Shown here: in pieces, positions 1 through 63,821 of the stretch
Position numbering within the stretch: the stretch's first letter is position 1
How the letters are laid out: the number at the start of each line of letters is the position of its first letter
Source of the DNA: Myxococcales bacterium
Lineage (GTDB): Bacteria; Myxococcota_A; Polyangia; Polyangiales; Polyangiaceae
Assembly (NCBI GenBank): GCA_016704525.1
Contig: JADIZX010000009.1
Span: forward strand, 170,625-234,445
Length of the DNA: 63,821 nt
Reading direction: 5' to 3'
Translations under genes and position numbers: made by a program
The notes under the pieces: model-generated
What the model saw: only the letters and a program-made list of their open reading frames with translations
Databases searched by the model: none
What the model was told of the DNA's origin: nothing

Positions 1-2
1 GA

Positions 3-503
3 TGGCTCGCCGTGCTGGAGCGCCTCGGTGTGCCCTACGTCTTGGTGGGCGCGCGACCCGAATATGCGCACCTCCCCGCGACGACGCTAGCCGACAGCCC
101 CGCGGGGGTGGGACCGCTCGGCGGCCTCTCCGCGCTGCTGGAGCACGCGGAGGCGCGCGGGTTCACCGCCGCCGTCGCCGTGGCCTGCGACATGCCGTAT
201 GTCGACGAGGCGCTGCTCGCGCGGCTCCTCGCGCGCGGCCCGGCGCCGGCGGTCGCCGCACGGCGAGACGGGCGCTGGGAGCCGTTCTTCGCGCGCTACG
301 ACGTGGCGAGCCTGCGCCCCCTGCTCACCTCGCGGCTCGCCGAGGGGCGCCACGATCTTCAGGGGTTGCTGGCGCTCGCCAGTACGGTCGAGCTGTCGTT
401 GACCGATGAAGAGCGTGGTAGGCTTCGCGACTGGGATACACCGGCGGACGTCGCCGCCGACACGCACGCCGACACGCACGCTGGAAGGGAGTCGCCCCCA
501 TGA
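3..503 (+). CDS. mobA: Molybdenum cofactor guanylyltransferase MobA, C-terminal part. The 5' end is truncated by the window edge.
   Basis: Translation contains ...ACDMPYVDEALLARL...EPFFARYDV..., typical of MobA. GC3 is high. The stop overlaps the next ORF's ATG (ATGA). Confidence 0.6.
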   Translation, partial: WLAVLERLGVPYVLVGARPEYAHLPATTLADSPAGVGPLGGLSALLEHAEARGFTAAVAVACDMPYVDEALLARLLARGPAPAVAARRDGRWEPFFARYDVASLRPLLTSRLAEGRHDLQGLLALASTVELSLTDEERGRLRDWDTPADVAADTHADTHAGRESPP

Positions 504-871
504 AGCTACGAACCCGTGGAAACTCACTGCGCCTGCGGCTGACCCGCTCTGAGGTCGCGCGACTCGCCGAGGGCGGTGAGATCACCGATCGCGTCGAGTT
601 CGGCGCAGGCGCGGCGCTCAGCTATTCGATCGCACGCGCGGACGTGTCGCAGGTGCGGGCCACGCTGGAGGGCGCCCACGTGCGCGTGGAGGCGCCGCCG
701 TCGGTCCTGCGCGAGTGGGCCGGCAGCGAGCAGGTCGGATTCGAAGGCACGCAACCGCTCGACGGCGACCGCGCGCTGAAGATCCTCGTCGAGAAGGACT
801 GGACCTGCCTCACGAAGCGAGAGGGCGACGAAGACGTCGACACCTACCCTCACCCACACGAGACCTGCTAG
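500..871 (+). CDS. Hypothetical protein, 123 aa.
   Basis: ATGA overlap with mobA indicates translational coupling. Composition is protein-like. Confidence 0.55.
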   Translation: MKLRTRGNSLRLRLTRSEVARLAEGGEITDRVEFGAGAALSYSIARADVSQVRATLEGAHVRVEAPPSVLREWAGSEQVGFEGTQPLDGDRALKILVEKDWTCLTKREGDEDVDTYPHPHETC

Positions 872-976
872 CTTAGCGCGTGGGGCGCCGCTGAGGCGCC
901 TTTGGCGACCACGGATCGCTGTCACCGCGCGGGTGGCCTGGGGCGCCACCCCAGTGGATGGCGCGTGGGGCGAGCG

Positions 977-2442
977 TCAGCCGGCTGCCAGCTCGGCTGC
1001 GCGCTGACCCACGGCGTGCGCCGGGATCGCGGCGAGCCGCGCCGCCTCCACTTCGGGACCGAAGAGGATGCGCCGGTAGAGGACATCGCGCTCGATCTCG
1101 GCGAGGCGATAGTTGAGGAGCATCACCGTCGAGGCGATAGGGCTCGAGGTCTGGCCGCGCATGCCGTTCAGCGCGAAGCCTGTGCCGCCTGGAAAGTCGA
1201 CGATGTGGGCGCGCAAGATCTGGAAGGGCGCGCTCATGGGCATCAGCATCCACGCGACGCCGACGCCAGGGAGGTGCGCGTGCGAGCGGCCCCGAAACAC
1301 GTAGTCGAAGGTCTCCATGCGCCCGTCCGAGCCGCCGTTCTGCGGAGCGCCGAAGAGCACCCCGAGCGCGTAGCGCAGATCGGCCTTCCCGAGCGGGCTC
1401 TCGTACCAGCCATCGCGCGCGCCGCGCCCGAAGCGGAGGGTCTGCTCGACGAGGTCGAGGCGTATTCGAAGGTCCGAGGCGGTGTCTTCGGAGACGAGGC
1501 GCTTGCGGCTCGCCGCGAGGAGGGCGTTGCGCGCCGTGACCGTCGTGCGAGGCTCGACGTTGGCGGCCATGGGCTCCTGGTAGCGGGAGTGCGGCAGGAT
1601 GCTCGCGAGGCCATGGAAGAAGCCGAGGAGCCCCTGCAGCGACTCGACCATGGGGCCGAGCGCGACGGTGTGAGGCCTGTCCCAGGCGGTGACGATCAGG
1701 TCGCTCGAGATCATCCCGCTCGCGTGCGTGGCGTGTGAGATCGCGGCATAGGGCAGGTCTGCGCGGACACCCGAGTTCACGAGCAGCCTGCGATCGGTGA
1801 AGATCATCCCGGTCTCGCCGCCGGTGTCCGCGAGGACCCCGTCCACGAGCGCCAGCAGCCGCTCGCCGCCCAGGTGATCGAGGCCCATCAGGTAGGTCCT
1901 CCGGGCGGCCGCGAGCTTGATCTCGGAGAGCCGGTAGGCGCCGCGCACCTGACGATAGGGCAGTAGGCAATTGACCACGAGCTGGCTTATCGCCCCCTCC
2001 TTCGCGAACGACTGGAGAGAGAGCTCGCGGTCGCCCTGGTTGTAGCGGACGATCGCGGACATCGCGTCCCGGAACGAGACCCGGCGGTGGGAAGAGACGA
2101 GCGGGGGGATCGCGAACGGGCCATGCGCCGTCGGCAGGAAGCCGGGCAGCGTCTCGCCCTGGGGGTGCTGCGGAGGGGCTTGTACGGCGGAGAGGGCGCA
2201 CCGTCGACCGTCGCTCAGCACGTAGAGCGCCTCCGAGGTGACGAGGAACCCGCGCTCGGCGTCGCCGTTCGTGTCGTCGAGGACGAAGAGCGGCAGCTCG
2301 TTGTCGGGCCAGCGCACGCGCACAGCCACCTCTGCCAGGCGGGGCGGCTGCGGGAACAGCTCGATGTCGGCGAGGCCGAGGAGCGCGTCGCGGAGGTAGT
2401 CGACGAGCGAGACGCCCTGAAAGTCGCGGTAGGCGGTCATAT
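977..2442 (-). CDS. Hypothetical protein, ~488 aa, function unknown.
   Basis: Long ORF. The start was placed at MTAYRDFQGV (ATG complement at 2440-2442) because the 5' ~125 codons of the track ORF are low-complexity. GC3 is high throughout. Confidence 0.55.
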
Positions 2443-2579
2443 GCGCGGCGAAGTGTAACGCGCCCGCGGGAGCCGCGCCCACGCTTCCCCCGCCGCGGTT
2501 CGCTCCGTAGTCTGTGGGGCGCAGCCGCGATCCGACGAGGCGTGAGACGCGGGACCGATAGGCACGGACAGGAGGCGAG

Positions 2580-3080
2580 ATGGCAACGAAGAAGAAGGCG
2601 TCGAAGGCGACCCGCGCGACGAGGGCGCCCAAGGCGAGCCCCGCGCGGGCGAAAGAGAAGGTCTCCCCCGCCGCACCCCCGGGGGTCGCGCTCCGACTCA
2701 CGGCAGAGCTCGCGGCGCCGCCGGTGCGCGTCTTCGACGCGTGGATGAGCGGGGAAGGGCACGCCGCGTTCACCGGGGCGGGAGCGACCGTCGAGGCGCG
2801 GGTCGGCGGCCGGCACACGGCGTGGGACGGCTACATCGAGGGGACGACCGTCGAGCTCGCGCGTCCGGACCGCGTCGTCCAGACCTGGCGCACGAGCGAG
2901 TTCCCCGCGGCCGCCCCCGACTCGCGAATCGAGCTATCCTTTCGGCCGAGCGCGATCGGCACGGAGCTCACCCTCGTGCACACGGGCATTCCGCGCGGTC
3001 AGGGCGCGAAATACCGGCGAGGCTGGGAGGAGCACTACTTCTCGCTGATGCGCGCGCACTTCGGCCGCGGCTCTAGTTAG
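2580..3080 (+). CDS. SRPBCC/AHSA1-like domain protein with a Lys/Ala-rich N-terminal tail.
   Basis: GGAGG lies 6 nt before the ATG. The C-terminus ...LTLVHTGIPRGQGAKYRRGWEEHYFSLMRAHF resembles the Aha1/SRPBCC fold. The N-terminal 40 aa are KA-rich. Confidence 0.7.
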   Translation: MATKKKASKATRATRAPKASPARAKEKVSPAAPPGVALRLTAELAAPPVRVFDAWMSGEGHAAFTGAGATVEARVGGRHTAWDGYIEGTTVELARPDRVVQTWRTSEFPAAAPDSRIELSFRPSAIGTELTLVHTGIPRGQGAKYRRGWEEHYFSLMRAHFGRGSS

Positions 3081-3113
3081 TTAGTGGGTTGAGTCAGCTA
3101 CGTTAACGAGCCC

Positions 3114-3755
3114 TCAGCTCACGCGTCGCACGAGCACGATGGGCCACTCCGGCGCGCGCTGGCTCTCGGGCAGGGTAGGGAGAGCCCCCTCGGTCGCGAA
3201 GAGCGCCTCGCGGAGGTCGGCCACGTCGCGCCATCGCACGGACCTCCGCGGGTGCAGCGCCCTCGCCACCGCGCGCGAGACCTTCGACGGGACCGGCGAG
3301 GAGAACAGCGCTCGCGCGCCGACCGGGCCGTGCGGGCCGAGCCGCGGCTCCTCGCCCGTGAGCAGAACGTAGAGCAAGGCGCCCACGACGAACACGTCGT
3401 CCTGCTCGCGCGCGACCTCGTCCGAGACGCGACCGCCGCGCAGGCTGTGAGGCGCCGGCAAATCGGCGTGGGAGTACCCCGCGCCCGCGACCGAGAGGCC
3501 GCCATCGTCCAGCAGGTCGACGCTCTCCGTGTTCACGTGACCGAGCCGCACGCCCGCAGCGTGCGCGCGCTCGACGTGAAAGAGCAGCACGTCCGCGATC
3601 CGCAGCACCTCGTCGACAGGCAGCCTCCCGCCCGCCGCCAGGCGCCTGTGCTCGAGGCTCTCGCCCGCGCGCGGCGCGGCGACCGCTCGATAGACACCCG
3701 ACTCCTCGCTGACGTTGTGTGCCGCGCCCATTTCGACCTCCGCGTGGGGGTTCAT
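3114..3755 (-). CDS. Protein-kinase-like C-lobe-only protein, a possible pseudokinase fragment.
   Basis: HVNTESVDLL aligns with the catalytic loop and ...DVFVVGALLYVLLTGEEP with subdomain IX. No N-lobe or glycine loop lies upstream. Confidence 0.45.
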   Translation of the reverse strand: MNPHAEVEMGAAHNVSEESGVYRAVAAPRAGESLEHRRLAAGGRLPVDEVLRIADVLLFHVERAHAAGVRLGHVNTESVDLLDDGGLSVAGAGYSHADLPAPHSLRGGRVSDEVAREQDDVFVVGALLYVLLTGEEPRLGPHGPVGARALFSSPVPSKVSRAVARALHPRRSVRWRDVADLREALFATEGALPTLPESQRAPEWPIVLVRRVS

Positions 3756-3875
3756 GCCTTACTCCCTTCGGTCGCGTGGCATAGGCACGCCGCTCGCCGG
3801 AGGCTCGCTTGCATGTTCGCTTGCCCCTGTTTGGAACGTGGGGGCATCGCGGGAAATGGATCACAAGGTAGGTAA

Positions 3876-4733
3876 CTATTTCCCGCCGGTGCTCCCCGCG
3901 GAGAAGAAGACGTCGCCATCGCGCTTCACGTGACCCTCCGCCACGAGCTTCTCGAGGTGCGCCTCCAGGCTGAGCTTCGCGATCGGGTGGAGCGCGGCGG
4001 GTGTGTCGCCGTACGCGACTCGAACCAGCGCGTCGAGGGTGTCTCCCGCGGCGCGCGTCGCCTGGCGCACGCGCTCCTCCCGCGCGAGCCGGTGGGCCAC
4101 GTACCGCTCGAAGTGGGCGCGCGGCCCGTGGATCGGGTCGCCGTGGGCGGGCAACGCGGTCGCCGCGTCGAGGGCGCCGAGGCGCCTCAGCTGGCACAGG
4201 TAGGCGGCCATGTCCCCGCCCCCGGAGGCGGGCGCGATCAGGATGGTCCCCTCGCTCGCCACCATGTCGCCCACGACGAGGGTCCCGCTGGCTTCGTCGA
4301 ACAGGCACAGGTGCCCCGGCGCGTGCCCGGGAGTGTGGAGCACCCGCAGCGTCATCCGGTGAGGCCCCTCCAACGTGAGCACGTCGCCGTCGTCGAGGGT
4401 GCGCACGGGCCCGCGGAAGGCGACGCGGGCTGCGGTGTCGGCGTGCACGAAGAGGGCGAGGCCGAGCTCCCGCGCCAGCACGTCGAGGCCCCCGACGTGG
4501 TCGACGTGGTGGTGAGTCGCGAGGAGCCCCACGAGCGTCCGGCCTGCGCTGACGAGACCGCGCGCCCAGGCGAGCCACTCGGCGAGCTCGTCGTCGTCGG
4601 GCGTCGCGGGCTCGACCAAGAGCACCTCGCGCGTACCCAGCGCGTAGCTGTTCGTGTGGGTCGCGGGCGGGAGCGTGGGCGTGCGCGCCGCCACGCGCGC
4701 GACGCCGGGAGCGACGTCCGTGGGTCCGAGCAT
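3876..4733 (-). CDS. MBL-fold metallo-hydrolase.
   Basis: Contains LATHHHVDHVGG (the HxHxDH zinc motif). The start was set at MLGPTDV (ATG complement 4731-4733). Upstream codons in the track ORF are Arg-rich junk. Confidence 0.75.
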   Translation of the reverse strand: MLGPTDVAPGVARVAARTPTLPPATHTNSYALGTREVLLVEPATPDDDELAEWLAWARGLVSAGRTLVGLLATHHHVDHVGGLDVLARELGLALFVHADTAARVAFRGPVRTLDDGDVLTLEGPHRMTLRVLHTPGHAPGHLCLFDEASGTLVVGDMVASEGTILIAPASGGGDMAAYLCQLRRLGALDAATALPAHGDPIHGPRAHFERYVAHRLAREERVRQATRAAGDTLDALVRVAYGDTPAALHPIAKLSLEAHLEKLVAEGHVKRDGDVFFSAGSTGGK

Positions 4734-4777
4734 GGCGGCTGCCTCTCCCGTTCTCCCTCGCCTCGCGCGCCCGCCTC

Positions 4778-5962
4778 TCAGCGCTCGACGACGACGGCGA
4801 GCGCTTCGCCGCCGCCGATACAGAGGGTCGCGAGGCCGCGCTTCTTGTCGCGCTGGATCATGCTGTGGACCAGGGTGGTGAGGATGCGCGCGCCGCTCGC
4901 GCCGATCGGGTGACCGAGGGCCACGGCCCCGCCGCGCACGTTCACGCGCTCGCGGTCGATCTTGCACTGATCGGCGCACACCATCGAGACGACGGCGAAG
5001 GCCTCGTTGATCTCGAACAGGTCGATGTCGGCGAGCTTGAGGCCGAGCTTCGCCGCCGCGTTGTCCATGGCCTTCGCGGGCGCCGTCGTGAACCACTCGG
5101 GCGCCTGGGCCGCGCCGGCGTACCCGACGATGCGGGCGAGCGGGGTGAGGCCGTGCTTCTTCACGGCCTCCTCGCTCGCGAGCACGAGGGCGCTCGCGCC
5201 GTCGTTGATGGACGACGCGTTCGCCGCGGTGATCGTCCCGTCCTTCGAGAAGGCCGCGCGGAGCGACGCGAACTTGGACGGATCGCCCTTGCCGGGGCCT
5301 TCGTCAGTCTTCACGACGAGCGCGTCGCCCTTCTTCTGCGGCACGGAGACCGGCGTGATCTCCGCGTCGAAGAGGCCCTCTTTCTGGGCGGCGAGCGCCT
5401 TGCGGAAGCTCTCGCGGGCGTACTCGTCCTGCGCCTCGCGCGTGTAGTTGAACTCCTTCGCGCACAGGTCGCCACAGTTGCCCATGTGCACGTTGCCGTA
5501 CGGGTCCCAGAGGCCGTCGAAGATCATGCCGTCGACCAGCGTGCCGTTCCCCATGCGGTAACCGCTGCGCGCTTTGTCGAGGTAATACGGCACGTTGGAC
5601 ATCGACTCCATGCCGCCGACGACCACGAGCTCGGCGTCGCCGACCGCCAGCGTCTTGGTGCCGAGCACCACGGCCTGGAGCCCGGAGCCGCACACCTTGC
5701 TGACGGTCGTGGCGGGCACGCTGTTCGGGAGGCCCCCGTAGATCAGCGCCTGACGCGCGGGCGCTTGCCCCAACCCGGCGGAGAGCACGTTGCCCATGAA
5801 CACTTCGCCGATGAGGCCGGCGTCGACCTTCGCCTGCGCGAGGGCGCCCTGGATGGCGGCGGCGCCCAGCTTCGGGGCAGACACCGAGGAGAGGGCGCCC
5901 TGGAACGCTCCGATCGGGGTGCGGGTCGCAGAGACGATGTAGACGGGGGGCAAGCTGGGCAT
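4778..5962 (-). CDS. Acetyl-CoA C-acetyltransferase (thiolase II), 394 aa.
   Basis: MPSLPPVYIVSATRTPIGAF...CGSGLQAV...NEAFA...CIGGGEALAVVVER shows full-length thiolase signatures. A GAGGAG RBS precedes the start. Confidence 0.9.
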   Translation of the reverse strand: MPSLPPVYIVSATRTPIGAFQGALSSVSAPKLGAAAIQGALAQAKVDAGLIGEVFMGNVLSAGLGQAPARQALIYGGLPNSVPATTVSKVCGSGLQAVVLGTKTLAVGDAELVVVGGMESMSNVPYYLDKARSGYRMGNGTLVDGMIFDGLWDPYGNVHMGNCGDLCAKEFNYTREAQDEYARESFRKALAAQKEGLFDAEITPVSVPQKKGDALVVKTDEGPGKGDPSKFASLRAAFSKDGTITAANASSINDGASALVLASEEAVKKHGLTPLARIVGYAGAAQAPEWFTTAPAKAMDNAAAKLGLKLADIDLFEINEAFAVVSMVCADQCKIDRERVNVRGGAVALGHPIGASGARILTTLVHSMIQRDKKRGLATLCIGGGEALAVVVER

Positions 5963-6171
5963 GACAACTCCTCGGAGGCGCGCGGGGCGCGAAGGCGGCG
6001 CGGTCGTGACGTGACCGTCGCGGTGGCGAGCGAGACGAGACGCGCGACGGCAGGCGCTGCGTGACCCGACGGGCGCCGTTATACCCCGCGTCGGCCCGCG
6101 GCGCACTCCGCGCGGCGCACCGCCGAAGGGTGGCTTCCTCGGGCGAGAGAGCCTGGTAGAGTCGACGCGCC

Positions 6172-6723
6172 GTGCCGACAACCCCCGGTCCACTGCCCCC
6201 GCGCGTCGCCGTGGCGATCGTGCTCGTCGCGTCGCTTGCGGCGGGGCTGGCGACGGCCCACTGCGGCACCGCGGGGGGTGGCTCCGCAGACCGCGAGGCG
6301 GGCGCAGCGGACGACGCGGCCCGCGCCGCCCCGGCGGTTTGCCCCGAGGCCCTCCCCGAGGCGGGCGTGTGGTGCGCGCTGCCCGAAGGGACCACATGCG
6401 CCTACGGGCCCTGCGGCGCTTTCGCCCGGTGCACCCGCGGCGCGTTCGTGCGGGCCACGAGCCCGCGCGCGAGCCTGTGCCCCACCTCGCCTCCGCCCGA
6501 GGGCAGCCCCTGCGGCCCCTGCTTCGCCGATGGAGGGGTGTGCGCATATGGCGATCCCACCTGCGCAGACGCACAGGTGCCCCCCGCGATCTCCACCTGT
6601 TTCGGCGGTCGTTTTGCGACGAGAGCCATCGAATGTGAGGCCGGACCCGGCGACGCGGCCGCCGCGGACTCGGGCGGTGACGGCGAGGTGGATGCGGCGG
6701 CCGACTCCCCGAGCGACGGTTGA
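6172..6723 (+). CDS. Cys-rich secreted protein or lipoprotein (hypothetical).
   Basis: GTG start. An N-terminal hydrophobic segment ends ...LATAHC and the mature part holds ~14 Cys. GC3 is high. Confidence 0.45.
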   Translation: MPTTPGPLPPRVAVAIVLVASLAAGLATAHCGTAGGGSADREAGAADDAARAAPAVCPEALPEAGVWCALPEGTTCAYGPCGAFARCTRGAFVRATSPRASLCPTSPPPEGSPCGPCFADGGVCAYGDPTCADAQVPPAISTCFGGRFATRAIECEAGPGDAAAADSGGDGEVDAAADSPSDG

Positions 6724-6881
6724 GCCGCGCGCGACTTGCGCGGCCCCGGTCCCGTGGGCTAGGAAACGCGGCTTCGTTCGTTCGCTCGTTCGCTCGTTCG
6801 CGCGTCGCTTCCCATCCACTCACCGCGCACGGCGCAGCGCGCACCGCTGGCGGGTCCCCTGCCGTCATTCCGAGGAATCCC

Positions 6882-7211
6882 ATGTCCGAGTCCAAGTTCG
6901 CCGCGTTCATCACCGAGAAGAAGCTCAACCAGGCGCGCATTCTGTCGGCGTCGCACACGATCGAGTCGCTCCGGCCCGAAGACCGCCTCATCCGCCTCGA
7001 GAAGTGGCGCGCGAAGCAGGGCGACACCCCCTCGGAGAAGAAGACCTTCCCGAAGCCGCGCTCCGGCCGCCCCGTGACGCCCCGCGCGATGGCCGCTGCG
7101 CTCGCTGGCAAGCCCCTCACCGGCCCGCAGAAGCAGCGCATCCTCCGCGCCGTCAACGCCCTGCTCGAGCAGAAGAAGACCGAGAAGGTCGAGTTGAAGA
7201 CGCTGTTCTAG
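6882..7211 (+). CDS. Small Lys-rich hypothetical protein, 109 aa.
   Basis: GAGGAA RBS followed by ATG. The protein MSESKFAAFITEKKLNQARIL... looks real. Local GC is lower. Confidence 0.65.
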   Translation: MSESKFAAFITEKKLNQARILSASHTIESLRPEDRLIRLEKWRAKQGDTPSEKKTFPKPRSGRPVTPRAMAAALAGKPLTGPQKQRILRAVNALLEQKKTEKVELKTLF

Positions 7212-7383
7212 GACTCGCGACGGGCGCGAGGCCCCTCCTAGCGATAGGACGGAGCCTCGCGCGGCCAGGGCGCTCGAGGCCAACGCTGGCCCAACGCTTA
7301 CAAGTCCGTAGGCCTACGGCGTCGAAGGAAATTTCTTCGCCGCAAATTGGGCCACCCGGGCGCGTTGGGTGCAGGTTGCACGT

Positions 7384-7479
7384 ATGGCCGTCTTTGCGTT
7401 GCTGCTCGTTGTTTTTGTGGTCGTATTCGACCTGCACGACCTCGCGAACCGCAAGCGCCTGCGGCGCGACGAGGGGTGA
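7384..7479 (+). CDS. Possible 31-aa membrane micro-protein (MAVFALLLVVFVVVFDLHDLANRKRLRRDEG), located upstream of the ECF sigma gene.
   Basis: This ORF is not in the track and was read directly from the sequence. It has a hydrophobic helix plus a basic tail, but the RBS is weak. Confidence 0.25.
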   Translation: MAVFALLLVVFVVVFDLHDLANRKRLRRDEG

Positions 7480-7692
7480 CGTACCCGTTTCCCGCCAGGA
7501 CCCCACGGAGCCCCGCATGCTGAATGCCTCTCGACCGCTCCGCACCCTACCCAGGGAATGGTCCAGGCCCTTCAGTTCGCGCCCGCCCCCGCCGAGGGGA
7601 CCCGACGCGTCGCGACGCGCTTTCCGCGTCGCGTCCGGGGTGCGCCGCCGCGGCTCCTCGAGAGCCCGCGTGCGCGCCGCTGGCTCGCCATC

Positions 7693-8337
7693 GTGGTGCC
7701 CTGGTCCGAAGGCTCGGTTGGGGCGGGTGGACGGTTGAGCGACGACGAGGCCGCGAGCCTCCAGCGCGCGGCGAACGGTGACGCCGCCGCGTTCCGCGTG
7801 CTCTTCGCGCGGCACCGCGTCGACGTGCAGCGCCTCGTGTTTCGAATGGTGGGCGCGCGGCCCGACCTGGACGACATCGTCCAGGAGGTGTTCATCCAGG
7901 TGTACCGCAGCCTGCGTGACTTCCGCGGCCAGTCGAAGTTCTCGACATGGTTGCACCGGGTCACGGTGAACGTCGTGCTGATGCACCGCCGCGCTGCGCG
8001 GAGCCGCCCGACCTATACGGAGGAGGCGCCTGACGACCTCGCGCACGACGCGAAGCAGGTGCTCCCCGATGAGGCCGCGGCCCGTCACGAGCGGATGCGG
8101 GCCTTCGGCCGCCTGCTCGACCGCCTGGCCGACAAGAAGCGAATCGTCTTCGTGCTGCACGAGCTCGAAGGGAAGGCCCCGGCCGAGATCGCGGAGATTG
8201 TCGGCGCGCCGGTCCTGACCGTGCGGACGCGCCTCTTCTATGCGCGTCGCGAGCTCGAGGCGATGTGGCAGGACGAGCCCTCCTTGAAAGGGCTCGACGG
8301 GGGGTTCTCGCGTGCCTCGGCAGAGGAGGACTCATGA
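7693..8337 (+). CDS. ECF (sigma-70 family) RNA polymerase sigma factor.
   Basis: Region 2 motif DIVQEVFIQVYR...FSTWLHRVTVNVV and region 4 ...FVLHELEGKAPAEIAEIVGAPVLTVRTRL are present. The start is uncertain (GTG 7693 or TTG 7717), while the track ORF begins at 7558. Confidence 0.75.
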   Translation: MVPWSEGSVGAGGRLSDDEAASLQRAANGDAAAFRVLFARHRVDVQRLVFRMVGARPDLDDIVQEVFIQVYRSLRDFRGQSKFSTWLHRVTVNVVLMHRRAARSRPTYTEEAPDDLAHDAKQVLPDEAAARHERMRAFGRLLDRLADKKRIVFVLHELEGKAPAEIAEIVGAPVLTVRTRLFYARRELEAMWQDEPSLKGLDGGFSRASAEEDS

Positions 8338-8398
8338 ACGTGCGAGCGAGCAGCCGGCGAGCAGCGTGTCGATGCCACGCGACCGAGCGGAGCACGGT

Positions 8399-9742
8399 AT
8401 GAAGACCAAAGACCCCACCACGACCGACCCTCCGACCGCAGTGGACCCGCCGGCGACGCCGGTCGCGGACGTGGAAGAGGAGGACGAGTCGCTCGCGCCC
8501 GACGAGCTCGACGCCCTCGACGGTCCGGCGCCGTTCGCCGCCCTCACGGCGCTCACCGAGGAGGCGAAGGGCGCCTTCCTCCCCGTCGAGCCCGACGACG
8601 CGGCGTGGGCAGCGATGGAGGAGCGCTTGGTCCTGCGCCTCGCCACCGAGCGGGCCCTCGCGCGTCGCTCGAGGCGCACGCAGCTCGTCGTCGGCGTGGC
8701 GTCGAGCCTCGCGCTCGCGGCTGGCGCGATCTTCCTCATTCGTCCGGCCGATCCGTTACCGCCCTCCGAGCCTGTGCCCACGCTCGCGAGCGTCGTGAAG
8801 GGCGGCCCGCGCGGCGCAGCCCTGTCGACCCCGCTCCCTGGCGGCGGCGATAGCTTCTTTCAGGGCGATCCGGTCGAGGTCACCGGCGGCCCTCTGGCGT
8901 TCGAGGTCCCGGGCGTGGGCTCGGCGATCGTCACCCCGAGGCGGGCGATCTGGGCGCTCGATCCTGCCGGCGAGGGGAGCGCGAAGGCGGTCCTCACGAA
9001 GGCCACGGCGACGTCCCTCGTCGTCGCGCTCGAGCGCGGCGCGCTCGAGGCCGACGTGACCCCCGAGCGCGACGGCGAGGCGTTCGCCGTCGACGTCACC
9101 GGTGGCGCCGGCACGACGCGCGTCGCCGTTCACGGCACCCACCTGCGTGTGGCTCGGAAGGGCGACCACGTGACGATCGATCTCTCGGAGGGGGTCGTCG
9201 TGGTGGGCGCAGCGGGCCCGAGCCGCACCACGGGCCTCGAGCTGCGCGCCCCGGCGCACCTCGAGCTCGAGGCTGGGTCCGCGCCCTCGGCCGCGCAGGT
9301 CACGCGTGAGGTGCGCCCCGCGTGGACGCTCGATCTCGTCGCGGCCGGCCAGCCCCCGGCGGGGCCCACGAGCCCGTCCACGCCTGTCGACCTCGGCCCC
9401 GACGCCAGCGCCATCCCCGACGCCACCACCACGAGACCCGGCCCGCCCCGGCCTGCCGGCCCCGGCGTCCCGGCTCCGGTCGCCCTCACCGAAGGGCGCG
9501 CCCTCGCGGCGATCCAGGTGGACCTCAAGCGTTGTGTGGCCCAGGCGGCGGTCCCTGGCGCGGTGCGGGTCTCGATCGACAGCGAACTGTCGATCGAGGT
9601 GCGCGCTGACGGCACGGTCGCCGGGACCCGCTTCACGCCGCCGCTCGCCCCGGCGATCCAGGAGTGCGCGTCCGGCGCGATCTTCGCGCGACGCATCGAG
9701 GGGCCACGCACCCTCATCGTCCCGGTGAAGTTCGAGTTCTAG
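8399..9742 (+). CDS. Anti-sigma factor with a single transmembrane helix and a periplasmic domain (FecR-like).
   Basis: Immediately follows the ECF sigma gene. The TM helix is LVVGVASSLALAAGAIFLI. ATG 8399 has a GGAG 9 nt upstream. ATG 8372 and GTG 8312 are alternative starts. Confidence 0.65.
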   Translation: MKTKDPTTTDPPTAVDPPATPVADVEEEDESLAPDELDALDGPAPFAALTALTEEAKGAFLPVEPDDAAWAAMEERLVLRLATERALARRSRRTQLVVGVASSLALAAGAIFLIRPADPLPPSEPVPTLASVVKGGPRGAALSTPLPGGGDSFFQGDPVEVTGGPLAFEVPGVGSAIVTPRRAIWALDPAGEGSAKAVLTKATATSLVVALERGALEADVTPERDGEAFAVDVTGGAGTTRVAVHGTHLRVARKGDHVTIDLSEGVVVVGAAGPSRTTGLELRAPAHLELEAGSAPSAAQVTREVRPAWTLDLVAAGQPPAGPTSPSTPVDLGPDASAIPDATTTRPGPPRPAGPGVPAPVALTEGRALAAIQVDLKRCVAQAAVPGAVRVSIDSELSIEVRADGTVAGTRFTPPLAPAIQECASGAIFARRIEGPRTLIVPVKFEF

Positions 9743-9857
9743 AGCGCCGGGCCACAGCGGGTCGCGCCCCTGGACCACGGCGGGTTTCGCCTCGAGCGAC
9801 GCTCGTTCGCCGTTCGAGATCTTTGGCACTCTGGCCAGCCGGTCGCCCGCATGCGAC

Positions 9858-10166
9858 TCACTTCGGGCGAGCGAGCTTGGCGATGAGGTGGGTCTCTCGA
9901 GCGCCGAGCAGGCCGAACTGGACGCCCATCCCACCGTCGCGCTCCCAGCGGACGCGCGCGGGTAGAGTGGACGTCTCCGCGGCGCCGGGCAGCACCACCA
10001 TGATGTCGAGGTCGCTGTTGAACGGCGCCGGCGTCGAGGTCTCGATGAACATGCCGCCGATGCTCAGGTCTCGACCGCGACCTTCGTGCAGCTCGGGCTT
10101 GCCTCTCACCATGAACGTGAGCGGCACATCGATGTTCGAGCGCCCGAATTGACGGTGTTCTGCCAC
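9858..10166 (-). CDS. PilZ domain protein, a c-di-GMP receptor-type single-domain protein.
   Basis: RQFGRSN...GRGRDLSIGGMFIET matches the RxxxR...DxSxGG PilZ signature. Confidence 0.8.
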   Translation of the reverse strand: MAEHRQFGRSNIDVPLTFMVRGKPELHEGRGRDLSIGGMFIETSTPAPFNSDLDIMVVLPGAAETSTLPARVRWERDGGMGVQFGLLGARETHLIAKLARPK

Positions 10167-10171
10167 GGTTC

Positions 10172-11272
10172 GTGGATGCTACCATTTGCGCCGTGGAGGC
10201 CGAGGAGCGAAAGAGAGAGAGAGGGACATCTTCCCGCGGGCCGAAGGCGCGCGACGCGGCGCCGCTCCCTCCGGCCGTGGTGGCTGCCCTCTCGGCGGCG
10301 AAATCCACCGACGCGACGGGGCGCCCTTCGGCGACGGGTGGGCGCGCGCTCGCGCTCGTGCCCGTGGTCGTGATGCTCACGCTCGCGGCGCTGCTTTTTC
10401 CTCGCGCCGTGCCGCCTCAGGAGCTCCCCCTGCCGCGCGTGGACGTCCGCGCCCTCGAGGCCACGGCCGAGCGGGACGCGAACTACGCGCGCTTGGCCGA
10501 GCGGGGCCTCTCCGACGACACCCGTGTGCTGGGGACGAAGCTCCGGGCCTTCAACAACCTTCAAGCCAGCTCGGCCGACGAGAGCGCCATGATCGCGGGC
10601 CGGGCGGCGCTGAACCACGCGATCGCCGCCGTGCTCGAGCGCTCGCCGGCCGAGCTCAAGCTGCTCCGCGCCGCGCAGGTGACCCTGTTCCTTCGGGCGG
10701 TCGCCGACTTCGAGGCGACTGGGGTCGAGGGCGACGAGCTCATCGCTCTCGGCGGAACGTTCGTGTCGCGCCTGCGCGCGGTCGGTTGGATCAAGGAGCG
10801 CACCGTACTTCCCGACGCCGCCGTACGCGCCGCCCTCTACAAGCTCATGTGGGGCGCGACGCTCAACCTCACAGCGGACGCGACCCTCGACCTCTCACTC
10901 GACGAGCAGCGCGCGGTGCATGCATTTTACATCCTTCACCCGCACCCGTCCGACGCGCGCCGCACCGGCCTCGCCGCGGCGTGGGCCGCCGCGCACGCCG
11001 CGAGCTCCCCCGCGGCCGCCTGCGAGGAGGCGAGGCTCGCGGAGATCGCGGCCACGGAAGAGTGGCGACTCGAAAAGGTGCGCAAGCTTGGCACGCTCGA
11101 CCCCGACTACCCCACGAGCTTCGCGCTGGGGATTGGCCTCTATCGCCAGCGGAAATACGCGGCCTCGGCGGAGGCCTTCCGTGACTGGCTGCGCGAGCAC
11201 CCGACCGGCCCCCTCGCGCTGCGCGCGCAGAACCACCTCAAGGCGGCGATCGTGGCCGACTCGTCGCCCTAG
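10172..11272 (+). CDS. Hypothetical signal-anchored protein.
   Basis: One TM segment (ALALVPVVVMLTLAALLF) precedes a helical domain. The start is uncertain because it abuts the divergent PilZ gene. Confidence 0.5.
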   Translation: MDATICAVEAEERKRERGTSSRGPKARDAAPLPPAVVAALSAAKSTDATGRPSATGGRALALVPVVVMLTLAALLFPRAVPPQELPLPRVDVRALEATAERDANYARLAERGLSDDTRVLGTKLRAFNNLQASSADESAMIAGRAALNHAIAAVLERSPAELKLLRAAQVTLFLRAVADFEATGVEGDELIALGGTFVSRLRAVGWIKERTVLPDAAVRAALYKLMWGATLNLTADATLDLSLDEQRAVHAFYILHPHPSDARRTGLAAAWAAAHAASSPAAACEEARLAEIAATEEWRLEKVRKLGTLDPDYPTSFALGIGLYRQRKYAASAEAFRDWLREHPTGPLALRAQNHLKAAIVADSSP

Positions 11273-11431
11273 CTAGAGCGCCGAACCGCTTGATTCGGTC
11301 GGCCTTTCGCCGATTTACGTCGCCGTACTTCGTTGCTCCTCCTCGCCTAGCAGCAGTAGGACTCGTCGTCGCGCCCCGCACGGCTCGCAACTCGGCGAAA
11401 ATCCTCGGTCATCAAGCGGTTCGGCGCTCTA
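11270..11431. repeat. Intergenic element bounded by 22-bp perfect inverted repeats, CTAGAGCGCCGAACCGCTTGAT ... ATCAAGCGGTTCGGCGCTCTAG.
   Basis: Read directly from the sequence. The element begins at the TAG stop of the upstream gene. The interior contains CTAGCAGC. Confidence 0.6.
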
Positions 11432-11555
11432 GAAAGGGTCGCCTCGTCTCCTCCGAGCGAGAGGCCGTCGTCCACCCGACCTTGAAGGGCGTCCAGGGCC
11501 GCGCGGGCTCCGCCAGTTACGCGGTCCAGCCGTTCAAGCCTGGACGGGCGGTGGC

Positions 11556-12884
11556 TCACGAGCCCTCGGGGGGGTCGCACGGCGGCGTAGACGTGGACGT
11601 GGACGGAGGCGCGGGCGCGGGCGCGGGCGCGGGTGCAGGCGCCGGCGCGGGCACCGCGGTGGGGTCGGCGGGGGCTCGCTCTTCGCACGCGGCGGGCTGG
11701 GTCGAGACCCTCGCCCCGCGCACCGTGAGGCTGCCCGCGTAGGAGAGTTGGCGCGCGAAGAGCGCGCCGTCGATCGTCGCGTTGCCCGCAAAGGACACCT
11801 CGGCCTCGGGCGCGTACACGAGCCCATGGAACGCCTCCCTTCCGGCGAGCGTGAGCTTCGCGTTCTTGCCGCCCACGTAGAGGCGGAGCGCCTCGGGCCG
11901 CGTGGGATCGCCGAACGACGCCCGCCCGACCGTCGTCAGCGTACCGTCCACGAACATGTCCAGCGTCGCCCCCGCGCCGAGCACGATCTGGCCCTCGCCG
12001 ATCGTGGTCAGGTCGCCCTCCAGGTAGAGCTGCACCGCGCCTTCGATCCGCAAGCTCGTGCCGCGCAGCTCGCCCGCACCTGAGAAGTAGTAGCGGCCGT
12101 CGCGCAGCGTGAGTGGCGCGCCCTTCGCCACGATGCGCGCGTCGGTGCCGAGCCCCGCGCGCGCGTTGTCGTTCGCGCCGCGGGCGGCTCGCACCGCGCC
12201 GGCCACGTCGTAGAGAGCGCCGGGATCGCACGCGCACGGCGGCGCCCCCGGATCGACGTACGCGCCGCGGGCTCCGGCGACCTGGCGCCCGGCGAACGAC
12301 GTGGGCTCGGGAGTGCGGAGCGTGCCGCCTACGCGGAGGGAGCCCGCGCCCGAGAGCCGCCCACCGACGGCGAGGTCCGCGCCGACCGTGAGATCGCCCG
12401 CGCCCGACAGATCGCCCCCGGCGAGCGCGTGATCTCGCACGTCGAGGTCGCCGGCGAAGGACACGTCCGCCCCCGAGCGCAGGCTGCCGTCGATGCGGGT
12501 GCCGGACGCGAACGAGAGGCGACCGACGACGCCGACATCCGCGGTCTCGCCGGGTCGGGCGATGGTCGTGAGCTTGCCGGCGTGCGACATCGCGCCGCAC
12601 ACGCACACCGCGGCCTGCGCGAACAGCGCAGGCGCCGGGCTGCAGTGGGTCGTGAGCGCGGGAGGGCGTGGCCTCGGCGGGGCCGCGTACGAGAGCCCGC
12701 CGCTCTTCCCAACGCCCTGCGCCGCGCCGCTCTCCTCCACCTCTCCGCCGACGCGAATCGAACACGCCGACGCGAGGGTGAGCGCGGCGAGCGGCGCGAG
12801 CGACCAGACTCGCGAGACGCGCGGGGCGTGCGAGGTTCCCGCGACGGACGTTGAGCGATGGGGAGCAAGCTTGAAGGGGCGCAT
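11556..12884 (-). CDS. Lipoprotein with repetitive beta-strand repeats (bactofilin/DUF4097-like) and a C-terminal (AP)n tail.
   Basis: Start at MRPFKLAP... Lipobox ...LTLASAC. Repeats of the form GDLSGAGDLTVGADLAVGGRLSGAGSLRVGG. The tail APAPAPAPAPAPAP explains the GAGAGAG tract on the + strand. Confidence 0.6.
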   Translation of the reverse strand: MRPFKLAPHRSTSVAGTSHAPRVSRVWSLAPLAALTLASACSIRVGGEVEESGAAQGVGKSGGLSYAAPPRPRPPALTTHCSPAPALFAQAAVCVCGAMSHAGKLTTIARPGETADVGVVGRLSFASGTRIDGSLRSGADVSFAGDLDVRDHALAGGDLSGAGDLTVGADLAVGGRLSGAGSLRVGGTLRTPEPTSFAGRQVAGARGAYVDPGAPPCACDPGALYDVAGAVRAARGANDNARAGLGTDARIVAKGAPLTLRDGRYYFSGAGELRGTSLRIEGAVQLYLEGDLTTIGEGQIVLGAGATLDMFVDGTLTTVGRASFGDPTRPEALRLYVGGKNAKLTLAGREAFHGLVYAPEAEVSFAGNATIDGALFARQLSYAGSLTVRGARVSTQPAACEERAPADPTAVPAPAPAPAPAPAPAPPSTSTSTPPCDPPEGS

Positions 12885-13067
12885 CGGGTTCCTTTGGGTG
12901 AGGGGTCGACCCTCCTTTCGCACGCTGCGTGCCACCGCCCTCGCCGCGCAGCGCCCAGGTTTGCGCAGGTTTCTTGGTTCGGCCGCGTCGCCGCCGTCGC
13001 GCGGACCGCCGGAGCGCCCGCGTGCCCGCGTCACCGGCGACGCGGTCGCTCACGTCTCGGTCGGGCC

Positions 13068-13095
13068 TTGACAGTGCGAACGATCGTTCTATTAA
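13068..13095 (+). promoter_or_regulatory. Sigma70-like promoter (TTGACA-N16-TATTAA) with an embedded GAACGATCGTTC palindrome that is a probable TetR operator.
   Basis: Near-consensus -35 and -10 hexamers in a 70% GC background. A 12-bp perfect palindrome lies in the spacer. The TetR GTG start is at 13102, implying a leaderless or very short-leader mRNA. Confidence 0.55.
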
Positions 13096-13101
13096 TGGGG
13101 G

Positions 13102-13704
13102 GTGGGCAAAGGGGAAAAGACCCGAGCGACGATCCTCGAGATGGCCCTCGCCGACGCGAGCGAGCGCGGGCTCGAGGGCCTCAGCATCGGCGGCCTGGCC
13201 GGGCGCGCCAACATGTCGAAGAGCGGGCTCTTCGCCCACTTCGGCTCGAAGGACGAGCTCCAGCTCGCCGTCCTTGCCGAGGCCGTCGACCGCTTCGTCG
13301 AATTCGTGATGGCCCCCGCCTTGAAGGAGCCCCGGGGCGAGCCGCGGTTCCGCGCGCTCTTCGAGCGTTGGCTGCTCTGGGCACGTCAACCCTTCCAGCC
13401 GGGCGGGTGCATCTTCCTCGCGGCGGCCGTCGAGCTCGACGACCGCCCCGGCCACGCGCGCGATCGCCTGGTGGCGTCACAGCGCGACTGGCTCGACGTG
13501 CTCGCGAACGCGGCGCGCATCGCGGTGGAGGAGGGGCACTTCCGCCGCGACCTCGACGTCGAGCAGCTCGCCTTCGAGATGTACGCCATGGCGCAGGGCT
13601 TCCACCAGCTCGAGCGCCTCATGCGCGACCCTCGCGCCGAGTCGCGCGCCCGCACCGCCTTCGAGCGCTTGATGTGCGACGCACGTGCCAGGCCCCGCAG
13701 CTGA
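13102..13704 (+). CDS. TetR/AcrR family transcriptional regulator.
   Basis: The N-terminal HTH TRATILEMALADASERGLEGLSIGGLAGRANMSKSGLFAHFGSKDEL is canonical TetR. Confidence 0.85.
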   Translation: MGKGEKTRATILEMALADASERGLEGLSIGGLAGRANMSKSGLFAHFGSKDELQLAVLAEAVDRFVEFVMAPALKEPRGEPRFRALFERWLLWARQPFQPGGCIFLAAAVELDDRPGHARDRLVASQRDWLDVLANAARIAVEEGHFRRDLDVEQLAFEMYAMAQGFHQLERLMRDPRAESRARTAFERLMCDARARPRS

Positions 13705-13810
13705 CCGCACGCCTCGTCGTAGCCAGCCTTGCGGCTGCCACGGTCGGCCCCGCGTCCCACGTCTCTAGCCCCAATAGCCCCAATCCCTAGCCCCCTCTTG
13801 GAGGAGCCCC

Positions 13811-14737
13811 ATGTCGACCCATCCACACCTGCAAAATAGAACGAACGGTCGGACTCTGATCGCTCGAGAACTGCTCGCGCTCGGCGACGCCATGGCACCC
13901 AAACTCGTGGGCTCCTGGGCGGCAGCGAGGTTCTTCTCGCCGGCGCGCCGGCGGCGGCCCGCGTGGGAGGCCGCCGTCCTCGCGAGTGGGCGGCGGGGCG
14001 CCGTGCGCGCGCCGGAGGGCTCGCTGCCGACCTGGACCTGGGGCGCAGGGCCGAGCGTGGTGCTCGTGCACGGCTGGGAGGGTCGTGGCAGCCAGCTCGG
14101 CGCGGTGGTCGACACGCTCGTCGCCGGGGGGCGCTCGGTCGTCGCGTTCGACGCGCCGGGCCACGGCGACGCCCCGGGTCGCACCGCGTCGGTCATCGAG
14201 CTCGCGCGCGCCCTCACGCTCGTCGCGACGCAGACGCCGGACGTCGAGGCGATCGTCGCGCACTCTCTGGGCGCGGCGGCCACGATGGTCGCGCTCGCCC
14301 GCGCCGACCTGGCTCGGAAGGCCGTGTTCGTCGCGCCACCTCTCGCCGCGGCGCCTTGGGCCGACGGATTCGCGAGGCGCGTCGGCCTGCCCGAGCGCGT
14401 GGAGCGCGCGTTCCGGCGTGGCCTCGTGGAGCGCCTCGGCGTGCCCGTCGAGACCATCGACGCGCGCGTGCTGCGGCCTCTCGGCGCCGTCGACCTGCTC
14501 GTCGTCCACGACGCCACCGACCGCGAGGTGCCCGTAGAGCTCGGTCGCGAGGTGGCCTCCGCCTGGGGCGGCCGGCTCGTGGAGACGCGAGGTCTCGGGC
14601 ACCGCCGGATCCTCCGCAGCCCGCGCCTCGCCGACGAGGTCGTGGCCTTCCTCTCCGGGCGAGCGCCAGAGGGGCCGCAGGCCGAGCTCGAGGGAGAGCT
14701 CTTCCACCGCGAGCGCCGCTGGGACGGTCTGCACTGA
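13811..14737 (+). CDS. Alpha/beta hydrolase.
   Basis: VVLVHGWEG...AHSLGA nucleophile elbow. Lies downstream of the TetR gene, so a likely regulated target. Confidence 0.75.
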   Translation: MSTHPHLQNRTNGRTLIARELLALGDAMAPKLVGSWAAARFFSPARRRRPAWEAAVLASGRRGAVRAPEGSLPTWTWGAGPSVVLVHGWEGRGSQLGAVVDTLVAGGRSVVAFDAPGHGDAPGRTASVIELARALTLVATQTPDVEAIVAHSLGAAATMVALARADLARKAVFVAPPLAAAPWADGFARRVGLPERVERAFRRGLVERLGVPVETIDARVLRPLGAVDLLVVHDATDREVPVELGREVASAWGGRLVETRGLGHRRILRSPRLADEVVAFLSGRAPEGPQAELEGELFHRERRWDGLH

Positions 14738-14832
14738 GCGCCCGACGGCGTGTCAGGCGCCGGCGCGATTGAACGGTCAAGCGGACGGCGCGCCGCGAAA
14801 GGTTCCCGGGAATCGACGCGGGAGCCGCCTCG

Positions 14833-15339
14833 CTACGGCTCGTCGGGCTCGTCGCCGGCGCTCGGCGTGGCGGCTCGCGCGCCGGTCGCCGTGTAGGCCT
14901 GCGCGCACCTCGGCTTCGAACCGCCCTGCGTCTGCACGGTGACGTGGAACGGCGTGGTTGGCTGCGCCGCCCCCACGTACGTGGCCGCGAGCCTGTCGCA
15001 GGTGGGTGGGGTGCCGAGCGGGCCGACCTGGCACACGATCATGCGGGGCTCCTTCGAGGGATCGCCCTTCGGCGGCCCCGCGTCGGCGATCTCGCGGATG
15101 AGATCGCCCATACGGGCGGGGTCGAACACCATCGCCTCCTGGCAGCCGGCCTTGCGGAGCTCCTTCGTGCCGGGCGCCGTGCGCGCCTCTTCGGCCATCT
15201 TCGACCCCTCCCCGATGACCCGCGCGATCTTCTTGCCCTCGGGTGACGACATCACGCGCCACGCGCCGATCGCCACGAGGATCACGCCGACGACCACGAG
15301 CGCCGCGAGCACCATCACGGCGATCAGGCACCCGCTCAT
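14833..15339 (-). CDS. Hypothetical membrane-anchored protein.
   Basis: Start MSGCLIAVMVLAALVVVGVILVAIGAW with a GAAGGGG RBS. The TM segment is followed by a soluble domain. Confidence 0.5.
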   Translation of the reverse strand: MSGCLIAVMVLAALVVVGVILVAIGAWRVMSSPEGKKIARVIGEGSKMAEEARTAPGTKELRKAGCQEAMVFDPARMGDLIREIADAGPPKGDPSKEPRMIVCQVGPLGTPPTCDRLAATYVGAAQPTTPFHVTVQTQGGSKPRCAQAYTATGARAATPSAGDEPDEP

Positions 15340-15627
15340 CCCCTTCTTTGGTTGAACCGGCTGACCGTGGCCTTGCGGATGCTGCACGTGAAGCTCCTTC
15401 TCGACGCGACGGCGCGCCCCCCTCTACGTACAGCGTTCTCCGGCCGCTGAGAACGCCGCCGAGCGCGGTCGCCGGCGCGCTCGCGAGGCTGCGGTGCGCC
15501 CCAGGCTGCGCCCTTCGCTCGCTGCTGCCGATCGTCCCGCTCTTCGCTGCCTTCGCCGCGACCGCCATCACCGCGCGGCGCAGGGCAACCGGTCGAGGTC
15601 ACCTTGGGGACGACTGAAGGGCGCGCT

Positions 15628-16599
15628 CTAGCCCGACGACGCGAGCGCAGCCCGCAGCGCGTCCCGGATCGACACGAGGCTCCGCACCCCGAAGAGCGCC
15701 ACGGACGGCGCGGACGGACGAAAGGCCTCGTCGATCCACGCGCCGAGCGTCGCGTCGTCGACGTCCGGCCCCTCGCTCACGCGGGCCTCGAGCCACGCGA
15801 CGCGATCGCGCGAGGCCATGAGCTCGCCACCGAGTCGCACGCGCAACCTCTCGTCTCTCCAAGAGAAAACGGGTCCAATGGCCTCCTCGACGCGCGCCAA
15901 CGGCGACGGCGCAGTCTCCACGACGGGCGGCGCGTCGGCGGCCGGGAGCCGCTCCACGGGCAGCCCGAACGCCTCCGCGAGCGCGGCCTCGACGCGCGCG
16001 GGATCGACGGCGCCACGGTCACCGCGAAGCTCGGCGAAGGTCGCGGGGGCGCGCCCACCGTAGGAGAGGCGCGCGGCGTCCGGGAGGGCGCTCGACGCGA
16101 GGGACACGAAGGCCTCGACGACGGTGCGTCGCGTGCCCGCGTCATGCCCGAACGCGACGAGGCCGACCGGGCGCTTGTCGGCGGAGAGCCAGTCGCGCCC
16201 GAAGTAATGGGTGGGCACGGCCACGCGGGTCAGCGCGCGGAGGATCGGGCGTACCGCGCGGTTCAGCAGCTGGTCGCACGTCGCCGGCATGAGCGCGCCC
16301 GGGTGCGGGAGCGAGAGCCCTACGTAGAGGACGCCGGGGCCGAGGCGGGCCGACGCGCCGCCCGATGCGCGACGGAACCGTGGCACGCTCGCGAGCGGCC
16401 CCAGATCTTCACGCTGCATCGGTGGAGGCGCGGGCTGAAACGCGCCGAGGAGCAGGGCCTCGCGCGCGGGCCACGCCACCAGGAGGCGAGGCGAGGCCGA
16501 GGCGTCGTCGAGGGCGCGCTGGGAGAACGCCGCGACCGCGGCCGGCGAGGGCGCGTGGGGCGTGGGGTCGTGGGCGTCGTCGCGCGAGGGAGCGTTCAC
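15628..16599 (-). CDS. Lipoate-protein ligase family protein (LplA/LipB-like).
   Basis: ...LLVAWPAREALLLGAFQ... and the FRRASGGASARLGPGVLYVGLSLP block match the BPL/LPL catalytic-domain motif. Confidence 0.6.
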   Translation of the reverse strand: MNAPSRDDAHDPTPHAPSPAAVAAFSQRALDDASASPRLLVAWPAREALLLGAFQPAPPPMQREDLGPLASVPRFRRASGGASARLGPGVLYVGLSLPHPGALMPATCDQLLNRAVRPILRALTRVAVPTHYFGRDWLSADKRPVGLVAFGHDAGTRRTVVEAFVSLASSALPDAARLSYGGRAPATFAELRGDRGAVDPARVEAALAEAFGLPVERLPAADAPPVVETAPSPLARVEEAIGPVFSWRDERLRVRLGGELMASRDRVAWLEARVSEGPDVDDATLGAWIDEAFRPSAPSVALFGVRSLVSIRDALRAALASSG

Positions 16600-16699
16600 G
16601 CCGCACCTCTAGCACTCGGCCGTCGCGTCGCGCGCCTTGGACGCGCCCGCCAGCGCGCGCGAGCGTGGCGACCGGCCGCCCGATGGGCGAAGATGGGGC

Positions 16700-18065
16700 A
16701 TGACCAAGCTCGCGTCGAGCTCCGGCGACACCTGCGTACGGCTCCTCCAGGACCTCATCCGGCAGCCCACCGTGAACCGCGGCACGGGCGGGGAGGACGA
16801 CGGTCACGAGCACCTCTGCGCCTCGCGCCTCGCGGACTTCGCGCGCGACGCCGGGCTCGAGCCCAAGACGTTCGCGAAGGTGAAGAACCGCGACAACCTG
16901 GTGGTGAGGCTCCGCGGCTCGGGCGCGAAGCCGCCGCTGCTCCTCAACGCCCACACCGACGTCGTCGAGGCCGACGCCGCCCGCTGGACTCACCCGCCCT
17001 TCGGCGGAGAGATCCACGACGGGTACCTCTGGGGTCGCGGGGCCATCGACATGAAGCACATGGCGGCGATGAGCGCCTGCGTGCTCGCGCGGCTGAAGGA
17101 AGAGGGCGTGCCGCTGGAGCGCGACGTCATCTTCGCCGCCGTCGCCGACGAGGAGGCGGGGTGCGGCCTCGGCAGCACGTACCTCGTGGACGACCACCCC
17201 GACGAAGTACGTGCAGAGTACATGCTCGGCGAGGTGGGCGCGTTCTCGCTGAACCTGCTCGGCAAGGTCTTCTACCCCGTGCAGGTCGCGGAGAAGGGCG
17301 CCGTGTGGCTGCGCGCCACGTACACGGGCGCTCCGGGCCACGGCTCCATGCCGGACCCGAACAGCGCGGTCGTGCGGCTCGCCGAGGCCATCGCGAGGCT
17401 TGGGCGCACGCGCCTGCCCATGCACCCCGTGCCCGTCGTGACCGACTTCGTCACGCGGCTCGCCGCGTCGCTGCCGTTCCCGCAGAGCCAGGCGCTGAAG
17501 CGCCTCACCACACCCCAGATCGCCGGGCTCATCCTCGACTACCTCGTGAAGGATCCCGACCAGCGGCGGAGCTTCGGCGCGATGCTCTCCAGCACCGCGT
17601 CGCCCACGGTGGTGCGCCGGCCACAAGGTGAACGTGATCCCGGGCCGCGCGAGCGTGGAGATCGACGGTCGCACGCTGCCAGGCCAGTCCGAGCTCGCCT
17701 TCCTGGCAGAGCTCCGCGAGCTGCTCGGGCCCGACGCCGAGGTCGAGGTGCTCCGATCGCTCCCCGCCGTGGAGACCGATCCGACGACGCCGCTTTACGG
17801 CCACCTCGAGCGCATGCTCCGGAAGCATGACCCGCTAGGTGAGCCACTTCCCTACATGGTGGTGGGGTTCACCGACGCGAAGGCCTACGCCCGATTGGGC
17901 ACCCATTGCTACGGGTTCGCGCCCGTAAAATTCGACCCCACGCACGAGATCAGCTTCCAGAAGATGTACCACGGCCACGACGAGCGCGTGCCGGTGGACG
18001 GCCTCGCGTGGGGTCTCGAGGTGCTCTACGAGACCGTCCGCGACTTCTGCGCGCCTCGCCGCTGA
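16700..18065 (+). pseudogene. M20 family metallopeptidase (ArgE/DapE-like), interrupted by a +1 frameshift near 17610-17620.
   Basis: The N-terminal part is in frame 16700..~17615 (NAHTDVV, DMKHMAAM, ADEEAGCGLGS motifs). The C-terminal part GHKVNVIPGRASVEIDGRTLPG... is in the 17628 frame. Deleting one nt in gtggtgCgccggccac fuses them to SPTVVAGHKVNVIPG. Confidence 0.7.
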
Positions 18066-18202
18066 CGTGTCTTGCCGTGCTGGTGGGAACCCGATAAAAC
18101 CGAAGCCTCACGTTTCAGCGGGTGCGTTTCGGGCTCTCCCACGGCGGGAACACGAACCGGCTCGAGGTCATATGCGCGTGCGCGTGCCCGCGGAGGACTC
18201 GG

Positions 18203-18685
18203 ATGGCTAATCCCCAGATGGTGATGTACGAGGAGGAGTTCAATCAGATCCAAGCGGTCGTGGACCGTCTGGTTCGCGACGCGAACGCCAAGGTCGTCTT
18301 CATCGTCGACAAGAACGGGCAGCTCATCGCTGCGAGCGGCGACATCGACAACGTCGACACCACGAGCCTCGCCTCGCTCACGGCGGGCAACATCGCGGCG
18401 ACCGGCGGCATGGCCAAGCTCCTGAAGGAGAACGAGTTCGCCACTCAGTTTCACGAGGGGGAGAAGGCCAACATCCACATCCAGCTCGTGGGCAACCGGG
18501 TGATCCTGGTGGTCATCTTCGACTCGCGGTCGAGCCTCGGGCTCGTGCGTCTCCGCGTGAAGAAGGCGAGCGAGGAGCTCAACCACATCTTCGAAGCGCT
18601 CCTCAAGAAGGTGGCGGAGCCCGGGGCAGACTCGCCCTTCGCGGAGATCACCGACGAAGACATCGACAACCTCTTCAACGACTGA
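18203..18685 (+). CDS. mglB: MglB, a Roadblock/LC7 domain protein and GAP for MglA.
   Basis: MANPQMVMYEEEFNQIQAVVDRLVRDANAKVVFIVDKNGQLIA...SLGLVRLRVKKASEEL is near-identical to M. xanthus MglB as recalled. A GGAGG RBS is present. Confidence 0.9.
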   Translation: MANPQMVMYEEEFNQIQAVVDRLVRDANAKVVFIVDKNGQLIAASGDIDNVDTTSLASLTAGNIAATGGMAKLLKENEFATQFHEGEKANIHIQLVGNRVILVVIFDSRSSLGLVRLRVKKASEELNHIFEALLKKVAEPGADSPFAEITDEDIDNLFND

Positions 18686-18703
18686 TCGCGGAGGAGAGGA
18701 CCA

Positions 18704-19294
18704 ATGAGCTTCATCAACTACATGGCGCGCGAGATCAACTGCAAGTTGGTCTACTACGGCCCGGGCCTGTGCGGAAAGACCACGAACCTCCAGTACATCT
18801 ACGAGCGCACCAACCCCGACGCGAAGGGCAAGATGATAAGCCTCGCGACGGAGACGGAGCGCACGCTCTTCTTCGACTTCCTGCCGCTTTCGCTGGGCGA
18901 AATCCGCGGGTTCAAGACGCGCTTCCACCTCTACACGGTGCCCGGGCAGGTCTTCTACGACGCCTCGCGGAAGCTCATCTTGAAGGGGGTCGACGGCGTG
19001 ATCTTCGTCGCCGACTCGCAGATCGAGCGCACGGAGGCGAACCTCGAGTCGGTCGAGAACCTTCGCACCAACCTCGCCGAGCAGGGCTACTCGCTCGATA
19101 AGCTCCCGTATGTTGTACAATACAACAAACGCGACCTCCCCAACGTCGGCACCGTGGAGGAGCTCCGCGAGCTCATCAACCCCACCAACGTGCCGGATTT
19201 CGAGGCCGTGGCGCGCACCGGCGTGGGCGTGTTCGACACGCTGAAAGCCGTCGCGAAGCTCGTCCTCACCGAGCTGCGCAAGGGCGGCACCTGA
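18704..19294 (+). CDS. mglA: MglA, the mutual gliding-motility Ras-like small GTPase.
   Basis: MSFINY...[23 protein letters not shown]...[26 protein letters not shown] shows very high identity to M. xanthus MglA as recalled. Confidence 0.95.
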
Positions 19295-19328
19295 GCCCTC
19301 CGCCCACGCGGCGCGCGGCGAGACCCTC

Positions 19329-19442
19329 ATGCAGACCGTAGGTGGCCCCGTCATTTTCGCGCTGCTGGGCCTCATGCTGCTCATCGCCGCGGGCGCCGTC
19401 GTCGCGCTGGCCTCCGTGCTGTTCTCGCGGAAGAAGAAGTAG
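19329..19442 (+). CDS. 37-aa hydrophobic micro-protein MQTVGGPVIFALLGLMLLIAAGAVVALASVLFSRKKK.
   Basis: Not in the ORF track and read directly. GC3 is strongly coding-like. A single TM helix is followed by a KKK tail. Lies 35 nt downstream of mglA. Confidence 0.4.
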   Translation: MQTVGGPVIFALLGLMLLIAAGAVVALASVLFSRKKK

Positions 19443-19522
19443 CCGATCACCGCGGCGCTTGCGCGGGCAGCGCGGTTGGTCTATTCCCTGCTCCCCCTTT
19501 CCTCTCCTCCTTGGAGCCTGCC

Positions 19523-19642
19523 ATGTATCTCGTCCTCTCGAAGAAGCCCCGTAAGACCAACCGCACCAAGACGAAGCGCTTTCGCGCCAAGCTGAAGGCG
19601 AAGGATCGCGGGCGTCGCGCGCGCATCTACCAGGGCGAGTAG
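19523..19642 (+). CDS. 39-aa highly basic micro-protein MYLVLSKKPRKTNRTKTKRFRAKLKAKDRGRRARIYQGE.
   Basis: Not in the ORF track. GGAG lies 8 nt upstream of the ATG. 34 of 39 codons end in G or C. The composition is ribosomal-protein-like. Confidence 0.45.
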   Translation: MYLVLSKKPRKTNRTKTKRFRAKLKAKDRGRRARIYQGE

Positions 19643-19689
19643 CCTTCCGCGCCGCCAAAGGCGCCGCGTCGAACTTCAGGGTGCTCGCT

Positions 19690-19800
19690 CTCCGGCGGGC
19701 GCCCTGTTTTCGTCTCCCCTCCCCCTCTCCCCAGTCCCTCACCCCTCTCCCTCTCCGTCTCCCTCTCCCTCTCCCCCTCTCCCTCTCCCTCTCGCGCGGG
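19690..19800. repeat. ~100-bp polypyrimidine (CT-rich) tract containing (CTCCCT)n.
   Basis: Read directly: ...cccctccccctctccccagtccctcacccctctccctctccgtctccctctccctctccccctctccctctccctctc. Confidence 0.7.
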
Positions 19801-20155
19801 AGCACCGAGCGTGGGTGGGGCCCTCGGCCGCGGGTGGGAGGATCCGCCTGTCCGAGGTCGTCGTTCTCGCGCGGCCACACGGACCACCCAGCCCCGGACC
19901 GCGATCACGCCCCGCTCATCGCGCGGAACGACGCCGAGTTTCGGAGCAACTGTCTTTCTGCCGGGGGTGAACGATTTTTTTCGGGGGGCGATTTGGGGCG
20001 TGGGACGGCTACCGCGCCGACGGGCGACTTCGCGCGGGGCGGCGCGTAGGCGGCTTGCTTGCTCGTCGTCGGGGTGCCCTGCCGGCGGACCCGGGACCCC
20101 GCCGCCCGAGCCCGAGGGCGAGAGGGAACCTGCGTTCGTTCCTTCGTCGCAGCCC

Positions 20156-20464
<309 letters not shown>

Positions 20465-20492
20465 TCAAAGATAGCTCCGGACCGAGATACAA

Positions 20493-20518
20493 GGGGCCCT
20501 CCCGCGGACGAGGGCCCC
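20493..20518 (-). terminator. Intrinsic-terminator-like hairpin (GGGGCCCTC-N8-GAGGGCCCC) downstream of the YebC operon.
   Basis: A perfect 9-bp GC stem. On the minus strand it is followed by the T-rich stretch TTGTATCT. Confidence 0.45.
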
Positions 20519-20608
20519 ACCCACGCGGGTGGCACCGCGCGCTCCCCCACCCGTCCCCGCGCACCGCGCGCACCTCCCCCCGCACCGCACCCCCGCGCCC
20601 CCAGCCCG

Positions 20609-21313
20609 CTACGCGAGCCCCACAAACAGGTTCTGCACGTCGTCGTCGTCGTCGAGCGCCGCGAGGAACGCCTCGACCTCGGCGCGCGCGGCGTCGTCGA
20701 GCGTGGCGGCGCTCACCGGGTTCTTCGGCCGCCACACGAGGGAGAACTTGGCGACGGAGAAGCCCCGCTCGGCGAGGGCCTTCGCCACGGCGTCGACCTC
20801 GGCCGGGCTCGTGTAGAAGCTCGTCGCGCCGTCTTCGGCGGGCTCGAGATCGTCCGCGCCGGCCTCGAGCGCGGCCTCCTCCGGGTCGGCGCCGGCGGGC
20901 GCTGTGGCCTCGACGTGGCCCACGCGCGCGAAGTCCCACGAGACGGCGCCCGAGGCCGCCAGCTGGCCTTTCTTGAACAACATCCGCACGTTCGCCGACG
21001 TTCGATTTTTGTTGTCGGTCAGGCACTCGACGATGACCGGCACCTGGTGTGGGGCGAACCCCTCGTACGTGACGCTCTCGTAGACGGCCGCTCCGTCGAG
21101 GAGCCCGGCGCCCTTCTTGATGGCGCGCTCGATGGTGTCGCGGGTCATCGACTGCTTACGCGCGGCCTCCACCGCCATGCGCAGGCTCGCGTTCGCCGCG
21201 GGATCGGCGCCGCCGCGCGCGGCGATGGCGATCTCCTTCGCCAGCTTGGTGAAGATCTTCCCCTTCGCGTTGGCGGCTGCCTCGCGATGCTTCTGCTTCC
21301 ACTGTGCGCCCAC
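20609..21313 (-). CDS. YebC/PmpR-family probable transcriptional regulator.
   Basis: ...[54 protein letters not shown]... is canonical YebC. A GTG start was inferred at 21311-21313. Confidence 0.8.
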
Positions 21314-21348
21314 GGAGCGCCGTCTAGCACATCGAGGGAGCCGCCGCG

Positions 21349-22191
21349 CTAAGCGGTCGCGCCGAAGAGCCTCGCGCGCGCGCGGTCGATCATGCCCATG
21401 GCCGCGTGCGCCTTCGTGTCGTCGCGCACCGCGAGGCCGACCCGCCGCATCCACGCGAGCTCTTCGGGGTCGAGCGGGCCGCGGTCGAGCGCGTCGAGCG
21501 CGGCGTCGAGCTCGCGGCCGTCCTTCGGGCCCGCCAGCGTGGCGTGCACGTGGGGGCTCGTGAGCGCGAACCGGTAGCAGTCGCTCGCGCTGGGGACGCG
21601 CTCGCCCGGCGGGACGAGCCGCGGGTTGAGCAGCGAGCCCCACCGCGTCGCGGTGAACGCGAGCACGCCGGGCGACGCGTCGAGGTTCGGGAAGACCTCG
21701 CGCTCGGCGCCGGGGTGCGCGGCGTTGTAGCGCACCATCACCCCGTCGACCCCGTCGAGCTGCGCCATGCGCGGCAGGAGCGTGCGCTCGTGCGACGAGA
21801 TGACAATCTGCTTGACCATTCCGCGCTCGCGCAGCGCCAAGGCGGCGTCGAGGATGCGGCGCGGCGGCAGCTCGTTCCACCAGCCGAGGCTGAGCACGTC
21901 GACGTAGTCGGTGCGGAGCGCGCGCAGCGCCAGCAGGACTGAGGGCCGCATGAGGAAGCCGAGGCGCGTGTAGCTCTGGATGGCGAGCACGACCGAGCCG
22001 CGGTCGCGCGCCGCGAGGCGCCGCAGGCCCGCGCCGAACGACCGGCGCCGCCGCAGCCCCCAGAAGAAGAAGTTCACCCCGCGCTCGTACGCGCGCTCGA
22101 GATCTTCACCGCCGACGCCGTAGCTCGAGGCGATCGCCACGCGGCTCACGAGCGGCCCGCCCGCCCCGAAGGGCACTCGTTCGAAGGTCAT
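21349..22191 (-). CDS. Aldo/keto reductase family oxidoreductase.
   Basis: AKR-like ...GVNFFFWG...[13 protein letters not shown]... It sits on the same strand, in series between the SDR and YebC genes. Confidence 0.7.
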
Positions 22192-22201
22192 GGCGCGCTC
22201 C

Positions 22202-23014
22202 TCACGAGGCCCGGTCCGAGGCGGGGAGCGCCTTCAGGGCCGGAGTGAACCGGTCCATGACCCAGCGCGTGGTCCCGGGGAACCACCGGCTGAGCGCGCC
22301 CGAGCGCGGGTAGATCACGCGGGCGGTCTTGCGCTCGATCGCCAGCCGAACGAGGCGCGAGAGCTCGGCCTCGGTGCCCGTGGGGAACGCCGAGAGCAGC
22401 TTCGACTCCTCGAACTTGTTCATCGCCGCCTGCGCCATCTCGGTGGAGGCGATGATGCCGGGGTACACGGTGACCACGTGCACGCCCGTGCCGCGCAGCT
22501 CGCCGCGCAGCGACTCCGAGGCGGCGGCGAGGCCAGCCTTGGCCGCGTTGTAGTGGGTCATCCCCGGGGTGGGCGCGAGGGCGGCCATCGACGCGACGTC
22601 GACGATCGTGCCGCTCCCGCGGGCCAACATCGCGGGCAGCACGGCCCGCGTGAGGCGCAGGGGCACGAGGAGATCGACGGCCAGGAGCGCGTCGGCCTCG
22701 TCGGGATCGACCGTGGCGGTAGGCGCCACGATCTGCACGCCCGCGTTGTTCACGAGCACGTCGACAGGTCCGAGCGCCTCCTCCGCGGCGGGGAGCCACC
22801 CCGCGGCGTTCTTCGCGTCCGAGAGATCCCACGGCGCCACGTGCACGCGCGCGCCTGCGCTCCCCGCAGGCGTGGCCTGGGCCAGCTCGGCGGCGAGGGC
22901 GCGGAGGCGGTCCTCCCGCCGCGCGACGAGCGTGAGGGAGTGGCCGTGCTTCGCGAGCTCGCGGGCGAGAGAGGCTCCGATGCCAGACGAGGCTCCAGTG
23001 ATGGCGATGTGCAT
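22202..23014 (-). CDS. SDR family oxidoreductase.
   Basis: Start MHIAITGASSGIGASLAREL (Rossmann TGxxxGIG) with a GGAGCC RBS. A YxxxK motif (YNAAK) is present. Confidence 0.85.
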   Translation of the reverse strand: MHIAITGASSGIGASLARELAKHGHSLTLVARREDRLRALAAELAQATPAGSAGARVHVAPWDLSDAKNAAGWLPAAEEALGPVDVLVNNAGVQIVAPTATVDPDEADALLAVDLLVPLRLTRAVLPAMLARGSGTIVDVASMAALAPTPGMTHYNAAKAGLAAASESLRGELRGTGVHVVTVYPGIIASTEMAQAAMNKFEESKLLSAFPTGTEAELSRLVRLAIERKTARVIYPRSGALSRWFPGTTRWVMDRFTPALKALPASDRAS

Positions 23015-23122
23015 GTGAGGCTCCGAGGTGGAGGTGCGTGGTTCGAGCGTTGTGACTGTTTTGGTTTTTTGGTCAGCGCGACGCATGATGAAGTCGAAGT
23101 GCGCGGCGCGAAGAAGACGGGC

Positions 23123-23704
23123 TTAGCGCGCGCAGAGGCCGTGGAGGACGAGGTCGAGCCCGACGCGGACGCGCGCCTCGACCTCCCGGGCGCGCGAAGG
23201 GCTCCCCTCGAGGCCGCGGTAGGCGGCGAGCTGGAAGTCTTGGAGGAGGCTGGCGACGGTGTCGATCTCGAGGTCGGCCCGAAAGAGCTCCTGGCGGACG
23301 CCGATGCGGAGCACCTCGACCACGTTCGCGCGACCGACCTCGCGGAGGCCTTCGAGGCGCTCGGACCAGTCGGGCAGGGCGCGCAGGGTCTCGCCGAGCA
23401 GCAAATCGAGCACCAGCGGGTGCCGCTCGACGTGCTGCATCGCCGTGGTGAGGAGCGTACCCAGGAGCTGGTCGGCGGGCACCCGGGGGTCGATGGTGCG
23501 CGCGCACTCCGACTGCCACGCGCGGACCTCGCGGTGGAGCACCTGGTAGAAGAGGTCCTCCTCCGAGTCGGCGGCGAGGTAGACGGTGCCCTTGCCCACG
23601 CCTGCCTCGCGCGCGATGTCGTCGATGGACGCCTTCTTGAACCCGAAGCGCGAGAAAGCGCGGGCGGCCTGGAGCAGAATGCAGTCTTTCTTGGCGGCGT
23701 CCAA
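23123..23704 (-). CDS. TetR/AcrR family transcriptional regulator.
   Basis: HTH ...ILLQAARAFSRFGFKKASIDDIAREAGVGKGTVYLAA. A TTG start is inferred. An AT-rich divergent intergenic region carries a GACTGA-N15-TCAGTC inverted repeat. Confidence 0.75.
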   Translation of the reverse strand: MDAAKKDCILLQAARAFSRFGFKKASIDDIAREAGVGKGTVYLAADSEEDLFYQVLHREVRAWQSECARTIDPRVPADQLLGTLLTTAMQHVERHPLVLDLLLGETLRALPDWSERLEGLREVGRANVVEVLRIGVRQELFRADLEIDTVASLLQDFQLAAYRGLEGSPSRAREVEARVRVGLDLVLHGLCAR

Positions 23705-23779
23705 CGAGTGACTGATATAGTTCTCCAGTCAGTCCTGTCAAGGCGGCCCGGGTCGGTGATCCGGGGGTAGCCTCAGGCG

Positions 23780-24751
23780 ATGGCCCCCGAGCTCCAGACC
23801 CCGCGCCTCGTCCTCCGGCCCCCCGACGCCGGCGACGCCGACGCCTTCTTCTCCATGTGCTCCGACCCGGCGGTGATGGAACATTTCCCGGCGACGCTCA
23901 CGCGGGCGGAGAGCGATGCCCTGCTCGGGAGGATCCAGGCGGGCATGACAGAACGAGGGTTCGGCGTGTGGGCCGTGGTCGTGCCCGAGGTCACGCCGTT
24001 CGCGGGGCTCGTGGGCCTCTCTGTGCCCGGGTTCATCCCCGGGATAGAGCTCGCGTGGCGGCTCGCCGTGCCCTTCTGGGGCCGCGGCTACGCGCGCGAG
24101 GCGGCCGGCGCGGCCATCACCTTCGCGTTCGAGACGCTCGACGCCGCGCAGCTCGTGGCCTTCACCACCCCCATGAACCGCCGCTCCCTGCGGGTGATGG
24201 AGGCGCTCGGCATGGAACGCGACGAGGCCTCGGACTTCGACCACCCGCGCGTGGCGCCGGGCCACAGGCTACGGCGCCACGTGGTCTATCGCCTCGCGCG
24301 TCAGCCTCGCCCGCCGAGCGAGCCCGACCGCAGCGCGAAGGGTGTCGCCGCGCGGTTCGCCGCCGCGCTCGACGCCGACGCGTTCGAGGTCGTGAGGCCG
24401 CTCTTGGCGCCCGAGTGTGTGTACGAGGTGCGCGGCGAGACGCTCGTCGGGCGCGACGCGATCCTTCGCTCGTACGCGGCGGCCTCGCGGGCGGGGCGGC
24501 GCAGGTTCGACCACGTGACCTACGCGAGCGCGGTCGAGGACACCGAGGTCGGCGCGCTCGTGCGCTTCGTCGACGTGCTCGGGCTCGGCGGGCGCGAGCA
24601 CCGCCATACGTCCCACCAGCACCTGACCCTCGGGCCCTCGGGGAGCCGCGTGACGCGCATCGTACACGAGGACCTGCCCGGAGAGCGGGAGGCCCTCGCG
24701 GCCTTCGAAGCGGCCGGGGTCGCCGCGCGCGGCGGCGATCTCAGCGGGTGA
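23780..24751 (+). CDS. GNAT family N-acetyltransferase (RimJ/RimL-like) fused to a C-terminal SnoaL/NTF2-like domain.
   Basis: N-terminal motif PRLVLRPPDAGDADAFF...GFGVWAVV... and a ~140-aa C-terminal extension. Confidence 0.7.
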   Translation: MAPELQTPRLVLRPPDAGDADAFFSMCSDPAVMEHFPATLTRAESDALLGRIQAGMTERGFGVWAVVVPEVTPFAGLVGLSVPGFIPGIELAWRLAVPFWGRGYAREAAGAAITFAFETLDAAQLVAFTTPMNRRSLRVMEALGMERDEASDFDHPRVAPGHRLRRHVVYRLARQPRPPSEPDRSAKGVAARFAAALDADAFEVVRPLLAPECVYEVRGETLVGRDAILRSYAAASRAGRRRFDHVTYASAVEDTEVGALVRFVDVLGLGGREHRHTSHQHLTLGPSGSRVTRIVHEDLPGEREALAAFEAAGVAARGGDLSG

Positions 24752-25241
24752 GCTTCCCGATGATGTCGGCGTGCTGAGGGAACCGCGCGAGGAGGGCCGC
24801 GCGGTCGTCCATCACGAAGTCGGCGAACTCGAAGCCCGGCGACACCGTGCAGCCCACGAGGGCGTAGGGCGCGTCGCCCTCGGGGTAGCTGCCGAACACG
24901 CGCCCGTGCGGCACCACGTGGAAGGGCCGCTCGCCGCGCGCGTAGTCCTTGCCGAGCAGCAGATCCCGACGCTCACCGGCCGCGTCGATCGTGACGACGC
25001 GGAGGGCGCCGCCGTCGTAGTGGTGCCAGCACTCGTCGCTCGCGATGGTGTGGAGCGACGAGAACGTGCCGTGCGGCACCATGAAGTAGATCGCGGTCGA
25101 GAAGCTGCGAGCGGCGGGGAAGCGGCCAGGGAGCGCGCCCTGCGCGACGCCCTCGGTCGCGCGGTAGACCTCGCGGTAGAAGCCACCCTCGGGGTGCGGC
25201 GCGAGCTCGAGCTCGGAGACGAGCAGGTGGGCGGGGAGCAT
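24741..25241 (-). CDS. Cupin (DUF985-like) domain protein.
   Basis: ...HPEGGFYREVYRA...FSSLHTIASDECWHHYDGG... The start is MLPAHLL, with GTG 25277 as an alternative. Confidence 0.6.
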   Translation of the reverse strand: MLPAHLLVSELELAPHPEGGFYREVYRATEGVAQGALPGRFPAARSFSTAIYFMVPHGTFSSLHTIASDECWHHYDGGALRVVTIDAAGERRDLLLGKDYARGERPFHVVPHGRVFGSYPEGDAPYALVGCTVSPGFEFADFVMDDRAALLARFPQHADIIGKLTR

Positions 25242-25430
25242 ACGTGAAGAGTACACGGAATCGCAGGCGTGCGTCACGCCACGGCGGGCGGGCCGACGCG
25301 CAGCGCGAGGCGGCCGGGGAGCGGCAGCGCTCCCACGCCTAGAAGCGCGGTTGGATCACGCGGGTGGCGCGCACGAATCTCATCGTGACGGTAGCAGGAA
25401 GGCGCTCTCACCCCTGTTGGGCGGCCTTGG

Positions 25431-26546
25431 TCAGCCGAGGATCTCGAGCAGCGCCTGCACCGACGCGTTGATCTCTTCGTCGCGGATTCCGTAGAAGAGC
25501 GGCAGGTTGACCACGCTCTTGCAGAGGGCGCGCGAGTGCTCGAGCGTGCCGAACGGGATGGCCACGCCCTTCGTGGGCGGCTGCGCGTCCATGGGCTCGG
25601 GGTAGGTGCGGGCGGCGCCGATGCCCTTCGCCTTGAGCGCGTCGACGATCTCCTGGCCGCCGCGGCCCTGCACCGTGAACACGTTGAGGTAGCCGTTCTC
25701 GACCACGCCCGCCGGGGGGCCGTACACGCGCAGCTTGCCGTGGCTCGAGAGGCGCTCGCGGTAACGCTCGGCGGCAGCGCGGCGCGTGGACACGATCTCG
25801 GGGGCGAGCTCGAGCACGGCGTTCAAGAACGCCGCCTGCACGCCGCCCATGCGCGAGTTCCAGCCCACGTGAGCGTAGGCGTAGTGGTCGGCGCGGCCGT
25901 GGTTGCAGAGCGAGCGCACGAGCTTCTCCTGCTCGGCCGTCTGGAGGGTGATGGCGCCGCCGTCCATCGCGCCGCCGATGACCTTCGCCGGGTAGAACGA
26001 CAGCGTGCCTACCGTGGCCTTGGAGAGCACCGGCTCGCCCGCGACCTCGACACCGAAGCACTGCGCGCCGTCCTCGAGGAGGCCGATGTTGCGCTCCGCG
26101 CAGAACGCGCGGATGTCGGCGAGGCGGGCCGAAGCCCAGCCGTAGAGGTGCACGAGCGCCACGGCCTCGAAGCGGTGCGCCTCGTGGGCCTTCTTCAGCT
26201 CGTCGAAGCTGAGCTGGAGATCGTCGGGGTCGATGTCGACCAGCACCGGGATGGCGCCCAGCACGGCGACCGCCTCGTACGTGGCCCAGAACGTGAGGTT
26301 CGGGACGGCGACCTTCGTGCCCGCCTTCACGCCGAGCGCCTGGAGCCCGACGATGAGCGCGTCGGTGCCGTTGGCGCACGACACGGTCCGCGGCACCGCC
26401 AGGATCTTGGAGAGGTTCTGCTCCACGCGCGCGACGCCGGGGCCACCGACGAACTCGCAGCGATCGAGGCAGCCCTTCCAGGCGGCGTGGACGTCGGCGG
26501 AGACTTTCTGGGTAACGCGGGAGAGGTCGATGAAGGGTACTTGCAC
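25431..26546 (-). CDS. DegT/DnrJ/EryC1/StrS family sugar aminotransferase (PLP-dependent).
   Basis: Full-length fold type I sugar aminotransferase, with ...NGTDALIVGLQALGV... and ...SFYPAKVIGGAMDGGAI... Confidence 0.85.
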   Translation of the reverse strand: MQVPFIDLSRVTQKVSADVHAAWKGCLDRCEFVGGPGVARVEQNLSKILAVPRTVSCANGTDALIVGLQALGVKAGTKVAVPNLTFWATYEAVAVLGAIPVLVDIDPDDLQLSFDELKKAHEAHRFEAVALVHLYGWASARLADIRAFCAERNIGLLEDGAQCFGVEVAGEPVLSKATVGTLSFYPAKVIGGAMDGGAITLQTAEQEKLVRSLCNHGRADHYAYAHVGWNSRMGGVQAAFLNAVLELAPEIVSTRRAAAERYRERLSSHGKLRVYGPPAGVVENGYLNVFTVQGRGGQEIVDALKAKGIGAARTYPEPMDAQPPTKGVAIPFGTLEHSRALCKSVVNLPLFYGIRDEEINASVQALLEILG

Positions 26547-26691
26547 GAGGCGCTCCTTAGCATGGGGCGGCGGCGGCGCGCGAGGTGGCCGCCCACGGCT
26601 TCATTGAAAAAGGGTGGGGTCGGCGGCTTCGTTGCTCCCGGGGCCACCGGCGTTCGAGCGCTCCATGGGGCGCCACAAGAAAGAGCGTCTT

Positions 26692-27399
26692 ATGCTACGA
26701 GTTCGCGCCATGGGCGAGTCGTACGATCCGCAGAACGAGGCCGAGTTCGACGCCCACGCGGGCACCTACGCCGAGCTTCACGCCTCAAGCGTGAAGGCGA
26801 GCGGCGAGGACCCTGCGTACTTCTCGGAGTACAAGCAGAAGTGGCTTGAGCGCATGTTCAGCGCCGATCCGCGGCCGGTGCTCGACTTCGGGTGCGGCAT
26901 TGGCAACCTCACGCACCTGCTCGAGCGCTCGTTCCCTGTCGTACACGGCTTCGATCCCTCCAAGAAGAGCGTCGAGATGGCCCGCGAGCGCGCGCCTGGG
27001 GCCACCTTCTTCGACGACAAGGCGGGCCTCCCTCGAGACACCTACGGCACCATCGTGCTCGCCAACGTGCTCCACCACGTGCGGCCCTCGGACCGCGCCG
27101 ATCTCGTGGGCGAGCTCGCGAAGCTCCTCGCCCCGGGCGGGCGCCTCGTGATCTTCGAGCACAACCCTCTGAACCCCGTCACGGTGAACGCCGTGCAGGC
27201 CTGCGCGTTCGACGCTGACGCCGTGCTCCTCTTCCCGTGGGAGGTGACACGCCTGCTCGACGGCGCCGGGCTGACGAAGCGCAAGCTCGACTTCATCGTC
27301 TTCTTCCCGCGCCAGCTCGCGAGGCTTCGCCCGCTCGAGCCCTTCCTCGCGCGCGTCCCCGTTGGCGCGCAGGTGTGCGCGTGGGCCGAGCGGCGCTGA
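26692..27399 (+). CDS. Class I SAM-dependent methyltransferase.
   Basis: VLDFGCGIGNLT (motif I) and LVIFEHNPLNP. The start ATG 26692 follows AAGAAAGAG. The track ORF begins at GTG 26614. Confidence 0.75.
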   Translation: MLRVRAMGESYDPQNEAEFDAHAGTYAELHASSVKASGEDPAYFSEYKQKWLERMFSADPRPVLDFGCGIGNLTHLLERSFPVVHGFDPSKKSVEMARERAPGATFFDDKAGLPRDTYGTIVLANVLHHVRPSDRADLVGELAKLLAPGGRLVIFEHNPLNPVTVNAVQACAFDADAVLLFPWEVTRLLDGAGLTKRKLDFIVFFPRQLARLRPLEPFLARVPVGAQVCAWAERR

Positions 27400-27462
27400 A
27401 GAATCGGCGGCGTGACCTTCGAGCGACCCCGCGGATCCCGGGCGGCTGCGAGCCGCGCGCGC

Positions 27463-28647
27463 TCAGCGGTTCTTCTTGGCCAGGTCGGCGAGGCCGGCCG
27501 GCGCGGGCACGCCCATGACGGTCTTGGCTTCTGCGTCGGCGTTCGCGTCGGTCACGACGCGCGCCTTCGAGGGCTCGGGATCGTCGATCGACTCGACGGA
27601 CTGCTCGCCGAGGTAGGTGTGATCTTCACCGTCGGCCGTGTCGTCGGTGACGACCCGGGTGGCGGGCGGGTACATCGAGCTCGCCACGTCGAGCTCGCTC
27701 GTGTCGGGCGAGAGCGGCATGTTCTGCGTCTCGCGGAGCACGTAGAGCGGGCGCGCCTTCACCTGCTCGTAGATGCGACCCACGTACTCGCCGAGAATGC
27801 CAATCATCAGCAGCTGCACGGCAGCGAGCAGCGACACGAGCACGGTGACGGCGGTCCAGCCCGGGACGGTCGCGTCGAAGACGAACTTCGCGAGGACCGC
27901 CCACGCGGCCACGCCCACGGCGCCGACCGCGATGATCGCGCCCGCATAGGTGGCGAGGCGCAGCGGCAGGACGCTGAAGCTCGTGATGCCGTCAGCCGCG
28001 AACTTGAGCATCTTTCGCAGCGGGTATTTGGTCTCGCCCGCGAAGCGTCCCGCGCGGTCGTAGAGCACCGCGGTCTGCTTGAAGCCGACCCAGGAGACCA
28101 TGCCGCGCACGAACCTGTGCACCTCGCGGAGCTCGCGGAGGGCCACCACCACGCGGCGGCTCATGAGGCGGAAGTCGCCGGTGTCGAGCGGCACCTCGAT
28201 GGGGATCATCGCCGCGAAGAGCCGATAGAACCAGCGCGCGGTGAGCAGCTTGAACCACGTCTCGCCCGCGCGACTGCGGCGCTTGCCGTAGACGACGTCG
28301 TAGCCTTCGCGCCACTTCGCGACCATTTCGGCCACGACCTCGGGGGGGTCCTGGAGGTCGGCGTCCATGACCACGACAGCCTCGCCGCGCGCGTAGTCGA
28401 TTCCGGCGGTGATGGCGACCTGGTGGCCGAAATTGCGAGCAAAGCTCAGCACTTTGTAGCGAGGCTGCGCGCGCGCCATGTCGCGCAGGAGCCGGAGCGA
28501 GTCGTCCTTCGAACCGTCGTCGACGAAGATGACCTCGGTGTCGGCGGGCAGCTGCCCCATGAACTCCGTGAGACGCGCGCGGAGCTCCGGGAGGACCTCG
28601 GCCTCGTTGAAGATCGGGAGCACGAGGCTGAGGGTCGGTCGCTTCAT
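27463..28647 (-). CDS. GT2 polyprenyl-phosphate glycosyltransferase (ArnC/DPM1-like) with C-terminal TM helices and an acidic ~100-aa tail.
   Basis: Start MKRPTLSLVLPIFNEAEVLPEL...VIFVDDGSKDDS...VVVMDADLQDPPE. Two C-terminal TM helices are followed by a D/E-rich tail. Confidence 0.85.
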   Translation of the reverse strand: MKRPTLSLVLPIFNEAEVLPELRARLTEFMGQLPADTEVIFVDDGSKDDSLRLLRDMARAQPRYKVLSFARNFGHQVAITAGIDYARGEAVVVMDADLQDPPEVVAEMVAKWREGYDVVYGKRRSRAGETWFKLLTARWFYRLFAAMIPIEVPLDTGDFRLMSRRVVVALRELREVHRFVRGMVSWVGFKQTAVLYDRAGRFAGETKYPLRKMLKFAADGITSFSVLPLRLATYAGAIIAVGAVGVAAWAVLAKFVFDATVPGWTAVTVLVSLLAAVQLLMIGILGEYVGRIYEQVKARPLYVLRETQNMPLSPDTSELDVASSMYPPATRVVTDDTADGEDHTYLGEQSVESIDDPEPSKARVVTDANADAEAKTVMGVPAPAGLADLAKKNR

Positions 28648-28733
28648 CGAGGCGAGTGGGGTCCTAGCACGAAGTCTGGGGAATTCGGGGCGGGTTTCCT
28701 TGAGAACCGCCGCGCAGGCGGTAGGCTGAGCGC

Positions 28734-29459
28734 ATGAGAACCGATTCCGCAAGAGCTCGCGCGGCGCTCATCACGTCAACCCTCGCGGCGGCGACCGCCA
28801 TGCTCGTCGGCGCGTGCGACGGCTTCGTGAAGATCGACGACCCGAGCGACGCGGGCGGCGGGGCCGACGCGCAGCTCCCGCCCCCGGGGGCCGACGCGAC
28901 CCCCACGGCGGACGTCGGCGCGCCCGACACGCTCCCGCCGCCGCCGGACGCGACCTCCGACACGCTCCCGCCGCCGCCGGACGCCGGACCCGACGCGACC
29001 CCCGACGCCGCGCCGGACGCCACCCCCGACGCGACCCCCGACGCGACCCCCGACGCCGCGCCGGACGCCACCCCCGACGCCGCGCCCCCGGCGTGCACGC
29101 GGAACCCGGTCGCCGGCCAACCCTGCGGGCCGGGCGCCACCGCGTGCGGCGAGGTCGACATCTGCTGCAATGGCGGGGACAAGTTCCGCTGCACGGCGGG
29201 GATGTGGGAGCGCTACCCCTCCGGTATCCTCTGCCTCTTTTGCGCCGCCACGCCCTGCGGCACGCAGCGCTGCCTCGGTAGCCAGTATTGCCTCGAGCGC
29301 GACGACGTCGGCGGCACCGTCCACACCTGCGTCGACTACCCAGCGGCCTGCTCCGACAGCTGGACGTGTGGCTGCGTCGCGCCGCTCGTGCCCTCGTGCC
29401 CCGGGGCCACGTGCAAGGCCACCCCAGCCCATCACCTCACCATCGCCTGCCCGCCCTGA
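28734..29459 (+). CDS. Lipoprotein with a (PDATPDA)n low-complexity linker and a Cys-rich C-terminal domain.
   Basis: Lipobox ...AMLVGAC. The in-frame tandem repeat PDATPDATPDATPDAAPDATPDAAP spans ~29000-29090. The C-terminal domain holds 16 Cys. Confidence 0.6.
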   Translation: MRTDSARARAALITSTLAAATAMLVGACDGFVKIDDPSDAGGGADAQLPPPGADATPTADVGAPDTLPPPPDATSDTLPPPPDAGPDATPDAAPDATPDATPDATPDAAPDATPDAAPPACTRNPVAGQPCGPGATACGEVDICCNGGDKFRCTAGMWERYPSGILCLFCAATPCGTQRCLGSQYCLERDDVGGTVHTCVDYPAACSDSWTCGCVAPLVPSCPGATCKATPAHHLTIACPP

Positions 29460-29492
29460 CCTCTTGCCCGATGCCGCGCGGACTCGGTCCGT

Positions 29493-30668
29493 TTATCGAC
29501 GGGCTGCTACTAGAGCGAGCAGCTCGGCGTAGACGTCGAGGGTGGCGCGGGCGACGTGACTTTGGTCGAAGTCGGCGAGCGCTATCTCGCGACCGCGGGC
29601 GCCCAGCCGAAGCCGCAGCTCCTTGTCCACGATGACCCGCCGGAGCGCGGCGGTCAGCGCGCGCGCGTCGCGAGGCGGCACCAGCAGCGCGTTCTCGTCG
29701 TGCCGCGCCACCTCTCGGCAGCCCGGCACGTCGGTCGACACGATCGCGCGCCCCGACGCCGCGGCCTCGAGCAGCGCCTTCGGGAGCCCCTCTCCGTAGG
29801 AGGGCAGGCACGTCACGTGCGATTCGCGATGCACGCGCTCCATGTCGTCGCGCCACCCGAGGGTCTCGACGAGACCCTCGCGCACCCACGCGGCCACCTC
29901 GTCCGACGTGATGGAGGCAGGGTTGCCAGGGTCGGGCTCGCCGACCAGCCCGAAGCGCGCGGCCAGGCCTTCGGCGCGGAGCGCACGGGCGGCCTCGACG
30001 AACTCCCGAACCCCCTTGTCCCTCAAGAGGCGCGCGGGGAGCACGACGAAACAGGGCCCTTCCGGCTCCGGGGCGGGCGCGAAGCGGGCGGTGTCGACGC
30101 CGGCGCCGCGGATGAGCACGACGCGATCGCGGCGCATGACTCCCCACGCGATCCACTTCTCGAGGTCGTCGGGGTTCTGGAGGATGGTGCGCGTGTTTGG
30201 GGACGTAAGCAGCGCCTTGTACGCGGTCTCGACCATGACGCGGATGGCGCGCGACAGCGGGTCCTTGTTCAGGAAGACATAGCCCATGCCGGGCATGGCG
30301 TTGACGATCGCGGGCACGCGGGCCGCCTTGGCGGCCACGGTGCCGTAGATCATCGGCTTGATCGCCACGTGGTGCACGACGTCGGGGCGCTCGCGCCGGT
30401 AGAGCTCGACGAGCCGGCGGGTGGTGTTGAGGTCGGAGAGGGGGTTTCGGCCCTGACGATCCATCACCACCGGCACGTGGCGGAGGCCGGCTGCCTCGAT
30501 CTGGGTCGTGTACGGCCCCGTGGGCGTGACGACCGTCACGTCGTATCCGGCGGCCTGCGCTGCGAGGCCGAGCGAGAGCCGATGGCACAGGAAGTACCAG
30601 TCGGAGGCGACGAGGAAGAGAAGGCGCGGCCTCCGTCCGTCCCGGAGCGGCGCCGGCATGGCGCTCAC
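29493..30668 (-). CDS. GT4 family glycosyltransferase.
   Basis: ...LPSYGEGLPKALLEAAASGRAIVSTDVPGCREV... is the GT4 EX7E region. Full length is ~390 aa. Confidence 0.85.
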   Translation of the reverse strand: MSAMPAPLRDGRRPRLLFLVASDWYFLCHRLSLGLAAQAAGYDVTVVTPTGPYTTQIEAAGLRHVPVVMDRQGRNPLSDLNTTRRLVELYRRERPDVVHHVAIKPMIYGTVAAKAARVPAIVNAMPGMGYVFLNKDPLSRAIRVMVETAYKALLTSPNTRTILQNPDDLEKWIAWGVMRRDRVVLIRGAGVDTARFAPAPEPEGPCFVVLPARLLRDKGVREFVEAARALRAEGLAARFGLVGEPDPGNPASITSDEVAAWVREGLVETLGWRDDMERVHRESHVTCLPSYGEGLPKALLEAAASGRAIVSTDVPGCREVARHDENALLVPPRDARALTAALRRVIVDKELRLRLGARGREIALADFDQSHVARATLDVYAELLALVAARR

Positions 30669-30841
30669 GCAGGCCTCCGGCGGCGGCGCTCTGCGGGTGC
30701 GCGGGCCGACATGTCCGAGGCGTCGAGCTGCATGCCAGAGCGGATATCAGCGTGCTTACGCAAAAGAAATGTAAATCCGAGCGCTTTCGGGCACGGGTTT
30801 GAGGTGCCCTGCCGCGGGCAGCGGGTAGTGTCGGGCGAGCC

Positions 30842-31747
30842 GTGCCGCGCGCCCCGCGCCCCGCGCCCGCCCCCAACGAACGGGAGACCCTATGCCTTCG
30901 TCGTCGTCGCCCGCGCCGCAGCATCTTCTCCGTCGACGTGGAGGACTGGTTCAACACGATGCGGAACGAGCCCAAGCCCTCGGACTGGGACACGATCCCC
31001 TCGCACGTGGAGAAGAACCTGCGAAGGTTCCTCGACCTGTTCGACGAGACGGGCACGAAGACCACGTGCTTCTTCCTCGGCTACGTCGGCCGGCGCTTCC
31101 CCGACCTCGTGAAGGAGACCGCGGCGCGGGGCCACGAGATCGCGTCGCACGGGTTCTTCCACAGCTGCATTTACGATCTCACCCGCGAGGCCTTCCGTAA
31201 GGACATCGCGGAGTCGAAGAAGGTCCTCGAGGACGCGGCGGGCAAGGCGGTCAAGGGCTACCGGGCGCCAGGCTTCTCCGTCGACCAGCGCTCGCCGTGG
31301 TTCTTCGAGGAGCTCGCCGCCGCCGGCTACGAGTACGACAGCTCGGTGTTCCCCGCGCCGCACCGCACGGGCGGCATGCGCACGAGCAAGCTCTTCCCCC
31401 ACGTGATGGACCTCGGGGGTGGCGCGAAGCTCACCGAGTTTCCCATCACGGCGGTCGACGTGCTCGGCAAGCCGATGTGCTTCTTCGGCGGCGGGTACCT
31501 GCGCCTGTTTCCGTACGAAGTGATCCGGCACATGAGCCGCCGCGTCCTCGACGAGGAGCGACCGGTTGTATATTACATTCACCCGCGCGAGATCGATCCG
31601 CACCACCCGCGCTCGCCGATGAAGCCCCTCGCGAAGTTCAGCGCCTACGTGAACCTCGCGTCCACCGAGCCGAAGGTGCGACAGCTCTTGCGCGACTTTC
31701 CGTCGACGAGCTTCGAGGGCTATCTGCGCGACCACCCGGTGTCGTAG
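30842..31747 (+). CDS. Polysaccharide deacetylase family protein (DUF3473-type).
   Basis: ...SIFSVDVEDWFN...TTCFFLGYVGRRFP...GHEIASHGFFH... A GTG start was inferred. An Arg-rich ~27-aa N-terminal extension makes the start uncertain. Confidence 0.75.
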   Translation: MPRAPRPAPAPNERETLCLRRRRPRRSIFSVDVEDWFNTMRNEPKPSDWDTIPSHVEKNLRRFLDLFDETGTKTTCFFLGYVGRRFPDLVKETAARGHEIASHGFFHSCIYDLTREAFRKDIAESKKVLEDAAGKAVKGYRAPGFSVDQRSPWFFEELAAAGYEYDSSVFPAPHRTGGMRTSKLFPHVMDLGGGAKLTEFPITAVDVLGKPMCFFGGGYLRLFPYEVIRHMSRRVLDEERPVVYYIHPREIDPHHPRSPMKPLAKFSAYVNLASTEPKVRQLLRDFPSTSFEGYLRDHPVS

Positions 31748-31809
31748 CTCGTAGCCCTCCACCCAAGGGCGCCGCGCCTCGCCCGACGCTCCGTCATTCG
31801 ACAGGGGTG

Positions 31810-32394
31810 CTAGAACGCGAAGCCGAGGGTGGCGTCGAGGTGGAGGCCCGCCGTGTAGAAGCTCGGCGGCGCCGCGCTGCCCTCGAGCTTGGCGAAGTGG
31901 AGCTGCCCGCCGAGCCCGAGCGAGAGGTGGACGATGTTGCCGAGCAGCAGCGCATACCCGATCGACGCGCCGAGGGCGCCGGTCCCGCCGGACTTCTCCA
32001 CGCCGTTCTGGGTTCCGTGCACCGACCCGCCCTGAATGAACGGCGAGATCCAGAGGCCGCGCGGGGCCTCTTCCGTCGCGTAGAAGTAGGGGCGCGCGCG
32101 GATCATCCACCCGCGAATATCGCCGACCTTCTCGGTCACGGTCCACGGATCGTAGAGCCCGCCCGAGACCGCGACGGCCACGTGAGGCGCCACTGTGCGT
32201 TGGAAGCCGAGACCGATGACGTGCAGGCCGAGGTCGGCGAACACGACGTTCTTCTTCGACGGGAGCGCGGGCTTGGCGTCCTCCGGCTCGTGCTCGGCTG
32301 CCTTCTTCTCCTCCTCGGCCGCGGCTGGGGCGGCGAGGCCCAAGAGGGGCAGGAGCACGGCGCCGAGGGCGAAGAGAGGAGCGCGCTTTCGCAT
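31810..32394 (-). CDS. Small outer-membrane beta-barrel-like protein.
   Basis: Start MRKRAPLFALGAVLLPLLGLAAPAAA (signal peptide) with a GGAGAA RBS. The C-terminus ...ATLGFAF is an aromatic OMP signature. Confidence 0.65.
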   Translation of the reverse strand: MRKRAPLFALGAVLLPLLGLAAPAAAEEEKKAAEHEPEDAKPALPSKKNVVFADLGLHVIGLGFQRTVAPHVAVAVSGGLYDPWTVTEKVGDIRGWMIRARPYFYATEEAPRGLWISPFIQGGSVHGTQNGVEKSGGTGALGASIGYALLLGNIVHLSLGLGGQLHFAKLEGSAAPPSFYTAGLHLDATLGFAF

Positions 32395-32501
32395 TTCTCC
32401 GTCGTCGCACACTTGTTTCCGAAATACGTGCAATTTCGCCCTCGCGCGGCGGTTCGTGGCGCGGGGGCGCCGCGAGACCGGCGAGCGCGTATGCTCGCGG
32501 C

Positions 32502-33749
32502 GTGACCACCGAGATCGTGTACCTGACCGACGTCGAGGGGCGCTGGGACAAGCTCGCGGACGCGCTGAGCGGTCACGTGGGGGTCAGCCTGCGCGGGGAC
32601 CACATCGAGGTCGCCGAGGACGCGACCCTCGTCTTTGGGGGCGACGCGACCGATCGCGGGAGCGCGGGGCGGCGCGTGATGCGGGCGCTGCTGGACGCCA
32701 AGATGCGTCACCCAAGCCGCGTGGCGCTCCTCGCGGGGAATCGCGATCTGAACAAGCTGCGCCTGCGAGTCGAGCTCTGCGGCAGGCCGCCCGAGCGCGC
32801 GCCTACGGAGGTGCGCCAGGGGCCGCGGGCCGAGCTCCTCCGGTGGCTCTTCACGAACACGATGGGCGCGCGCGAAGCGTTCGACAACCGGGCGATCGAG
32901 CTCGACGTCACCGGCGCCGGCGCCGACGACGCGGTCGTGGGCTCGTTCCTCGACGACGTGGGTCGCGACGGTCTGACGACCCGTTACCTCGCGCAATGCC
33001 AGCTCGGCGTTCGGTTCGACGAGACCCTGTTCGTGCACGGCGGCGTCACCTCCGAGAGCCTGGGTCACGTCCCCGGTCTTCGTTCGAGCGCGAGCTCGCG
33101 CGCACGCGAGAGCGTCGACGAATGGCTCGAGGCCCTGAACCGCTGGTACGCCGAGCAGCTCGACGCCTACGCGGGCGCGCGCGACCTCGAGAGCGGCGCC
33201 TACGAGCCTATCGTCGCGTACCAGGCGCCCGTTCCCGGCACGCGACGGCACCAAGCGAGCGTCGTGTATGGCCGCCTCGCCGACGCGCACAACAACCCCG
33301 AGCTGCCGCCGGCGGACGTGCGCGCGGCGCTGCGGCGGAGCGGCGTCTCTCGGCTCGTGGTGGGGCACACGCCGACCGGCGACGTGCCCGTGGTGCTGCG
33401 CGCGGAGGCCGAGCGCTTCGAGCTCGTGTGCGCCGACAACTCGTACGGGCGCCTGGAGCGCGGGCCCCGCGTGGTGGTGCGCGGCGACGAGCTCACTATG
33501 GAGGGGAGCGCGCGGCTCGACGGCGGCGACGAGGCGCGCGCCCTGACGAGGCTCTCGCTCGCGGAGCGCAGTGGGCCGATCGGGCTACGCGATCGCAGCA
33601 CGGGACACCTCGTGGGCGGGCGCCTCGCGGGCGACCAGGTGTACCTCTACCGCTCGGCCGGGGGCTTCGTGGTCGAACAGCTCGCGCAGGCGACCTCGGA
33701 GGCGGCGGGGCGACCGCTGGCGGAGCCGGCCGAGCGCACGCCGGGCTAG
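32502..33749 (+). CDS. Metallophosphoesterase (calcineurin-like).
   Basis: Motifs GDATDRG, GNRD, GHTP. GTG start. Confidence 0.8.
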   Translation: MTTEIVYLTDVEGRWDKLADALSGHVGVSLRGDHIEVAEDATLVFGGDATDRGSAGRRVMRALLDAKMRHPSRVALLAGNRDLNKLRLRVELCGRPPERAPTEVRQGPRAELLRWLFTNTMGAREAFDNRAIELDVTGAGADDAVVGSFLDDVGRDGLTTRYLAQCQLGVRFDETLFVHGGVTSESLGHVPGLRSSASSRARESVDEWLEALNRWYAEQLDAYAGARDLESGAYEPIVAYQAPVPGTRRHQASVVYGRLADAHNNPELPPADVRAALRRSGVSRLVVGHTPTGDVPVVLRAEAERFELVCADNSYGRLERGPRVVVRGDELTMEGSARLDGGDEARALTRLSLAERSGPIGLRDRSTGHLVGGRLAGDQVYLYRSAGGFVVEQLAQATSEAAGRPLAEPAERTPG

Positions 33750-33942
33750 CAGCCCGTTGATTGACTCCCGTCGGCCCGTCGCCGCCGCATCCCGACCGCG
33801 GTCGTTGCGATCCTGCGGTGCGTGCTCACCTAGAAACGCCCACCTGGAACACGCTCCGCGCGCTCCTCGGATCGCGCCTTGGCGGGCCGGGCGCGGACGA
33901 CGCCGGGCCTCGGTCCGTAAATCCACAGGCTGCTAGCTAGAC
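33747..33942. repeat. Intergenic element with imperfect terminal inverted repeats, TAGCAGCCCGTTGAT ... ATCCACAGGCTGCTAGCTAG.
   Basis: Read directly. It starts on the TAG stop of the phosphoesterase gene. The same TAGCAGCCCGTTGAT 15-mer also follows the stop of the protease gene at 43265. Confidence 0.5.
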
Positions 33943-33957
33943 CTCCCCGCGTGACGA

Positions 33958-34353
33958 GCGGCTAGTCCCCTGGAAGCGTGATCCCTTCCAGAAGTCGCGC
34001 GGCTCGGCCTTTCGCCACAAGGGAGCGAGGGGGTGTCCCGTTTTCGGCGGCGGTGGGAGGATACTCATGTTCGAGGGTCGGCGTTCTCGCGCGGTCACAC
34101 CCGAAACCACTGTCCCCTGAGCGCAAAGCGCCGCCTCCACCGCGCGGAACGACGTCCGAGTTGAGGACGGGCCCGCCGCCGCCGAAAACGGGGCACCCCC
34201 TCGCTCCTCGGAGTGACACCGAAGACCCGACTTCTGATACGAACCACGACTCCAGGGGACTAGTCTCCTGGAAGCGTGATCCCTTCCAGAAGTCGCGCGG
34301 CTCGGCCTTTCGCCACAAGGGAGCGAGGGGGTGTCCCGTTTTCGGCGGCGTGA
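33958..34353. repeat. MITE-like palindromic element, copy 1: a ~93-bp unit, a ~120-bp core, the inverted unit, then an extra direct unit.
   Basis: The unit GACTAGTCCCCTGGA...GAGCGAGGGGGTGYCCCGTTTTCGGCGGCGG occurs at 33961-34053, inverted at 34171-34265, and again at 34258-34350. The track ORFs here (33962..34318 -, 33978..34622 +) translate identically to ORFs at 52.3 kb. Confidence 0.75.
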
Positions 34354-34531
34354 AAGCCCGGGGCAGGGAAAGCTCCGGGTGGCGTTGCGCGAAGCCCGCC
34401 GCAGCGGCGGGCTGTTTCGACTCTCGTCGCGACCTTGACGGCGAGCCCGCCCCGCGGGCTTTGAGCGGGTTGATCCCCGGATTTCCCTGCGGGCTTTCAG
34501 CCCGGTGGCGGCTAACCGGGATGGGCCCCCC

Positions 34532-34777
34532 TCAGTTCGGCTGGCCCTCGGGGTCGTCCGCCGTTCGTCCGGTGGTGCACCGGGCCACGCACTGCTGCTG
34601 CTGCTCGCCGCAGTCGTTGTAGTTCGTGCCCGACGGCGCCTTCCGCACACAGTCGTTGTACTGCTTGTCGCAGGCCGCGGTGCACACCGAGTTGCACCCG
34701 CCCGCGAGCGTGGCCGCGAGCGCGAGCGCGAGCGCGAAGGCAAGAGGGAGGCGGGGGCGCGGACGCCTTGGGGACAC
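34532..34777 (-). CDS. Possible small Cys-rich lipoprotein (~80 aa).
   Basis: High GC3. Signal MSPRRPRPRLPLAFALALALAATLAGGC (lipobox) with a putative GTG start at 34777. The track ORF extends further upstream but would collide with the divergent oxidoreductase start. Confidence 0.35.
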   Translation of the reverse strand: MSPRRPRPRLPLAFALALALAATLAGGCNSVCTAACDKQYNDCVRKAPSGTNYNDCGEQQQQCVARCTTGRTADDPEGQPN

Positions 34778-34823
34778 GGGCACGGGATCGCTCACCCCCA
34801 AACCATGCGCTACGGTGGCGATC

Positions 34824-36836
34824 ATGGCAACCTCGGCGCCGCGCGGCGCGCGCGACCCCGGACTCGGCGCAGTCGAGCACCACAAGACCCTCTGCAACCG
34901 CGACTGTCCCGACGTGTGCGGCATCGTCGCGACTGTGGAGGGCGGTCGCGTGACGCGCCTCCGGGGCGATCCCGAGCACCCCATCACGCGCGGCTTCTTG
35001 TGCCACCGCACGAGCCATTTCTTGGAGACGCAGTACGACCCCGCGCGGCTCACCACGCCGCTGTGGCGCGCGCGGCTCGACGACGAATTTCAGCCCATTT
35101 CGTGGGACGAGGCGCTCACCCGCGCCGCCGAGTCGCTCCTTCGGATACGCGCCGAATCCGGCCCCGCGGCCATTTTTCATTACCGAAGCGGCGGCTCCCT
35201 GGGGCTCTTGAAGCACCTCTCGGACTACTTCTTCGAGCGCTTCGGCCCGGTGACGCAGAAGCGCGGCGACATCTGCTCGGGCGCGGGCGACGCGGCGCAG
35301 CTGCTCGATTTCGGCGAGGAGGACAGCCGCGATCTGTCCGAGCTGAAAGATGCAAAGCACATCCTTCTGTGGGGGAAGAACGTCTTCGTCTCGAGCCCAC
35401 ACCTCATCCCGCTCTTGAACGAGGCGCGGCGGCGCGGGACGACCCTCGCGCTCATCGACCCCGTCCACCACAAGACCGCGTCGATCTGCGACCTGGTCGC
35501 CCAGCCCCGCCCTGGCGGTGATTTCGCGCTCGCCATGGCGGTCGGGCGGCGGCTCTTCGAGCTCGGCCTCACCGACCCCGAGGCCGCCACCTACTGCGAC
35601 CACCTGGCGGAGCTGCGCGCCCTCTGCTTCTCCCGGAGCCTGGAGGCCTGGCGGGAAGAGGCCGACGCGCCGCTCGAGGCCATCGACGCGCTCGCGCGGC
35701 GCCTCGGCGACGGCCCCACCACGGTGTTCATCGGCTGGGGCATGGGGCGGAGGCAAAACGGCGGGGCCATCGTGCGCGCGCTCGACGCGCTCGTGGCCAT
35801 CACCGGGAACCTCGGCGTGCCCGGGGGCGGCGCGTCGTTCTACTTCAAGCGGCGCGGGGCGTTCGACCTGTCGTTCATCGGGCGGGCGGCGCCGCCGCGC
35901 ACGGTCTGCGAGCCGCGCTTCGGCGCCGAGGTGCTGGGCATGAGCGACCCGCCCATTCGCGCGGTGTGGATCACCACGGGCAACCCGGTGGCCATGCTCC
36001 CGGAGTCGCGCACGATCGAGCGGGCGCTCCGCACGCGCGAGCTCGTCGTGGTGGTCGACGCGTTCCTCACCGACACGGCCCGCTGCGCGCACCTCGTGCT
36101 GCCCACCACCACCCTGCTCGAGGCCGACGATCTCCTGGGCTCCTACGGGCACGCCTTCATCGGCGCCGCCGTGCCGGTGGTGCCGCCCCCGGAGGGCGTG
36201 AAGAGCGATCTCGGGATCGTGCAGGCCCTCGCCGAGCGCGTGGGCCTCGCGAGCGATCTCGCCGGCGACGCGCGCGCGTGGAAGGAGCGCATGCTCGCGA
36301 AGGTCGCCCCCTACGGGGTCACGCCGGAGCGCCTCGCCCAGGGCGCGGTGCCGAACCCGCTCGCGCCGAAGGCTCTTTTCGAGGGGCGGGTGTTCCCGAC
36401 GCCGAGCGGAAAGGTCAACCTTATTTACGAGATGCCGACGCGAGGCGCGCCCCGCGTGACGGAAGAGCACCCGCTCTTGCTCACCGCGCTGTCCACCGAG
36501 CGCTCGCAGTCCTCGCAGTGGGCACGCGGACGCTCGACCCCGCGCGAGGGCGCGAGCGCAGAGGAGCGCCTCGCGGTCGCCACGGTGCACCCCGACGCCG
36601 CGGCGAAGGCCGGGCTGTGCGACGGCGAGGAGGCCGTGGTCGAGGGGGGCCTCGGCTCACTCCGCGTGCACGTGCGCTGCGACGCGAGGCAGCGCCGCGA
36701 CGTGCTGCTGCTTCCGAAGGGCGGCCACCTGAGGGACGGGCGCTGCGCGAACGCGCTCATCCCCGCCCGGACGACCGATCTGGGCGAGGGCGGCGCGCTG
36801 CACGACGAGCCGGTGCGGCTCCGGCGGCCGTCGTGA
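34824..36836 (+). CDS. Molybdopterin oxidoreductase family protein (BisC/NasA/FdhA-like catalytic subunit).
   Basis: N-terminal 4Fe-4S motif CNRDCPDVCG...C. Full-length ~670-aa MopB-superfamily organisation. Start at ATG 34824. The upstream track codons are Ala/Arg junk. Confidence 0.85.
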   Translation: MATSAPRGARDPGLGAVEHHKTLCNRDCPDVCGIVATVEGGRVTRLRGDPEHPITRGFLCHRTSHFLETQYDPARLTTPLWRARLDDEFQPISWDEALTRAAESLLRIRAESGPAAIFHYRSGGSLGLLKHLSDYFFERFGPVTQKRGDICSGAGDAAQLLDFGEEDSRDLSELKDAKHILLWGKNVFVSSPHLIPLLNEARRRGTTLALIDPVHHKTASICDLVAQPRPGGDFALAMAVGRRLFELGLTDPEAATYCDHLAELRALCFSRSLEAWREEADAPLEAIDALARRLGDGPTTVFIGWGMGRRQNGGAIVRALDALVAITGNLGVPGGGASFYFKRRGAFDLSFIGRAAPPRTVCEPRFGAEVLGMSDPPIRAVWITTGNPVAMLPESRTIERALRTRELVVVVDAFLTDTARCAHLVLPTTTLLEADDLLGSYGHAFIGAAVPVVPPPEGVKSDLGIVQALAERVGLASDLAGDARAWKERMLAKVAPYGVTPERLAQGAVPNPLAPKALFEGRVFPTPSGKVNLIYEMPTRGAPRVTEEHPLLLTALSTERSQSSQWARGRSTPREGASAEERLAVATVHPDAAAKAGLCDGEEAVVEGGLGSLRVHVRCDARQRRDVLLLPKGGHLRDGRCANALIPARTTDLGEGGALHDEPVRLRRPS

Positions 36837-36880
36837 GCTGCACCTGATCGGCAGTCGTCGCGGCGGTCAGACCGCGGCGC

Positions 36881-38632
36881 TCAGGCCGCGCGCTTTCCCA
36901 GACGCCGCATCGCGACGGCGGAGCCGACGAGCCCGAGCGCCGTGAGCACGAAGCCGAGCGTGAGCCCGTGGGGCCAGTAGCGCAGCGTGACGTGGTGCCG
37001 ACCGGCCGGGAGGTCGAGAACGAGGAGCTTGCCCTCGTCGGCGAGCGTCCCCACGTCGGTGCGCCAGCCGCGATCGTAGGTGCCGTTCACGAGCACGCGC
37101 GAGGGCTGGTCGGCCACCACGTCGAGGGTGAAGGTGTTCTGCGTGCGGCGGACGGTCTCCACCCGCGCCGCCGCGCCGGGCGCGGGCCTCGCCTGAGGCA
37201 CGTCACCGTCCCACATCGGGGCGCCGGCGCCGAAGCCCCACTCGTCCCAGCAGGCGAGGCGCATGCGGTTCTGCCGGGGCTGATCGATCATGCCGGCGAG
37301 GTTCGGGCCGTGAACGTAGAGCCGCGCCGAGGGCGCCACGCGCTGCTCGGGCGCGTTGCCGAAGCACACCTGAAACCAGTCGATCCCGACGGCGATCATG
37401 TCGCCCGCGCCGACGAGCGCGAGGCCGAGGGCGACCGTGCGCACCGCGCGCGTGGGGTGCCCGGGGAGGAGCGCCGCGAGCTTCGGGAGCCTGTCGACCG
37501 CGAGCCCGGCGAACAGGGCGAGGAAGAGCGACACCTCGCAGCGAAACCTGGAAGGCACACGCATTTCCTTGAACGGGAACACGTGGCCCTTGAGCACGGC
37601 CCACGGCGCGAGCGGCGAGAAGTGCCCCATCATCAGCACGAAGGCCACGCCGAAGAGGAGCACGAGCCACGGCGCCTCGAACGCGGCGAAGAGCAGGCCC
37701 ACGCACGCCAGCGCGAACAGGAACGGCCCCAGGTACGTGCCGTACTCGGGCCACACGTAGCTCTGCCCCGGCACGCCGCGCGCGTGGGTGCGCGAGAGGA
37801 ACATGTCGCGGAGGGTCTCCCACTGGATGTGGTCGTTCTCGACGCCGATGGGGCGCACGTGGCTCCGGAGCTGGTCCATCACGGGCAGAAAGCGCGACGC
37901 GCCCACGGTGAAGCCCACGACGAGCACGACCGCGGCGGCCCGCGCGATGGGCACGAGAGAGCGCTTGTTCAGCCGGGTGAGGGTCTCGACGAAGAGCAGC
38001 ACGAGCAGGTGCGGCAGCGGGTAGACGGCGCCCTCGTACATCATCCACGCCACCAGCCAGCCGAGGGCCACGGCGTGGCGGAGATCGCGCTCGGCGCGCC
38101 GCCACAAGAGGAACGCGAGCGGGAAATACAGGAAGGGGACGAACGTGAAATGCCCACCCGAGTAGTGCTGCTGGTGAAAGCCCGAGAACGCCCAGCCCAC
38201 GCTCGCCACCAGGGTGCCGGCGCGCGAAAGCTTCACCTCGTCGCGGGCGAAGAACCACATCGACGCGAAGCCCATCGCCGAGTGGAGCAGGTACCAGAGC
38301 ACCATGGCGGCGGTGGTGCCGATGAGGAACATGGGCCACACGAGCGGCGCGCCCACGGGCGCCTGGGGGTTGTCCCACAGGGGCAGCCCGCCGCACTCGT
38401 AGGGATTCCAGAGAGGCAGCTCGTGATACCGCACGAGGCTGACGCGCGCGGCCTCGAGGGTCTTGTGGTACGGCGGGCCGTCGCCGCCTTGGGTGTTCGG
38501 GTACGCGGCCAACATGGGCCACCACGCGAAGACCGCGAGCACGAGGCCCACCAGGGTGACTCCGACGGCGCGGCGGAGCGGCGCGCGGCCGAACGCGGGC
38601 GAGGGCGACGGCGAGGGCTCGGCGATCTTCAC
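36881..38632 (-). CDS. Polytopic integral membrane protein with a C-terminal periplasmic domain (YfhO/GT-C-like, putative glycosyltransferase).
   Basis: GTG start with a GGAGACC RBS. It overlaps the upstream gene's stop (GTGA). There are ≥10 predicted TM helices and a ~200-aa C-terminal soluble domain. Function is not recognisable from sequence. Confidence 0.6.
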   Translation of the reverse strand: MKIAEPSPSPSPAFGRAPLRRAVGVTLVGLVLAVFAWWPMLAAYPNTQGGDGPPYHKTLEAARVSLVRYHELPLWNPYECGGLPLWDNPQAPVGAPLVWPMFLIGTTAAMVLWYLLHSAMGFASMWFFARDEVKLSRAGTLVASVGWAFSGFHQQHYSGGHFTFVPFLYFPLAFLLWRRAERDLRHAVALGWLVAWMMYEGAVYPLPHLLVLLFVETLTRLNKRSLVPIARAAAVVLVVGFTVGASRFLPVMDQLRSHVRPIGVENDHIQWETLRDMFLSRTHARGVPGQSYVWPEYGTYLGPFLFALACVGLLFAAFEAPWLVLLFGVAFVLMMGHFSPLAPWAVLKGHVFPFKEMRVPSRFRCEVSLFLALFAGLAVDRLPKLAALLPGHPTRAVRTVALGLALVGAGDMIAVGIDWFQVCFGNAPEQRVAPSARLYVHGPNLAGMIDQPRQNRMRLACWDEWGFGAGAPMWDGDVPQARPAPGAAARVETVRRTQNTFTLDVVADQPSRVLVNGTYDRGWRTDVGTLADEGKLLVLDLPAGRHHVTLRYWPHGLTLGFVLTALGLVGSAVAMRRLGKRAA

Positions 38633-40512
38633 TTGCAGGTCTCCGGGGCGACGGCGCCGGCGAGCGCCGCGTGCCGGGCGGCCTCGGCGTCCAGCGCCAT
38701 GCTCTTCTCGAGCGCCGCGAGCCGGAGGTAGCCGCAGGGCGCGTGCGTCTTGCCGACCCGCTCGCGCAGCTTGGCGATGCGGTCGCGGCCCGCGGGCTCC
38801 CACACCTCGGCGAAGTACCGGCGCGTGGCCACCCCGCCGTCGGTGCCCTCCTCGGGGCCCGGCTCGCTGAACGCGGGGACGAGGGCGAGGCCCGCGACGA
38901 CCAGGCCGCCCGCCGCGCGCCCCACGCGGCGCGCCCAGGTCTCGCGCGGGGGCGGCGCGAAGACCAGCAGCGAGCCGCAGGCGAGCGCGCCCGCGAGCAC
39001 CACGAGGTAGCCAAAAGTCGGCGAGGAAACCCCTGCGAGATCAAGGAGATGGCGAGGCACAAAGCCCGCGCGCAGCAGCGGCAGCGCGACCTCCGGGAGC
39101 GGCCGCCCCACGGTCTCGGGGAGCGTGTTGCACAGCACCGACACGAGGCCGGTCTGCGCGGCGCTCGCGAGGGCGGCGCCAGCCGCGAGGGCCCTCACCC
39201 ACACTCGACGTGAGCGGCGCCCCCGCGCGAGCTGCTCTTGGGCGGTCACGGCGCCGAGCACGAGGAAGGCGGGGCACGCCCCGAGGTACCTCGGGCCCAC
39301 GGTCCACCCGCCACGCCAGTTGATGGCGGCGCTCACGGTGAGCACGAGCACACCGCAGGCGGCGAGCCACACGAGCGTGGCGCCGCGGCGAGCCCCGCGG
39401 CTCCGCGGACCGCCGAACCCCGAGAGCACGCCGAACGGCACGACGAGGAGGCCGAGCCACAGATAGGGGCTCGTGCCGAAGAGCCCGTAGCCGCGGTTGA
39501 AGAGGAGGCTGCCCGCGTGCCCGAGATCGGGCGTCTGGATACCGAAATAGCCCTGGTTGAGCAGCCGCGCGAACTCGCCGTTTTCGCTCATGCGGTGGCC
39601 CGGCGTGAGGGGGCTGCCGAACGCGCGCCACTGGAAGAACGCCATGAGCGCGACGTGGAGGAGTCCGCCGCCTGCGAGCGCGGCGAACGGCCCCACCCGT
39701 CGGCGATGGAAGGACGGCCTGAAGGTGACCGCGGCGTAGAGCGCGAGCACCACCGACACCGGCAGCGCGTGGTACTCGAGCAGCGTGACCCACCCGGCGC
39801 AGAAGCCGGCGACGAACGCGTCACGCGCGGTGCGGTCTCGCGACGGCGTGGTGCGGGCGCGCGCCGTGACGGCGAACGACACGAAGGCGGCGACGGCGAA
39901 GAGCGCGTGGCTCGCGAACATGAGGGCGTACGCGAGGTAGTTCGTGCCGAGCCCCAGCGCGGCCACGGCGGCCAGGCGGAGCACCGGATCGCGGGTCGTC
40001 GCGCGCAGATAGCGCTCGAGCCACACGAGGAACGCCAAGCACGGGAGCTGCACGCTGAAGAGACGCAGCGCCCACGTGGCGTCGGCGAGCCAGCGCGCGC
40101 GCGCTTCGGGCGGCGAGCGGAGCGTGGGTACCGGGCGGCCGAGCCGTGGCATCACCTTCGTGAAGGCCCAGTAGACCGGCACTCCGGCGTAGCTCACCGC
40201 GGGCGCCTTCACCGAGTAGAGGTGGAACACGCCGGTCTTCTGGTCGGGCGCCCGCGCCATGTCGTTGGTCCAGCCGTGGCGGTCGACCATCGCGTCGATC
40301 TTGAACGTGCCCTCCTCGACCAGGGCCATGGTCATGTAGGTGCGCACGTTCTCGTTCGGGTTGTTGATGACCCCGATGTACGGGAACACGCCGACATAGA
40401 CGACGAGCAGGAGCGCGAAGAACGCGCCCACGAACCCTGGCGTCTTGACGTTCCGAGCGCCCACCCCGACCCGTGTATCACCTCGCGCGTGTGTGTGTGT
40501 AGGCCGACTCAC
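38629..40512 (-). CDS. Polytopic integral membrane protein (GT-C/PMT-ArnT-like architecture, putative glycosyltransferase).
   Basis: GTG start overlapping the stop of the amidotransferase (GTGA). Many TM helices. The first extracytoplasmic loop holds the acidic motif ALVEEGTFKIDAMVDRHGW. Confidence 0.55.
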   Translation of the reverse strand: MSRPTHTHARGDTRVGVGARNVKTPGFVGAFFALLLVVYVGVFPYIGVINNPNENVRTYMTMALVEEGTFKIDAMVDRHGWTNDMARAPDQKTGVFHLYSVKAPAVSYAGVPVYWAFTKVMPRLGRPVPTLRSPPEARARWLADATWALRLFSVQLPCLAFLVWLERYLRATTRDPVLRLAAVAALGLGTNYLAYALMFASHALFAVAAFVSFAVTARARTTPSRDRTARDAFVAGFCAGWVTLLEYHALPVSVVLALYAAVTFRPSFHRRRVGPFAALAGGGLLHVALMAFFQWRAFGSPLTPGHRMSENGEFARLLNQGYFGIQTPDLGHAGSLLFNRGYGLFGTSPYLWLGLLVVPFGVLSGFGGPRSRGARRGATLVWLAACGVLVLTVSAAINWRGGWTVGPRYLGACPAFLVLGAVTAQEQLARGRRSRRVWVRALAAGAALASAAQTGLVSVLCNTLPETVGRPLPEVALPLLRAGFVPRHLLDLAGVSSPTFGYLVVLAGALACGSLLVFAPPPRETWARRVGRAAGGLVVAGLALVPAFSEPGPEEGTDGGVATRRYFAEVWEPAGRDRIAKLRERVGKTHAPCGYLRLAALEKSMALDAEAARHAALAGAVAPETCK

Positions 40513-41264
40513 GCGACGCGGCGGAGGTGGCGCGGCGCGTGCTCGATCTTGGTTTCGGGGGCGCGGTCCATGCGGATCAGCGCGCCTTCCTCGACGAGCG
40601 CCCAGGGCTCGCTCGTGAGCTGTTCGGAGGCCACGATGGCCTCACCGTTCGGGCGCTCGAGCAGGAACATGCTCCGTCCGAAGCGGTGGGCGTAGGTGCT
40701 CTCGCCGTCGGACAGGAGAAAGTTGAAGGCGCCCATCCCCGGGCGGGCGCGGAGCTCGGCGCAGGTCTCGGCGACGAGGCGATCGGTGGCGGCGCTCGCC
40801 GGGGCGCCGGTGAGGCCCACCTCGTCGAGGCGGGTGAGGAGGAAGGCGAACAAGCGCTCGCTGTCGGTGTCGCCCCGGACCTCGTCGGCGCGCTCGGGCG
40901 CGGTGTGCGCGCGTAGATAAGCCACGTCGGTCACCGTGCCGTTGTGCGCGAAGACCCACCGGCCTTGGGCGCAGGCGAAAGGGTGCGTGTTCTCGAGCGA
41001 CGTCGGGCCCACGGTCTTCTGGCGAATGTGCCCGATGAGCACCGACGCGCGGGTGGCCGCCGCCAGCGCCCGAAAGCGCACGCAATCGAGCGCCCGCTCG
41101 ACCCCACGGTGGACCTCCCAGGCGCGTCCGCGCGGCTCGAAGAGCGCGACCCCCCAGCCGTCCGGGTGCTCGCGGGAGAGCTCGGCGAGGCTCCGCGGCC
41201 CCGCCTGGAGACAGGCCCGAAGCTCGACCGCTTGAGCGGCGACCATGGCGAGAAACCTGCACAT
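40509..41264 (-). CDS. Class II (Ntn-type) glutamine amidotransferase domain protein (YafJ/EgtC-like).
   Basis: Start MCRFLAMV, with the Cys2 nucleophile right after Met. ...GWGVALFE...HIRQKTVG...NTHPF...FAHNG matches GATase_6 features. Confidence 0.7.
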   Translation of the reverse strand: MCRFLAMVAAQAVELRACLQAGPRSLAELSREHPDGWGVALFEPRGRAWEVHRGVERALDCVRFRALAAATRASVLIGHIRQKTVGPTSLENTHPFACAQGRWVFAHNGTVTDVAYLRAHTAPERADEVRGDTDSERLFAFLLTRLDEVGLTGAPASAATDRLVAETCAELRARPGMGAFNFLLSDGESTYAHRFGRSMFLLERPNGEAIVASEQLTSEPWALVEEGALIRMDRAPETKIEHAPRHLRRVA

Positions 41265-41358
41265 TGTCGTGTGGTTCAGTTTACCTCGTGCCCCTCGACG
41301 GGGCACGAAAGTGGCGCCGTTTTCCGGTGCGAGCCGCCGCCCGCGCCGCCCGCGAGGG

Positions 41359-42066
41359 TCAGTGCGCCGGGTAGCTCGGAGCCGCGGGCGCGAGGCGAGG
41401 ATCGAGGGTGACCTTCACCGTCGAGTCGGCGAGCGCGAGATCGATCGAGGCACACTGCTTGGCCTCCACGCCGACCCCCTCGGCGTGGTCCGCGAGCTTC
41501 CCGAGGGCGGTGTACTCTCGATCCGCCGCCTCGGCGTCTCGCCGCGCGAGGGCGTCGCGGATCGCGGGCGCCCGCGCATCGGCGGCGCGGATCGCCACGT
41601 TGAGCTGCGTGAGCTTCTCGGTGAGGCACGCGGTGACCACGAGGTCGCGATCACGGCGGGCGCGCTGGAGGCGCCTGCGGACGAGCGTCGACTGAGCTCG
41701 CATGCGGTCGAGGCGACGCTGCGACTCGGTGAGCTGCTCCTCCGGCGTGAGGCGTGTCTTCTTGTGCGCCGCCTCGGCTGTGGCTGTGACCACGGGTGTC
41801 GCCTCCGCGGCCTGCGGGCGAGGTGCGACGGTGGCCGGCGGTGTGGGCCGGGCAGCCGGCTCGGCCGGCGGCGCGGGGCTTGGCGGGGCAGGCGGGGCAG
41901 GCGGGGCAGGCGGGGCAGGCCGGGCAGGCGGGGAAGGCTGGGAAGGCTGGGAAGGCGTGGTCGCGACGTGCGCGGCGGACGCGGGCGGCGACGCGAGCGC
42001 CAGCGCCCCGTGTCCCACGAGCACGGCGGCGACCAGCACCCCGAGGAGGAGGCTCTTCGTCTTCAT
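41359..42066 (-). CDS. Secreted Pro-rich, coiled-coil protein (hypothetical).
   Basis: Start MKTKSLLLGVLVAAVLVGHGALALA (signal peptide). A (PAPPAPP)n region is encoded by a (GGCGGGGCA)n repeat. The rest is a helical C-terminal domain. Confidence 0.5.
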   Translation of the reverse strand: MKTKSLLLGVLVAAVLVGHGALALASPPASAAHVATTPSQPSQPSPPARPAPPAPPAPPAPPSPAPPAEPAARPTPPATVAPRPQAAEATPVVTATAEAAHKKTRLTPEEQLTESQRRLDRMRAQSTLVRRRLQRARRDRDLVVTACLTEKLTQLNVAIRAADARAPAIRDALARRDAEAADREYTALGKLADHAEGVGVEAKQCASIDLALADSTVKVTLDPRLAPAAPSYPAH

Positions 42067-42175
42067 CGTAAAAGGATCTGGTGCGCGGGCCGCGGCGATC
42101 ATTCGCGCGACCTCGCGCCGCAGCGCGCGGATCGGCGCACGTGCGCTCGCCCGCCCCCGTGCTATTGGACCTCCG

Positions 42176-43267
42176 GTGAGGTCCACCAACCTGGTCGCGT
42201 GCGCCGCTCTGCCCGTCGCGTCCGCCGCGCTCGCCGCGCTCGCCGCGCTCGCCGCGTGTGGTGGCCCGCGCGAGCACACGAGCACGGGCGAGGGCTCGAG
42301 CGCGATCCAGGGAGGCACCGAGGACGACGTCCACACCTTCGCGGTGGCCGTGATCATGCCGGAGTCCACCTGCTCGGGGACGCTCATCGCGCCGAACCTG
42401 GTGCTCACCGCGCGCCACTGCGTCGCCGACAGCGGCAACAGCGACGAGGTCGACTGCGCGCGCGACCGGTTCTCCGCGCCCGCGCCGGCGAGCCGCTTCT
42501 CCGTGACCACCGCGAAGGTCGTTCGCGGCAGCACGGCGCGATACCGCGTGGCGAAGATCGTCGTGCCCTCGGAGTCCAAGTTCTGCGGCAACGACATCGC
42601 CCTGCTGCAGCTCACCGACAACGTTCCTGCCTCGGAGGCGACGCCGGCCACCCCGGCGCTCGACCCGCCGATGACCTCGCACCCCCTCTACGGCACCACG
42701 GTGGCGACGCTGGGCTACGGCATTTCGGGCCCCAAGAAGACCGACGACGGCACGCGGAGGCTGCGTGAGGACGTCCCCATCCAGTGCACCCCGGGCGATC
42801 CCGAGAAGAGCTGCCGCCTCTCGGACTTCGACATCACCCCCACCGAGTTCGTCGCCGGCGACGGCCTGTGCTCGGGCGACTCCGGCGGCAGCGCGTTCGA
42901 CCAAGAGAGCTTCACGCGCGGGCGCCCCGTCACGTTCGGCGTGCTCTCGCGAGCCAGCGAGACCGGCTTCAAGTGCATCGATGCCGTATTCACCCGCACC
43001 GACGCGTTCGCGGGCCTGCTCGTCGCGGCCGCGACCGAGGCCGCGGAACAGGGCGGCTATCCGCTGCCCGTGTGGGCAGGCGGGGCGGGCAGCGCCGACG
43101 CGGGGGCCGAGGGCGGGCCCGCGGCTCCCCCCACGGTGGAGGCCACGAGCCCACCGGGAGCGGCCTGCGCGACCGGCTCAGCGGGTCGAGGCCCCTTGGG
43201 CGCCGCCCCCGTCACGCTGGTCGCGGTCCTCGCTTGCGTCGCCGCGGCGTGGAGGCGACGGCGCTAG
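42176..43267 (+). CDS. Trypsin-like (S1 family) serine protease lipoprotein with a MYXO-CTERM-like C-terminal sorting tail.
   Basis: LTARHC (His), GDSGG (Ser), lipobox LAALAAC, and the tail ...GAACATGSAG...PVTLVAVLACVAAAWRRRR. A GTG start at 42176 was inferred. Confidence 0.75.
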   Translation: MRSTNLVACAALPVASAALAALAALAACGGPREHTSTGEGSSAIQGGTEDDVHTFAVAVIMPESTCSGTLIAPNLVLTARHCVADSGNSDEVDCARDRFSAPAPASRFSVTTAKVVRGSTARYRVAKIVVPSESKFCGNDIALLQLTDNVPASEATPATPALDPPMTSHPLYGTTVATLGYGISGPKKTDDGTRRLREDVPIQCTPGDPEKSCRLSDFDITPTEFVAGDGLCSGDSGGSAFDQESFTRGRPVTFGVLSRASETGFKCIDAVFTRTDAFAGLLVAAATEAAEQGGYPLPVWAGGAGSADAGAEGGPAAPPTVEATSPPGAACATGSAGRGPLGAAPVTLVAVLACVAAAWRRRR

Positions 43268-43346
43268 CAGCCCGTTGATCTGCGGACCGAGACCTGTCGT
43301 CGTCCGCGCCCGACCCGCCGAGGCGCGAACCGATGAGCCCTGCCCA
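43265..43346. repeat. Short element with inverted termini, TAGCAGCCCGTTGAT ... CCCAGGCTGCTAC.
   Basis: Shares its first 15 nt with the 33747 element and, like it, begins on the TAG stop of the preceding gene. Confidence 0.4.
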
Positions 43347-43351
43347 GGCTG

Positions 43352-45442
43352 CTACGGGCACCCGGCGGAGTCGACCTCGTGCGCGCCGTACGCGACGGGC
43401 GCCGAGCGCGCGGTGCCGAAGAGATCGGTCTTGGCGTCGTTGTGCGCCCCCGCGCCCCCGCGGACTCGACAGCTCGCGCCGGAGGTCAGCTTCCAGCCCG
43501 TCTCGAGGAGTCGCTTCGTGCCGAAGTCCGCCTCGGTGGCGCCTTCCATGTAGGGGAGGAGCGCGCCGAAGCTGCCGTTCGCCGAGGCCTCCTTCACGCA
43601 CAGCGCCGCCGGGATCGTCTTGCAGTCGGCCTGGATGAATACGTTATTTCGTATTTGCTCGGGCTTGTACCAGTTGGCCGCTATCATCTCCTCGAGGGTG
43701 TTGTACACGTCGTTCGGCCGCGGAGCGCCGTCCTTCGCGTTGGTGTGGATCATCAACACCGCCGGCCCGCGAAAGTTCACGAATGCGTTGTTCTCCACGA
43801 GGCCGAGCGCCTCGTCGGCCTCCACCAGGGTGAACGCGAACTCCCCCGCTCCCGCGCCGCCCACCGTGAGCGCGAGGTTGTTCTGGACGACGGCGCCGGT
43901 GTAGCCGATGGCCATATAGAACGGTCGGACGACGTCCCAACCCTTCCCGCCCTTCTGGGAGTTCTCGGTGGGGGGCGACACCGGATCGCCCGCGACCGTA
44001 AACAGCGTGTTGTGGATGGCGCGCCCGCCGTGGCCGCGATCGTCGAACATGAGCGCGGTCGCGTTGCGCTCGTTGTAGAAGCCCTTCTTGCCCTCGACGT
44101 TGAAGCCCGCCATCGAGGCGGGCGACACCGTGTCGGAGTAGAGGCCACCCGAGAACACCATATTATTGACCACGAGCGCGTCCTCCGCGTGGTCGACGCG
44201 AATGCCACGGACGAACACGAAGCTGCGGTCCATGTTGGTCTCGGGGTCGGGCGGGTCCATCACGGCGTCGCCGCCGTACACCCGGTTTCCTTCGACGTGG
44301 ATCCGCGCGGTCTCGGCCGCGAGGATGCCCCAGATGAGGCAGGTCTCGAAGCAGGAGGCGATACCCCCCTTGATGACGTTGCCCACGATGTTGAGCTCGG
44401 TGTCGCCGACCGCCGCCACGCCGATGCCGCCGTTGTAGCCGCTCGCCTCCATGCGAGGCTTGTCCCACGTGATGAAGTTGTTGCGTATCTCGCGCTTGCC
44501 CGCCGAGGCGACCGAGATCGCGGTGGTCGCGTCGGCGCCGGTGCCCGAACCGCCGTTCACGACGTTCTCCACCACCTCGACGTCGCCGCCGCCCTGCAGC
44601 AGCATGCCGTACGAGCCGTTGCCCGCGCCGCGACCCTTGCGCGCGTTCTCGGGGGTGTCGGGCTCGTAGCACTTGCCCTCGCCACCATAGATGTCGTTGT
44701 TCTTGATGAGCGGCGAGCCGTCGATGACCCAAACGCCCATGCTGCCGAAGGTGGACGAGCAGATGCCGTTCCCACCCTTGATCTTGTTGTCACTCAGGGT
44801 CGGCGACGCACCGTCGGTGATGGTGACCCCCACGGTGCCCGAGTTGCCCTCTCCCGCGTCGATCGTGAGCCCGTCGATGATGGTGTCGGTCCGGGTGATC
44901 TTGGTGTCTTGGCGGCGCAGGACGAACGTGAGGGGCGAGTTGTACTCCGGCGAGTAGGCGCCGTTCTGGAGGATGGTCTCGTTCGTCGACTTGAAGCCCT
45001 TCGCGTACCCGAAGCCGTCGTCGCGCTTGAATCCCGCGCAGTCGTACCCTCCGCGGATGGAGAGCGGATACTCCACCACGAGCTGCGACTCCTTGTAGGT
45101 GCCCGCGCACACATGAACTTCCCACGGGAGCACGCCGCCGTCGGTTTGGAAGCCCGCGCGCGCCTTGGTGATGGCGCCCACCGCCGCCTTGATGGTCGCC
45201 TTGGGCTTCGCGGGGGAGCAGCCGTCGTTCTTGTCGTCGCCCTTGGCGGATACGTACAGGAAGCGCTCCGGGCCGCTGCACGGCGGCGGGAGCACGCAGT
45301 CTTCGCCGACCCCGCACCGCCCGTTCGCGCCGCCCGCGTCGGCCAGCGTGCCGGGCAGCTCGAGCTCGCCGCAGCCCGTGGAGGTCGCCGAGCCACCCGT
45401 GACGATCAGCGAAAGCCCGCCAAGAAAAAGCCATCTCCGCAT
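43352..45442 (-). CDS. Large right-handed beta-helix repeat lipoprotein (pectate-lyase-fold-like).
   Basis: Lipobox ...GSATSTGC. N-cap FLYVSAKGDDKNDG...KPKATIKAAV...HVCAGTYKE. Many PbH1-type repeats (NNxI/GG). Confidence 0.8.
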   Translation of the reverse strand: MRRWLFLGGLSLIVTGGSATSTGCGELELPGTLADAGGANGRCGVGEDCVLPPPCSGPERFLYVSAKGDDKNDGCSPAKPKATIKAAVGAITKARAGFQTDGGVLPWEVHVCAGTYKESQLVVEYPLSIRGGYDCAGFKRDDGFGYAKGFKSTNETILQNGAYSPEYNSPLTFVLRRQDTKITRTDTIIDGLTIDAGEGNSGTVGVTITDGASPTLSDNKIKGGNGICSSTFGSMGVWVIDGSPLIKNNDIYGGEGKCYEPDTPENARKGRGAGNGSYGMLLQGGGDVEVVENVVNGGSGTGADATTAISVASAGKREIRNNFITWDKPRMEASGYNGGIGVAAVGDTELNIVGNVIKGGIASCFETCLIWGILAAETARIHVEGNRVYGGDAVMDPPDPETNMDRSFVFVRGIRVDHAEDALVVNNMVFSGGLYSDTVSPASMAGFNVEGKKGFYNERNATALMFDDRGHGGRAIHNTLFTVAGDPVSPPTENSQKGGKGWDVVRPFYMAIGYTGAVVQNNLALTVGGAGAGEFAFTLVEADEALGLVENNAFVNFRGPAVLMIHTNAKDGAPRPNDVYNTLEEMIAANWYKPEQIRNNVFIQADCKTIPAALCVKEASANGSFGALLPYMEGATEADFGTKRLLETGWKLTSGASCRVRGGAGAHNDAKTDLFGTARSAPVAYGAHEVDSAGCP

Positions 45443-45518
45443 TCTCTGGATTCTGGGCGAAATCCGCCGGTTCGTCGAGCGCCGCGCGCCGTTTCGGCGC
45501 TGCTAGTAGACTGGGCCA

Positions 45519-46037
45519 ATGTCGAGCTATCGCGACGCGCAGCCACCCGGGCTGGAGAAGACGGCGGAGCTGCACACATGGGATTCGCCGCGGTCGTGTC
45601 CGCGGTGCAAGTTCGGGCTCTACTGCGGGAAGAAAGACGACCTCGAGCTCGACGCGTGTGGCCGCTGCGGCGGCGTGTGGCTGCGCTCGGATCAGGCGAG
45701 CCGGGCGCTCTCGACCGGCTCACGGGCACACGAGGAGCTCGCCTCGAAGGTCGAGCGCGCGACGCGCGCGGCGCCGGTGCGCGAGACGGGCCCTCTGCTC
45801 TGCCCCGAGTGCGCCAAGCGAATGACGCGGGGCACCGTGGAGGGCGTCCCGATCGACACCTGCTCGCACGGCACGTGGTTCGACCGCACCGAGCTCATCG
45901 CGATCATGCGCTCCCGCCGCGGCGAGCTCTCGAACGGCCGCGGCCTCGACGCGGTCTTCCTCCGAGAGCACGCCGACCGGGAGCGGTGGGGCCCGCTCAT
46001 GTCGGCCGTCGAGGCGGTCCGCCGGCTCCTCCGCTGA
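45519..46037 (+). CDS. Zinc-ribbon domain protein with two TFIIB-type Zn ribbons.
   Basis: CPRC...CGRCGGVWL and CPEC...CSHGTWFDRTEL. Confidence 0.65.
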   Translation: MSSYRDAQPPGLEKTAELHTWDSPRSCPRCKFGLYCGKKDDLELDACGRCGGVWLRSDQASRALSTGSRAHEELASKVERATRAAPVRETGPLLCPECAKRMTRGTVEGVPIDTCSHGTWFDRTELIAIMRSRRGELSNGRGLDAVFLREHADRERWGPLMSAVEAVRRLLR

Positions 46038-46123
46038 GCCGACGCCGGCCTGGCGGCGCAGTGGGCGGCGTCCCCGCGCTGCGGTCGAGGCAGCGGTCGT
46101 GAGCGATAATCACGGCCACGGGC

Positions 46124-47644
46124 TCAGAGCAGCACGCGGAACGTGGAGGCGGCCTCGCCGTCCTGGAGCTCGACGCCGAGCTCCATCAGCTCCTTGCGGA
46201 GCGCGTCAGCGCGGGCGAAATCCTTCTGGTCGCGCGCCTCACGGCGCTCGGCCACCTTCGCCTCGATCTGGGCGCCGTCGAGCCCGCGAATGCGGAGCCG
46301 CTGCGCGCGCGTGCGCTCGAAGAACTCCTCGGCGGGCGCTCGCATGAGGCCGAGCGGGCCCACCGATCCGTCGAGCGCGTTCACACACGCGGCGGCGAGC
46401 TTGCGCGCCTCGTCTTGGGCGGGCTTGTCCTTCTTCAGCTTCGCGACCTGCTGGACGATCTCGTTGCCCGCCTTCGCGAGCTCCGCGAGCACGGAGAGCG
46501 CGACCGGGGCGTTCAGGTCCTTGTCGAGCGCGCCGAGGACGTTCGCGGCGGCGGACTCGACGACCTTCGCCTGACCTTGCAGCACGTTGCCGACCTTGGG
46601 CTCGTGCCCCGCGGCGGCGCGGAGGAGCGCCTCTCGTGTAGAATACAGGTACTCGACCCGACGCTCCGCCTCGTCGACGCCGGGGAAGACCACGCGCCCG
46701 TCGGGGCGCTTCTCCACGTCGAAAGCGAGGGGGCCGCGGTAGTGCGTGCCGAGCAGAAAGTACCGGAAGCCTTCGGGATCGTTGCGTTCGAAGACGTCGC
46801 GGATCGTCACGAAATTGCCGAGCGACTTGCTCATTTTCTCGCTGTCGACGTTCAAGAACCCGCCGTGCATCCACACCTTCGCCAGCTCCGGGCCGTGGGC
46901 GGCCTCGCTCTGCGCGATCTCGTTCTCGTGGTGCGGGAACATGAGGTCCATGCCGCCGCAGTGGATGTCGAAGTGCGGTCCGAGGTAGCGCTCCGCCATC
47001 GCGGAGCACTCGATGTGCCAGCCGGGCCTGCCCTTCCCCCAGGGGCTCTCGAAGCCGAAGGCCTCGTCGGTCGAGCCCTTCCAGAGCGCGAAGTCGAGCG
47101 GATCGCGCTTGATGTCACCGACCTCCACGCGCGCGCCAGAGAGCAGCTCGTCGATCTTCCGGCGTGAGAGCTTCCCGTAGCTCGGGAACGAGCGCACGGC
47201 GAAATACACGTCGCGCCCCTTGGGGGTGTCGGCCGCGTAGGCGTGGCCCCGCTCGATCAGCGCCGCGATGAGGGTCACGATCTCGTCGATGTGCGTGGAG
47301 ACCCGGGGCGAGTGATCGGGCGCTTGGCAGCCGAGGCGCGCGAGATCGGCGTCCGCCATGTCGCTCATGCGCCGCGAGAGCGCGAGCGGCTCCTCGCCGT
47401 TCTCGGCGGCGCGTCGCACGATCTTGTCGTCCACGTCGGTCACGTTGCGCACGTGCGTCACCCGGAGCCCTCGCGCGCGGAGGTGGCGCACCAGCACGTC
47501 GAAGGTGGTGTACGTGCGCGCGTGCCCCGCGTGGGCGAGATCGTACGTGGTGATGCCGCAGACGTAGAGACGGGCCTCGCCAGGCACCGTGGGCTCGAAG
47601 GGCTCGAGCTTCTGAGAGAGCGAGTTGTAGAGGCGTATCGACAT
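46124..47644 (-). CDS. cysS: Cysteine--tRNA ligase.
   Basis: HIGH motif ITTYDLAHAGHAR, the KMSKS motif, and the Cys-binding region ...WHIECSAM... Confidence 0.95.
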   Translation of the reverse strand: MSIRLYNSLSQKLEPFEPTVPGEARLYVCGITTYDLAHAGHARTYTTFDVLVRHLRARGLRVTHVRNVTDVDDKIVRRAAENGEEPLALSRRMSDMADADLARLGCQAPDHSPRVSTHIDEIVTLIAALIERGHAYAADTPKGRDVYFAVRSFPSYGKLSRRKIDELLSGARVEVGDIKRDPLDFALWKGSTDEAFGFESPWGKGRPGWHIECSAMAERYLGPHFDIHCGGMDLMFPHHENEIAQSEAAHGPELAKVWMHGGFLNVDSEKMSKSLGNFVTIRDVFERNDPEGFRYFLLGTHYRGPLAFDVEKRPDGRVVFPGVDEAERRVEYLYSTREALLRAAAGHEPKVGNVLQGQAKVVESAAANVLGALDKDLNAPVALSVLAELAKAGNEIVQQVAKLKKDKPAQDEARKLAAACVNALDGSVGPLGLMRAPAEEFFERTRAQRLRIRGLDGAQIEAKVAERREARDQKDFARADALRKELMELGVELQDGEAASTFRVLL

Positions 47645-47721
47645 GGCCGCGCGACTCTACACGAAGCTCGGCCGCGTTCGGCCTCCGAGTGTTCCAGGGG
47701 CGTGGTAACCTTCGCCCGGCC

Positions 47722-48282
47722 ATGTCTCCGTCCAGCGCGAGCGTCCGCCTCCGCGTTTTCGTGCAGATTGCAGCCATCTCGGCGGCAGTCCTAGGGAGCG
47801 GCGCGCTCGGTTGCGGTGGGGGCCGCTCGTTCGATGCCGGCGTCTTCCGGCAGGGCGAGCACATCGCGTTCCGCGTCCCCGAGCCGCCCGCCAGCTGGCG
47901 GCGCCTGGAGATGGCGCAGGCGAGCCTCGCCTTCCGCGACGACGCGGCGGGCGCGAGCGTCCTCGTGAACGCGCAGTGCAAGCGCGCCGACGACGACACG
48001 CCGCTCGCGGCGCTCACGAACCACCTCCTCATCGGCACGACCGAGCGGCAGCTCGAGTCGCAGACCGTGGCCCCCTTCGACGGCCGCGAGGCCCTGCAGA
48101 CCAAGGTCCGCGCGAAGCTCGATGGCGTGCCGTTCGCGTTCGACATCTTCGTGCTGAAGAAGGATGGCTGCATCTACGACTTCGTGCTGGTGGCCCCCGA
48201 AGAGAGCGCCGAGGCGAGCCGTCCCACGTTCGAGGGGTGGGTGCGCGGGTTCCGCACGCTGCCCGGCGCGGGGGTCCTGTGA
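47722..48282 (+). CDS. Lipoprotein (hypothetical).
   Basis: Signal ...IAAISAAVLGSGALGC. The stop overlaps the GTG of the following MlaE-like gene (GTGA). Confidence 0.55.
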   Translation: MSPSSASVRLRVFVQIAAISAAVLGSGALGCGGGRSFDAGVFRQGEHIAFRVPEPPASWRRLEMAQASLAFRDDAAGASVLVNAQCKRADDDTPLAALTNHLLIGTTERQLESQTVAPFDGREALQTKVRAKLDGVPFAFDIFVLKKDGCIYDFVLVAPEESAEASRPTFEGWVRGFRTLPGAGVL

Positions 48283-49151
48283 GCGGCCTCGCCGCCACGC
48301 CGTCCCCCGGGGCGGACGCGCCTCCGCCTTCTCGCCGAGCCTCGATCGTCGCGCCGCCCGAGCCGCCGAAGCCCGATCGCAAGCTCGAGGCGCTTCAGTT
48401 CCTCGAGCACCTCGGCGAGGTCACCGTGCTCTCGGCGCGCACCTTCCGCATGCTCTGGAAGCGACCCTTCGAGACGCGCTCGACGCTCCACCAGATGGAA
48501 ATGCTCGGCGTGAAGTCGATGGGCATCGTCAGCGTGACGAGCATCTTCATCGGCATGGTCATGACGATCCAGTTCGCGTTCGGTCTGAAGCGCTTCGGTG
48601 GGCTCGAGTACATCCCGCGAGTCATCGTGCTCTCGTTCCTCCGCGAGCTCGCGCCCACCCTCACCGCCGTCATCGTGGGGGGGCGCATCGGCAGCGGCAT
48701 GACGGCCGAGGTCGGGGCGATGAACGTGACCGAGCAGGTGGACGCGATCCGCGCGCTCGGCGCCGATCCGGCGAAGAAGCTCGTGCTCCCGCGGGTCTTG
48801 GCGAGCGTCCTCATCATGCCGGTGCTCAGCGTGTACGCGCTGATCCTGGGCACCGTCGGCGCGATCGTGATTTGCGCCGCCCAGTTCGGGATCGCGCCCA
48901 AGAATTTCGTGCTCTCGGCGCTCGAGGTCATCAAGATGGGTGACTTCTTCAGCGGTCTCCTGAAGACGCCGGTGTTCGGGTTCATCATCGGCATCGTCGG
49001 GTGCCACTACGGCCTGCGCACCTCGGGCGGCACCGAGGGCGTGGGCCTCTCGACCACGCGCACCGTGGTGGCAGTGAGCATCTCCATCCTCATCGCGGAC
49101 TTCCTGCTGACCAAGCTCTTCATGCTCTTCATGCCGATGGCCGGTGGCTGA
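48279..49151 (+). CDS. mlaE: MlaE-family ABC transporter permease.
   Basis: ...MEMLGVKSMGIVSVTSIFIGMVMTIQ...LAPTLTAVIVGGRIGSGMTAEVGAMNVTEQVDA... is canonical MlaE/YrbE. Confidence 0.8.
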   Translation: MSGLAATPSPGADAPPPSRRASIVAPPEPPKPDRKLEALQFLEHLGEVTVLSARTFRMLWKRPFETRSTLHQMEMLGVKSMGIVSVTSIFIGMVMTIQFAFGLKRFGGLEYIPRVIVLSFLRELAPTLTAVIVGGRIGSGMTAEVGAMNVTEQVDAIRALGADPAKKLVLPRVLASVLIMPVLSVYALILGTVGAIVICAAQFGIAPKNFVLSALEVIKMGDFFSGLLKTPVFGFIIGIVGCHYGLRTSGGTEGVGLSTTRTVVAVSISILIADFLLTKLFMLFMPMAGG

Positions 49152-49156
49152 GGCCG

Positions 49157-49582
49157 ATGGCTGATCTGGCCAGCGCCGAGGCGGCCGAGGCGGGGGGTGC
49201 GGGCGACGCCACACACCGCGCGCGCGCGGGGTTCTCGACCGGCCGCGGCATCGTCGCCGCCGGGATGCTGGTCGCGCTGCCCCTCACCATCGCGGCGCTC
49301 GGGACGCACGCCTCGCTCGCGCGACGCGCCGAGGCCGCCCGCGCGCCCGCCAAGCGGCTCGTAGTGAGCCGCCTGCCGTCCGCCGATCTCGCCTTCGCTG
49401 GAGGCTCGCGCCACCTCCGCTTTCTCTCGCTCGAGGAGCCACAAGCCGCCTTCGCGGACGGCCCGGGTCTGCCCGATCCCGATCCGGCGGGCGGCCTCGT
49501 CGGGGTGCCACGCGAGACCTTCGCGGGCGCCTACACCCGCGAGGCGCCCGCGAAGACCAAAGGCCGCGAGGCGCGGCCATGA
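49157..49582 (+). CDS. Hypothetical small membrane-associated protein.
   Basis: High GC3. One TM helix (IVAAGMLVALPLTIAALG). Located between two permease genes. Confidence 0.4.
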   Translation: MADLASAEAAEAGGAGDATHRARAGFSTGRGIVAAGMLVALPLTIAALGTHASLARRAEAARAPAKRLVVSRLPSADLAFAGGSRHLRFLSLEEPQAAFADGPGLPDPDPAGGLVGVPRETFAGAYTREAPAKTKGREARP

Positions 49583-49657
49583 ACCCCCAAACGAGCCAGC
49601 GGCACGCGGCGTGTCTATGCCACCCGACCGAAGCGAGCGCGGCATGAACGAAGGTCG

Positions 49658-50860
49658 ATGGCGAGCCCGAGCCGAGGGCGAGGTGGCGCCGTGAACCTCG
49701 GCCTGCTCGCGTTCGCGCTCCGCGCCGTCGCGAGGCGCAGAGCTCGCGCCGTGGCCACCGGCGGTGGGCTCACGTTCGCCGTGGCCCTCGTGGCCGCCGT
49801 CCTCTTCCTCGCGGACGCGCTGCGCGCAGAGTCGACCGCGGCCCGCGACGCCCTGCCGGACGTGGTGGTCTCGCGCCTCGTAGGCGGCCGGCCGGCGGTC
49901 ATCTCCATGCAGTCTGCACACAAACTCGCGCGCATCGACTCCGTGCGGCGTGTGAGGCCACGGGTATGGGGCTACGTGTTCGTGCCCGCCCTCCAGTCGA
50001 ACGTGGTGGTCATGGGTGCGCCGCCGGACGCCCCCTCCCTCGAGGCGGTGGGGGGCGCGCTCGCCGCGGGGCGCGACCTGCGGCCCGGCGCCCACGAGAT
50101 GGTCGCGGGCGCGCGGATCGCCAAGTTCCTCGGGCTCGAGGTGGGCGACCAAATGGTCCTGCCGTCGCCCAACCCCCTCGCGCCCTCGCTCCAGCTCGTG
50201 GGCACGTTCGACTCGCGGATCGATCTGTTCACCACCGACGTCGTGATGATGTCGAACGACGACGCGCGCGCGGTGCTCGGCATGGCCGAGGACCAGGCCA
50301 CGGACCTCGCGCTCGACCTCGCGAACCCCGACGAGTCCCCCATCGTCGCGCGCACCGTGCTCGAGCGCATGCCGGACGCCCGGGTGATCGACAAGAAGCT
50401 CCTCGTGCGCGCGCACACGCTCGCCTTCGGACGTCGCTCCGGGATCGTCCTCGCCGCCTCCGCGCCCGTGCTGCTCGTGCTCCTCGTGCTCGCGTGGGAC
50501 CGCCTGAGCGGCTTCGGCGACGCCGAGCAGCGCGAGATCGCCGTGCTGAAGGCCGTGGGCTGGAGCACGAGCGAGGTGCTCTGGGCGAAGCTCTCCGAGT
50601 CGCTCCTCGTTGGCGCCTTCTCCACCGCTGCGGGCCTCGTGCTGGCGTACGTGTGGGTGTTCGTGGCGGGCGCGCCGCTCTTGCGTCCCGCCCTCGCGGG
50701 CTTCGGCGTGCTTTACCCGGAGGCGCCGCTCACCCCGCAGGTGGACGCGGCGCAGCTCTTGGCGGTCACGCTCGCCGTGCTCGGACCGTACGCCGCGCTC
50801 TCGATCGTTCCCGCGTGGCGCGCCGCCCAGATCGATCCGATGGACGCGATGCGAGGTTAG
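49658..50860 (+). CDS. FtsX-like (LolE/MacB-type) ABC transporter permease.
   Basis: GAAGG RBS. One N-terminal TM, a large periplasmic loop, and three C-terminal TMs (an FtsX domain ending ...AWRAAQIDPMDAMRG). Confidence 0.7.
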   Translation: MASPSRGRGGAVNLGLLAFALRAVARRRARAVATGGGLTFAVALVAAVLFLADALRAESTAARDALPDVVVSRLVGGRPAVISMQSAHKLARIDSVRRVRPRVWGYVFVPALQSNVVVMGAPPDAPSLEAVGGALAAGRDLRPGAHEMVAGARIAKFLGLEVGDQMVLPSPNPLAPSLQLVGTFDSRIDLFTTDVVMMSNDDARAVLGMAEDQATDLALDLANPDESPIVARTVLERMPDARVIDKKLLVRAHTLAFGRRSGIVLAASAPVLLVLLVLAWDRLSGFGDAEQREIAVLKAVGWSTSEVLWAKLSESLLVGAFSTAAGLVLAYVWVFVAGAPLLRPALAGFGVLYPEAPLTPQVDAAQLLAVTLAVLGPYAALSIVPAWRAAQIDPMDAMRG

Positions 50861-50922
50861 CGCGGACGTCGGGCGCGTCGGTCACCCTCGATGCTCACGT
50901 CGACTCATGCGAGCATGCCAGC

Positions 50923-51504
50923 ATGGAAGTCGACCGCGACGCCGCCGCGAGCCACATCGAAGGTTTCCTCCGCGCCATAGGCCGTGATCCCGACGCCGAT
51001 CCCGAGCTCGCCGAGACGGGCCGACGCGTGGCCGAGGCGTTCGTCGACGAACTGTGTGCAGGATACACTCTTTCGCCGCAGCTGCTCCTCCGCGAGAGCG
51101 CGATCGAGGGGACCGCGGAGCTCGTCGTCGTGCGCGACGTGCGGCTCGCCACCACCTGCCCCCACCACCTGATGCCCGCGATCGGCCACGCTACGGTGGC
51201 GTTCGCGCCGGCCGGCCTGCTCGTGGGCGTCGGGACGATCGTGACCGTGCTCGAGGCGTGCGCGCGGCGCCTCGTGCTGCAGGAGGCGCTCGGCGAGGAC
51301 GTGGTCGAGGCGCTCGACGCCGAGCTCCGGCCGCGCTGGGTAGGGTGCCGCCTGGTGCTGACCCACGGCTGCATGGTCGCCCGCGGCGAGCGCGCGCACG
51401 GCGCCGTCGTCGAGACCCTCGCCCTCCGTGGGTTCGCAGAGGGCGACGTGAGCGGGCGCCTCATGGCCCACCAAGTGCTCGGGCTCGGGCAGAGGGCCCT
51501 GTGA
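50923..51504 (+). CDS. folE: GTP cyclohydrolase I (FolE)-like T-fold protein with a non-canonical CPHH in place of CEHH.
   Basis: ...LVVVRDVRLATTCPHHLMPAIGHATVAFAP... aligns with the FolE active-site block. The canonical Glu is replaced by Pro, and QERLT is replaced by QEALG. Confidence 0.6.
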   Translation: MEVDRDAAASHIEGFLRAIGRDPDADPELAETGRRVAEAFVDELCAGYTLSPQLLLRESAIEGTAELVVVRDVRLATTCPHHLMPAIGHATVAFAPAGLLVGVGTIVTVLEACARRLVLQEALGEDVVEALDAELRPRWVGCRLVLTHGCMVARGERAHGAVVETLALRGFAEGDVSGRLMAHQVLGLGQRAL

Positions 51505-52199
51505 GCGCGCCGCGCGGCGTCGCGGTCGTGACAGGCGCGGGGAGCGGCATCGGCCGCGCGGTCGCGAAGGCCCTCTTCGCGCGAGGACTCGACCTGGCGC
51601 TGCTCGGGCGCACCAAGGCCACGCTGGAAGCGACGGCGCGGGAGGTGCTCGACGGGGCGACCGCAGGGCGAGCGCTCGCGCTGCGGTGCGACGTCTCCGA
51701 CCCGGCCGGGGTCGCCCACGCCTGCCGCAGGGCGGTCTCGGAGCTCGGCGTCCCGCGCGTGGTGGTGCACAGCGCAGGCGTCGTGGTGCGCGCACCGGTC
51801 GAGGCGACCACCGACGACGCGTGGCGCTCGGTGCTGGGCATCAACCTGGACGGGACGTTCCACGTCACGCGCGCGCTGCTGCCTGCGATGCGCGAGCGCG
51901 GCGAGGGGCGCTTCGTGGCCATCGCGAGCATCTCGTCGACGCTCGGCACCCCCAAGCTCTCCGCCTACTGCGCCGCGAAATGGGGCGTCGTTGGCTTCAT
52001 GAAGGCGCTCGCCGAGGAGCTCCGCGGCTCCGCGCTCGCCGCGATGTCGGTCCTGCCTGGCTCGGTCGACACGGCCATGCTCGACGGCAGCGGCTTCGCG
52101 CCAGCGATGCAGCCGGAAGACGTGGCCAACACGGTAGTGTACGCCGCGCTCGACGCGCCCCTCGCGATGAACGGGAGCGCGATCGAGATCTTCGGCTGA
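51501..52199 (+). CDS. SDR family oxidoreductase, translationally coupled to the folE-like gene. A pteridine/sepiapterin reductase role is possible.
   Basis: GTGA overlap with the folE stop. VAVVTGAGSGIGRAVA... and a YCAAK motif are present. Confidence 0.75.
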   Translation: MSAPRGVAVVTGAGSGIGRAVAKALFARGLDLALLGRTKATLEATAREVLDGATAGRALALRCDVSDPAGVAHACRRAVSELGVPRVVVHSAGVVVRAPVEATTDDAWRSVLGINLDGTFHVTRALLPAMRERGEGRFVAIASISSTLGTPKLSAYCAAKWGVVGFMKALAEELRGSALAAMSVLPGSVDTAMLDGSGFAPAMQPEDVANTVVYAALDAPLAMNGSAIEIFG

Positions 52200-52249
52200 G
52201 CTGCGCTTCACCATCGCGCGGCGTCCGAGAGGTCTTCGACGAGGGTGGG

Positions 52250-52570
52250 CGCTGGCTTGGACTAGTCCCCTGGAGTCGTGGCTCGTATCAGAAGTCCGGT
52301 CTTCGGTGTCATGCCGAGGAGCGAGGGGGTGCCCCGTTTTCGGCGGCGGCGGGCCCGTCCTCAACTCGGACGTCGTTCCGCGCGGTGGAGGCGGCGCTTT
52401 GCGCTCAGGGGACAGCGGTTTCGGGTGTGACCGCGCGAGAACGCCGACCCTCGAACATGAGTATCCTCCCACCGCCGCCGAAAACGGGACACCCCCTCGC
52501 TCCCTTGTGGCGAAAGGCCGAGCCGCGCGACTTCTGGAAGGGATCACGCTTCCAGGGGACTAGCTGGTTC
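52250..52570. repeat. MITE-like palindromic element, copy 2 (inverted relative to copy 1).
   Basis: The sequence is the reverse complement of 33961-34262, sharing the GACTAGTCCCCTGGA and GAGCGAGGGGGTGCCCCGTTTTCGGCGGCGG unit ends. It abuts the TAG stop of the phosphodiesterase gene. Confidence 0.75.
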
Positions 52571-53402
52571 TCACGAGCCGGCGCACCACGTCCGGGTGGT
52601 CGGTGGTGATGGCGTCGACCCCAGCCTCCAGCAGCCCGCGCACGATCGCCCGATCGGACGTGGTCCAGGGGGCGACCGCGAGCCCGGCGCCGTGCGCCGC
52701 TGCGACGCTCGCCTCGGTCACGAACGACCAGTGCGGGAGGAGCACGTCGGCCTTCGCGCGGCGCGCCATCTCCAGCTCGTCGACGGGACGGCACGCGTAG
52801 AGAATTCCCGTGAGAATACGCCTAGATAGGAGCTTAATTTGCCTCACCAGCGCGTGGTCGAAGCCGATCACCATCGCGCGGTCGAGCATGCCGAGGCTCG
52901 TGAGCAAGTCGACGACCGCGACGTCGATGCCCGGGGTGTCGACGGGGCAGTTCTTGAGCTCAATCTCGACCCCCACGCCCGCCCCGTCGGCCCACACGAG
53001 CGCCTGCTCGAGCGTGGGGACTCGCTCGCCGGCCCAGGCATCGCCGAACCAGCTCCCCGCGTCGAGCTGCGCGAGCTGCGCGCGCGTGCGCGACCGCACG
53101 GGCCCTCGACCCGACGTGGTGCGGGCGAGCGTGTCGTCGTGGATCACGACGGGCACTCCGTCGCGCGAGAGCTGCACGTCGAGCTCGATCCAGTCGGCCC
53201 CGAGCTTGGCGGCCCGGGCGAAGCTGCCGAGCGTGTTCTCGGGGCTCGTGCCCATCGCTCCCCGATGACCGACCACCGCGGGCCTGCCAGAGCGCCGCAC
53301 GCGGCCGACGGCGGTGTCGGGCTCAGCCTCGGCGTTCTCAGGGGCGCCTCTCGGCGCGCGCTTGGTCGACGAAGTCACTCCGCGTCCCGCTCGTGTTGCC
53401 AT
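52560..53402 (-). CDS. Glycerophosphodiester phosphodiesterase (GDPD) family protein.
   Basis: ...VVGHRGAMGTSPENTLGSFARAAKLGADWIELDVQLSRDGVPVVIHDDTL... The start ATG 53402 is uncertain. A 430-bp divergent intergenic region lies upstream. Confidence 0.75.
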   Translation of the reverse strand: MATRAGRGVTSSTKRAPRGAPENAEAEPDTAVGRVRRSGRPAVVGHRGAMGTSPENTLGSFARAAKLGADWIELDVQLSRDGVPVVIHDDTLARTTSGRGPVRSRTRAQLAQLDAGSWFGDAWAGERVPTLEQALVWADGAGVGVEIELKNCPVDTPGIDVAVVDLLTSLGMLDRAMVIGFDHALVRQIKLLSRRILTGILYACRPVDELEMARRAKADVLLPHWSFVTEASVAAAHGAGLAVAPWTTSDRAIVRGLLEAGVDAITTDHPDVVRRLVRTS

Positions 53403-53836
53403 GCGCGGAGTAGAGCACGACGAGGCGCCCGCGCGCGCGTGAGCGCGCCGAGAAGTTGCCCCGCGCGGGCCGCGGGTGATTGGGTGCCGGCATGCGACAC
53501 GCCGTCCACACCTCCTCGAGCGCGAGCGCCCACGCGACCGCTCCCGCGGCTCGGCCCCGCGAGCGCGGCCCCTCGCTCCGACACGCTCCCGTACGCCGCC
53601 ACGACCCCCGCGAGGAGCCGCTCCCGCAGCCACTTCCCTTGCTTCGCGACGCGCTCGACGAGCTGGGTGACGCCGGGCTCCAGCGGTCCGCGCGCGCCCT
53701 CCACGTGATCGAGATCTACGAGCCCTGGTCGCGTATGCGTGACCTTCGACGCGAGCGCTGAACCAGCGCTCACGCTCTTCGAGCCGGCGTAACGCCGAAC
53801 GCTCCAACGGCGCGCCGCGCCTGGTAGGCTCTCCCG

Positions 53837-54832
53837 ATGGGCACCTCGCGCGCGGCCACGGCCATGCTGACCGCCGGCCTCGTGGCGGCGCTGCTGGGCG
53901 TCTCGTGTGGCCGGTCGCTCCCGTCCTCACCGCACGCGCCGGGCGGCCCGCGGCCCGAGGCGGCGCACCTCGCGAACGAGGGCTGCACGACCTGCCACGA
54001 GGCCATCGGCCAGGAGTGGCGCGCGTCGAACCACGCCGAGGCGTTCCGACACGGCACCTTCCAGCTCGCCTACACCATCGAGCCGCTCGCTTTCTGCGCT
54101 CGGTGTCACGCGCCCGAGGCCGACGCGTCGCGACCGCTGCCGCCCGCGTCGGAGCTCGGCGTGGCGTGCGTCACCTGCCACCCGGGGGGACGACGCTGGC
54201 GGACCCCCACGCCCGCGGGGAGCACGCCGCTCGCTCGCGCCGACGCGGCCTGCGCTTCTTGCCACGAGTTCCCCTTCCCGAGCGACGGCGCGGGGACTCC
54301 ATCGCGCCTCATGCAGAAGACCATGAGCGAGCACGCGATCGCCTCGGCCAAGGGCACGCCGTGCGTCGGGTGCCACATGCCCTCGGTCGCAGAGCCTGGC
54401 GGCGGACGCCACGTGGATCACCGGTTTTTCGCCTCGCGCAGCGCCGAGCTCGTGCGGCGGGCCGCGCGGATCGAGGTGCGTCGTGAGGGCGCGGCGGCGG
54501 TCTTCACGTTCACCCGCGCGAGCGCCGGCCACGCGCTCCCGACCGGCGATATTTTCCGAAGACTGCGCCTCGTCGTGGAGTCGGACTCGGCGAAGCGGAC
54601 CACGTGGCTCGCGAGGAGGACCCGAGAGTCGGCCGCCGACGGGACGGAGCCCGACACGCGGCCTTTCGCCGATGGGCGCGACGTGTACGTGGCGGTCGTC
54701 CCGCTGCACGACCTACGCGGGGACCTCCGCTATCGGGTCGTCTACGAGCGCGTCGCGCACCCCAACGGCGAGGACGACGAGGGCGCGACGGTCGACGGGG
54801 CGATCGAGCTCACCCGCGGCGAGCTCCGCTAG
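53837..54832 (+). CDS. Multiheme c-type cytochrome lipoprotein with 5 CxxCH motifs.
   Basis: CTTCH, CARCH, CVTCH, CASCH, CVGCH. Lipobox ...LLGVSCG. Confidence 0.85.
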   Translation: MGTSRAATAMLTAGLVAALLGVSCGRSLPSSPHAPGGPRPEAAHLANEGCTTCHEAIGQEWRASNHAEAFRHGTFQLAYTIEPLAFCARCHAPEADASRPLPPASELGVACVTCHPGGRRWRTPTPAGSTPLARADAACASCHEFPFPSDGAGTPSRLMQKTMSEHAIASAKGTPCVGCHMPSVAEPGGGRHVDHRFFASRSAELVRRAARIEVRREGAAAVFTFTRASAGHALPTGDIFRRLRLVVESDSAKRTTWLARRTRESAADGTEPDTRPFADGRDVYVAVVPLHDLRGDLRYRVVYERVAHPNGEDDEGATVDGAIELTRGELR

Positions 54833-54910
54833 CCCGGACAATTCAGGAGGCTCGACGGCAGCTTGGTGGTCGCACCTTGCGCACCGACGGGGCGGGCGTA
54901 GCGTGGAGCC

Positions 54911-55585
54911 ATGCGCTCCCCGTCCGTGGTCGTCCGGATCTCCGTCACACGTTCGCGCGCGCGCTCGACCGCGCGAGCCTGCACGATCACCGCGCTCGGC
55001 GCGCTCGCCACAGCGCCGGCGATGGGCGCCTGCGCCCGGCCCGATCCCATCACCGTCGAGCTGCCGCGACCCTCGGCGAGCGGTCCGCGCCCCGACCTCT
55101 TCCCGACCGCGTCCGTCGCCACGCCGGCGCCCGCTCCCACCGCGACCGAGCCCGCGAAGCCGACGCCCTTCCCTCTCACCCAGCTCCAGACCAACGCCCC
55201 CTCGCTCGGCGGCCCATGCGGCGCGAGCACGCGCGCGTTCTGCGGGACCAGCGGCCGCGTGGCGGTGACCGCGCACCAGTTTCAGTTCCGCGGGCCGGAG
55301 CAGCCCGCGTGCCAGCCCGTCAGCCTGGGCCGCCCGGACGTCGCGGCCGCGCACGTGACCTCGGCCTGCGTCGAGGGCGACCACCTCTTCGTCACCACGA
55401 GCTGCATCATCTGTCGCTCGCCCTCGGGCACCTCCATCGAGGGGCTCGTCTCGGACATGACCCCAGGCCAGCTCGCCTTCGTCCAGAAGCAAGCCGGCCT
55501 CGACGGGCCGCCCCTGCTCAGCGCGCAGGAGTGGGACCTGGCGATTCGCTCGGCGCACTCCAACTCACTGAAAGAGAAGCACTAA
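54911..55585 (+). CDS. Cys-rich lipoprotein (hypothetical).
   Basis: Lipobox ...APAMGAC. Eight further Cys, including CIICRSPSG. Confidence 0.5.
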   Translation: MRSPSVVVRISVTRSRARSTARACTITALGALATAPAMGACARPDPITVELPRPSASGPRPDLFPTASVATPAPAPTATEPAKPTPFPLTQLQTNAPSLGGPCGASTRAFCGTSGRVAVTAHQFQFRGPEQPACQPVSLGRPDVAAAHVTSACVEGDHLFVTTSCIICRSPSGTSIEGLVSDMTPGQLAFVQKQAGLDGPPLLSAQEWDLAIRSAHSNSLKEKH

Positions 55586-55670
55586 CCGGCGCGCGGGCTC
55601 GACCTGGCCGACCGCCACGATGGCGCGACCGCTCGCGTCGTTCGTGGCGCAACGGTAAAGTCGAGATCCT

Positions 55671-56321
55671 TTGGACGCCCCGCCCGACCTCATCGCCGCG
55701 CTCCCCTGCCTGCCGCTCTTCCCTCTCCCCGAGGTCGTGTTGCTCCCGGGGGCGCGCCTGCCCCTGCACGTGTTCGAGCCGCGCTACCGCGTGATGCTCG
55801 AGCGGTGCATGGCCACCCACCGCGCGCTCGCCGTCGTGCAGCTGCTGCGCGGGACCGACGCGCAGGGCCTCCCGCGCCTCGCGAGACTCGCTGGCGGCGG
55901 CATCATCACCGAGCACCACGCGCTGGCGGACGGTCGGGCGAACATCCTCGTCGAGGGCTTGGCGCGCCTCGAGCTCGAGGAGCTCGCGTTCGAGCCACCC
56001 TACCGGCGCGCGCGCGCGACCGTGCTGCCCGACGCGCCGGGCCAGCTCGCGGAGCCCGACCGCAGGGCCCTCCTCAGCGCCGCGACCACCTTCGCGCGCC
56101 TCGTGCGCGGCCACGATCGATCGTTCTCGTTCCACGTCGACCCAGCCGAGCCGCGCCTCGTCGAGCTCTGCGCGTTTCAGCTCGTCGTCGACGCCGAGCT
56201 CCGCCAGTCCCTCCTGGAGGAGCCGAGCTTGGCTGTGCGCGCTCAGAAGGTCACGGAGGCGCTGATGGTTCAAGCGGCCACGCTCGGGCAGCAGAGCGGC
56301 GCGGGGCGCGATGTCAACTGA
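55671..56321 (+). CDS. Stand-alone LON substrate-binding (Lon N-terminal) domain protein.
   Basis: LPLFPLPEVVLLPGARLPLHVFEPRYRVM is the classic Lon N-domain start. A TTG start was inferred. Confidence 0.7.
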   Translation: MDAPPDLIAALPCLPLFPLPEVVLLPGARLPLHVFEPRYRVMLERCMATHRALAVVQLLRGTDAQGLPRLARLAGGGIITEHHALADGRANILVEGLARLELEELAFEPPYRRARATVLPDAPGQLAEPDRRALLSAATTFARLVRGHDRSFSFHVDPAEPRLVELCAFQLVVDAELRQSLLEEPSLAVRAQKVTEALMVQAATLGQQSGAGRDVN

Positions 56322-56679
56322 AGGCCGCGCGCCAAAGCTCGTCGGGACGCTCACGCTCGAAGCCCTCGAAGGCCAGGCGCACGTGCGAATGCCCTACCCG
56401 CCCTTCGACGTGCTCGTCGCGATGGTGGAGGGCGTGCCGCGCGCGATCGAAGACGCGTGCAACCACGCCGGCGCCAGCTTGAGCCCGGGCCCCCGCACGA
56501 AGGACGGGCGGTGTGTCGTGTGTCCGGTGCACGGGTACGTCTTCCAGCTCGTCGACGGGAAGCTGCGCAGCCCTCGTGGGCTGTGCGGCGACCAGCGCAC
56601 CTTCGAGGTGCGGAGAGAGCCCGACGGCACCCTCTCGGTCTGGGACACCTTCGACCTCACGGTGAGCGCCGCGCCTTGA
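56311..56679 (+). CDS. Rieske [2Fe-2S] domain protein.
   Basis: CNHAG...CPVHGYVF (CxH...CxxH). It overlaps the previous gene by 11 nt. Confidence 0.75.
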   Translation: MSTEGRAPKLVGTLTLEALEGQAHVRMPYPPFDVLVAMVEGVPRAIEDACNHAGASLSPGPRTKDGRCVVCPVHGYVFQLVDGKLRSPRGLCGDQRTFEVRREPDGTLSVWDTFDLTVSAAP

Positions 56680-56749
56680 CCGCGGACCGCCCGCGGAGGC
56701 GCGCCGCCGCCTGGCGCGCGAGGGCGCTGAGGCGCTAACCTTCGGCGCC

Positions 56750-57526
56750 ATGGCACCGTTCTTCATCTTCGGCGGCATCCTGCTCCTCGTGGGCGTGATC
56801 ATCACGGCCGCCAACCTCAAGAACTTCCGGCGCCGTCAGCGCATCCTGCAGACGCCGACCTCGCCGATCGCGCAGGCCCCGGGCGCCGGCCCCGTCGAGG
56901 TGAAGGGTCGCATCGTGCCGGGCGAGCAAGGCGTACTTCAGACGCCCTTCAGCGGTCGGCACGCGGTGTGGTGCCGCATCACCGTGCTCGAGCACCGCTC
57001 CTCGGGCCGCAACAGCTATTGGGCCACCATCATCAAGGAGACCGACCAGCGCGAGTTCTTCGTGGACGACGGCTCGGGTCAGATGGCGAAGATCGTGCCC
57101 CACGGGGCCGAGGTCATCCTCGACGCGCAGAACGTCGCGAGCTCCGGCACGTTCAACGACGCGTCGCCGCACCTTCAGGGCTTCCTCGCCTCGCGCGGCC
57201 ACTCCACCCAGACGTTCCTCGGCTTCAACAAGTCGATGCGCTACACGGAAGAGGTCCTCTCGCCGAACGAGCCTCTGTACGCGCTCGGACCTTCACGCCG
57301 CGAGGCCGGCCCGCCGGTGAACGACGGCTACCGCATGGCGCCCTCGAGCCAGCTCGTATTGGGCGCCGGTCACGGCGAGGCGCACGAGCTCATCCTCACC
57401 AACAAAACCGAGGAGCAGCTCGTGTCGCGGCTGCTCTGGGGGTTCGTGGGTGGCCTCATTTGCGTGGGCGTCTCGCTGGTGTGCGGCGCAATAGGTCTTA
57501 TCTTTGCGATCGCCGAAATGATCTAG
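56750..57526 (+). CDS. Hypothetical membrane protein with one N-terminal and one C-terminal TM helix.
   Basis: MAPFFIFGGILLLVGVIITAANL... and ...LWGFVGGLICVGVSLVCGAIGLIFAIAEMI. Confidence 0.6.
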   Translation: MAPFFIFGGILLLVGVIITAANLKNFRRRQRILQTPTSPIAQAPGAGPVEVKGRIVPGEQGVLQTPFSGRHAVWCRITVLEHRSSGRNSYWATIIKETDQREFFVDDGSGQMAKIVPHGAEVILDAQNVASSGTFNDASPHLQGFLASRGHSTQTFLGFNKSMRYTEEVLSPNEPLYALGPSRREAGPPVNDGYRMAPSSQLVLGAGHGEAHELILTNKTEEQLVSRLLWGFVGGLICVGVSLVCGAIGLIFAIAEMI

Positions 57527-57539
57527 CCGAGGGCGACCG

Positions 57540-58553
57540 CTAGAAGCGACCGAGCAGCGCGCCGCCCGCGCCGCCGGGGCCCACGACAGGCACGAGGCTG
57601 ACGCGATCTCGCTCGCGCGGGTTCGGCGTAGCCCACGGGCGCAGCACGAGCGCCGACACCACCGCGGCGCCCAAGAACACGCCGCCGCCAACGTAGCCAA
57701 CGATCGACCCCGTGCCGAGGCCCGACGCCTTCGACGCGGCGTCCTCGAGGGGCTGGCAGCCGGGCGCCCCGGGCCGAGGGCAGGGCGCGCCGACGCTGAG
57801 GAGCCGGAGCTCGTCGTCCGAGCTGGCCGACATCGCGCCCATCACCGCGCCCGCCCCGAGGCCGGCGACGCCGACCACGCCGAGCACCACGGGCACCGTC
57901 CACGAAGCCCCGGCTTCGCGCTCCGCGGGAGGCGGCGATGGCGGCGGCGGCGACGTGTCGCCCTCGAGCGCGACCACCACCGTGCGCTCGGCGGGGCACG
58001 CCACGGGGCGCTTTCGCCGGCGCTGGCCGAAGGTCACGACGACCTCGTGCGGTCCGGCGAGCACCGCGATGGGGTCGGCGAGCGGGGCCTCGCCCGCGAC
58101 GACGCCGTCGACGCGCACCTGGGTCCCGCGCGGCGTGCCCGGCGCGAGAGTGATGAGGCTCACCTTCGCGCCGAGGTCCGCGAAGAGCTTCTTGGCGAGC
58201 GTGGTGTGCGCGGGATCGGTCTGCGGCAGCTTCAGGAACTCGCGAAAGTGGTGGTACGCGCCGAGCACGTGGCCTACGCGGTGCTCGGCGCGCGCGAGGT
58301 TGAACAGCACGTCGGGCTCCTTCAGGACCGCCCACGCCTGCGCGTACTTGAGCCTCGCCTGCTCGTGCTCGCCGCGCCCCCAGAGCGCGTGGCCCTCGTC
58401 GAACCGCTGCTTGGCCTCTGCGCTGAACGCATCCTCGGCGCGGGCCTCGGCGCCGCCCGCCGCCAAGGTGACGAGCCCCACGGTCAGCCCGAGCGCCGCC
58501 CGGACGAGCCACGTGCGCGCTCGCGTCCTCGCTTGCGCTTCACGCTCGCTCAC
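57540..58553 (-). CDS. PEGA-domain membrane protein with an N-terminal TPR-like helical region. It is the last gene of the tandem-lipoprotein operon.
   Basis: GTG start overlapping the stop of tandem copy A (GTGA). Signal peptide, PEGA-like block VSLITLAPGTPRGTQVRVDGVVAGEAPL...VVTFG, and a TM helix. Confidence 0.65.
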   Translation of the reverse strand: MSEREAQARTRARTWLVRAALGLTVGLVTLAAGGAEARAEDAFSAEAKQRFDEGHALWGRGEHEQARLKYAQAWAVLKEPDVLFNLARAEHRVGHVLGAYHHFREFLKLPQTDPAHTTLAKKLFADLGAKVSLITLAPGTPRGTQVRVDGVVAGEAPLADPIAVLAGPHEVVVTFGQRRRKRPVACPAERTVVVALEGDTSPPPPSPPPAEREAGASWTVPVVLGVVGVAGLGAGAVMGAMSASSDDELRLLSVGAPCPRPGAPGCQPLEDAASKASGLGTGSIVGYVGGGVFLGAAVVSALVLRPWATPNPRERDRVSLVPVVGPGGAGGALLGRF

Positions 58554-60035
58554 GGCGCCACCTCCAGCTCGGACTGCGACAGCCCCGCGGGGCCGTCATT
58601 CACTCCCGCCGCTCCGCCTACGCCTCCCGCTCCCCCGGCTCCTGCCTTCAGCGTCCCGTCTCCCGTCGGCTTCGTTCCCTTGTAGACTACAGCTACCGAG
58701 ATCCCGCCCGCTCCGCCCGCTCCCGCTCCGCCCGCTCCGCCCTTCCCGCCGTCTCCCCCGCCGCAGCCCGGCGTTCCGCCACCGGCCACCCCACCAAGTC
58801 CGCCCCCGCCCCCGTACCCCCGGTACCCCCGGTACCCCCGGTACCCCCGGTACCCCCGGTACCCCCGGCAGCGGCCGTGAGCGTCACGTTCGTCATCGTC
58901 ACGTTCGAGCTCACGCTCAGCAGCGCGATGCTCCCGCCTCCGCTCTTGCCCCCCTTCCCTCCCGTACCCCCGCATCCCCCGCAGGCGCCTCCGCCTCCAA
59001 AGCTGTCCGCTCCGCGTGAGCCTCCGCCCCCGCCACCTTGACCGGGCAGTCCGCTCGCTCCCGCGGGCGCCTCCGACGGCGTCCACTCCCCGCTCCCGGA
59101 TATCCCTCCCGGCGTCGTCACCTTCGCAGCTGGCGCTCCCTCGGCTCGCTCTGCTCCGGTGTTCCCCGAGCCGTTCGGCTCCGCAGCTACGCACCTCGCC
59201 AGGCCGACTCCACCCGCTCCGTCGGTCGGCGCGACCCCCGCCCAGCGCCTCGCCTCCAGGGCTCGCCAATAGCCAGGGGCTCCACCTCCACCTCCACCGG
59301 ACGCCCCCGAGCTGCACGTGCACGGCTTCGCCGCTCCCCCGCGCTCGCGCTCGCGGGGTTCCCGTTCCCGTTCCCCGTCGCGTACGTCCCTGTCGTCCCG
59401 CCCGCTCCAGCCTCCCCAGCGAATCCACCCTTCGCCTCCACTCCCACCTTCCGAAGGCTCACCTTCACCGCCTCCACAGCCCACACTCCCACGCTCGTAC
59501 GCGACCCCGCCGTCCCCGCCGCTCCTTCGATGTCCAGCTCCGCCAGCGTCGCCGTCACCTTCCCCACCTTCACCGCGTACTCGGGCTTCGTCCCCACCAC
59601 CTTCGCTCGCCCTCCAGCCTTCCCGAAGTCGCACGTCACTCCCGAGTACACCTCCACGTCGCTCTTCACCTCCACGCTCTCCGCGTACGTCCCCTCGCAC
59701 ACCACCACCCGCCCGCGACCCGCAGAGAGCCCCTTCCCCACCGTCTTGTAGGGCTTCGTCCTCGTCCCGGGGTTCCCGTCGTCCCCACTCGGCGACACGT
59801 ACACTCCGTAGCTGTCCACTAGGCACTTCTCAGGGTTCTTCACTGGCTCGTTCGGCGTCTCGCACCCGGGCGGAACCACCACGTCCACTCCCCCGTCCAC
59901 CGACCCCTCCCCGACCCCGCCCTCTCCCACCCCTCCGTCCGAAGCCTCCGTCACGTAATAGTTGTTCGTCGTGCACCCCGACCCCGAAACCAGGCCCGCC
60001 AGCACGAACGCGCACAGCGCCACCCCCGGCCTCAC
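58550..60035 (-). CDS. Gly-rich beta-helix lipoprotein, tandem copy A. The reading frame is interrupted at least twice.
   Basis: Lipobox ...LAGLVSGSGC. The N-cap is VYVSPSGDDGNPGTRTKPYKTVGKGL...VVVCEGTYAES. Then Gly-rich repeats, a (GGT)n tract encoded by (GGTACCCCC)5, and the C-terminus ...SELEVAP. The good segments lie in 3 different frames (track ORFs 59187..60080, 58693..59826, 58550..59428). Confidence 0.55.
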
Positions 60036-61480
60036 GGCGCCACCTCCAGCTCGGACTGCGACAGCCCCGCGGGCCGTCATTCACTCCCGCCGCTCCGCCT
60101 ACGCCTCCCGCTCCCCGGCTCCTGCCTTCAGCGTCCCGTCTCCCGTCGGCTTCGTTCCCTTGGCACTACAGCTACCGAGATCCCGCCCGCTCCGCCCGCT
60201 CCCGCTCCGCCCGCTCCGCCCTTCCCGCCGTCTCCCCCGCCGCCGCCCGGCGTTCCGCCACCGGCCACCCCCCCAGGTCCGCCCCCGCCCCGGTACCCCG
60301 GTACCCCCGGTACCCCGGTACCCCGGCAGCGGCCGTGAGCGTCACGTTCGTCATCGTCACGTTCGAGCTCACGCTCAGCAGCGCGATGCTCCCGCCTCCG
60401 CTCTTGCCCCCCTTCCCTCCGTACCCCCGCATCCCCGCAGGCGCCTCCGCCTCCAAAGCTGTCCGCTCCGCGTGAGCCTCCGCCCCCGCCACCTTGACCG
60501 GGCAGTCCGCTCGCTCCCGCGGGCGCCTCCGACGGCGTCCACTCCCCGCTCCCGGATATCCCTCCCGGCGTCGTCACCTTCGCAGCTGGCGCTCCCTCGG
60601 CTCGCTCTGCTCCGTCATGACCAAGGCCACCTGAACCGCAGGCCATCCCCGCCAGGCCTCCCGCGCCGTCTTTCGGCGCCACTCCGCCGAGCGCCTCGAG
60701 CCCGCTCCCAGCCGTATCCAATGGAGCGCCGCCTCGGGCCCCAGCGGTCACGCCTCCCGAGCTGCACGTGCACGGCTTCGCCGCTCCCCCCGCGCTCGCG
60801 CTCGCCGGGTTCCCGTTCCCGTTCCCCGTCGCGTACGTCCCCGTCGTCCCGCCCGCTCCAGCCTCCCCAGCGAATCCACCCTTCGCCTCCACTCCCACCT
60901 TCCGTAGGCTCACCTTCACCGCCTCCACAGCCCACACTCCCACGCTCGTACGCGACCCCGCCGTCCCCGCCGCTCCTTCGATGTCCACGTCGCTCAGCGT
61001 CGCCGTCACCTTCCCTATCTTCACCGCGTACTCTGGCTTCGTCCCCACCACCTTCGCTCGCCCTCCAGCCTTCCCGAAGTCGCACGTCACTCCGAGTACA
61101 CCTCCACGTCGCTCTTCACCTCCACGCTCTCCGCGTACGTCCCCTCGCACACCACCACCCGCCCGCGACCCGCAGAGAGCCCCTTCCCCACCGTCTTGTA
61201 GGGCTTCGTCCTCGTCCCGGGGTTCCCGTCGTCCCCACTCGGCGACACGTACACTCCGTAGCTGTCCACTAGGCACTTCTCAGGGTTCTTCACTGGCTCG
61301 TTCGGCGTCTCGCACCCGGGCGGAACCACCACGTCCACTCCCCGTCCACCGACCCCCCCGACCCCGCCCTCTCCCCCCTCCGTCCGAAGCCTCCGTCACG
61401 TAATAGTTGTTCGTCGTGCACCCCGACCCCGAAACCAGGCCCGCCAGCACGAACGCGCACAGCGCCACCCCCGGCCTCAC
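60032..61480 (-). CDS. Gly-rich beta-helix lipoprotein, tandem copy B, with multiple frame interruptions.
   Basis: Near-identical to copy A. It differs mainly in C/G homopolymer lengths and has (GGTACCC[C])4. Its stop overlaps copy A's GTG start, and its own start overlaps copy C's stop. Confidence 0.5.
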
Positions 61481-62921
61481 GGCGCCACCTCCAGCTCGGA
61501 CTGCGACAGCCCCGCGGGGCCGTCATTCACTCCCGCCGCTCCGCCTACGCCTCCCGCTCCCCCGGCTCCTGCCTTCAGCGTCCCGTCTCCCGTCGGCTTC
61601 GTTCCCTTGTAGACTACAGCTACCGAGATCCCGCCCGCTCCGCCCGCTCCCGCTCCGCCCGCTCCGCCCTTCCCGCCGTCTCCCCCGCCGCAGCCCGGCG
61701 TTCCGCCACCGGCCACCCCACCAAGTCCGCCCCCGCCCCCGGTACCCCCGGTACCCCCGGTACCCCCGGTACCCCCGGCAGCGGCCGTGAGCGTCACGTT
61801 CGTCATCGTCACGTTCGAGCTCACGCTCAGCAGCGCGATGCTCCCGCCTCGCTCTTGCCCCCTTCCCTCCCGTACCCCCGCATCCCCCGCAGGCGCCTCC
61901 GCCTCCAAGCTGTCCGCTCGCGTGAGCCTCCGCCCCCGCCACCTTGACCGGGCAGTCCGCTCGCTCCCGCGGGCGCCTCCGACAACGTCCACTCCCGCTC
62001 CCGGATATCCCCTCGGCGTCGTCACCTTCGCAGCTGGCGCTCCCTCGGCTCGCTCTGCTCCGGTGTTCCCCGAGCCGTTCGGCTCCGCAGCTACGCAGCT
62101 CGCTAGTGCGACTCCACCCGCTCCGTCGGTCGGCACGACCCCGCCCAGCGCCTCGCCTCCAGGGCTCGCCAATAGCGCCGGGGCTCCACCTCCACCTCCA
62201 CGAGACGCCCCCGAGCTGCGTGCACGGCTTCGCCGCTCCCCGCGCTCGCGCTCGCCGGGTTCCCGTTCCCGTTCCCGTCGCGTACGTCCCCGTCGTCCCG
62301 CCCGCTCCAGCCTCCCCAGCGAATCCACCCTTCGCCTCCACTCCCACCTTCCGTAGGCTCACCTTCACCGCCTCCACAGCCCACACTCCCACGCTCGTAC
62401 GCGACCCCGCCGTCCCCGCCGCTCCTTCGATGTCCAGCTCCGCCAGCGTCGCCGTCACCTTCCCTATCTTCACCGCGTACTCGGGCTTCGTCCCCACCTT
62501 CGCTCGCCCTCCAGCCTTCCCGAAGTCGCGTCACTCCCGAGTACACCTCCACGTCGCTCTTCACCTCCACGCTCTCGCGTACGTCCCCTCGCACACCACA
62601 CCCGCCCGCGACCCGCAGGAGGCCCCTTCCCCACCGTCTGTGGGGCTTCGTCCTCGTCCGCGTTCCCGTCGTCCCCACTCGGCGACACGTACCTCCGTGG
62701 CTATCCGCTGGCCTTCTCAGGGTTCTTCACTGGCTCGTTCGGCGTCTCGCAGGCGGTCCACCGCGTCCACTCCCCCGTCCACGACCCCTCCCCGGCCCGC
62801 CCTCTCCCCCCTCCGTCCGACTCGGCGTCGCACGTTCCATTGTCGCAGAGCGACAGATCGAGCACCCGCGAACACGAGCGCGGTGGTCGTCGCGAGCCCA
62901 AGTGCAGCCAGTCTTCTTCAT
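61477..62921 (-). pseudogene. Gly-rich beta-helix lipoprotein, tandem copy C. It has a diverged N-terminus and is heavily frame-disrupted.
   Basis: The C-terminal two-thirds are homologous to copies A and B. The N-terminal signal differs (MKK..LAALGLATTTALVFAGC, readable only by combining frames). Many indels relative to A and B. Confidence 0.4.
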
Positions 62922-63614
62922 GTCGAGAAACCACGGGCGGCACCAGGGCGAACCAGATCGAAGCGGCGAGTAGCCGGGAGCGAACGGCCAGGAGCGAGCG
63001 TGGGACCGCGGAGGAAATACGACCATCGGCGTCCTGGGACGGGTCTCCACGGGCGCATGGTAAGGCACGCTTTCCACGACAACGGCCCCGAGCGCCGCCG
63101 AGCCCCGATGAGCCCGACCGCGCTTTCACGGTCCGCTGGGTCGAGGCGGCGTCGAGGCTTGTCGGGAAGCGCCACGCAACCCGCGCTCGCGCGGTCCTGC
63201 CACGCCAGATCAGCTGGAGCCCCGTCGCGTCGTCGCGCGGCCCACGCCCCCGAAGTGGAACGTCGCGCCCACGCCCGACCTGAGCCCCCCGCGGCGAGGA
63301 CGCAGGCAAAGCCGTGCGTTCTCGCCCGCCTCGGCAGGCGGCGTGTTTCGGGCGGGGCGTCGGCACCGCAGGAAGGGGAGGTCCATCCGCCGGCGGTCTC
63401 ATTGCGCGTCGCGACGACGGTCTCGTTCGCCGCGCACTTCACCGGCGAGCTTCTCGCCCGCTTCGGCCCCTGCGCGCGGACGGTGCTCCCCGACCCCGAC
63501 GAGCACGAGCCCTGGCCAGGCGATGTGCGTCCACGCGCAGCTCAGCGCGCGGTCGAGCGCGCGACGGTGCTCGCCTGGTCGAGCGGCACTGCGCGTCTCG
63601 GCGATCCGAGGCCA

Positions 63615-63821
63615 TCACCTTGTCGTTCTCCGGGCCGCGCAGTCGTCGCCGGGAACGCGGCGGCCTCGAGGTAGTGGGTACGTGCGGATCGTGGCCTCCG
63701 CCTGGTTCAAGAGCGAATTCACTGGGTTCTGTCCGCGCGCGTAGGCCTCACCGAAACTTGGCGCGAGCGCCACTCGTAGATCGCCCTTCGTGAACAGCTG
63801 CGCGCCCTCCTCGTGCAGCTT
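63615..63821 (-). CDS. Possible 3' end of a gene continuing beyond the window edge.
   Basis: Minus-strand frame from the window end reads KLHEEGAQLFTKGDLRVALAPSFGEAYARGQNPVNSLLNQAEATIRTYPLP...* with mostly G/C third positions. It has no start inside the window and is not in the ORF track. Confidence 0.25.
   Translation of the reverse strand, partial: KLHEEGAQLFTKGDLRVALAPSFGEAYARGQNPVNSLLNQAEATIRTYPLPRGRRVPGDDCAARRTTR

What the first reader, a model, noticed from the sequence alone, without database searches (positions are those of the whole stretch)
11270..11431. Stop-codon-anchored inverted-repeat elements with TAGC...TTGAT termini (also 33747-33942 and 43265-43346)
Three unrelated genes end with a TAG that is simultaneously the first base triplet of an intergenic element bounded by inverted repeats. 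The first is TAGCTAGAGCGCCGAACCGCTTGAT...ATCAAGCGGTTCGGCGCTCTAG, a 22-bp perfect TIR spanning 157 bp. The second is TAGCAGCCCGTTGAT...ATCCACAGGCTGCTAGCTAG, spanning ~195 bp. The third is TAGCAGCCCGTTGAT...CCCAGGCTGCTAC, spanning ~82 bp. The 15-mer TAGCAGCCCGTTGAT occurs identically after two different genes. CTAG is normally strongly avoided in GC-rich genomes, yet CTAGCAGC/GCTGCTAG recurs here (also 11349 and 45494). This suggests a small element family that inserts at, or supplies, TAG stop codons. A REP-like terminator or mRNA-stability element is an alternative. These are not canonical rho-independent terminators because they lack a U-tract.
Basis: seen in the sequence. Interest (0 to 1): 0.6.

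Follow-up and report, generated by a model that had tools for sequence, protein, structure and literature searches.

The report
TA-targeting miniature transposons at stop codons
The three "stop-codon-anchored" repeats are small non-coding transposons (MITEs) of an uncultured myxobacterium that insert at the TA of CTAG, a sequence that in this 72% GC genome is found largely at TAG stop codons; this is a tidy but fairly ordinary kind of mobile DNA.

Summary
The window comes from a Myxococcales/Polyangiaceae MAG (GCA_016720545.1) and holds at least three MITE families.

- **Family A (TA|GCAGCC...GGCTGC|TA, 177-189 bp):** 33747-33935 is a full copy. 43265-43354 is a 90-bp derivative. 29463-29509 is a 47-bp remnant.
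- **Family B (TA|GAGCGCC...GGCGCTC|TA, about 158 bp):** 11274-11431.
- **Family C (300 bp):** 33963-34262 and 52263-52562.

Pattern scans found dozens of A and B copies with unrelated flanks, all in Polyangiaceae/Myxococcales MAGs and GC-rich metagenome contigs. Many lie at contig breaks.

All three families are flanked by a duplicated TA, usually inside CTAG. This is the target behaviour of IS630/Tc1-mariner elements. No transposase partner was found.

CTAG is rare here, almost absent inside genes, and about a third of sites are stop codons. All three families begin with G and end with C, so insertion regenerates TAG. Target availability therefore explains the anchoring.

Orthologous loci lack the elements. 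A co-specific strain differs by the 4-nt footprint (TA-GC-TA) predicted for excision.

Verdict: new members of a known kind, of modest interest.

The parts
11274..11431 (.). Family B MITE (element 1), 158 bp including both flanking TAs: TA|GAGCGCCGAACCGCTTGAT...ATCAAGCGGTTCGGCGCTC|TA, sitting in C-TA-G
   Evidence: (I5). There are 24 further loci with the same ends and unrelated flanks. Seven complete copies are 97% identical.
11269..11276 (+). CTAGCTAG: stop codon TAG (11270-11272) of gene 10172..11272, followed by 4 extra nt (GCTA) that are absent in co-specific strain L087. Candidate TA-GC-TA excision footprint of a GC...GC-ended (family A) element.
   Evidence: the window and L086 read GCCCTAGCTAGAGCGCC; L087 reads GCCCTAGAGCGCC. 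(ISY100 cleavage chemistry). (the same +4 nt in L041 compared with L056).
11347..11350 (.). Internal CTAG of family B. Other elements have inserted at this site in other copies.
   Evidence: L041, L051, L056.
33747..33935 (-). Family A MITE, full length (element 2), 189 bp including both TAs. The left TA is part of the TAG stop of gene 32502..33749 (metallophosphoesterase).
43265..43354 (+). Family A derivative (element 3), 90 bp: 76 nt of one arm plus about 12 nt of the other end. Its two TAs lie in the stop codons of the convergent genes 41702..43267(+) and 43352..45502(-). It sits at a synteny breakpoint.
   Evidence: (I3).
29463..29509 (-). Truncated family A (subfamily A2) copy, 47 nt. 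It provides the last five codons (VAARR) and the TAA stop of glycosyltransferase gene 29493..30668(-).
33963..34262 (.). Family C MITE, 300 bp: TA|GTCCCCTGGAAGCG...CCAGGGGAC|TA, in C-TA-G.
   Evidence: (I1, D15). L056 carries a 93% copy.
34261..34350 (+). Partial second family C copy (91 nt of the left end), abutting the first at the regenerated CTAG.
   Evidence: D15, I2.
52263..52562 (.). Family C MITE, inverted copy (97-98% identical). Its right TA lies in the stop codon of GDPD gene 52560..53930(-).
   Evidence: (I1).
19807..19940 (.). Diverged fragment related to the interior of family C (73% over 142 nt).

Best explanation
The three items are copies of non-autonomous DNA transposons (MITEs) resident in Polyangiaceae genomes. 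Each element has terminal inverted repeats and a largely palindromic body. It has no coding capacity and is flanked by a 2-bp TA duplication.

The preferred target is the TA inside CTAG. This is the behaviour of IS630/Tc1-mariner ("Stowaway-like") elements, so a transposase of that type, encoded elsewhere in the genome, most likely moves them by cut-and-paste (inferred).

The stop-codon anchoring follows from three facts:
1. TA, and CTAG especially, is scarce in a 72% GC genome and nearly absent inside genes.
2. A large share of the CTAGs that exist are "codon ending in C + TAG stop".
3. All three families start with G and end with C. Insertion into the TA of a TAG therefore rebuilds TAG (and CTAG) at both junctions. 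The protein is unchanged, and a new target is created for the next insertion.

Side effects seen here:
- nested and abutting insertions;
- internally deleted mini-copies;
- a remnant that rewrites the last five codons and the stop of one gene;
- a copy sitting at a roughly 42-kb rearrangement junction.
For: **Shown**
- **Multi-copy with unique flanks.** The family A terminus pattern hit 38 loci, all in Polyangiaceae/Myxococcales MAGs. Of these, 27 are in one MAG and 17 break the contig within 55 nt of the end. The family B terminus hit 24 GC-rich metagenome loci plus 7 chance hits.
- **Defined ends and size.** Fifteen complete A copies measure 170-254 bp. Seven complete single B copies measure 151-159 bp, and one further span (L040:291-522, 232 bp) is a nested double. 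There are 2 complete C copies of 300 bp.
- **TA duplication rather than a 4-bp one.** The bases flanking the TAs give CTAG x9, CTAA x2, GTAG x2, TTAG x1 and TTAA x1 for family A, and CTAG 8/8 for family B. The six non-CTAG cases are incompatible with a 4-bp direct repeat.
- **Orthologous sites without the element.**
  - L070 (84% identity) has a 19-bp spacer and a TGA stop where the window has element 1.
  - L076 has no element after the glycosyltransferase gene.
  - L077 (85%) has ccgTAG with no element where element 3 starts.
- **Strain polymorphism.** L087 encodes an identical protein. It carries element 1 directly on the stop-codon TA, without the 4-nt GCTA and with a 40-nt internal deletion.
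- **Nesting at each other's CTAGs**.
- **Stop-codon statistics.** Among scored termini, 31/83 are in-frame stops and 4 are off-frame. Among other CTAG orientations, 22/289 are in-frame stops.

**From the literature**
- IS630/ISY100 insert at TA and duplicate it, and IS630 prefers CTAG.
- ISY100 cuts 2 nt inside the 5' ends and leaves a TA-NN-TA junction (PMC2170065).
- This predicts TAGCTA for GC...GC-ended family A, which matches the extra 4 nt in the window compared with L087, and in L041 compared with L056.
Against: - No autonomous element or transposase with matching ends was found in the window, or in about 420 kb of fetched loci. The IS630 assignment therefore rests on target, duplication and footprint only.
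- Element 3 is not explained by one simple insertion. Removing it leaves the plus-strand gene without a stop, and its neighbour gene is not the ancestral one.
- None of the element-free orthologous sites is a base-perfect empty site on both sides.
- The foldback of family A is kept by 12 compensatory pair changes between subfamilies. Plain decay of two independent arms would not give this, so some constraint or copying process acts on the hairpin itself.
- TAGCTA is not conspicuously more frequent than TACGTA overall, so the footprint reading rests on a few specific junctions.
Confidence: 0.85

Rival explanations
1. They are MITEs derived from an IS5-family element (PIF/Harbinger-like), which duplicates a 4-bp CTAG/YTAR target, as MITEPsy1 does in Pseudomonas syringae.
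For: Most copies show CTAG on both sides. Family B starts with GAG, which from my own memory is typical of several IS5 subgroups. MITEPsy1 duplicates CTAG or YTAA (PMC3189936).
Against: Six of 15 complete family A copies, and element 3, have different 4-mers at the two ends (for example TTAG/CTAA in L034 and TTAG/CTAG in L035). Only TA is repeated. The 4-nt GCTA polymorphism fits 2-nt-staggered IS630-type excision. Some IS5 subgroups reportedly make 2-3-bp duplications (my memory, not checked), so the rival is not fully excluded.
Confidence: 0.08
2. They are host-serving structured elements (REP/BIME-like, or 3'-UTR hairpins acting as terminators or mRNA stabilisers). On this reading their placement after stop codons is functional, and mobility is secondary or absent.
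For: They form very stable hairpins. Family A keeps 97% of pairs and shows 12 compensatory pairs, against 7.0 +/- 1.7 in shuffles and 0-4 in slid controls. Many copies lie immediately 3' of genes. ERIC and Correia hairpins are known to affect mRNA stability (PMC2229807).
Against: - There is no U-tract and no terminator-like site, and no Rfam match.
- Copies occur in both orientations relative to the anchored gene.
- They also lie upstream of genes and nested inside one another.
- Their sizes (158-300 bp) and the TA duplication are unlike REPs.
- Orthologous genes do without them.
- An effect on transcripts as a by-product is not excluded.
Confidence: 0.05
3. Chance, or coding relic: the shared 15-mer is the tail of an alternative reading frame (CTA GCA GCC CGT TGA = LAAR*), or a coincidence of GC-rich sequence.
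For: ORFs 32195..33760 and 42784..43278 do end in LAAR* within the 15-mer. Gene 29493..30668 really does end in ...VAARR* within it.
Against: GC3 periodicity supports the frames that end at TAG. Similarity extends 76-189 nt beyond the 15-mer into non-coding DNA. The same sequence is found at more than 60 unrelated loci in other genomes.
Confidence: 0.01

Closest known systems
RUP (repeat unit of pneumococcus), the MITE proposed to be mobilised by IS630-Spn1
   Same: A short (107 bp) non-coding element with terminal inverted repeats. It inserts at TA, is present in many copies, and is inserted into other mobile elements (PMC2229807).
   Different: For RUP a matching IS630-family parent is known; here none was found. 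The host is low-GC, so no stop-codon bias is reported. There is no sequence similarity. The present families are longer and almost fully palindromic.
IS630 / ISY100 (bacterial Tc1-mariner family) and plant Stowaway MITEs
   Same: TA target with 2-bp duplication. IS630 prefers the TA in CTAG. Cut-and-paste excision leaves TA-NN-TA (PMC2170065). This matches the TA flanks, the CTAG preference and the TAGCTA junctions seen here.
   Different: Those are autonomous elements of about 1-1.2 kb that encode a DDE transposase, or eukaryotic MITEs. Here only non-autonomous copies of 48-300 bp were seen, and transposase binding was not tested.
Correia / NEMIS elements of Neisseria
   Same: Palindromic MITEs of 100-155 bp that are co-transcribed with neighbouring genes and fold into hairpins, with some copies fused to reading frames (PMC2229807). 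The TA target is from my own knowledge.
   Different: Different host and sequence. Correia elements carry IHF sites and promoter elements; no promoter-like site was found here.
MITEPsy1 (IS5-derived, Pseudomonas syringae)
   Same: Inserts at CTAG or YTAA (PMC3189936).
   Different: It duplicates 4 bp. The present elements duplicate only TA.
DUF6783-associated 162-nt MITE-like element of Eubacteriales
   Same: [quoted passage not shown]
   Different: No target duplication was reported for it. It carries an ORF on each strand and inserts in-frame. Its hosts are unrelated low-GC bacteria.
REP/BIME elements and their RAYT transposases
   Same: Intergenic palindromes, often just after stop codons, with a conserved tetranucleotide head (GTAG in REPs, from my knowledge).
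   Different: REPs are 20-40 nt, have no TA duplication, and cluster in alternating arrays. The present elements are 158-300 bp with a TA duplication and a CTAG head.

Membership tests
MITE (miniature inverted-repeat transposable element) | Small size and no coding capacity | tested here: met
   Complete copies are 151-159 bp (B), 170-254 bp (A) and 300 bp (C). No ORF is confined to them.
MITE (miniature inverted-repeat transposable element) | Terminal inverted repeats | tested here: met
   Family B has 22 nt of perfect repeat. Family A has TAGCAGCCYGTTGAT / ATCAACGGGCTGCTA. Family C has TAGTCCCCTGGA / TCCAGGGGACTA.
MITE (miniature inverted-repeat transposable element) | Target-site duplication | tested here: met
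   TA is present on both sides of every complete copy. The adjacent bases vary in 6/15 A copies, so only TA is repeated.
MITE (miniature inverted-repeat transposable element) | Many copies at unrelated loci | tested here: met
   38 loci for A and 24 loci for B, with unique flanks, plus assembly breaks at the repeat.
MITE (miniature inverted-repeat transposable element) | Presence/absence at orthologous sites | tested here: met
   L070, L076 and L077 lack the element. There is a strain-level 4-nt and 40-nt polymorphism at element 1. No base-perfect two-sided empty site was obtained.
MITE (miniature inverted-repeat transposable element) | A co-resident autonomous element with matching ends | tested here: inconclusive
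   None was found in the window or in about 420 kb of fetched loci. Whole genomes could not be scanned.
IS630/Tc1-mariner-derived (Stowaway-like) element | Insertion at TA with 2-bp TA duplication | tested here: met
   Literature standard in PMC2170065.
IS630/Tc1-mariner-derived (Stowaway-like) element | Preference for the TA in 5'-CTAG-3' (IS630 itself) | tested here: met
   CTAG in 9/15 A copies, 8/8 B copies and 2/2 C copies. The base before the TAG is C in 30 of 38 A termini.
IS630/Tc1-mariner-derived (Stowaway-like) element | Cut-and-paste excision leaving TA + 2 nt + TA | tested here: inconclusive
   TAGCTA is present where L087 and L056 have a single TA, and CTAGCTAG occurs 5 times. However, TAGCTA is not enriched over TACGTA overall.
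IS630/Tc1-mariner-derived (Stowaway-like) element | Ends bound by, or similar to the ends of, an IS630-family transposase gene | not testable with these tools
   No IS database was available and no whole-genome access to the host. No transposase was found in the fetched DNA.
IS5-family-derived MITE | 3-4-bp duplication of CTAG/YTAR/TNA | tested here: not met
   Left and right 4-mers differ in L014, L015, L027, L034, L035, L048 and element 3.
REP/BIME | 20-40-nt imperfect palindrome, no target duplication, arrays in alternating orientation | tested here: not met
   Units are 158-300 bp with a TA duplication, and are single or nested rather than arrayed.
Intrinsic (rho-independent) terminator | GC-rich hairpin followed by a U-tract | tested here: not met
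   No terminator-like site lies in or at the elements.
Any curated RNA family (Rfam 15) | Score at or above the gathering threshold | tested here: not met
   0 matches in the whole window.

The most novel reading that the evidence does not exclude
The end design shared by all three families (TA|G...C|TA) may be an adaptation that makes TAG stop codons safe harbours. The foldback, kept by compensatory substitutions, may act at the RNA or single-strand DNA level. On this reading the elements have become a genome-wide layer of 3'-end hairpins in Polyangiaceae. That layer would stabilise or terminate transcripts, occasionally rewrite C-termini and stops (as in gene 29493..30668), and seed rearrangements (as at element 3).
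Probability: 0.12. Interest if true: 0.55.

Novelty: new member of a known kind. Interest (0 to 1): 0.33.

Why it matters
**For annotators.** The result explains a recurrent oddity in Polyangiaceae MAGs.
- Many contigs break at these repeats.
- Gene ends are followed by long hairpins.
- Some stops and C-terminal residues come from a transposon.
- About a third of the CTAG sites in the window are element-made.

**For transposon biology.** It is a clean natural example of how a simple target preference (TA in CTAG), combined with extreme base composition, funnels insertions onto stop codons. An element whose ends regenerate the target can then pile up there harmlessly.

**Practical leads.** It gives three well-defined consensus sequences with which to look for the responsible transposase. 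It also offers markers for strain-level variation in wastewater and soil myxobacteria. None of this overturns current understanding.

Tried and rejected
- **Rfam scan of the whole window:** no hit.
- **Promoter and terminator consensus scans over elements 1 and 2:** nothing in the elements.
- **Search for an autonomous parent:**
  - I paired termini at 0.1-3 kb.
  - I inspected unpaired termini. L052 carries only a 58-nt remnant upstream of an ordinary gene.
  - I ran Pfam on 20 window proteins.
  - I ran an all-against-all comparison of fetched loci for repeats of 450 bp or more.
  - No transposase was found.
- **Viral contig scans with both termini:** 0 hits.
- **Literature on MITEs in myxobacteria or Sorangium:** nothing relevant.
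- **Alternative-frame coding relic (LAAR*):** rejected on GC3 periodicity and on the external copies.
- **IS200/IS605-type element:** ISDra2 targets TTGAT (from my memory). I rejected this because the ends here are symmetrical inverted repeats with a TA duplication.
- **Integron attC:** rejected because there is no GTTRRRY core and the genes are convergent chromosomal genes.
- **CTAGAGCGCCG at 9739 and GCTGCTAG at 45499:** no partner repeat and no match to the families beyond 11-13 nt, so I treat them as chance or unrecognisable relics.
- **General test of the footprint idea:** counting all TA-NN-TA hexamers gave no clear enrichment of TAGCTA.
Full report
**1. Observation**

The window is 71.7% GC.

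Codon-position GC content supports real genes ending at the stated TAGs:
- 10121..11272(+), TAG at 11270
- 32220..33749(+), TAG at 33747
- 41696..43267(+), TAG at 43265

The convergent gene 43352..45502(-) also ends in TAG, on the far end of the third element.

The genes involved are unrelated:
- an uncharacterised protein
- a metallophosphoesterase
- a trypsin-like protease
- a beta-helix protein

Other checks on the observation:
- Element 1 has 22-nt perfect terminal repeats inside 53-nt arms (I5). It folds far better than shuffles: -91.5 kcal/mol, z = -7.9.
- Element 2 is a 189-bp imperfect hairpin, z = -2.7.
- Element 3 has only about 10 nt of terminal complementarity and an unremarkable fold.
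- The 15-mer TAGCAGCCCGTTGAT occurs twice exactly, and three further times with 1-3 mismatches, against 0.68 expected.
- CTAG occurs 39 times against 81 +/- 8 expected.

- In this window the stop TAG of the first gene is followed by CTAG and is not itself part of the repeat.
- Element 3 ends at 43354, not 43346.
- Element 1 is a different family from elements 2 and 3.

**2. The items are repeat families, not isolated hairpins**

Inside the window:
- 33862-33937 is an 86% reverse-complement copy of 43263-43338 (I3).
- A third partial copy lies at 29463-29509.
- A separate 300-bp element occurs at 33963-34262 and, inverted, at 52263-52562 (97-98% identity). It has a partial tandem copy at 34261-34350 and a diverged fragment at 19807-19940.

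I call the families:
- A: TA|GCAGCC...
- B: TA|GAGCGCC..., which is element 1
- C: TA|GTCCCCTGG...

Outside the window:
- One scan of 185,579 species-representative genomes with the family A terminus returned 38 loci. All were in Polyangiaceae/Myxococcales MAGs. Twenty-seven were in a single MAG, and 17 ended within 55 nt of the terminus. That is how assemblers behave at multi-copy repeats.
- A metagenome scan with the family B terminus returned 24 GC-rich loci with the full element, plus 7 obvious chance hits in lower-GC contigs.
- Flanks are unrelated from copy to copy.

Copy structure:
- Complete A copies are 170-254 bp (mostly 177-189) and fall into two subfamilies.
- Complete single B copies are 151-159 bp and 97% identical, which suggests a recent burst.
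- A and B share a subterminal motif, TTGAT(N0-4)GACCGAGG.

The window itself comes from Myxococcales MAG GCA_016720545.1, contig JADKKK010000003.1.

**3. Target and duplication**

Every complete copy is bracketed by TA. The bases outside the TAs give these targets:

| Family | Target counts |
|---|---|
| A | CTAG x9, CTAA x2, GTAG x2, TTAG x1, TTAA x1 |
| B | CTAG 8/8 |
| C | CTAG 2/2 |

CTAG is palindromic, so a 4-bp duplication would look the same at CTAG sites. The six non-CTAG family A copies, and element 3 (C-TA-C), show that only TA is repeated.

TA duplication with a preference for the TA in CTAG is the published behaviour of IS630. TA duplication is the rule for the IS630/Tc1-mariner family (PMC2170065, citing Tenzen and Ohtsubo 1991). 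An IS5-type MITE such as MITEPsy1 duplicates 4 bp (PMC3189936), and that does not fit here.

**4. Why stop codons**

All three families begin with G and end with C. Insertion into N-TA-N therefore yields N-TA-G...C-TA-N. A TAG stop hit in its TA is rebuilt, on either strand. At a CTAG target, both junctions become CTAG again.

Across all fetched copies:

| Class of site | In-frame stop of a GC3-supported ORF | Off-frame | Total scored |
|---|---|---|---|
| Element termini | 31 (37%) | 4 | 83 |
| Other CTAG orientations | 22 (7.6%) | not tallied here | 289 |

The second baseline is deflated by CTAGs internal to the elements, so I also made a cleaner census of the window:
- Only 2 of 39 CTAGs are clearly intragenic.
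- Roughly 8-10 of about 26 element-free CTAGs are stop codons (31-38%).
- 3 of 6 reconstructed insertion sites are stop codons.

The anchoring is thus what target availability predicts, together with loss of insertions that disrupt genes. Nothing indicates recognition of stop codons as such.

**5. Evidence for mobility**

Orthologues of the gene before element 1:
- The orthologues are L070 (84% identity), L071 (72%) and L074 (65%). All end in TGA or TAA and lack the element.
- In L070 the convergent neighbour is only 19 bp away, against 283 bp in the window.

Orthologues of the beta-helix gene:
- L077 (85%) ends ccgTAG with no element.

Orthologues of the glycosyltransferase gene:
- L076 (80%) has no element.
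- L075 (92%) has a 48-bp mini family A copy, with both ends, 2 bp after its TGA.

A strain carrying an identical protein (L087, GCA_020051655.1):
- L087 reads GCCC-TA-GAGCGCC, so element 1 sits directly on the stop codon. Its copy also has a 40-nt internal deletion.
- The window and L086 read GCCC-TA-GC-TA-GAGCGCC.

The footprint reading (inference):
- ISY100 transposase cuts exactly at the 3' ends and 2 nt inside the 5' ends. The re-joined donor carries TA-NN-TA (PMC2170065).
- For the GC...GC-ended family A this predicts TAGCTA, which is exactly the extra sequence in the window.
- The same +4 nt distinguishes L041 from L056 at an otherwise identical C-in-B junction. L059 carries TAGCTAGCTTAGCTAG between a B and a C copy.
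- It is a specific prediction that was met. However, TAGCTA is not generally enriched over other TA-NN-TA hexamers.

**6. Consequences visible in the window**

(a) Nesting.
- 33747-34350 is about 600 bp of A, C and partial C upstream of a molybdopterin oxidoreductase gene.
- In other loci, elements sit in each other's regenerated or internal CTAGs.

(b) Gene-end rewriting.
- Glycosyltransferase 29493..30668(-) ends ...AELLALVAARR-TAA.
- The last five codons and the stop lie inside the 47-nt family A remnant.
- The 92% orthologue ends ...AELLAQVPA-TGA.

(c) Rearrangement.
- In L077, L081 and L084 the beta-helix gene converges on the orthologue of window gene 977..2830. In the window that gene lies 41 kb away and in the opposite relative orientation.
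- Element 3 therefore sits at a breakpoint of an apparent 42-kb inversion.
- Removing element 3 with one TA would leave the trypsin-like gene without a stop.
- I therefore infer that element 3 is a recombinant or deletion product of two family A copies, one at each gene's TAG.
- The reciprocal junction (872-976) shows no recognisable family A sequence, only CTAGCTTAGC at 868. This inference stays unproven.

**7. Structure and the RNA alternative**

The family A foldback is strongly conserved:
- 97.1% of pair cells form standard pairs.
- 12 pairs show compensatory changes, against 7.0 +/- 1.7 in shuffles (2/500 reach the observed value) and 0-4 in slid controls.
- Most of these changes separate subfamily A1 from A2, so they represent few independent events.

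Even so, the two arms have not drifted apart independently. The hairpin may be constrained, or one arm may be copied from the other. This is the one feature the plain MITE model does not explain.

Against a dedicated RNA role:
- no U-tract and no terminator-like site
- no Rfam family
- both orientations relative to anchored genes
- frequent non-3' positions
- orthologous genes do without the elements

Effects on transcript 3' ends as a by-product remain plausible, by analogy with ERIC and Correia elements (PMC2229807).

**8. Comparison with what is known, and verdict**

By function these elements work like Stowaway or RUP-type MITEs mobilised in trans by an IS630/Tc1-mariner transposase.

Membership as MITEs is met on:
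- size
- terminal inverted repeats
- target duplication
- copy number
- presence/absence at orthologous sites

The cognate autonomous element was not found and could not be searched for genome-wide, so the superfamily assignment is an inference. I put it at about 0.65-0.7 within the 0.85 for the MITE reading.

The literature search found no description of MITEs in myxobacteria. A MITE-like element that often lands on TAG stops has been noted in Eubacteriales.

The finding is therefore a set of new members of a known kind. It comes with a satisfying explanation for the stop-codon pattern and some instructive details: a footprint polymorphism, stop-codon donation and a rearrangement junction. 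Interest is modest.

Noticed in passing
window 3751-3818, 8336-8403, about 49610-49657: A conserved leader of about 65 nt sits immediately upstream of three start codons. The genes are 3114..3755(-), a gene starting near 8347(+), and FtsX/MacB-like 49658..50860(+). The sense-strand consensus is roughly GGCGTGYCKATGCCACSCGACCGARSGGAG..ATGAA, with a short GCGTG/CACGC stem. It also hits 3-4 Polyangiaceae loci (I4, 64, 65). It could be a shared promoter, 5'-UTR or operator.
   Followed up: partly
window 58549-63000: Three tandem repeats of about 1450 bp, 82-100% identical between units. They carry paralogous minus-strand ORFs, one with a weak DUF1565 match (D1-D18, 67, 82).
   Followed up: partly
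window 872-987 and 43265-43354, compared with L077, L081, L084: Relative to three increasingly distant relatives, the block 977..43264 appears inverted. In the relatives the beta-helix gene converges on the orthologue of window gene 977..2830. One breakpoint is at element 3. The other lies next to CTAGCTTAGC at 868-877.
   Followed up: partly
window 29493-29510: The glycosyltransferase gene's last five codons (VAARR) and its TAA stop come from a transposon remnant. The 92% orthologue ends QVPA-TGA and is followed by a 48-bp mini-copy of the same family.
   Followed up: yes
L027:4536-4789: A family A copy carries two copies of a further insert of about 26 nt (TCCCTCGTCAGGGACTTCCAAGGGTCG). One of the two lies at an internal CTAG of the element. 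This suggests yet another, even smaller, CTAG-targeting element.
   Followed up: no
window 54829-54832: A single CTAG serves as the overlapping stop codon of two convergent GC3-supported ORFs, 53828..54832(+) and 54829..55281(-). It is an unoccupied example of the preferred target.
   Followed up: no
window 43160-43267: The trypsin-like protease ends with a Cys-containing, hydrophobic, RRRR tail. From my memory this resembles the MYXO-CTERM sorting signal, which would fit the Myxococcota origin. I did not test it against a model.
   Followed up: no
window 41868-41960 and 28977-29096: Coding tandem repeats: 9-nt units (GGGCAGGCG, Gly/Gln/Ala-rich) in the protease gene, and 12-nt units (Pro/Asp/Ala/Thr-rich) in gene 28734..29459 (D4 and D6).
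   Followed up: no

Follow-up and report, generated by a model that had tools for sequence, protein, structure and literature searches.

Genes and repeats in the window

The window, i.e., the whole stretch of 63,821 nucleotides that was analysed, lies on contig JADIZX010000009.1 (positions 170,625 to 234,445) of the Myxococcales assembly GCA_016704525.1 and has a G+C content of 71.7%. A phosphoesterase gene in the window is followed by a short element (F2), by a full copy of a palindromic repeat that we named F1, and by a truncated second copy of F1; another full copy lies between convergent SDR and GDPD genes (Table 1). The protein encoded by the phosphoesterase gene is identical in three metagenome-assembled genomes (GCA_963852875.1, GCA_016720545.1 and GCA_035433285.1) and is also encoded in several wastewater assemblies. 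Among the matches listed, four of the six contigs with this gene stop at or just after it, in or before the repeats, as is usual when short reads from a repeat with many copies are assembled.

Table 1. Coordinates of F1, of its relatives and of the other CTAG-bounded families; positions refer to the window unless a comparison sequence (L number) is named
Feature	Position	Strand	Details
F1, family			302 bp; tip after CTAG TCCCCTGGA
F1, full copy 1	33962-34263	+	302 bp including both flanking CTAGs; 2 of 302 positions differ from the family consensus
F1, copy 1, A arm	33962-34052	+	91 nt
F1, copy 1, core	34053-34176	+	124 nt
F1, copy 1, inverted B arm	34177-34263	+	87 nt
F1, truncated second copy	34260-34350	+	A arm only (91 nt); 99% identity to 33962-34052
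F1, full copy 2	52262-52563	-	between convergent SDR and GDPD genes
Target CTAG at copy 2 A end	52560-52563		duplicate at 52262-52265
F2, family	33746-33936 (191 bp); L014 108-280		173-191 bp; tip after CTAG CAGCCCGTTGAT
F2, partial inverted copy	43264-43338		
F3, family	11273-11432; L047 7673-7825; L056 153-312		153-160 bp; perfect 16-nt TIR AGCGCCGAACCGCTTG
F4, family	L057 2222-2355; also flank in L044		134 bp; tip after CTAG TCTCCTGTCACAGA
Diverged relative of F1 inner A arm and core	19782-19945	+	~75% identity; without the CTAG-bearing outer arms

The sequence-only reading of this DNA had described a palindromic element of about 300 bp in two inverted copies. The element and its two copies stand, with limits that are shifted: copy 2 spans 302 bp (Table 1) and not 52250-52570. 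Copy 2 had also been taken for the exact reverse complement of copy 1, which is incorrect, since the two differ by five mismatches over 302 positions (98.3% identity). The additional direct unit reported for copy 1 is indeed present, and it is a truncated second copy located at copy 1's own terminal CTAG, ending exactly at the boundary between arm and core and having CTAG 34260-34263 in common with copy 1. Metagenome contig L032 provides an independent instance of this junction, with the same downstream flank.

Without the flanking CTAGs, F1 is 298 bp long and non-coding. The tip CTAGTCCCCTGGA (CTAG followed by the bases given for F1 in Table 1) is a perfect 13-nt inverted repeat. In the arms, which are 87-91 nt long, positions 1-13 and 28-36 are identical between A and B, the inner ~36 nt are near-identical (94% complementary; conserved inner block of 31-36 nt), and the middles are unrelated and not complementary. 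Five occurrences of a 30-nt inner motif were counted in the window, and none in 100 shuffles. The core, of ~120 nt, is oriented: A arms always lead into its GTGGGAGGATAC side and B arms always lead into its GGCGGGCCCGTC side. Because each arm type always joins its own core side, F1 is one fixed, oriented unit. The two unit variants, said to share both ends and to differ in internal stretches that are each a small hairpin, do have shared ends and differing middles; small hairpins appear in the predicted folds, yet neither the arms nor the core have a more stable fold than shuffled sequences.

Identical spurious ORFs (MIPSRSRAARPF...) had been noticed on both strands and were found there again. 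The ORFs in F1 are only the stop-free frames typical of high-G+C DNA, and a search with the 96-aa F1 translation against 5.8 billion protein sequences found no protein. A small ORF of 17 codons in the core (MFEGRRSRAVTPETTVP), placed behind a GGAGG Shine-Dalgarno-like motif, was considered as a gene and rejected: its variation falls 5/2/1 on codon positions 1/2/3, with no excess at the third position, and its ATG is missing in the diverged relative at 19.8 kb.

Several repeats of other kinds were seen in the window. Between 58549 and 62756, a unit of ~1450 bp is present three times in tandem (82-100% identical in parts), and these units look like paralogous minus-strand genes in tandem, with Gly-rich stretches. 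Coding-type tandem repeats were found at 28977-29096, with a period of 12 bp (CCCGACGCGACC-like), and at 41868-41960, with a period of 9 bp (GGGCAGGCG-like), each with 7+ units.

The number of tandem F1 units at the copy-1 locus was 1.3 in the window, 1.6 in L001 and 2.3 in L002 (GCA_016720545.1). Inside the F1 array, both L001 (11944-11975) and L002 (11841-11853) have poly-G runs and homopolymer indels, artefacts of assembly or of polishing. Because the errors fall exactly there, we do not trust the difference in unit number as biology. Separately, L002 has a gap at 9039-9041 relative to the window and L001, both of which have a further 231 bp there (31311-31541 of the window). The gap falls within a polysaccharide deacetylase gene, whose L002 version is annotated as truncated, and reflects a true deletion or else a faulty assembly.

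Dispersal and age of the F1 family

To find further copies, we scanned JGI metagenomes with the 24-mer GAGGGGGTGNCCCGTTTTCGGCGG, which is present in both F1 arms. This inner-arm 24-mer matched 51 metagenome contigs, 38 of them from a single assembly (Ga0073904), and almost every match was no more than about 150 nt away from the end of its contig, in keeping with a repeat on which short-read assembly breaks off. No pair among the 51 contigs had more than 400 bp of common flank, and only L032 maps to the window, as an orthologue of the copy-1 site. With the window included, we counted 31 A ends and 24 B ends; the number of F1 copies per genome is read from such contig ends, and the contigs may pool several strains.

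The copies of F1 are 94-100% identical to copy 1. Their deviation from the consensus amounts to 0.3-2.8% of cells per segment and to about 1% overall, a figure that is biased towards identity in the inner blocks, where the scan demanded an exact match. The divergence of ~1% from the consensus indicates that the spread of F1 is recent.

Outside these metagenomes, two exact-pattern scans, one with the inner-arm 24-mer and one with an outer-arm pattern, gave zero matches each in 185,579 species-representative genomes, and F1 had no match in PLSDB plasmids or in viral contigs. Full-text literature searches turned up no description of a myxobacterial MITE. The blank results of the literature, plasmid and viral-contig searches agree with the earlier impression that F1 is not a described myxobacterial repeat.

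Sharp ends and an empty insertion site

A CTAG adjoins 52 of the 54 F1 ends that have a full flank; the similarity between copies stops there, with variable sequence beginning at the first base beyond the CTAG. The same holds within the window, where the flanks of copies 1 and 2 are unrelated and the likeness stops exactly at the CTAGs. In 43 of the 54 ends a purine precedes the CTAG, so the target looks like RCTAGY.

The copy-2 site was found empty in L062, a Logan contig from SRR5580759 whose GDPD protein is 100% identical to that of the window. L058 and L061, with 89% and 74% GDPD orthologues, likewise lack F1, and the convergent GDPD/SDR gene pair is kept in all three. The empty allele of L062 reads ...GTGAGAACCAG-CTAG-TCCAAGCCAGCG..., with a single CTAG, and the filled allele of the window reads ...GTGAGAACCAG-CTAG-[298 bp]-CTAG-TCCAAGCCAGCG...; at closer range, the empty site is ...GAGAACCAG CTAG TCCAAGCC... 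and the filled site is ...CAG CTAG [298 bp] CTAG TCCAAGCC.... A target-site duplication was looked for and is thus seen as one CTAG in L062 versus two around F1 in the window. The comparison of the alleles shows copy 2 as a precise insertion of 302 bp with duplication of CTAG, or of the TA inside it. Strains that encode an identical flanking protein are polymorphic for this insertion. The junctions of copy 2 are equally compatible with a 4-bp duplication of CTAG, with a 2-bp duplication of TA (element ends G...C) and with a blunt insertion at CT^AG.

The target and gene stops

The tetranucleotide CTAG is four-fold under-represented in the window (39 observed vs 164 expected from base composition). 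We then asked how F1 ends lie relative to genes with a rough gene-end test, in which ORFs of at least 100 codons with GC3 >0.85 and GC2 <0.65 were taken as coding-like. In 13 of 51 F1 ends, the target CTAG provides the TAG with which a coding-like ORF terminates, and a gene end is at most 60 nt away in 22 of the 51. The gene stops adjoin A ends (8) and B ends (5) alike, which gives no orientation bias.

Both copies in the window had been described as intergenic and as placed after a TAG stop, which our analysis bears out. The terminal CTAG of copy 2 (52560-52563) supplies the TAG stop of the GDPD gene on the minus strand. Copy 1 follows the phosphoesterase gene via F2, the TAG stop of that gene (33747-33749) being within CTAG 33746-33749, where the 191-bp F2 element starts. 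The pattern of repeats directly after a stop codon arises because the target CTAG is the neighbour's TAG stop in those 13 of 51 ends, and duplication of the target leaves the upstream gene with its stop codon. Insertions after stop codons should, by this reasoning, be nearly neutral.

Other CTAG-bounded families and nesting

We searched 428 kb of sequence for CTAG-bounded inverted-repeat pairs that are 0.06-3.5 kb apart, and MITEs were all that was found. Four CTAG-bounded MITE families were recognised, i.e., F1 and at least three others (Table 1). The TIR of F2 is CTAG-CAGCC(C/T)GT(T/G)GAT. The tip of F4, CTAGTCTCCTG, resembles the F1 tip CTAGTC(C/T)CCTG, and beyond this tip (CTAGTCYCCTG), shared by F1 and F4 only, the four families show no relation. 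From the similar tips, F1 and F4 may possibly be moved by the same transposase.

Elements of different families are in contact in several sequences. F2 directly adjoins F1 copies in L007 and L014, and F1 is inserted at the terminal CTAG of F3 in L039, L047 and L056. A single CTAG is common to the adjacent elements in F1-F2 of L014, F1-F3 of L056 and F1-F4 of L057. In the window, the second TIR element that the sequence-only reading had placed before copy 1 is real, and it is a separate MITE family, F2, using the same CTAG target. The nest at 33746-34350, consisting of F2, full F1 and truncated F1, exists because each insertion makes two new CTAGs.

Microsatellites of the (CTAA)n / (TTAG)n type were also observed directly beside CTAG, in L037 (about 8040-8085) and in the window (3073-3090). 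The L037 run ends at an inserted copy of F1.

Nature of F1 and alternative explanations

F1 is small, has no transposase gene, carries TIRs, is flanked by a target duplication and occurs in dispersed copies. With its many copies in unrelated flanks, the unduplicated flanks in the window, and an empty site that reveals the target duplication, the earlier suggestion of a non-autonomous transposable element is upheld: F1 is very probably a MITE, i.e., a non-coding DNA transposon with TIRs. Arms as long as those of F1 are uncommon among bacterial MITEs.

We propose that F1 is moved in trans, by cut-and-paste, with a transposase whose gene lies at another place in the genome. By analogy, this enzyme would be of the DDE type and would recognise the terminal inverted repeats. 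Integration would take place at a palindromic 5'-(R)CTAG(Y)-3', with a duplication that comprises 4 bp (CTAG) or only the 2 bp in the centre (TA). As CTAG is rare at 72% G+C and often occurs in the context of a TAG stop, F1 copies would tend to land just after genes. The duplication would restore the stop codon, making such insertions nearly neutral. Every insertion would in turn create two new CTAGs, at which more F1 copies and other CTAG-specific MITEs could pile up.

We considered whether F1 is a composite, because its inner module also exists without the CTAG arms and F1 is perhaps chimeric. The diverged relative of the inner A arm and core lies about 210 nt downstream of an IS110-family transposase fragment (Pfam PF02371, E = 8e-7), consisting of ~95 C-terminal codons on the minus strand at about 20155-20440. 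The 30-bp inner inverted repeat of the relative at 19809-19838 is paired with 20497-20526, closing a stretch of 718 bp which contains the fragment. Conceivably, the inner module (36-bp inner repeat and ~114-nt core) could be the guide-RNA-bearing non-coding end of an IS110/IS1111 element, or its preferred target, that was captured between CTAG-specific arms and is now spread by a second, unrelated transposase. Identity to the nearest other transposases is only 73-76%, and every match listed is itself a fragment of at most 179 aa, a close intact relative not being among them. The one relative that was compared (L063) has only coding sequence in common, and an Rfam search of 19600-20650 returned nothing. 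The link of the F1 core to IS110 is unsupported, and we consider such a chimera improbable. A CTCCCT-type microsatellite was noted just upstream of the relative, at about 19720-19795.

Single-stranded transposition offers another way to account for the constant CTAG. A REP/REPIN-like element, or a PATE derived from IS200/IS605, would be moved as ssDNA by a Y1 HUH transposase (RAYT/TnpA) and would insert beside a fixed CTAG without a true duplication; CTAG is constant at the F1 junctions and could stand at both ends if one of the two belonged to the element itself. A constant junction tetranucleotide and subterminal hairpins are features of IS200/IS605 ends, and F1 has a subterminal hairpin, whose 7-bp stem (CTGGAAG/CTTCCAG) begins 9 nt inside the A end. 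The B-arm hairpin, however, is unlike the A-arm hairpin, and F1, at 302 bp, is much larger than a REP or a REPIN. IS200/IS605 ends are asymmetric and without terminal inverted repeats, whereas F1 has tips that are perfect 13-nt inverted repeats and two arms of which one is an inverted copy of the other. These perfect inverted tips make an HUH-type mechanism unlikely, and the filled site has two CTAGs against one at the empty site. A non-systematic look at the flanking genes brought no RAYT or TnpA gene to notice. Taken together, we hold this origin to be very improbable.

The palindromic structure also raises the possibility, which had been put forward beside the transposon, that F1 is a structured non-coding RNA gene family (sRNA or cis-regulatory hairpin) in which the long hairpin is functional. 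F1 copies are intergenic, and the 406-nt region folds far better than shuffles on both strands (z = -7.45 and -6.94). The arms and core taken singly, however, fold no better than shuffles (z = -0.56, -0.85 and +0.93), and all of the excess stability is due to base pairing between the two arms, whose central parts are not complementary. In Rfam, nothing in the whole window reached a gathering score, and the sole match with E<1 was MIR8622, a plant miRNA hairpin (45.6 bits vs a gathering score of 197). No promoter-like or terminator-like consensus site lies within F1, for which reason F1 as an intrinsic terminator or promoter was likewise rejected. The gene stops beside A and B ends again show no orientation bias against genes, and filled/empty polymorphism with target duplication is a signature of transposition and not of a gene family. 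The RNA interpretation is not borne out, and we regard it as extremely improbable.

That the pair of F1 copies is merely ordinary intergenic DNA which underwent a segmental duplication or inversion, as the presence of only two full copies in the window, inverted and 18 kb apart, might suggest, and as two copies alone with duplicated flanks would imply, is hardly credible given that the similarity ends exactly at the CTAGs, that the window flanks are unrelated and not duplicated, that more than 50 further copies (on 51 contigs) have unrelated flanks, and that an empty site exists.

Implications

F1 is a recently active MITE family, apparently not described before, of a well-known kind of element. 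For annotation, it accounts for the spurious ORFs, for contig breaks in many assemblies of an activated-sludge Myxococcales lineage and for the unreliable repeat number at the copy-1 locus. F1 adds a currently mobile MITE family to a group for which the literature searched contained no account of a MITE. A stop codon inside the palindromic target would steer insertions to the 3' ends of genes, with the duplication restoring the stop, and the CTAG made at each end would let several MITE families nest together. The understanding of MITEs in general is unchanged by F1.

Comparison with known systems

An autonomous partner would show as two CTAG-bounded inverted repeats separated by 0.6-3.5 kb, and the 428 kb searched contained no such pair; nor was the F1 terminal motif found in other sequences within these 428 kb. 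By analogy, the transposase of F1 may be IS630-like or IS5-like, as two precedents fit. Like MITEs derived from IS630/Tc1-mariner elements, F1 is short and non-coding, has TIRs and would be moved in trans. Some Tc1-type elements have two-site arms, which the outer and inner conserved blocks of F1 recall. IS630 is cited in PMC2170065 as inserting at the TA within 5'-CTAG-3' (Tenzen and Ohtsubo, 1991). In line with IS630 as cited there, F1 is always in CTAG, and its filled site, C-TA-[G...C]-TA-G, is what would be expected of a TA duplication. Unlike the case of IS630-derived MITEs, no IS630-type transposase with F1 ends is present in the 428 kb searched.

The second precedent is MITEPsy1 of Pseudomonas syringae, an element of 100 nt with 18-nt TIRs that is derived from ISPsy2 and targets CTAG or YTAA with a 4-nt duplication (PMC3189936). 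The filled F1 site is equally readable in this manner, as CTAG-[298 bp]-CTAG. In contrast to MITEPsy1, F1 is three times longer and has arms of 87-91 nt, and under the 4-bp reading its tip is TCCCCTGG (TCCCC...) as against GGAAGG in MITEPsy1. MITEs derived from the IS5 family are expected to show a duplication of 4 bp (CTAG or YTAR) and TIR tips with G as the first base; a 4-bp duplication of CTAG is compatible with the F1 junctions, and under the 2-bp reading the tip of F1 becomes GTCCCC. The 428 kb searched contain no IS5-type partner for F1, which differs in this respect from IS5-derived MITEs.

In its distribution, F1 resembles the Correia elements of Neisseria, ERIC and RUP: it is present as dozens of near-identical intergenic copies, it would form a long hairpin in read-through transcripts, and the set of filled sites varies between strains. 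Correia elements measure 100-155 bp and have 26-bp TIRs as well as promoter and IHF sites; F1, unlike them, is without a promoter-like site. Nevertheless, it is plausible that F1 could have effects on neighbouring transcripts comparable to those of Correia-type MITEs.

Follow-up and report, generated by a model that had tools for sequence, protein, structure and literature searches.

Two predicted GT-C-fold glycosyltransferases encoded side by side in a Polyangiaceae genome, and their probably unrelated amidohydrolase-like neighbor

We analyzed a stretch of 63,821 nucleotides from a Myxococcales bacterium (hereafter, the window) and found two adjoining genes, G2 and G3, for polytopic membrane proteins with a predicted GT-C fold. 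They probably (about 0.65) carry out the transfer step in the periplasm for a myxobacterial glycosylation pathway with several components, of the CsbB/YfhO, Pgf, Gtr or Arn type, to which the neighboring amidotransferase-like gene G1 would be unrelated. The G2 family is repeatedly paired with a YfhO-like GT-C protein and a PgfS/ArnC-like lipid-sugar synthase across Polyangia.

G1, G2 and G3 are co-directional open reading frames on the minus strand, located as originally predicted, and each has coding-type codon bias (GC3 0.87–0.91). The positions of these genes and of the sugar-related genes in the window are summarized in Table 1. A GTGA overlap had been predicted at both junctions, and one of the two stood. 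At the G2/G3 junction (...AAGTGAAG...), the GTG at 38632 overlaps the G2 stop codon TGA at 38629–38631, and G3 opens with 20 codons whose GC3 is 1.0. As read from the sequence, the 4-nt overlap is plausible, and it probably allows co-translation of G2 and G3.

The G1/G2 overlap is an artefact of open reading frame extension. The longest G2 frame is open back to a GTG at 40512, and this 5′ extension is the spacer between G1 and G2. The GC3 of the first 16 codons from that GTG is 0.50, compared with 0.93 downstream. In the alignment with the 91–92% relatives, GAGGTGAT-N13-GTG at window position 40464 is kept, and the 78% relative (L046) has an ATG at the position aligned to this GTG. The spacer alignment contains an indel of approximately 68 nt, and the Shine-Dalgarno sequence and start of G2 are conserved. 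Public gene calls give G2 a length of 605–611 aa. Because of the drop in GC3, the conserved Shine-Dalgarno sequence and start in the relatives and the lengths of the public calls, 40464 is the most likely start. The true G2 thus most likely begins 44 nt past the G1 stop codon, and the spacer is probably untranslated. Apparent GTGA overlaps arise easily in the window, where GTGA ends 5 of the 24 TGA-terminated genes and at least 16 open codons follow 87% of the GTGA sites. A promoter scan from 36.5 to 42.3 kb detected no sigma-70-like sites. A terminator scan of the same region gave terminator-like sites on the plus strand only (two, against a mean of 1.5 in shuffled sequences), and none was predicted between G1 and G2.

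Table 1 Positions of the G1–G3 genes and of the sugar-related genes in the window.
Feature	Position	Strand	Description
G1	40509..41264	-	Stand-alone class-II (Ntn, Cys2) glutamine-amidotransferase-like protein, 251 aa
G1-G2 spacer	40465..40508	-	44 nt; (AC)6 run and Shine-Dalgarno-like GAGGTGAT
G2	38629..40464	-	GT-C-fold polytopic glycosyltransferase (predicted), 611 aa counted from the conserved GTG
G3	36881..38632	-	GT-C-fold polytopic glycosyltransferase (predicted), 583 aa, distantly YfhO-like
GT2 polyprenyl-phosphate glycosyltransferase, PgfS/ArnC/GtrB/CsbB type (putative donor-forming partner)	27463..28647	-	Pfam Glycos_transf_2; C-terminal TM segments
Class-I SAM methyltransferase (putative accessory)	26614..27399	+	Pfam Methyltransf_23/25/12/11
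DegT/DnrJ/EryC1-type sugar aminotransferase (putative partner)	25431..26546	-	Pfam DegT_DnrJ_EryC1, E 6e-66

The AlphaFold model of G2 matched only GT-C glycosyltransferases (ALG12, ArnT and PMTs). The TM-scores of the structural matches of the predicted models were modest, at 0.39–0.46. G2 had been described as a protein of ~627 aa with an acidic first loop; the length is most likely 611 aa, and the loop is present, as ALVEEGTFKIDAMVDRHGW (residues 63–81) lies directly past the first TM helix. In this part of the protein, the motif NNPNENVRTY...E...D...ND follows TM1, and all 22 sequences compared share E54, D73 and D84, just past the helix at 26–41. At its C-terminus, G2 carries a small TPR-like helical domain, in which two Cys residues do not vary. 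With a modelled polytopic GT-C-fold core and conserved acidic residues in the first extracytoplasmic loop, G2 is classified in the GT-C superfamily.

When 22 members of the G2 family and 10 distant relatives, the latter from a search of 1.8 billion proteins, were scanned with Pfam, no family was assigned and the only match was a single marginal one to DUF2079. The match of G2 to NCBIfam NF047440 (LA_3751/LA_3752 putative glycosyltransferase) was partial (residues 160–423) and scored 59.8 bits, where the cutoff is 200. When sequence profiles of G2 and G3 were searched against every PDB chain, nothing meaningful was found (E 0.53). The G2 family is matched by 3,614 clusters (50% identity) at E ≤ 1e-3 and still by 412 at the stricter E ≤ 1e-30; it is mostly named "hypothetical" in the sources, and the clusters of distant relatives are all named "hypothetical protein". 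G2 is a member of a large family that lacks a Pfam model and has a confident predicted GT-C fold.

G3 has an exact match of 583 aa in a public collection (P0121), in agreement with the length predicted for it. The AF2 model (pLDDT 79, pTM 0.86) was matched by Foldseek, at a probability of 1.00, with AftA (3e-5), PglB (4e-5), STT3 (STT3A), ArnT and AftD; like that of G2, it matched GT-C glycosyltransferases only. G3 has three invariant acidic residues in the first loop after TM1 (D51, E71 and D87) and a nearly invariant one (E79). This acidic loop, together with the modelled fold, places G3 in the GT-C superfamily as well. The result supports annotation of both genes as GT-C glycosyltransferases.

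G3 scored 20.0 bits against the Pfam YfhO profile (PF09586; cutoff 28.5), and the match was confined to its C-terminus (profile positions 756–835). YfhO was matched at E ≤ 0.01 by 18 of 25 G3 relatives (best, 1.3e-7), and several relatives carry a precomputed PF09586 match. The original prediction had ascribed a GT-C/YfhO-like topology to both membrane proteins. The GT-C part agrees with the AF2 models and Foldseek matches of both, and the YfhO part applies, distantly, to G3 and not to G2, which gave no YfhO signal. A C-terminal periplasmic domain had also been described for G3, with a size of ~200 aa. The domain is present but is smaller, approximately 130 aa (residues ~425–556), and consists of a low-confidence linker and a ~70-aa beta-sandwich (~481–552), after which a terminal TM helix (557–582) follows.

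We compared the gene order around G2 in about 40 independent loci with a G2 identity of 39–92%, and neighbors were counted over 36 of them. Two linkages are conserved, G2–G3 and G2–GT2. In 15 of the 36 loci, no more than 3 kb separates G3 from G2, and in at least 11 loci (43–78% identity) the two genes are adjacent, co-directional and separated by 200 nt or less. The commonest neighbor of G2 is a PgfS/ArnC-like GT2; an orthologue of the PgfS-like GT2 (68–86% identity) is found within 3 kb in 13/36 loci, as a rule adjacent to G2 and divergent from it; it is divergent at 200 nt or less in six loci and co-directional with G2 in two. Orthologues of the methyltransferase and DegT genes lie within 10 kb of G2 in five and six of the 36 loci, respectively. 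Epimerases, methyltransferases, lectin or CBM proteins and more large membrane proteins also recur near G2 in the relatives. Approximately one third of the loci with 10-kb flanks have neither G3 nor a PgfS-like GT2 near G2.

The 69% relative (L005) has a contiguous DegT–methyltransferase–GT2–G2–G3 arrangement. In the window, the DegT–methyltransferase–GT2 block is intact at 25.4–28.7 kb. The link to a nearby sugar cluster that had been suggested for G2 and G3 was thereby confirmed, as these three genes are the recurrent neighbors of G2 in other genomes. The GT2 of the window is ~8.2 kb from G3 in a different orientation, and its pairing with G2/G3 rests on the other genomes; a GT2 synthase is encoded with the GT-C gene in 13 of the 36 related loci and ~8 kb away in the window. 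The DegT gene scored below the cutoffs of the NCBIfam LegC and PseC types, and its company suggests an amino-sugar donor. A Thr/Pro-repeat secreted open reading frame (28734..29459) is located near GT2. We considered whether this protein could be the substrate that is glycosylated; since the relatives do not keep the gene beside GT2, such a role is speculation only.

We propose the following scheme. Since a PgfS/ArnC-like GT2 is the commonest neighbor of G2, we infer that G2 and G3 use a lipid-phosphate-linked sugar donor. [quoted passage not shown] This sugar may be an amino and/or methylated one, because the DegT and methyltransferase genes travel with the module. The lipid-monophosphate sugar would then be flipped across the membrane. 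A crude hydropathy scan for a GtrA/ArnEF-type flippase (open reading frame of 80–230 aa with at least three hydrophobic segments) gave no candidate, either in the window or close to the locus in 12 relatives' loci. According to the predicted folds, G2 and G3 would use the acidic residues after TM1 to pass the sugar on to an acceptor in the periplasm or at the outer surface, with E54, D73 and D84 of G2 and D51, E71, E79 and D87 of G3 as candidate catalytic residues. Candidate acceptors are a polysaccharide, LPS or a protein. To our knowledge, extracytoplasmic glycosylation by GT-C enzymes has been little studied in myxobacteria; G2, G3 and GT2 offer a testable way into periplasmic glycosylation in this group, the target of which could be LPS, exopolysaccharide or secreted proteins.

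Several known systems resemble this scheme in part. The Pgf system of Streptococcus mutans (pgfS-pgfM1-pgfE-pgfM2) consists of a GT-A/GT2 lipid-sugar synthase and two large GT-C transferases; a 4-epimerase is often present, and the transfer is extracytoplasmic (PMC5856776, PMC11092751). The GT2 of the window aligned end to end with NCBIfam PgfS (profile positions 3–305 of 308, E 3e-82), epimerase genes recur near G2 in the relatives, and the C-terminus of G3 weakly matches PgfM2 as well as YfhO. However, the equivalog cutoffs were missed by a wide margin by both PgfS (276 vs 500) and PgfM2 (15.5 vs 1500), so the resemblance is architectural only. The host here is a diderm myxobacterium, the partners are DegT and a methyltransferase, and no adhesin genes are linked.

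In the CsbB-GtcA-YfhO systems of teichoic-acid glycosylation in Bacillus and Listeria, a GT2 makes a C55-P-sugar and a YfhO-type GT-C protein transfers the sugar outside the membrane (PMC5836110, PMC8035078). The relationship of G3 to YfhO is distant: it has ~580 aa against the 835 positions of the Pfam profile, and the match is limited to the C-terminal part; no GtcA/GtrA-type flippase was found nearby, and a second, non-YfhO GT-C protein (G2) is present. We know of no teichoic acids in myxobacteria, unlike in the hosts of CsbB-GtcA-YfhO.

The GtrA/GtrB/GtrV and GT136 pentofuranose systems of Gram-negative bacteria use a polyprenyl-phosphate sugar synthase, a flippase and a GT-C enzyme, and act in the periplasm after polymerization (PMC11127046). 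The proposal for G2, G3 and GT2 follows the same logic. It differs in that the GT-C families are others and the enzymes are two, no flippase was found, and there is no O-antigen or prophage context. The scheme was also compared with the ArnB-ArnC-ArnT pathway (lipid A aminoarabinose). GT2 matched NCBIfam ArnC over the full length (E 3e-50) at 171 against an equivalog cutoff of 529. An ArnB match in the window scored 96.8 against 631. The window yielded no ArnA, ArnD or ArnE/F, and G2 matches ArnT at the fold level only, without a sequence-level match.

A tentative alternative, which we consider possible, is that G2 and G3 are GT-C transferases of separate pathways, each with a GT2 of its own, and that their adjacency reflects the clustering of glycan genes. 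G2 would then act with the PgfS-like GT2, the methyltransferase and DegT, and G3 with a GT2 of ~245 aa and a methyltransferase of ~250 aa. Such a small GT2 and methyltransferase are indeed directly beside G3 in three loci (L009, L010 and L047), where the PgfS-like GT2 is beside G2. Many loci have G2 without G3, and the two proteins are unrelated in sequence, as their families gave an hhalign probability of 1.7% and are not detectable paralogues. The close co-directional arrangement in at least 11 loci, with a 4-nt overlap here, argues against such a division. In addition, the pair of small GT2 and methyltransferase genes that the 92% relative has was not found in the window, and Pgf is a precedent for two GT-C enzymes in one pathway (PMC5856776). 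It is highly improbable that G2 and/or G3 has a GT-C-like fold without being a glycosyltransferase, either as a scaffold or transamidase-type subunit like PIG-U/GAB1 or as a polymerase- or ligase-like protein. The top-scoring structural matches are catalytic GT-C enzymes, the invariant acidic residues are in the first external loop, where the catalytic residues of GT-C enzymes are situated, and the association with a polyprenyl-phosphate sugar synthase GT2 is persistent.

G1 starts with the ATG at 41264 and, as predicted, is a Cys-nucleophile class II protein of about 250 aa beginning with MCRFLA. It matched Pfam GATase_4 (PF13230) with 114 bits (cutoff 23; E 7e-33), and M1-C2-R3 is invariant in 15 homologues; NTHPF, FAHNGT and GxTDSE are invariant as well. 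Of the class-II (Ntn) GATase domain, G1 thus keeps the Cys nucleophile at the N-terminus along with the HNG and TDSE motifs. The nearest solved structures are 1te5, 3mdn and EgtC (4zfj), EgtC being the third best, and the score against the EgtC equivalog (TIGR03442) was 81.6 bits, under the cutoff of 218.65. No fused or partnered synthase (acceptor) domain was found; G1 is a single-domain protein with no conserved partner gene across the contexts examined. By its sequence, G1 appears to be intact and to belong to the stand-alone Ntn amidohydrolases of the YafJ/EgtC/DUG3 type; like YafJ/PA1307 (1te5), EgtC and DUG3, it has this fold, a Cys nucleophile at the N-terminus and a single domain. It differs from the EgtC/DUG3-type amidohydrolases in that no ergothioneine or glutathione-degradation genes adjoin it.

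The unusual part of the original prediction was an amidotransferase welded to two GT-C proteins as one unit, in which G1 would supply ammonia or process an amide on a sugar, lipid carrier or acceptor. We regard this as unlikely. The three genes share a strand, only 44 nt without a terminator-like site separate G1 from G2, three relatives retain the G1–G2 order (down to 72–78% identity), and the active-site residues of G1 are intact. However, the overlap is an artefact, the spacer is 112 nt and 165 nt in relatives, and G2 has its own Shine-Dalgarno sequence. G1 has no synthase or acceptor domain, and its characterized stand-alone relatives are gamma-glutamyl amidohydrolases (EgtC; DUG3, PMC12653102). 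G2 and G3 are themselves parted and inverted in the 92% relative. G1 adjoins G2 in 3 of the ~40 independent loci (L004/L047, L007 and L046), all with at least 78% G2 identity. The adjacency is absent from the 69% relative (L005) and at least 30 further loci, including every locus with a G2 identity of 69% or less. Lack of conservation of the three-gene linkage had been named in advance as evidence against the unit, and the linkage was essentially not conserved beyond one narrow clade. On inspection, the unusual part vanishes and no new kind of system is left.

Because the adjacency is limited to a clade, the spacers vary while G2 keeps its own Shine-Dalgarno sequence and start, and orthologues occur in unrelated contexts, G1 is most likely a functionally unrelated neighbor of G2 and G3. 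Co-transcription of G1 with G2 in this clade is possible, given their common direction, the short spacer and the lack of a predicted terminator. That G1 was recruited to the GT-C pair in this clade and, being co-transcribed, adds an amide-forming or amide-cleaving step to periplasmic glycosylation is very unlikely; we know of no described combination of an amidohydrolase with a GT-C pair in periplasmic glycosylation. For G1 as a bystander, a recent rearrangement in this Polyangiaceae clade may have parted G2 from its usual GT2 neighbor and put G1 beside it. Orthologues of G1 with 51% and 69% identity stand alone elsewhere, and one orthologue is located 270 kb from a G2 homologue on the same contig.

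Three minus-strand ORFs with a coding-type codon bias occupy positions 36881..41264: a class II (Ntn) glutamine amidotransferase (GATase)-like gene (G1) and the genes for two GT-C-fold membrane proteins (G2 and G3). The G+C content of the window is 72%, and among public sequences it is closest to those of uncultured Polyangiaceae and Myxococcales. The original prediction described these genes as a translationally coupled operon with GTGA overlaps at both junctions. This held for G2/G3, where the sequence ...ACCTGCAAGTGAAGATC... indicates that the GTG at 38632 shares 4 nt with the TGA of G2. The first 20 codons of G3 have a GC3 of 1.0, and a public record (P0121) is a 583-aa protein identical to G3. 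The G1/G2 junction likewise reads GTGA, but an overlap there is contradicted by GC3 and by a kept start. The GTG at 40512 is unlikely to be the G2 start, as GC3 is 0.50 over the 16 codons after it and 0.93 thereafter. The 91–92% relatives keep an SD-like GAGGTGAT and a GTG aligned with window position 40464, where the 78% relative has ATG, and identical or related G2 proteins are publicly called at 605–611 aa. From the codon bias, the kept SD and start, and these calls, G2 most likely encodes 611 aa and starts 44 nt past G1. In the window, GTGA ends 5 of the 24 TGA-terminated genes and at least 16 open codons follow 87% of GTGA sites; a chance look-alike is cheap. The spacer upstream of G2 differs by a ~68-nt indel between the window and the 91–92% relatives, indicating a fast-changing junction. 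G1 starts with the ATG at 41264 (MCRFLA...); the 14-codon extension in its longest ORF has a GC3 of 0.50, versus 0.91 within the gene.

Features of the window discussed in the text
Feature	Position	Strand	Description
MglB/MglA-like pair	18122-19294		Roadblock/LC7 protein and small Ras/Arf-like GTPase; local G+C lower, 65%
DegT-MT-GT2 block	25431..28752	-/+/-	DegT-type sugar aminotransferase, methyltransferase, GT2; intact
GT2	27463..28752	-	PgfS/ArnC-like
Repeat ORF	28734-29459	+	GC3 0.93; (PDAT/PDAA)n Thr/Pro-rich repeat, then Cys-rich C-terminal region; divergent from GT2
Exopolysaccharide-type module	29493-31747		Between GT2 block and G2/G3
G3	36881..38632	-	GT-C-fold membrane protein
G2	38629..40464	-	GT-C-fold membrane protein; most likely extent
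G1-G2 spacer	40465-40508		Contains (AC)6 run
G1	40509..41264	-	GATase-like
ORF upstream of G1	41359-42066	-	235 aa; MKTKSLLL..., hydrophobic signal-like N-terminus, Pro/Ala/Ser/Thr-rich region
Tandem units	58549-62900	-	Three copies; probable genes 58693..59826, 60128..61276, 61523..62497

Loci with a G2 homologue were gathered (38 genome loci and 5 contig loci), and neighbour homologues were located by tblastn and clustering of called ORFs. G2 and G3 have hundreds of homologues each, nearly all in Polyangia and Myxococcota. G1 adjoins G2 only in the paired loci L004/L047 (92% G2 identity), L007 (91%), and L046 (78%). L005, which comes next in identity (69%), has the order DegT(-) MT(+) GT2(-) G2(+) G3(+) without G1, and G1 was absent within 10 kb of G2 at every collected locus below 69% identity. 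Other G1 orthologues lie in unrelated neighbourhoods; one is flanked by aconitase and M10 peptidase, with a G2 homologue 270 kb off on the same 535-kb contig (L042), and another (L044, 69% identity) by a metalloenzyme and a kinase. The 92% relative has its G2 and G3 split and the G3 inverted, so the exact triad is unstable even within the clade. The proposed coupling of an amidotransferase to the GT-C pair was thus not borne out: G1 stands beside G2 only in relatives of at least 78% identity, and beyond this narrow clade the three-gene linkage is essentially not conserved.

In the L047 region 4692-10039, the genes that part G2 from G3 encode a GT2 of 244 aa and a methyltransferase of 247 aa, and a 555-aa ricin-B lectin protein lies past G3; none of these three occurs in the window. 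The ORF upstream of G1 had no match in a family search and is kept in the 91–92% relatives only.

G1 itself is a single-domain protein (Pfam GATase_4, E 7e-33) in which M1-C2-R3, HNG, and TDSE-type motifs are invariant among homologues. Among solved structures it is closest to 1te5 and 3mdn, both structural-genomics proteins, and then to the amidohydrolase EgtC; the NCBIfam cutoff for an EgtC equivalog was not reached.

G2 is instead recurrently linked to G3 and to a lipid-sugar-synthase-type GT2. Of 36 informative loci, 15 have G3 no more than 3 kb from G2, and at 12/40 loci the distance is at most 500 nt; the linked loci cover 39–92% G2 identity. GT2 is the commonest neighbour family (23 loci by clustering). 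In 13/36 loci, a close orthologue of the window GT2 (68–86% identity) is found no farther than 3 kb from G2; six of these are divergent within 200 nt and two are co-directional. The window GT2 aligns end to end with the PgfS (E 3e-82) and ArnC (E 3e-50) models and bears C-terminal hydrophobic segments, the architecture of polyprenyl-phosphate sugar synthases (GtrB, CsbB, ArnC, PgfS). Its DegT-MT-GT2 block is the one abutting G2 in L005, which suggests that a rearrangement parted G2-G3 from the block and left G2 beside G1. The surroundings of G2 also repeatedly hold UDP-glucose-4-epimerase-like genes and methyltransferase genes of two kinds, along with genes for an F5/8-type-C (CBM-like) membrane protein, for a ricin-B lectin protein, and for more large polytopic proteins.

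The product of the repeat ORF beside GT2 could be a glycosylation substrate; the ORF is not conserved beside GT2 in relatives. In the adjacent module, a GT4 glycosyltransferase that matches PEP-CTERM/XrtA-system glycosyltransferases below threshold adjoins a polysaccharide deacetylase of the XrtA system (TIGR03006, 284 bits versus a cutoff of 276).

Pfam gave zero matches for G2, 21 relatives, and 10 distant relatives, and the sole NCBIfam match of G2, the LA_3751/LA_3752 putative glycosyltransferase family, was sub-threshold. The AlphaFold model was confident (pLDDT 86, pTM 0.89), and Foldseek was consistent with a GT-C fold. Directly past TM1, where GT-C enzymes have catalytic acidic residues, lies the invariant motif NNPNENVRTY...E...D73...N83-D84. 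This uncurated GT-C family, with 3,614 clusters at 50% identity (E<=1e-3), is the element of most interest in the system. The G3 model (pLDDT 79, pTM 0.86) matched AftA, PglB, STT3A, ArnT, and AftD, and has a beta-sandwich (~481-552) and a terminal TM helix. Past TM1, D51, E71, and D87 are invariant and E79 is nearly so. Pfam YfhO matched 18/25 relatives, and window G3 below threshold at the C-terminus only, suggesting that G3 is distantly related to YfhO. No sequence relationship was detectable between the G2 and G3 families.

[quoted passage not shown] The closest match is the S. mutans pgfS-pgfM1-pgfE-pgfM2 operon, whose GT-A enzyme PgfS, two YfhO-type GT-C enzymes, and epimerase O-glycosylate disordered Ser/Thr-rich regions (PMC5856776, PMC11092751). 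The window proteins did not reach the NCBIfam score thresholds for these specific families; the system would work like them but, judged by these scores, is an orthologue of none.

The predicted GT-C folds with their structural matches, the acidic first-loop residues kept in aligned G2 and G3 homologues, and the recurrent linkage of these genes to GT2 and to one another support the glycan-modification reading of the original prediction. GT2 would make an undecaprenyl-phosphate sugar, possibly amino or methylated in view of the DegT and methyltransferase genes. A flippase would flip it (a crude hydropathy-based scan found no candidate in the window or near the locus in 12 related loci), and G2 and G3 would pass the sugar to a periplasmic or surface acceptor. 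G2 and G3 may act sequentially on one acceptor or in parallel pathways. In L009, L010, and L047, G3 has a small GT2 and a methyltransferase of its own, which would fit parallel pathways; we regard these as the less likely alternative.

Elsewhere in the window, an MglB/MglA-like pair was noted. The three tandem copies of a ~1.45-kb unit are 95–100% identical over stretches, each holding C-rich 9-nt micro-repeats (CCGCCCGCT, CCCCGGTAC), with a strongly negative GC skew (-0.29 to -0.39); they are probably paralogous minus-strand genes.

Follow-up and report, generated by a model that had tools for sequence, protein, structure and literature searches.

Residual long-read consensus errors very probably account for the frame breaks in a tandem lipoprotein gene array of a Polyangia bacterium

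The frame breaks that interrupt every copy of a three-copy lipoprotein gene array close to the end of the window (the whole 63,821-nt stretch of DNA analysed here) are very probably absent from the organism's DNA; judged from sequence comparison, they would be residual long-read consensus errors in a real and most likely functional operon. The array of three copies is itself real. This reading follows from the pattern of the errors, their confinement to the last 5.3 kb, their absence elsewhere and the recovery of open reading frames by indel correction alone, the errors being inferred by comparison between assemblies. The initial annotation had left a choice between a genuine contingency or decay locus and a long-read assembly left under-polished in a repeat; comparison with other assemblies and the indel-only repair favour the latter, and the same comparisons lend no support to the former.

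On the minus strand, three direct repeats, 95-100% identical in blocks and with a start-to-start spacing of 1445-1479 nt, follow one another head-to-tail with a unit size of about 1.45 kb, which bears out the three paralogues described in the initial annotation. The stop codon of each gene overlaps the start of the next as GTGA at every junction, including that between the TGA of copy A and the GTG of the 337-aa gene, as had been noted, and the proposed operon is likewise counted as supported. It was also correctly observed that every copy is interrupted, given that none of copies A, B and C can be read in one frame in the window. The features are as follows.

57540-58553, minus strand: 337-aa gene, intact, directly downstream of the array; product with a weak match to TPR and hydrophobic segments at the C-terminal end
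58550-60031, minus strand: copy A, Gly-rich beta-helix lipoprotein gene (putative fold); v2 central cassette and 6 units of the 9-nt repeat
58809-58868, minus strand: 9-nt tract of copy A, CCCCGGTAC on the plus strand, 6.7 times; encodes Gly-Gly-Thr repeats
60029-61480, minus strand: copy B, Gly-rich beta-helix lipoprotein gene (putative fold); v1 central cassette
60288-60326, minus strand: 9-nt tract of copy B, damaged, corrupted to a period of 8/17
61477-62921, minus strand: copy C, first gene of the array; own signal peptide and v2 cassette
61736-61778, minus strand: 9-nt tract of copy C, CCCCGGTAC, 4.8 times
62940-63821, minus strand: garbled 3' part (about 85%) of the 345-aa gene for a TPR-like membrane protein; runs off the window end

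Copy B carries an in-frame central cassette of about 170 nt (v1) with a 9-nt deletion, and copies A and C carry the v2 cassette, so that the earlier statement that A and B differ by homopolymer length alone does not hold. The nearest match of copy B is the third copy (c3) of the long-read assembly L001, at 23 substitutions. Comparison with the other copies confirmed the proposed distinct signal peptide of copy C (in the orthologue, MKKIIALGLATTTALVFAGC...). The repeat tract reported in the copies was found as well, intact in A and C and damaged in B, and the number of its units ranges from 3 to 7 among ten copies from three assemblies, in frame wherever the tract is undamaged. Since the GGTACCCCC unit is 9 nt long, a change in the number of units is frame-neutral, and the control of the reading frame by this tract that the initial annotation implied is therefore not sustained.

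When scored against the majority of the ten copies from the three assemblies, the 4.4-kb array contains 36 indels of a length not divisible by 3, with 4 in copy A, 12 in copy B and 20 in copy C. Deletions make up 32 of them, for the most part 1-2 nt long, and many fall in G-runs. The breaks of copy A lie near 59341 (deletion of 1 nt), 59276 (deletion of 1 nt) and 59239 (insertion of 1 nt) and at the tract end, where CC is read as C; 11 of the 12 events in copy B are deletions of 1-4 nt, and the 20 events of copy C become denser toward its 5' end. The breaks are not restricted to C/G homopolymers and the tract as had been claimed, with deletions of GT, GTTCC, A and T occurring also at non-repeat sites. 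Repair by indels alone yields stop-free open reading frames of 489 aa (A), 487 aa (B) and 492 aa (C), and the 1,468 codons of the repaired copies hold no stop codon.

The errors set in at the start of the array (58550). Along the 11.3-kb flank at 47249-58549, the window differs from the long-read assembly L013 by roughly one substitution in every kb and 1-nt indels are absent, and over 4979 nt it differs from L001 by 19 substitutions and 2 indels (9 and 20 nt) located in a gap between called genes. Neighbouring genes give full-length Pfam matches, and no frameshift came to light in those genes from the rest of the window that were scanned by GC3 and codon scores. At the other end, beyond 62,600, the last 1.2 kb or so of the window shows about 17% of mixed substitutions, insertions and deletions. 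For the 5' end of copy C and the upstream flank, global affine and three-way alignments were used, and in the three-way alignment of 62621-63821, 218 of 1251 columns set the window apart from the other two sequences, as against 4 for L001 and 2 for L013. The rise in noise toward the end is not steady, since the last 120 nt or so fall back to 7 differences in 122 columns.

This noisy stretch includes 62922-63614, initially taken as a non-coding promoter region, which can instead be aligned from end to end with a 345-aa gene. That gene is intact in two related assemblies and in seven Logan, JGI and ENA contigs, and ends 18 nt before the start of copy C. By BLAST, the window is 87% identical to L001 over this gene, with 54 gap openings and indels that are not multiples of 3; for L013 and the seven short-read-type contigs, identity to L001 is 99.6-100% and there are no gaps. 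The products of the 345-aa and 337-aa genes are paralogues with 32-34% identity; the possibility that the upstream stretch represents a paralogue diverged from the 337-aa gene was rejected on the basis of its 87% identity to the 345-aa orthologue, as against about 33% protein identity between the paralogues.

The long-read assemblies L001 and L013 are 99.6-99.9% identical over the compared flanks, and their arrays are broken at other positions. They are long-read MAGs with breaks of their own, and thus imperfect references: counted per copy, breaks that are not multiples of 3 number 3, 1 and 7 in L013 and 3, 0, 1 and 2 in L001, where c2 and c4 are fully open copies of 487 and 499 aa, respectively. 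The gene calls on record for L013 retain a single 310-aa fragment across the whole array. Furthermore, the MEGAHIT contig L002 from metagenome ERR712380, which encodes a 337-aa protein identical to that of the window, reads the final 579 nt of the array (the end of copy A) in one frame, and the seven Logan, JGI and ENA contigs keep the first 29-63 codons of copy C in frame, where the window needs at least three frame changes. These seven contigs measure 1.3-2.9 kb and were taken as short-read assemblies, two of them bearing MEGAHIT-style names; short-read contigs cover the array at its two edges only.

These comparisons bear directly on decay of the whole array and of the upstream 345-aa gene in this strain by indels and substitutions, a reading that accords with the fact that copies A, B and C and the upstream gene are all unreadable in the window, and with the presence of some broken copies in the two other assemblies. 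We nevertheless consider it very unlikely. A decay of 13-17% beside flanks 99.9% identical to L013 is impossible by vertical descent, and the disabling events are private to each assembly and not found in near-identical relatives. Indels far outnumber substitutions, not one stop codon remains after indel repair, and contigs that encode the identical neighbour protein read in frame.

Phase variation by a contingency locus, in which slipped-strand mispairing at the G/C runs and the GGTACCCCC tract would toggle the copies and each assembly would have caught a different state, appears extremely unlikely to us. It would fit with break positions that vary between near-identical genomes, with the few break sites common to the assemblies, which are G-runs (alignment columns 157, 712 and 1107), and with products that are likely surface proteins. 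However, the longest homopolymer in intact copies is 6 nt, and known contingency tracts are usually longer than this. The 9-nt unit of the tract keeps the frame, and copies broken at as many as 20 sites, many of them outside repeats, do not make a switch. The length changes are moreover not limited to the tract, being scattered over 36 sites, and the same noise ruins the neighbouring, non-repeated 345-aa gene.

The preferred reading of consensus errors concerns the frame breaks, and the array in which they occur differs in structure from one assembly to the next. The number of copies per assembly is 3, about 2.9 or 4, the cassette order is v1 v1 v1 v2 in one case, v2 v1 v2 in another and v2, a v1-v2 hybrid and v2 in the third, and in one assembly the last copy is 5'-truncated. 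Such disagreement in copy number and cassette order could be taken to mean that the genome is single-copy and the array an assembly artefact, a duplication that the initial annotation had feared. To this idea we give almost no credence, because each of three long-read assemblies, presumed to be independent, shows no fewer than about 3 copies, the signal peptide of the first copy is a distinct one, and v1/v2 cassettes and numbers of repeat units differ among the copies. Short-read contigs end at both array edges, as a true repeat predicts, and a related Polyangiaceae chromosome carries two copies about 1 kb apart. It is possible, though we would not count on it, that the array, frameshifts aside, is a truly hypervariable surface-protein locus in copy number, cassette order, number of units (3-7) and the truncated copy; were these differences real and not due to mis-assembly, unequal crossing-over and gene conversion would rapidly diversify a beta-helix lipoprotein array in a single Polyangia population from wastewater.

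The repaired reading frames match 447 homologues, mostly of 480-530 aa (about 490 aa) and mainly from Polyangia MAGs. The orthologue of the first copy has a canonical lipobox (...LVFAGC), and the other copies end in ...LVSGSGC, which is non-canonical with respect to the lipobox [LVI][ASTVI][GAS]C; the Cys itself hardly varies across the family. The lipoprotein assignment made initially therefore stands for the first copy (VFAGC), the other copies departing from the consensus. A search for DUF1565 and beta-helix domains on the repaired protein had been advised, and neither was matched by Pfam or NCBIfam in the repaired window protein, copies c2 and c4 of L001 likewise matching 0 Pfam families. 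Two homologues (P0001 and P0002) pass PF07602 with 29.5 and 30.1 bits (cut-off 20.3), over the N-cap only, and the NCBIfam model NF047854 gives a weak match. A homologue model matches solved beta-helix proteins in 3D, pointing to a pectin-lyase-like right-handed parallel beta-helix. The product is most likely a Cys-rich and Gly-rich lipoprotein that carries a DUF1565-like N-cap and folds as a right-handed beta-helix.

The 337-aa protein is identical to MBK6463251.1 (locus tag IPF92_19935); two MEGAHIT contigs encode it as well. Its earlier PEGA/TPR label is reduced to a weak TPR match, TPR_2 being the sole Pfam hit (E 0.024) and PEGA finding no Pfam support. MBK6463251.1 lies on a 234-kb MAG contig and the upstream gene of the same MAG lies on a separate 104-kb contig, and this separation of the array-flanking genes suggests that the assembly is broken at this locus. 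In several Polyangia genomes, the lipoprotein gene adjoins a gene for a TPR/membrane partner. Apart from the frame breaks, we are dealing with ordinary biology, in which a conserved and uncharacterised Polyangia gene pair, encoding the lipoprotein and its TPR-like partner, has been amplified in tandem in a lineage-specific manner.

In the proposed scenario, the host would be a wastewater Polyangia (Myxococcota) bacterium whose operon would comprise, in order, a 290-aa gene, the gene for the 345-aa TPR-like membrane protein, 3 or 4 lipoprotein copies of about 490 aa, in tandem and probably translationally coupled, and the gene for the 337-aa paralogue. The products may be exported, lipid-anchored and disulfide-stabilised beta-helical proteins of the surface or periplasm, acting with the flanking membrane partner. 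The sequencing platform was most likely Nanopore R9.4.1, and polishing would have failed in two places: within the near-identical tandem copies, where short reads could not be placed uniquely, and at a presumably poorly covered contig end (63821), where quality may have dropped to raw-read level. The main value of this analysis is one of caution, as a striking pattern in which all copies are broken would be an artefact of data quality, and public gene calls for related MAGs drop or fragment these genes. It also offers a modest lead for research on myxobacterial envelope proteins, and settles no open question.

In Neisseria and Haemophilus, phase-variable contingency loci are driven by simple-sequence repeats. 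The array resembles these loci by its multi-copy tandem genes, its likely surface proteins and its breaks at G/C runs, and is distinct from them by runs of at most 6 nt, a frame-neutral 9-nt unit, dozens of breaks and short-read data free of breaks. With respect to the product, the N-cap motif VYVSPSGDDGNPGT..KPYKTVGKGL...CEGTY recalls DUF1565 (PF07602) and exported surface proteins of the LIC10774/LIC10365 type, whose right-handed beta-helix is pectin-lyase-like. Unlike DUF1565 proteins, the homologues match just the first 45-54 or so positions of the profile, and the C-terminal two thirds are Gly/Cys-rich (GQGGGGGGS, GGCGGCGG, 7 invariant Cys) and lie outside PF07602.

The closest parallel is with polished R9.4.1 assemblies. 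An activated-sludge MAG study combines Nanopore R9.4.1 data, CANU, Racon with --include-unpolished, medaka and Racon run on Illumina reads (PMC8012365), and L013 (JADKKK) may belong to this study, to judge from its accession series and locus-tag style. It is documented that short-read polishing can leave homopolymer errors behind in repeats (PMC8812927, PMC9262707). The last 1.2 kb or so of the window, with its 17% or so of mixed errors, exceeds by far what homopolymer errors would produce and resembles essentially unpolished single-read sequence. The array otherwise shares with polished R9.4.1 assemblies (PMC8812927; PMC9262707; PMC8012365) a bias toward deletions among indels of 1-2 nt, many in G/C runs, the location of errors within a near-identical tandem repeat where short-read mapping is ambiguous, beside clean flanks, and error positions that vary by assembly and are missing from short-read contigs.

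The tandem array itself is real: by repeat finding and three-way alignment, three copies of a gene for a putative Gly-rich beta-helix lipoprotein lie head-to-tail, 1445-1479 nt apart from start to start and with long blocks of 95-100% identity, and a strong C-over-G skew covers exactly this stretch. The stop of each copy overlaps the next start in a GTGA; for copy A, the next start is the GTG of a 337-aa gene that is itself intact (57540-58553). Each copy carries a tract of a 9-nt unit (CCCCGGTAC on the plus strand) encoding Gly-Gly-Thr.

Array copies and 9-nt tracts in the window
58550-60031, minus strand, copy A, Gly-rich beta-helix gene
60029-61480, minus strand, copy B, Gly-rich beta-helix gene
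61477-62921, minus strand, copy C, Gly-rich beta-helix gene
58809-58868, 9-nt tract of copy A
60288-60326, 9-nt tract of copy B
61736-61778, 9-nt tract of copy C

None of the three copies can be read in a single frame. The frame-broken triplication described in the initial annotation, with its GTGA overlaps and repeat tract, is thus confirmed. Its statement that A and B differ by run lengths only does not hold, as B has a distinct in-frame central cassette of ~170 nt (version v1, versus v2 in A and C), and many of the breaks in the window lie outside homopolymers.

Ten copies, from three assemblies and one short-read contig, were aligned to compare the breaks. Frame-breaking indels (not a multiple of 3) number 20, 12 and 4 in copies C, B and A of the window, 3, 1 and 7 in the copies of the MAG GCA_016720545.1 (L013) and 3, 0, 1 and 2 in those of the MAG GCA_963852875.1 (L001). 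Their positions are almost never common to two assemblies in this alignment, the few common ones being G-runs. Nearly all window events are 1-2-nt deletions, and once the indels alone are repaired, with substitutions untouched, the copies read as ORFs of 492, 487 and 489 aa free of stops. Intact members of the gene family exist elsewhere. The frame interruptions are very probably artefactual. Genuine decay of the array, contradicted by several results, is very improbable, and phase variation, likewise contradicted on several counts, is more doubtful still: homopolymers in an intact copy reach 6 nt at most and the 9-nt unit is frame-neutral, so that neither fits slipped-strand switching.

The flanks of L013 are 99.92% identical to the window; over 47249-58549, substitutions occur at ~1 per kb and 1-nt indels are absent. 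L001 was reached via a fragment matching the query at 99% identity; over 4979 nt it differs from the window by 19 substitutions and by a 9-nt and a 20-nt indel, both in a gap between called genes. The window genes neighbouring the array have full-length Pfam matches. In the syntenic L001 locus, genes of 290 and 345 aa precede four array copies, for which the gene calls are 287+201, 487, 64+436 and 499 aa; the 337-aa gene comes next, followed as in the window by GIDE, Rieske and LON-domain genes.

Array composition in the three assemblies
Window, 58550-62921: three copies, v2 v1 v2
L013, 5742-10004: ~2.9 copies, v2, v1/v2 hybrid, v2, the last copy without its first ~170 nt
L001, 10001-15909: four copies, v1 v1 v1 v2

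The number of 9-nt units per copy ranges from 3 to 7 across the three, and these differences among near-identical assemblies could reflect either mis-assembly of the repeat or recombination that really occurs in the population. Spurious duplication, also contradicted by several results, is the least probable reading of all. The array likewise carries frameshift-type errors in the public MAGs (L013 5742-10000, L001 10001-14413), whose recorded gene calls give just a 310-aa fragment and small antisense ORFs in L013 and split two of the four copies in L001; databases therefore under-represent these proteins or hold them as fragments. Within the ~99.9% identical flank, differences cluster locally at 54000-55999 (~30 substitutions versus L013), and the 9-nt and 20-nt indels versus L001 fall at ~54834-54886, between a cytochrome-c gene and a hypothetical gene.

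Short-read contigs inform on both array edges. Two metagenome contigs named in MEGAHIT style, one of them labelled wastewater, also encode the exact 337-aa protein. In the MEGAHIT contig from metagenome ERR712380, the final 579 nt of the array form one frame spanning the end of the 9-nt tract, a site where copy A is shifted (CC read as C). At the other edge, seven contigs of 1.3-2.9 kb from Logan, JGI and ENA, assumed to be of short-read origin, carry the 345-aa gene with 99.7-100% DNA identity to L001 and no gaps, and continue in frame for 29-63 codons into the first copy (MKKIIALGLATTTALVFAGC...), where the window has at least three frame changes. All these contigs end at the array edges, as expected of a true repeat.

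Over the 345-aa gene, identity between the window and L001 drops to just 87% and the alignment has 54 gap openings; in a wider three-way alignment of 62621-63821, the window disagrees with the other two at 218 of 1251 columns, versus 4 such columns for L001 and 2 for L013. These differences mix substitutions, insertions and deletions regardless of reading frame, and this end looks like essentially unpolished long-read sequence. The ~700 bp upstream, previously taken as non-coding and promoter-bearing, correspond to the 3' part, in garbled form, of a real gene ending 18 nt before copy C. The operon start lies further upstream, outside the window.

The window probably ends where its contig ends. 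MBK6463251.1 (IPF92_19935), encoded on a MAG contig of 234 kb, is identical to the 337-aa protein, and the upstream gene lies on a separate 104-kb contig of the same MAG, so that the assembly appears broken at the array. Accession series and locus-tag style are similar to those in the Danish activated-sludge MAG study (PMC8012365), which suggests a possible link; Nanopore R9.4.1 reads were assembled there with CANU and polished by Racon with --include-unpolished, by medaka and, in a last Racon round, with Illumina reads. Homopolymer indels typify the residual errors in such data, and repeats are a known failure point of short-read polishing (PMC8812927, PMC9262707).

In several Polyangiaceae, Myxococcales and Polyangiales MAGs (L004, L005, L007, L009, L010) the Gly-rich beta-helix gene adjoins a gene homologous to that of the 337/345-aa TPR-like membrane protein, and one Polyangiaceae chromosome carries two beta-helix copies separated by ~1 kb. 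The two genes may thus form a conserved module. A MITE-like element of ~304 nt also occurs in the window; it has terminal inverted repeats (ACTAGTCCCCTGGA) as well as an inner inverted repeat of 36 nt, and the terminal repeat has 5 matches in the window versus 0.1 expected by chance.

MITE-like element copies in the window
52261-52564, copy
33961-34264, copy
34259, possible start of a copy

The 52.3-kb copy is absent from L013, an assembly 99.9% identical to the window, and so looks like a polymorphic insertion. Elsewhere, adjacent genes for a Roadblock/LC7-domain protein and a Ras-like small GTPase (18107-18685 and 18704-19294) form an MglB/MglA-like pair, consistent with the taxonomic assignment, such pairs being typical of Myxococcota.
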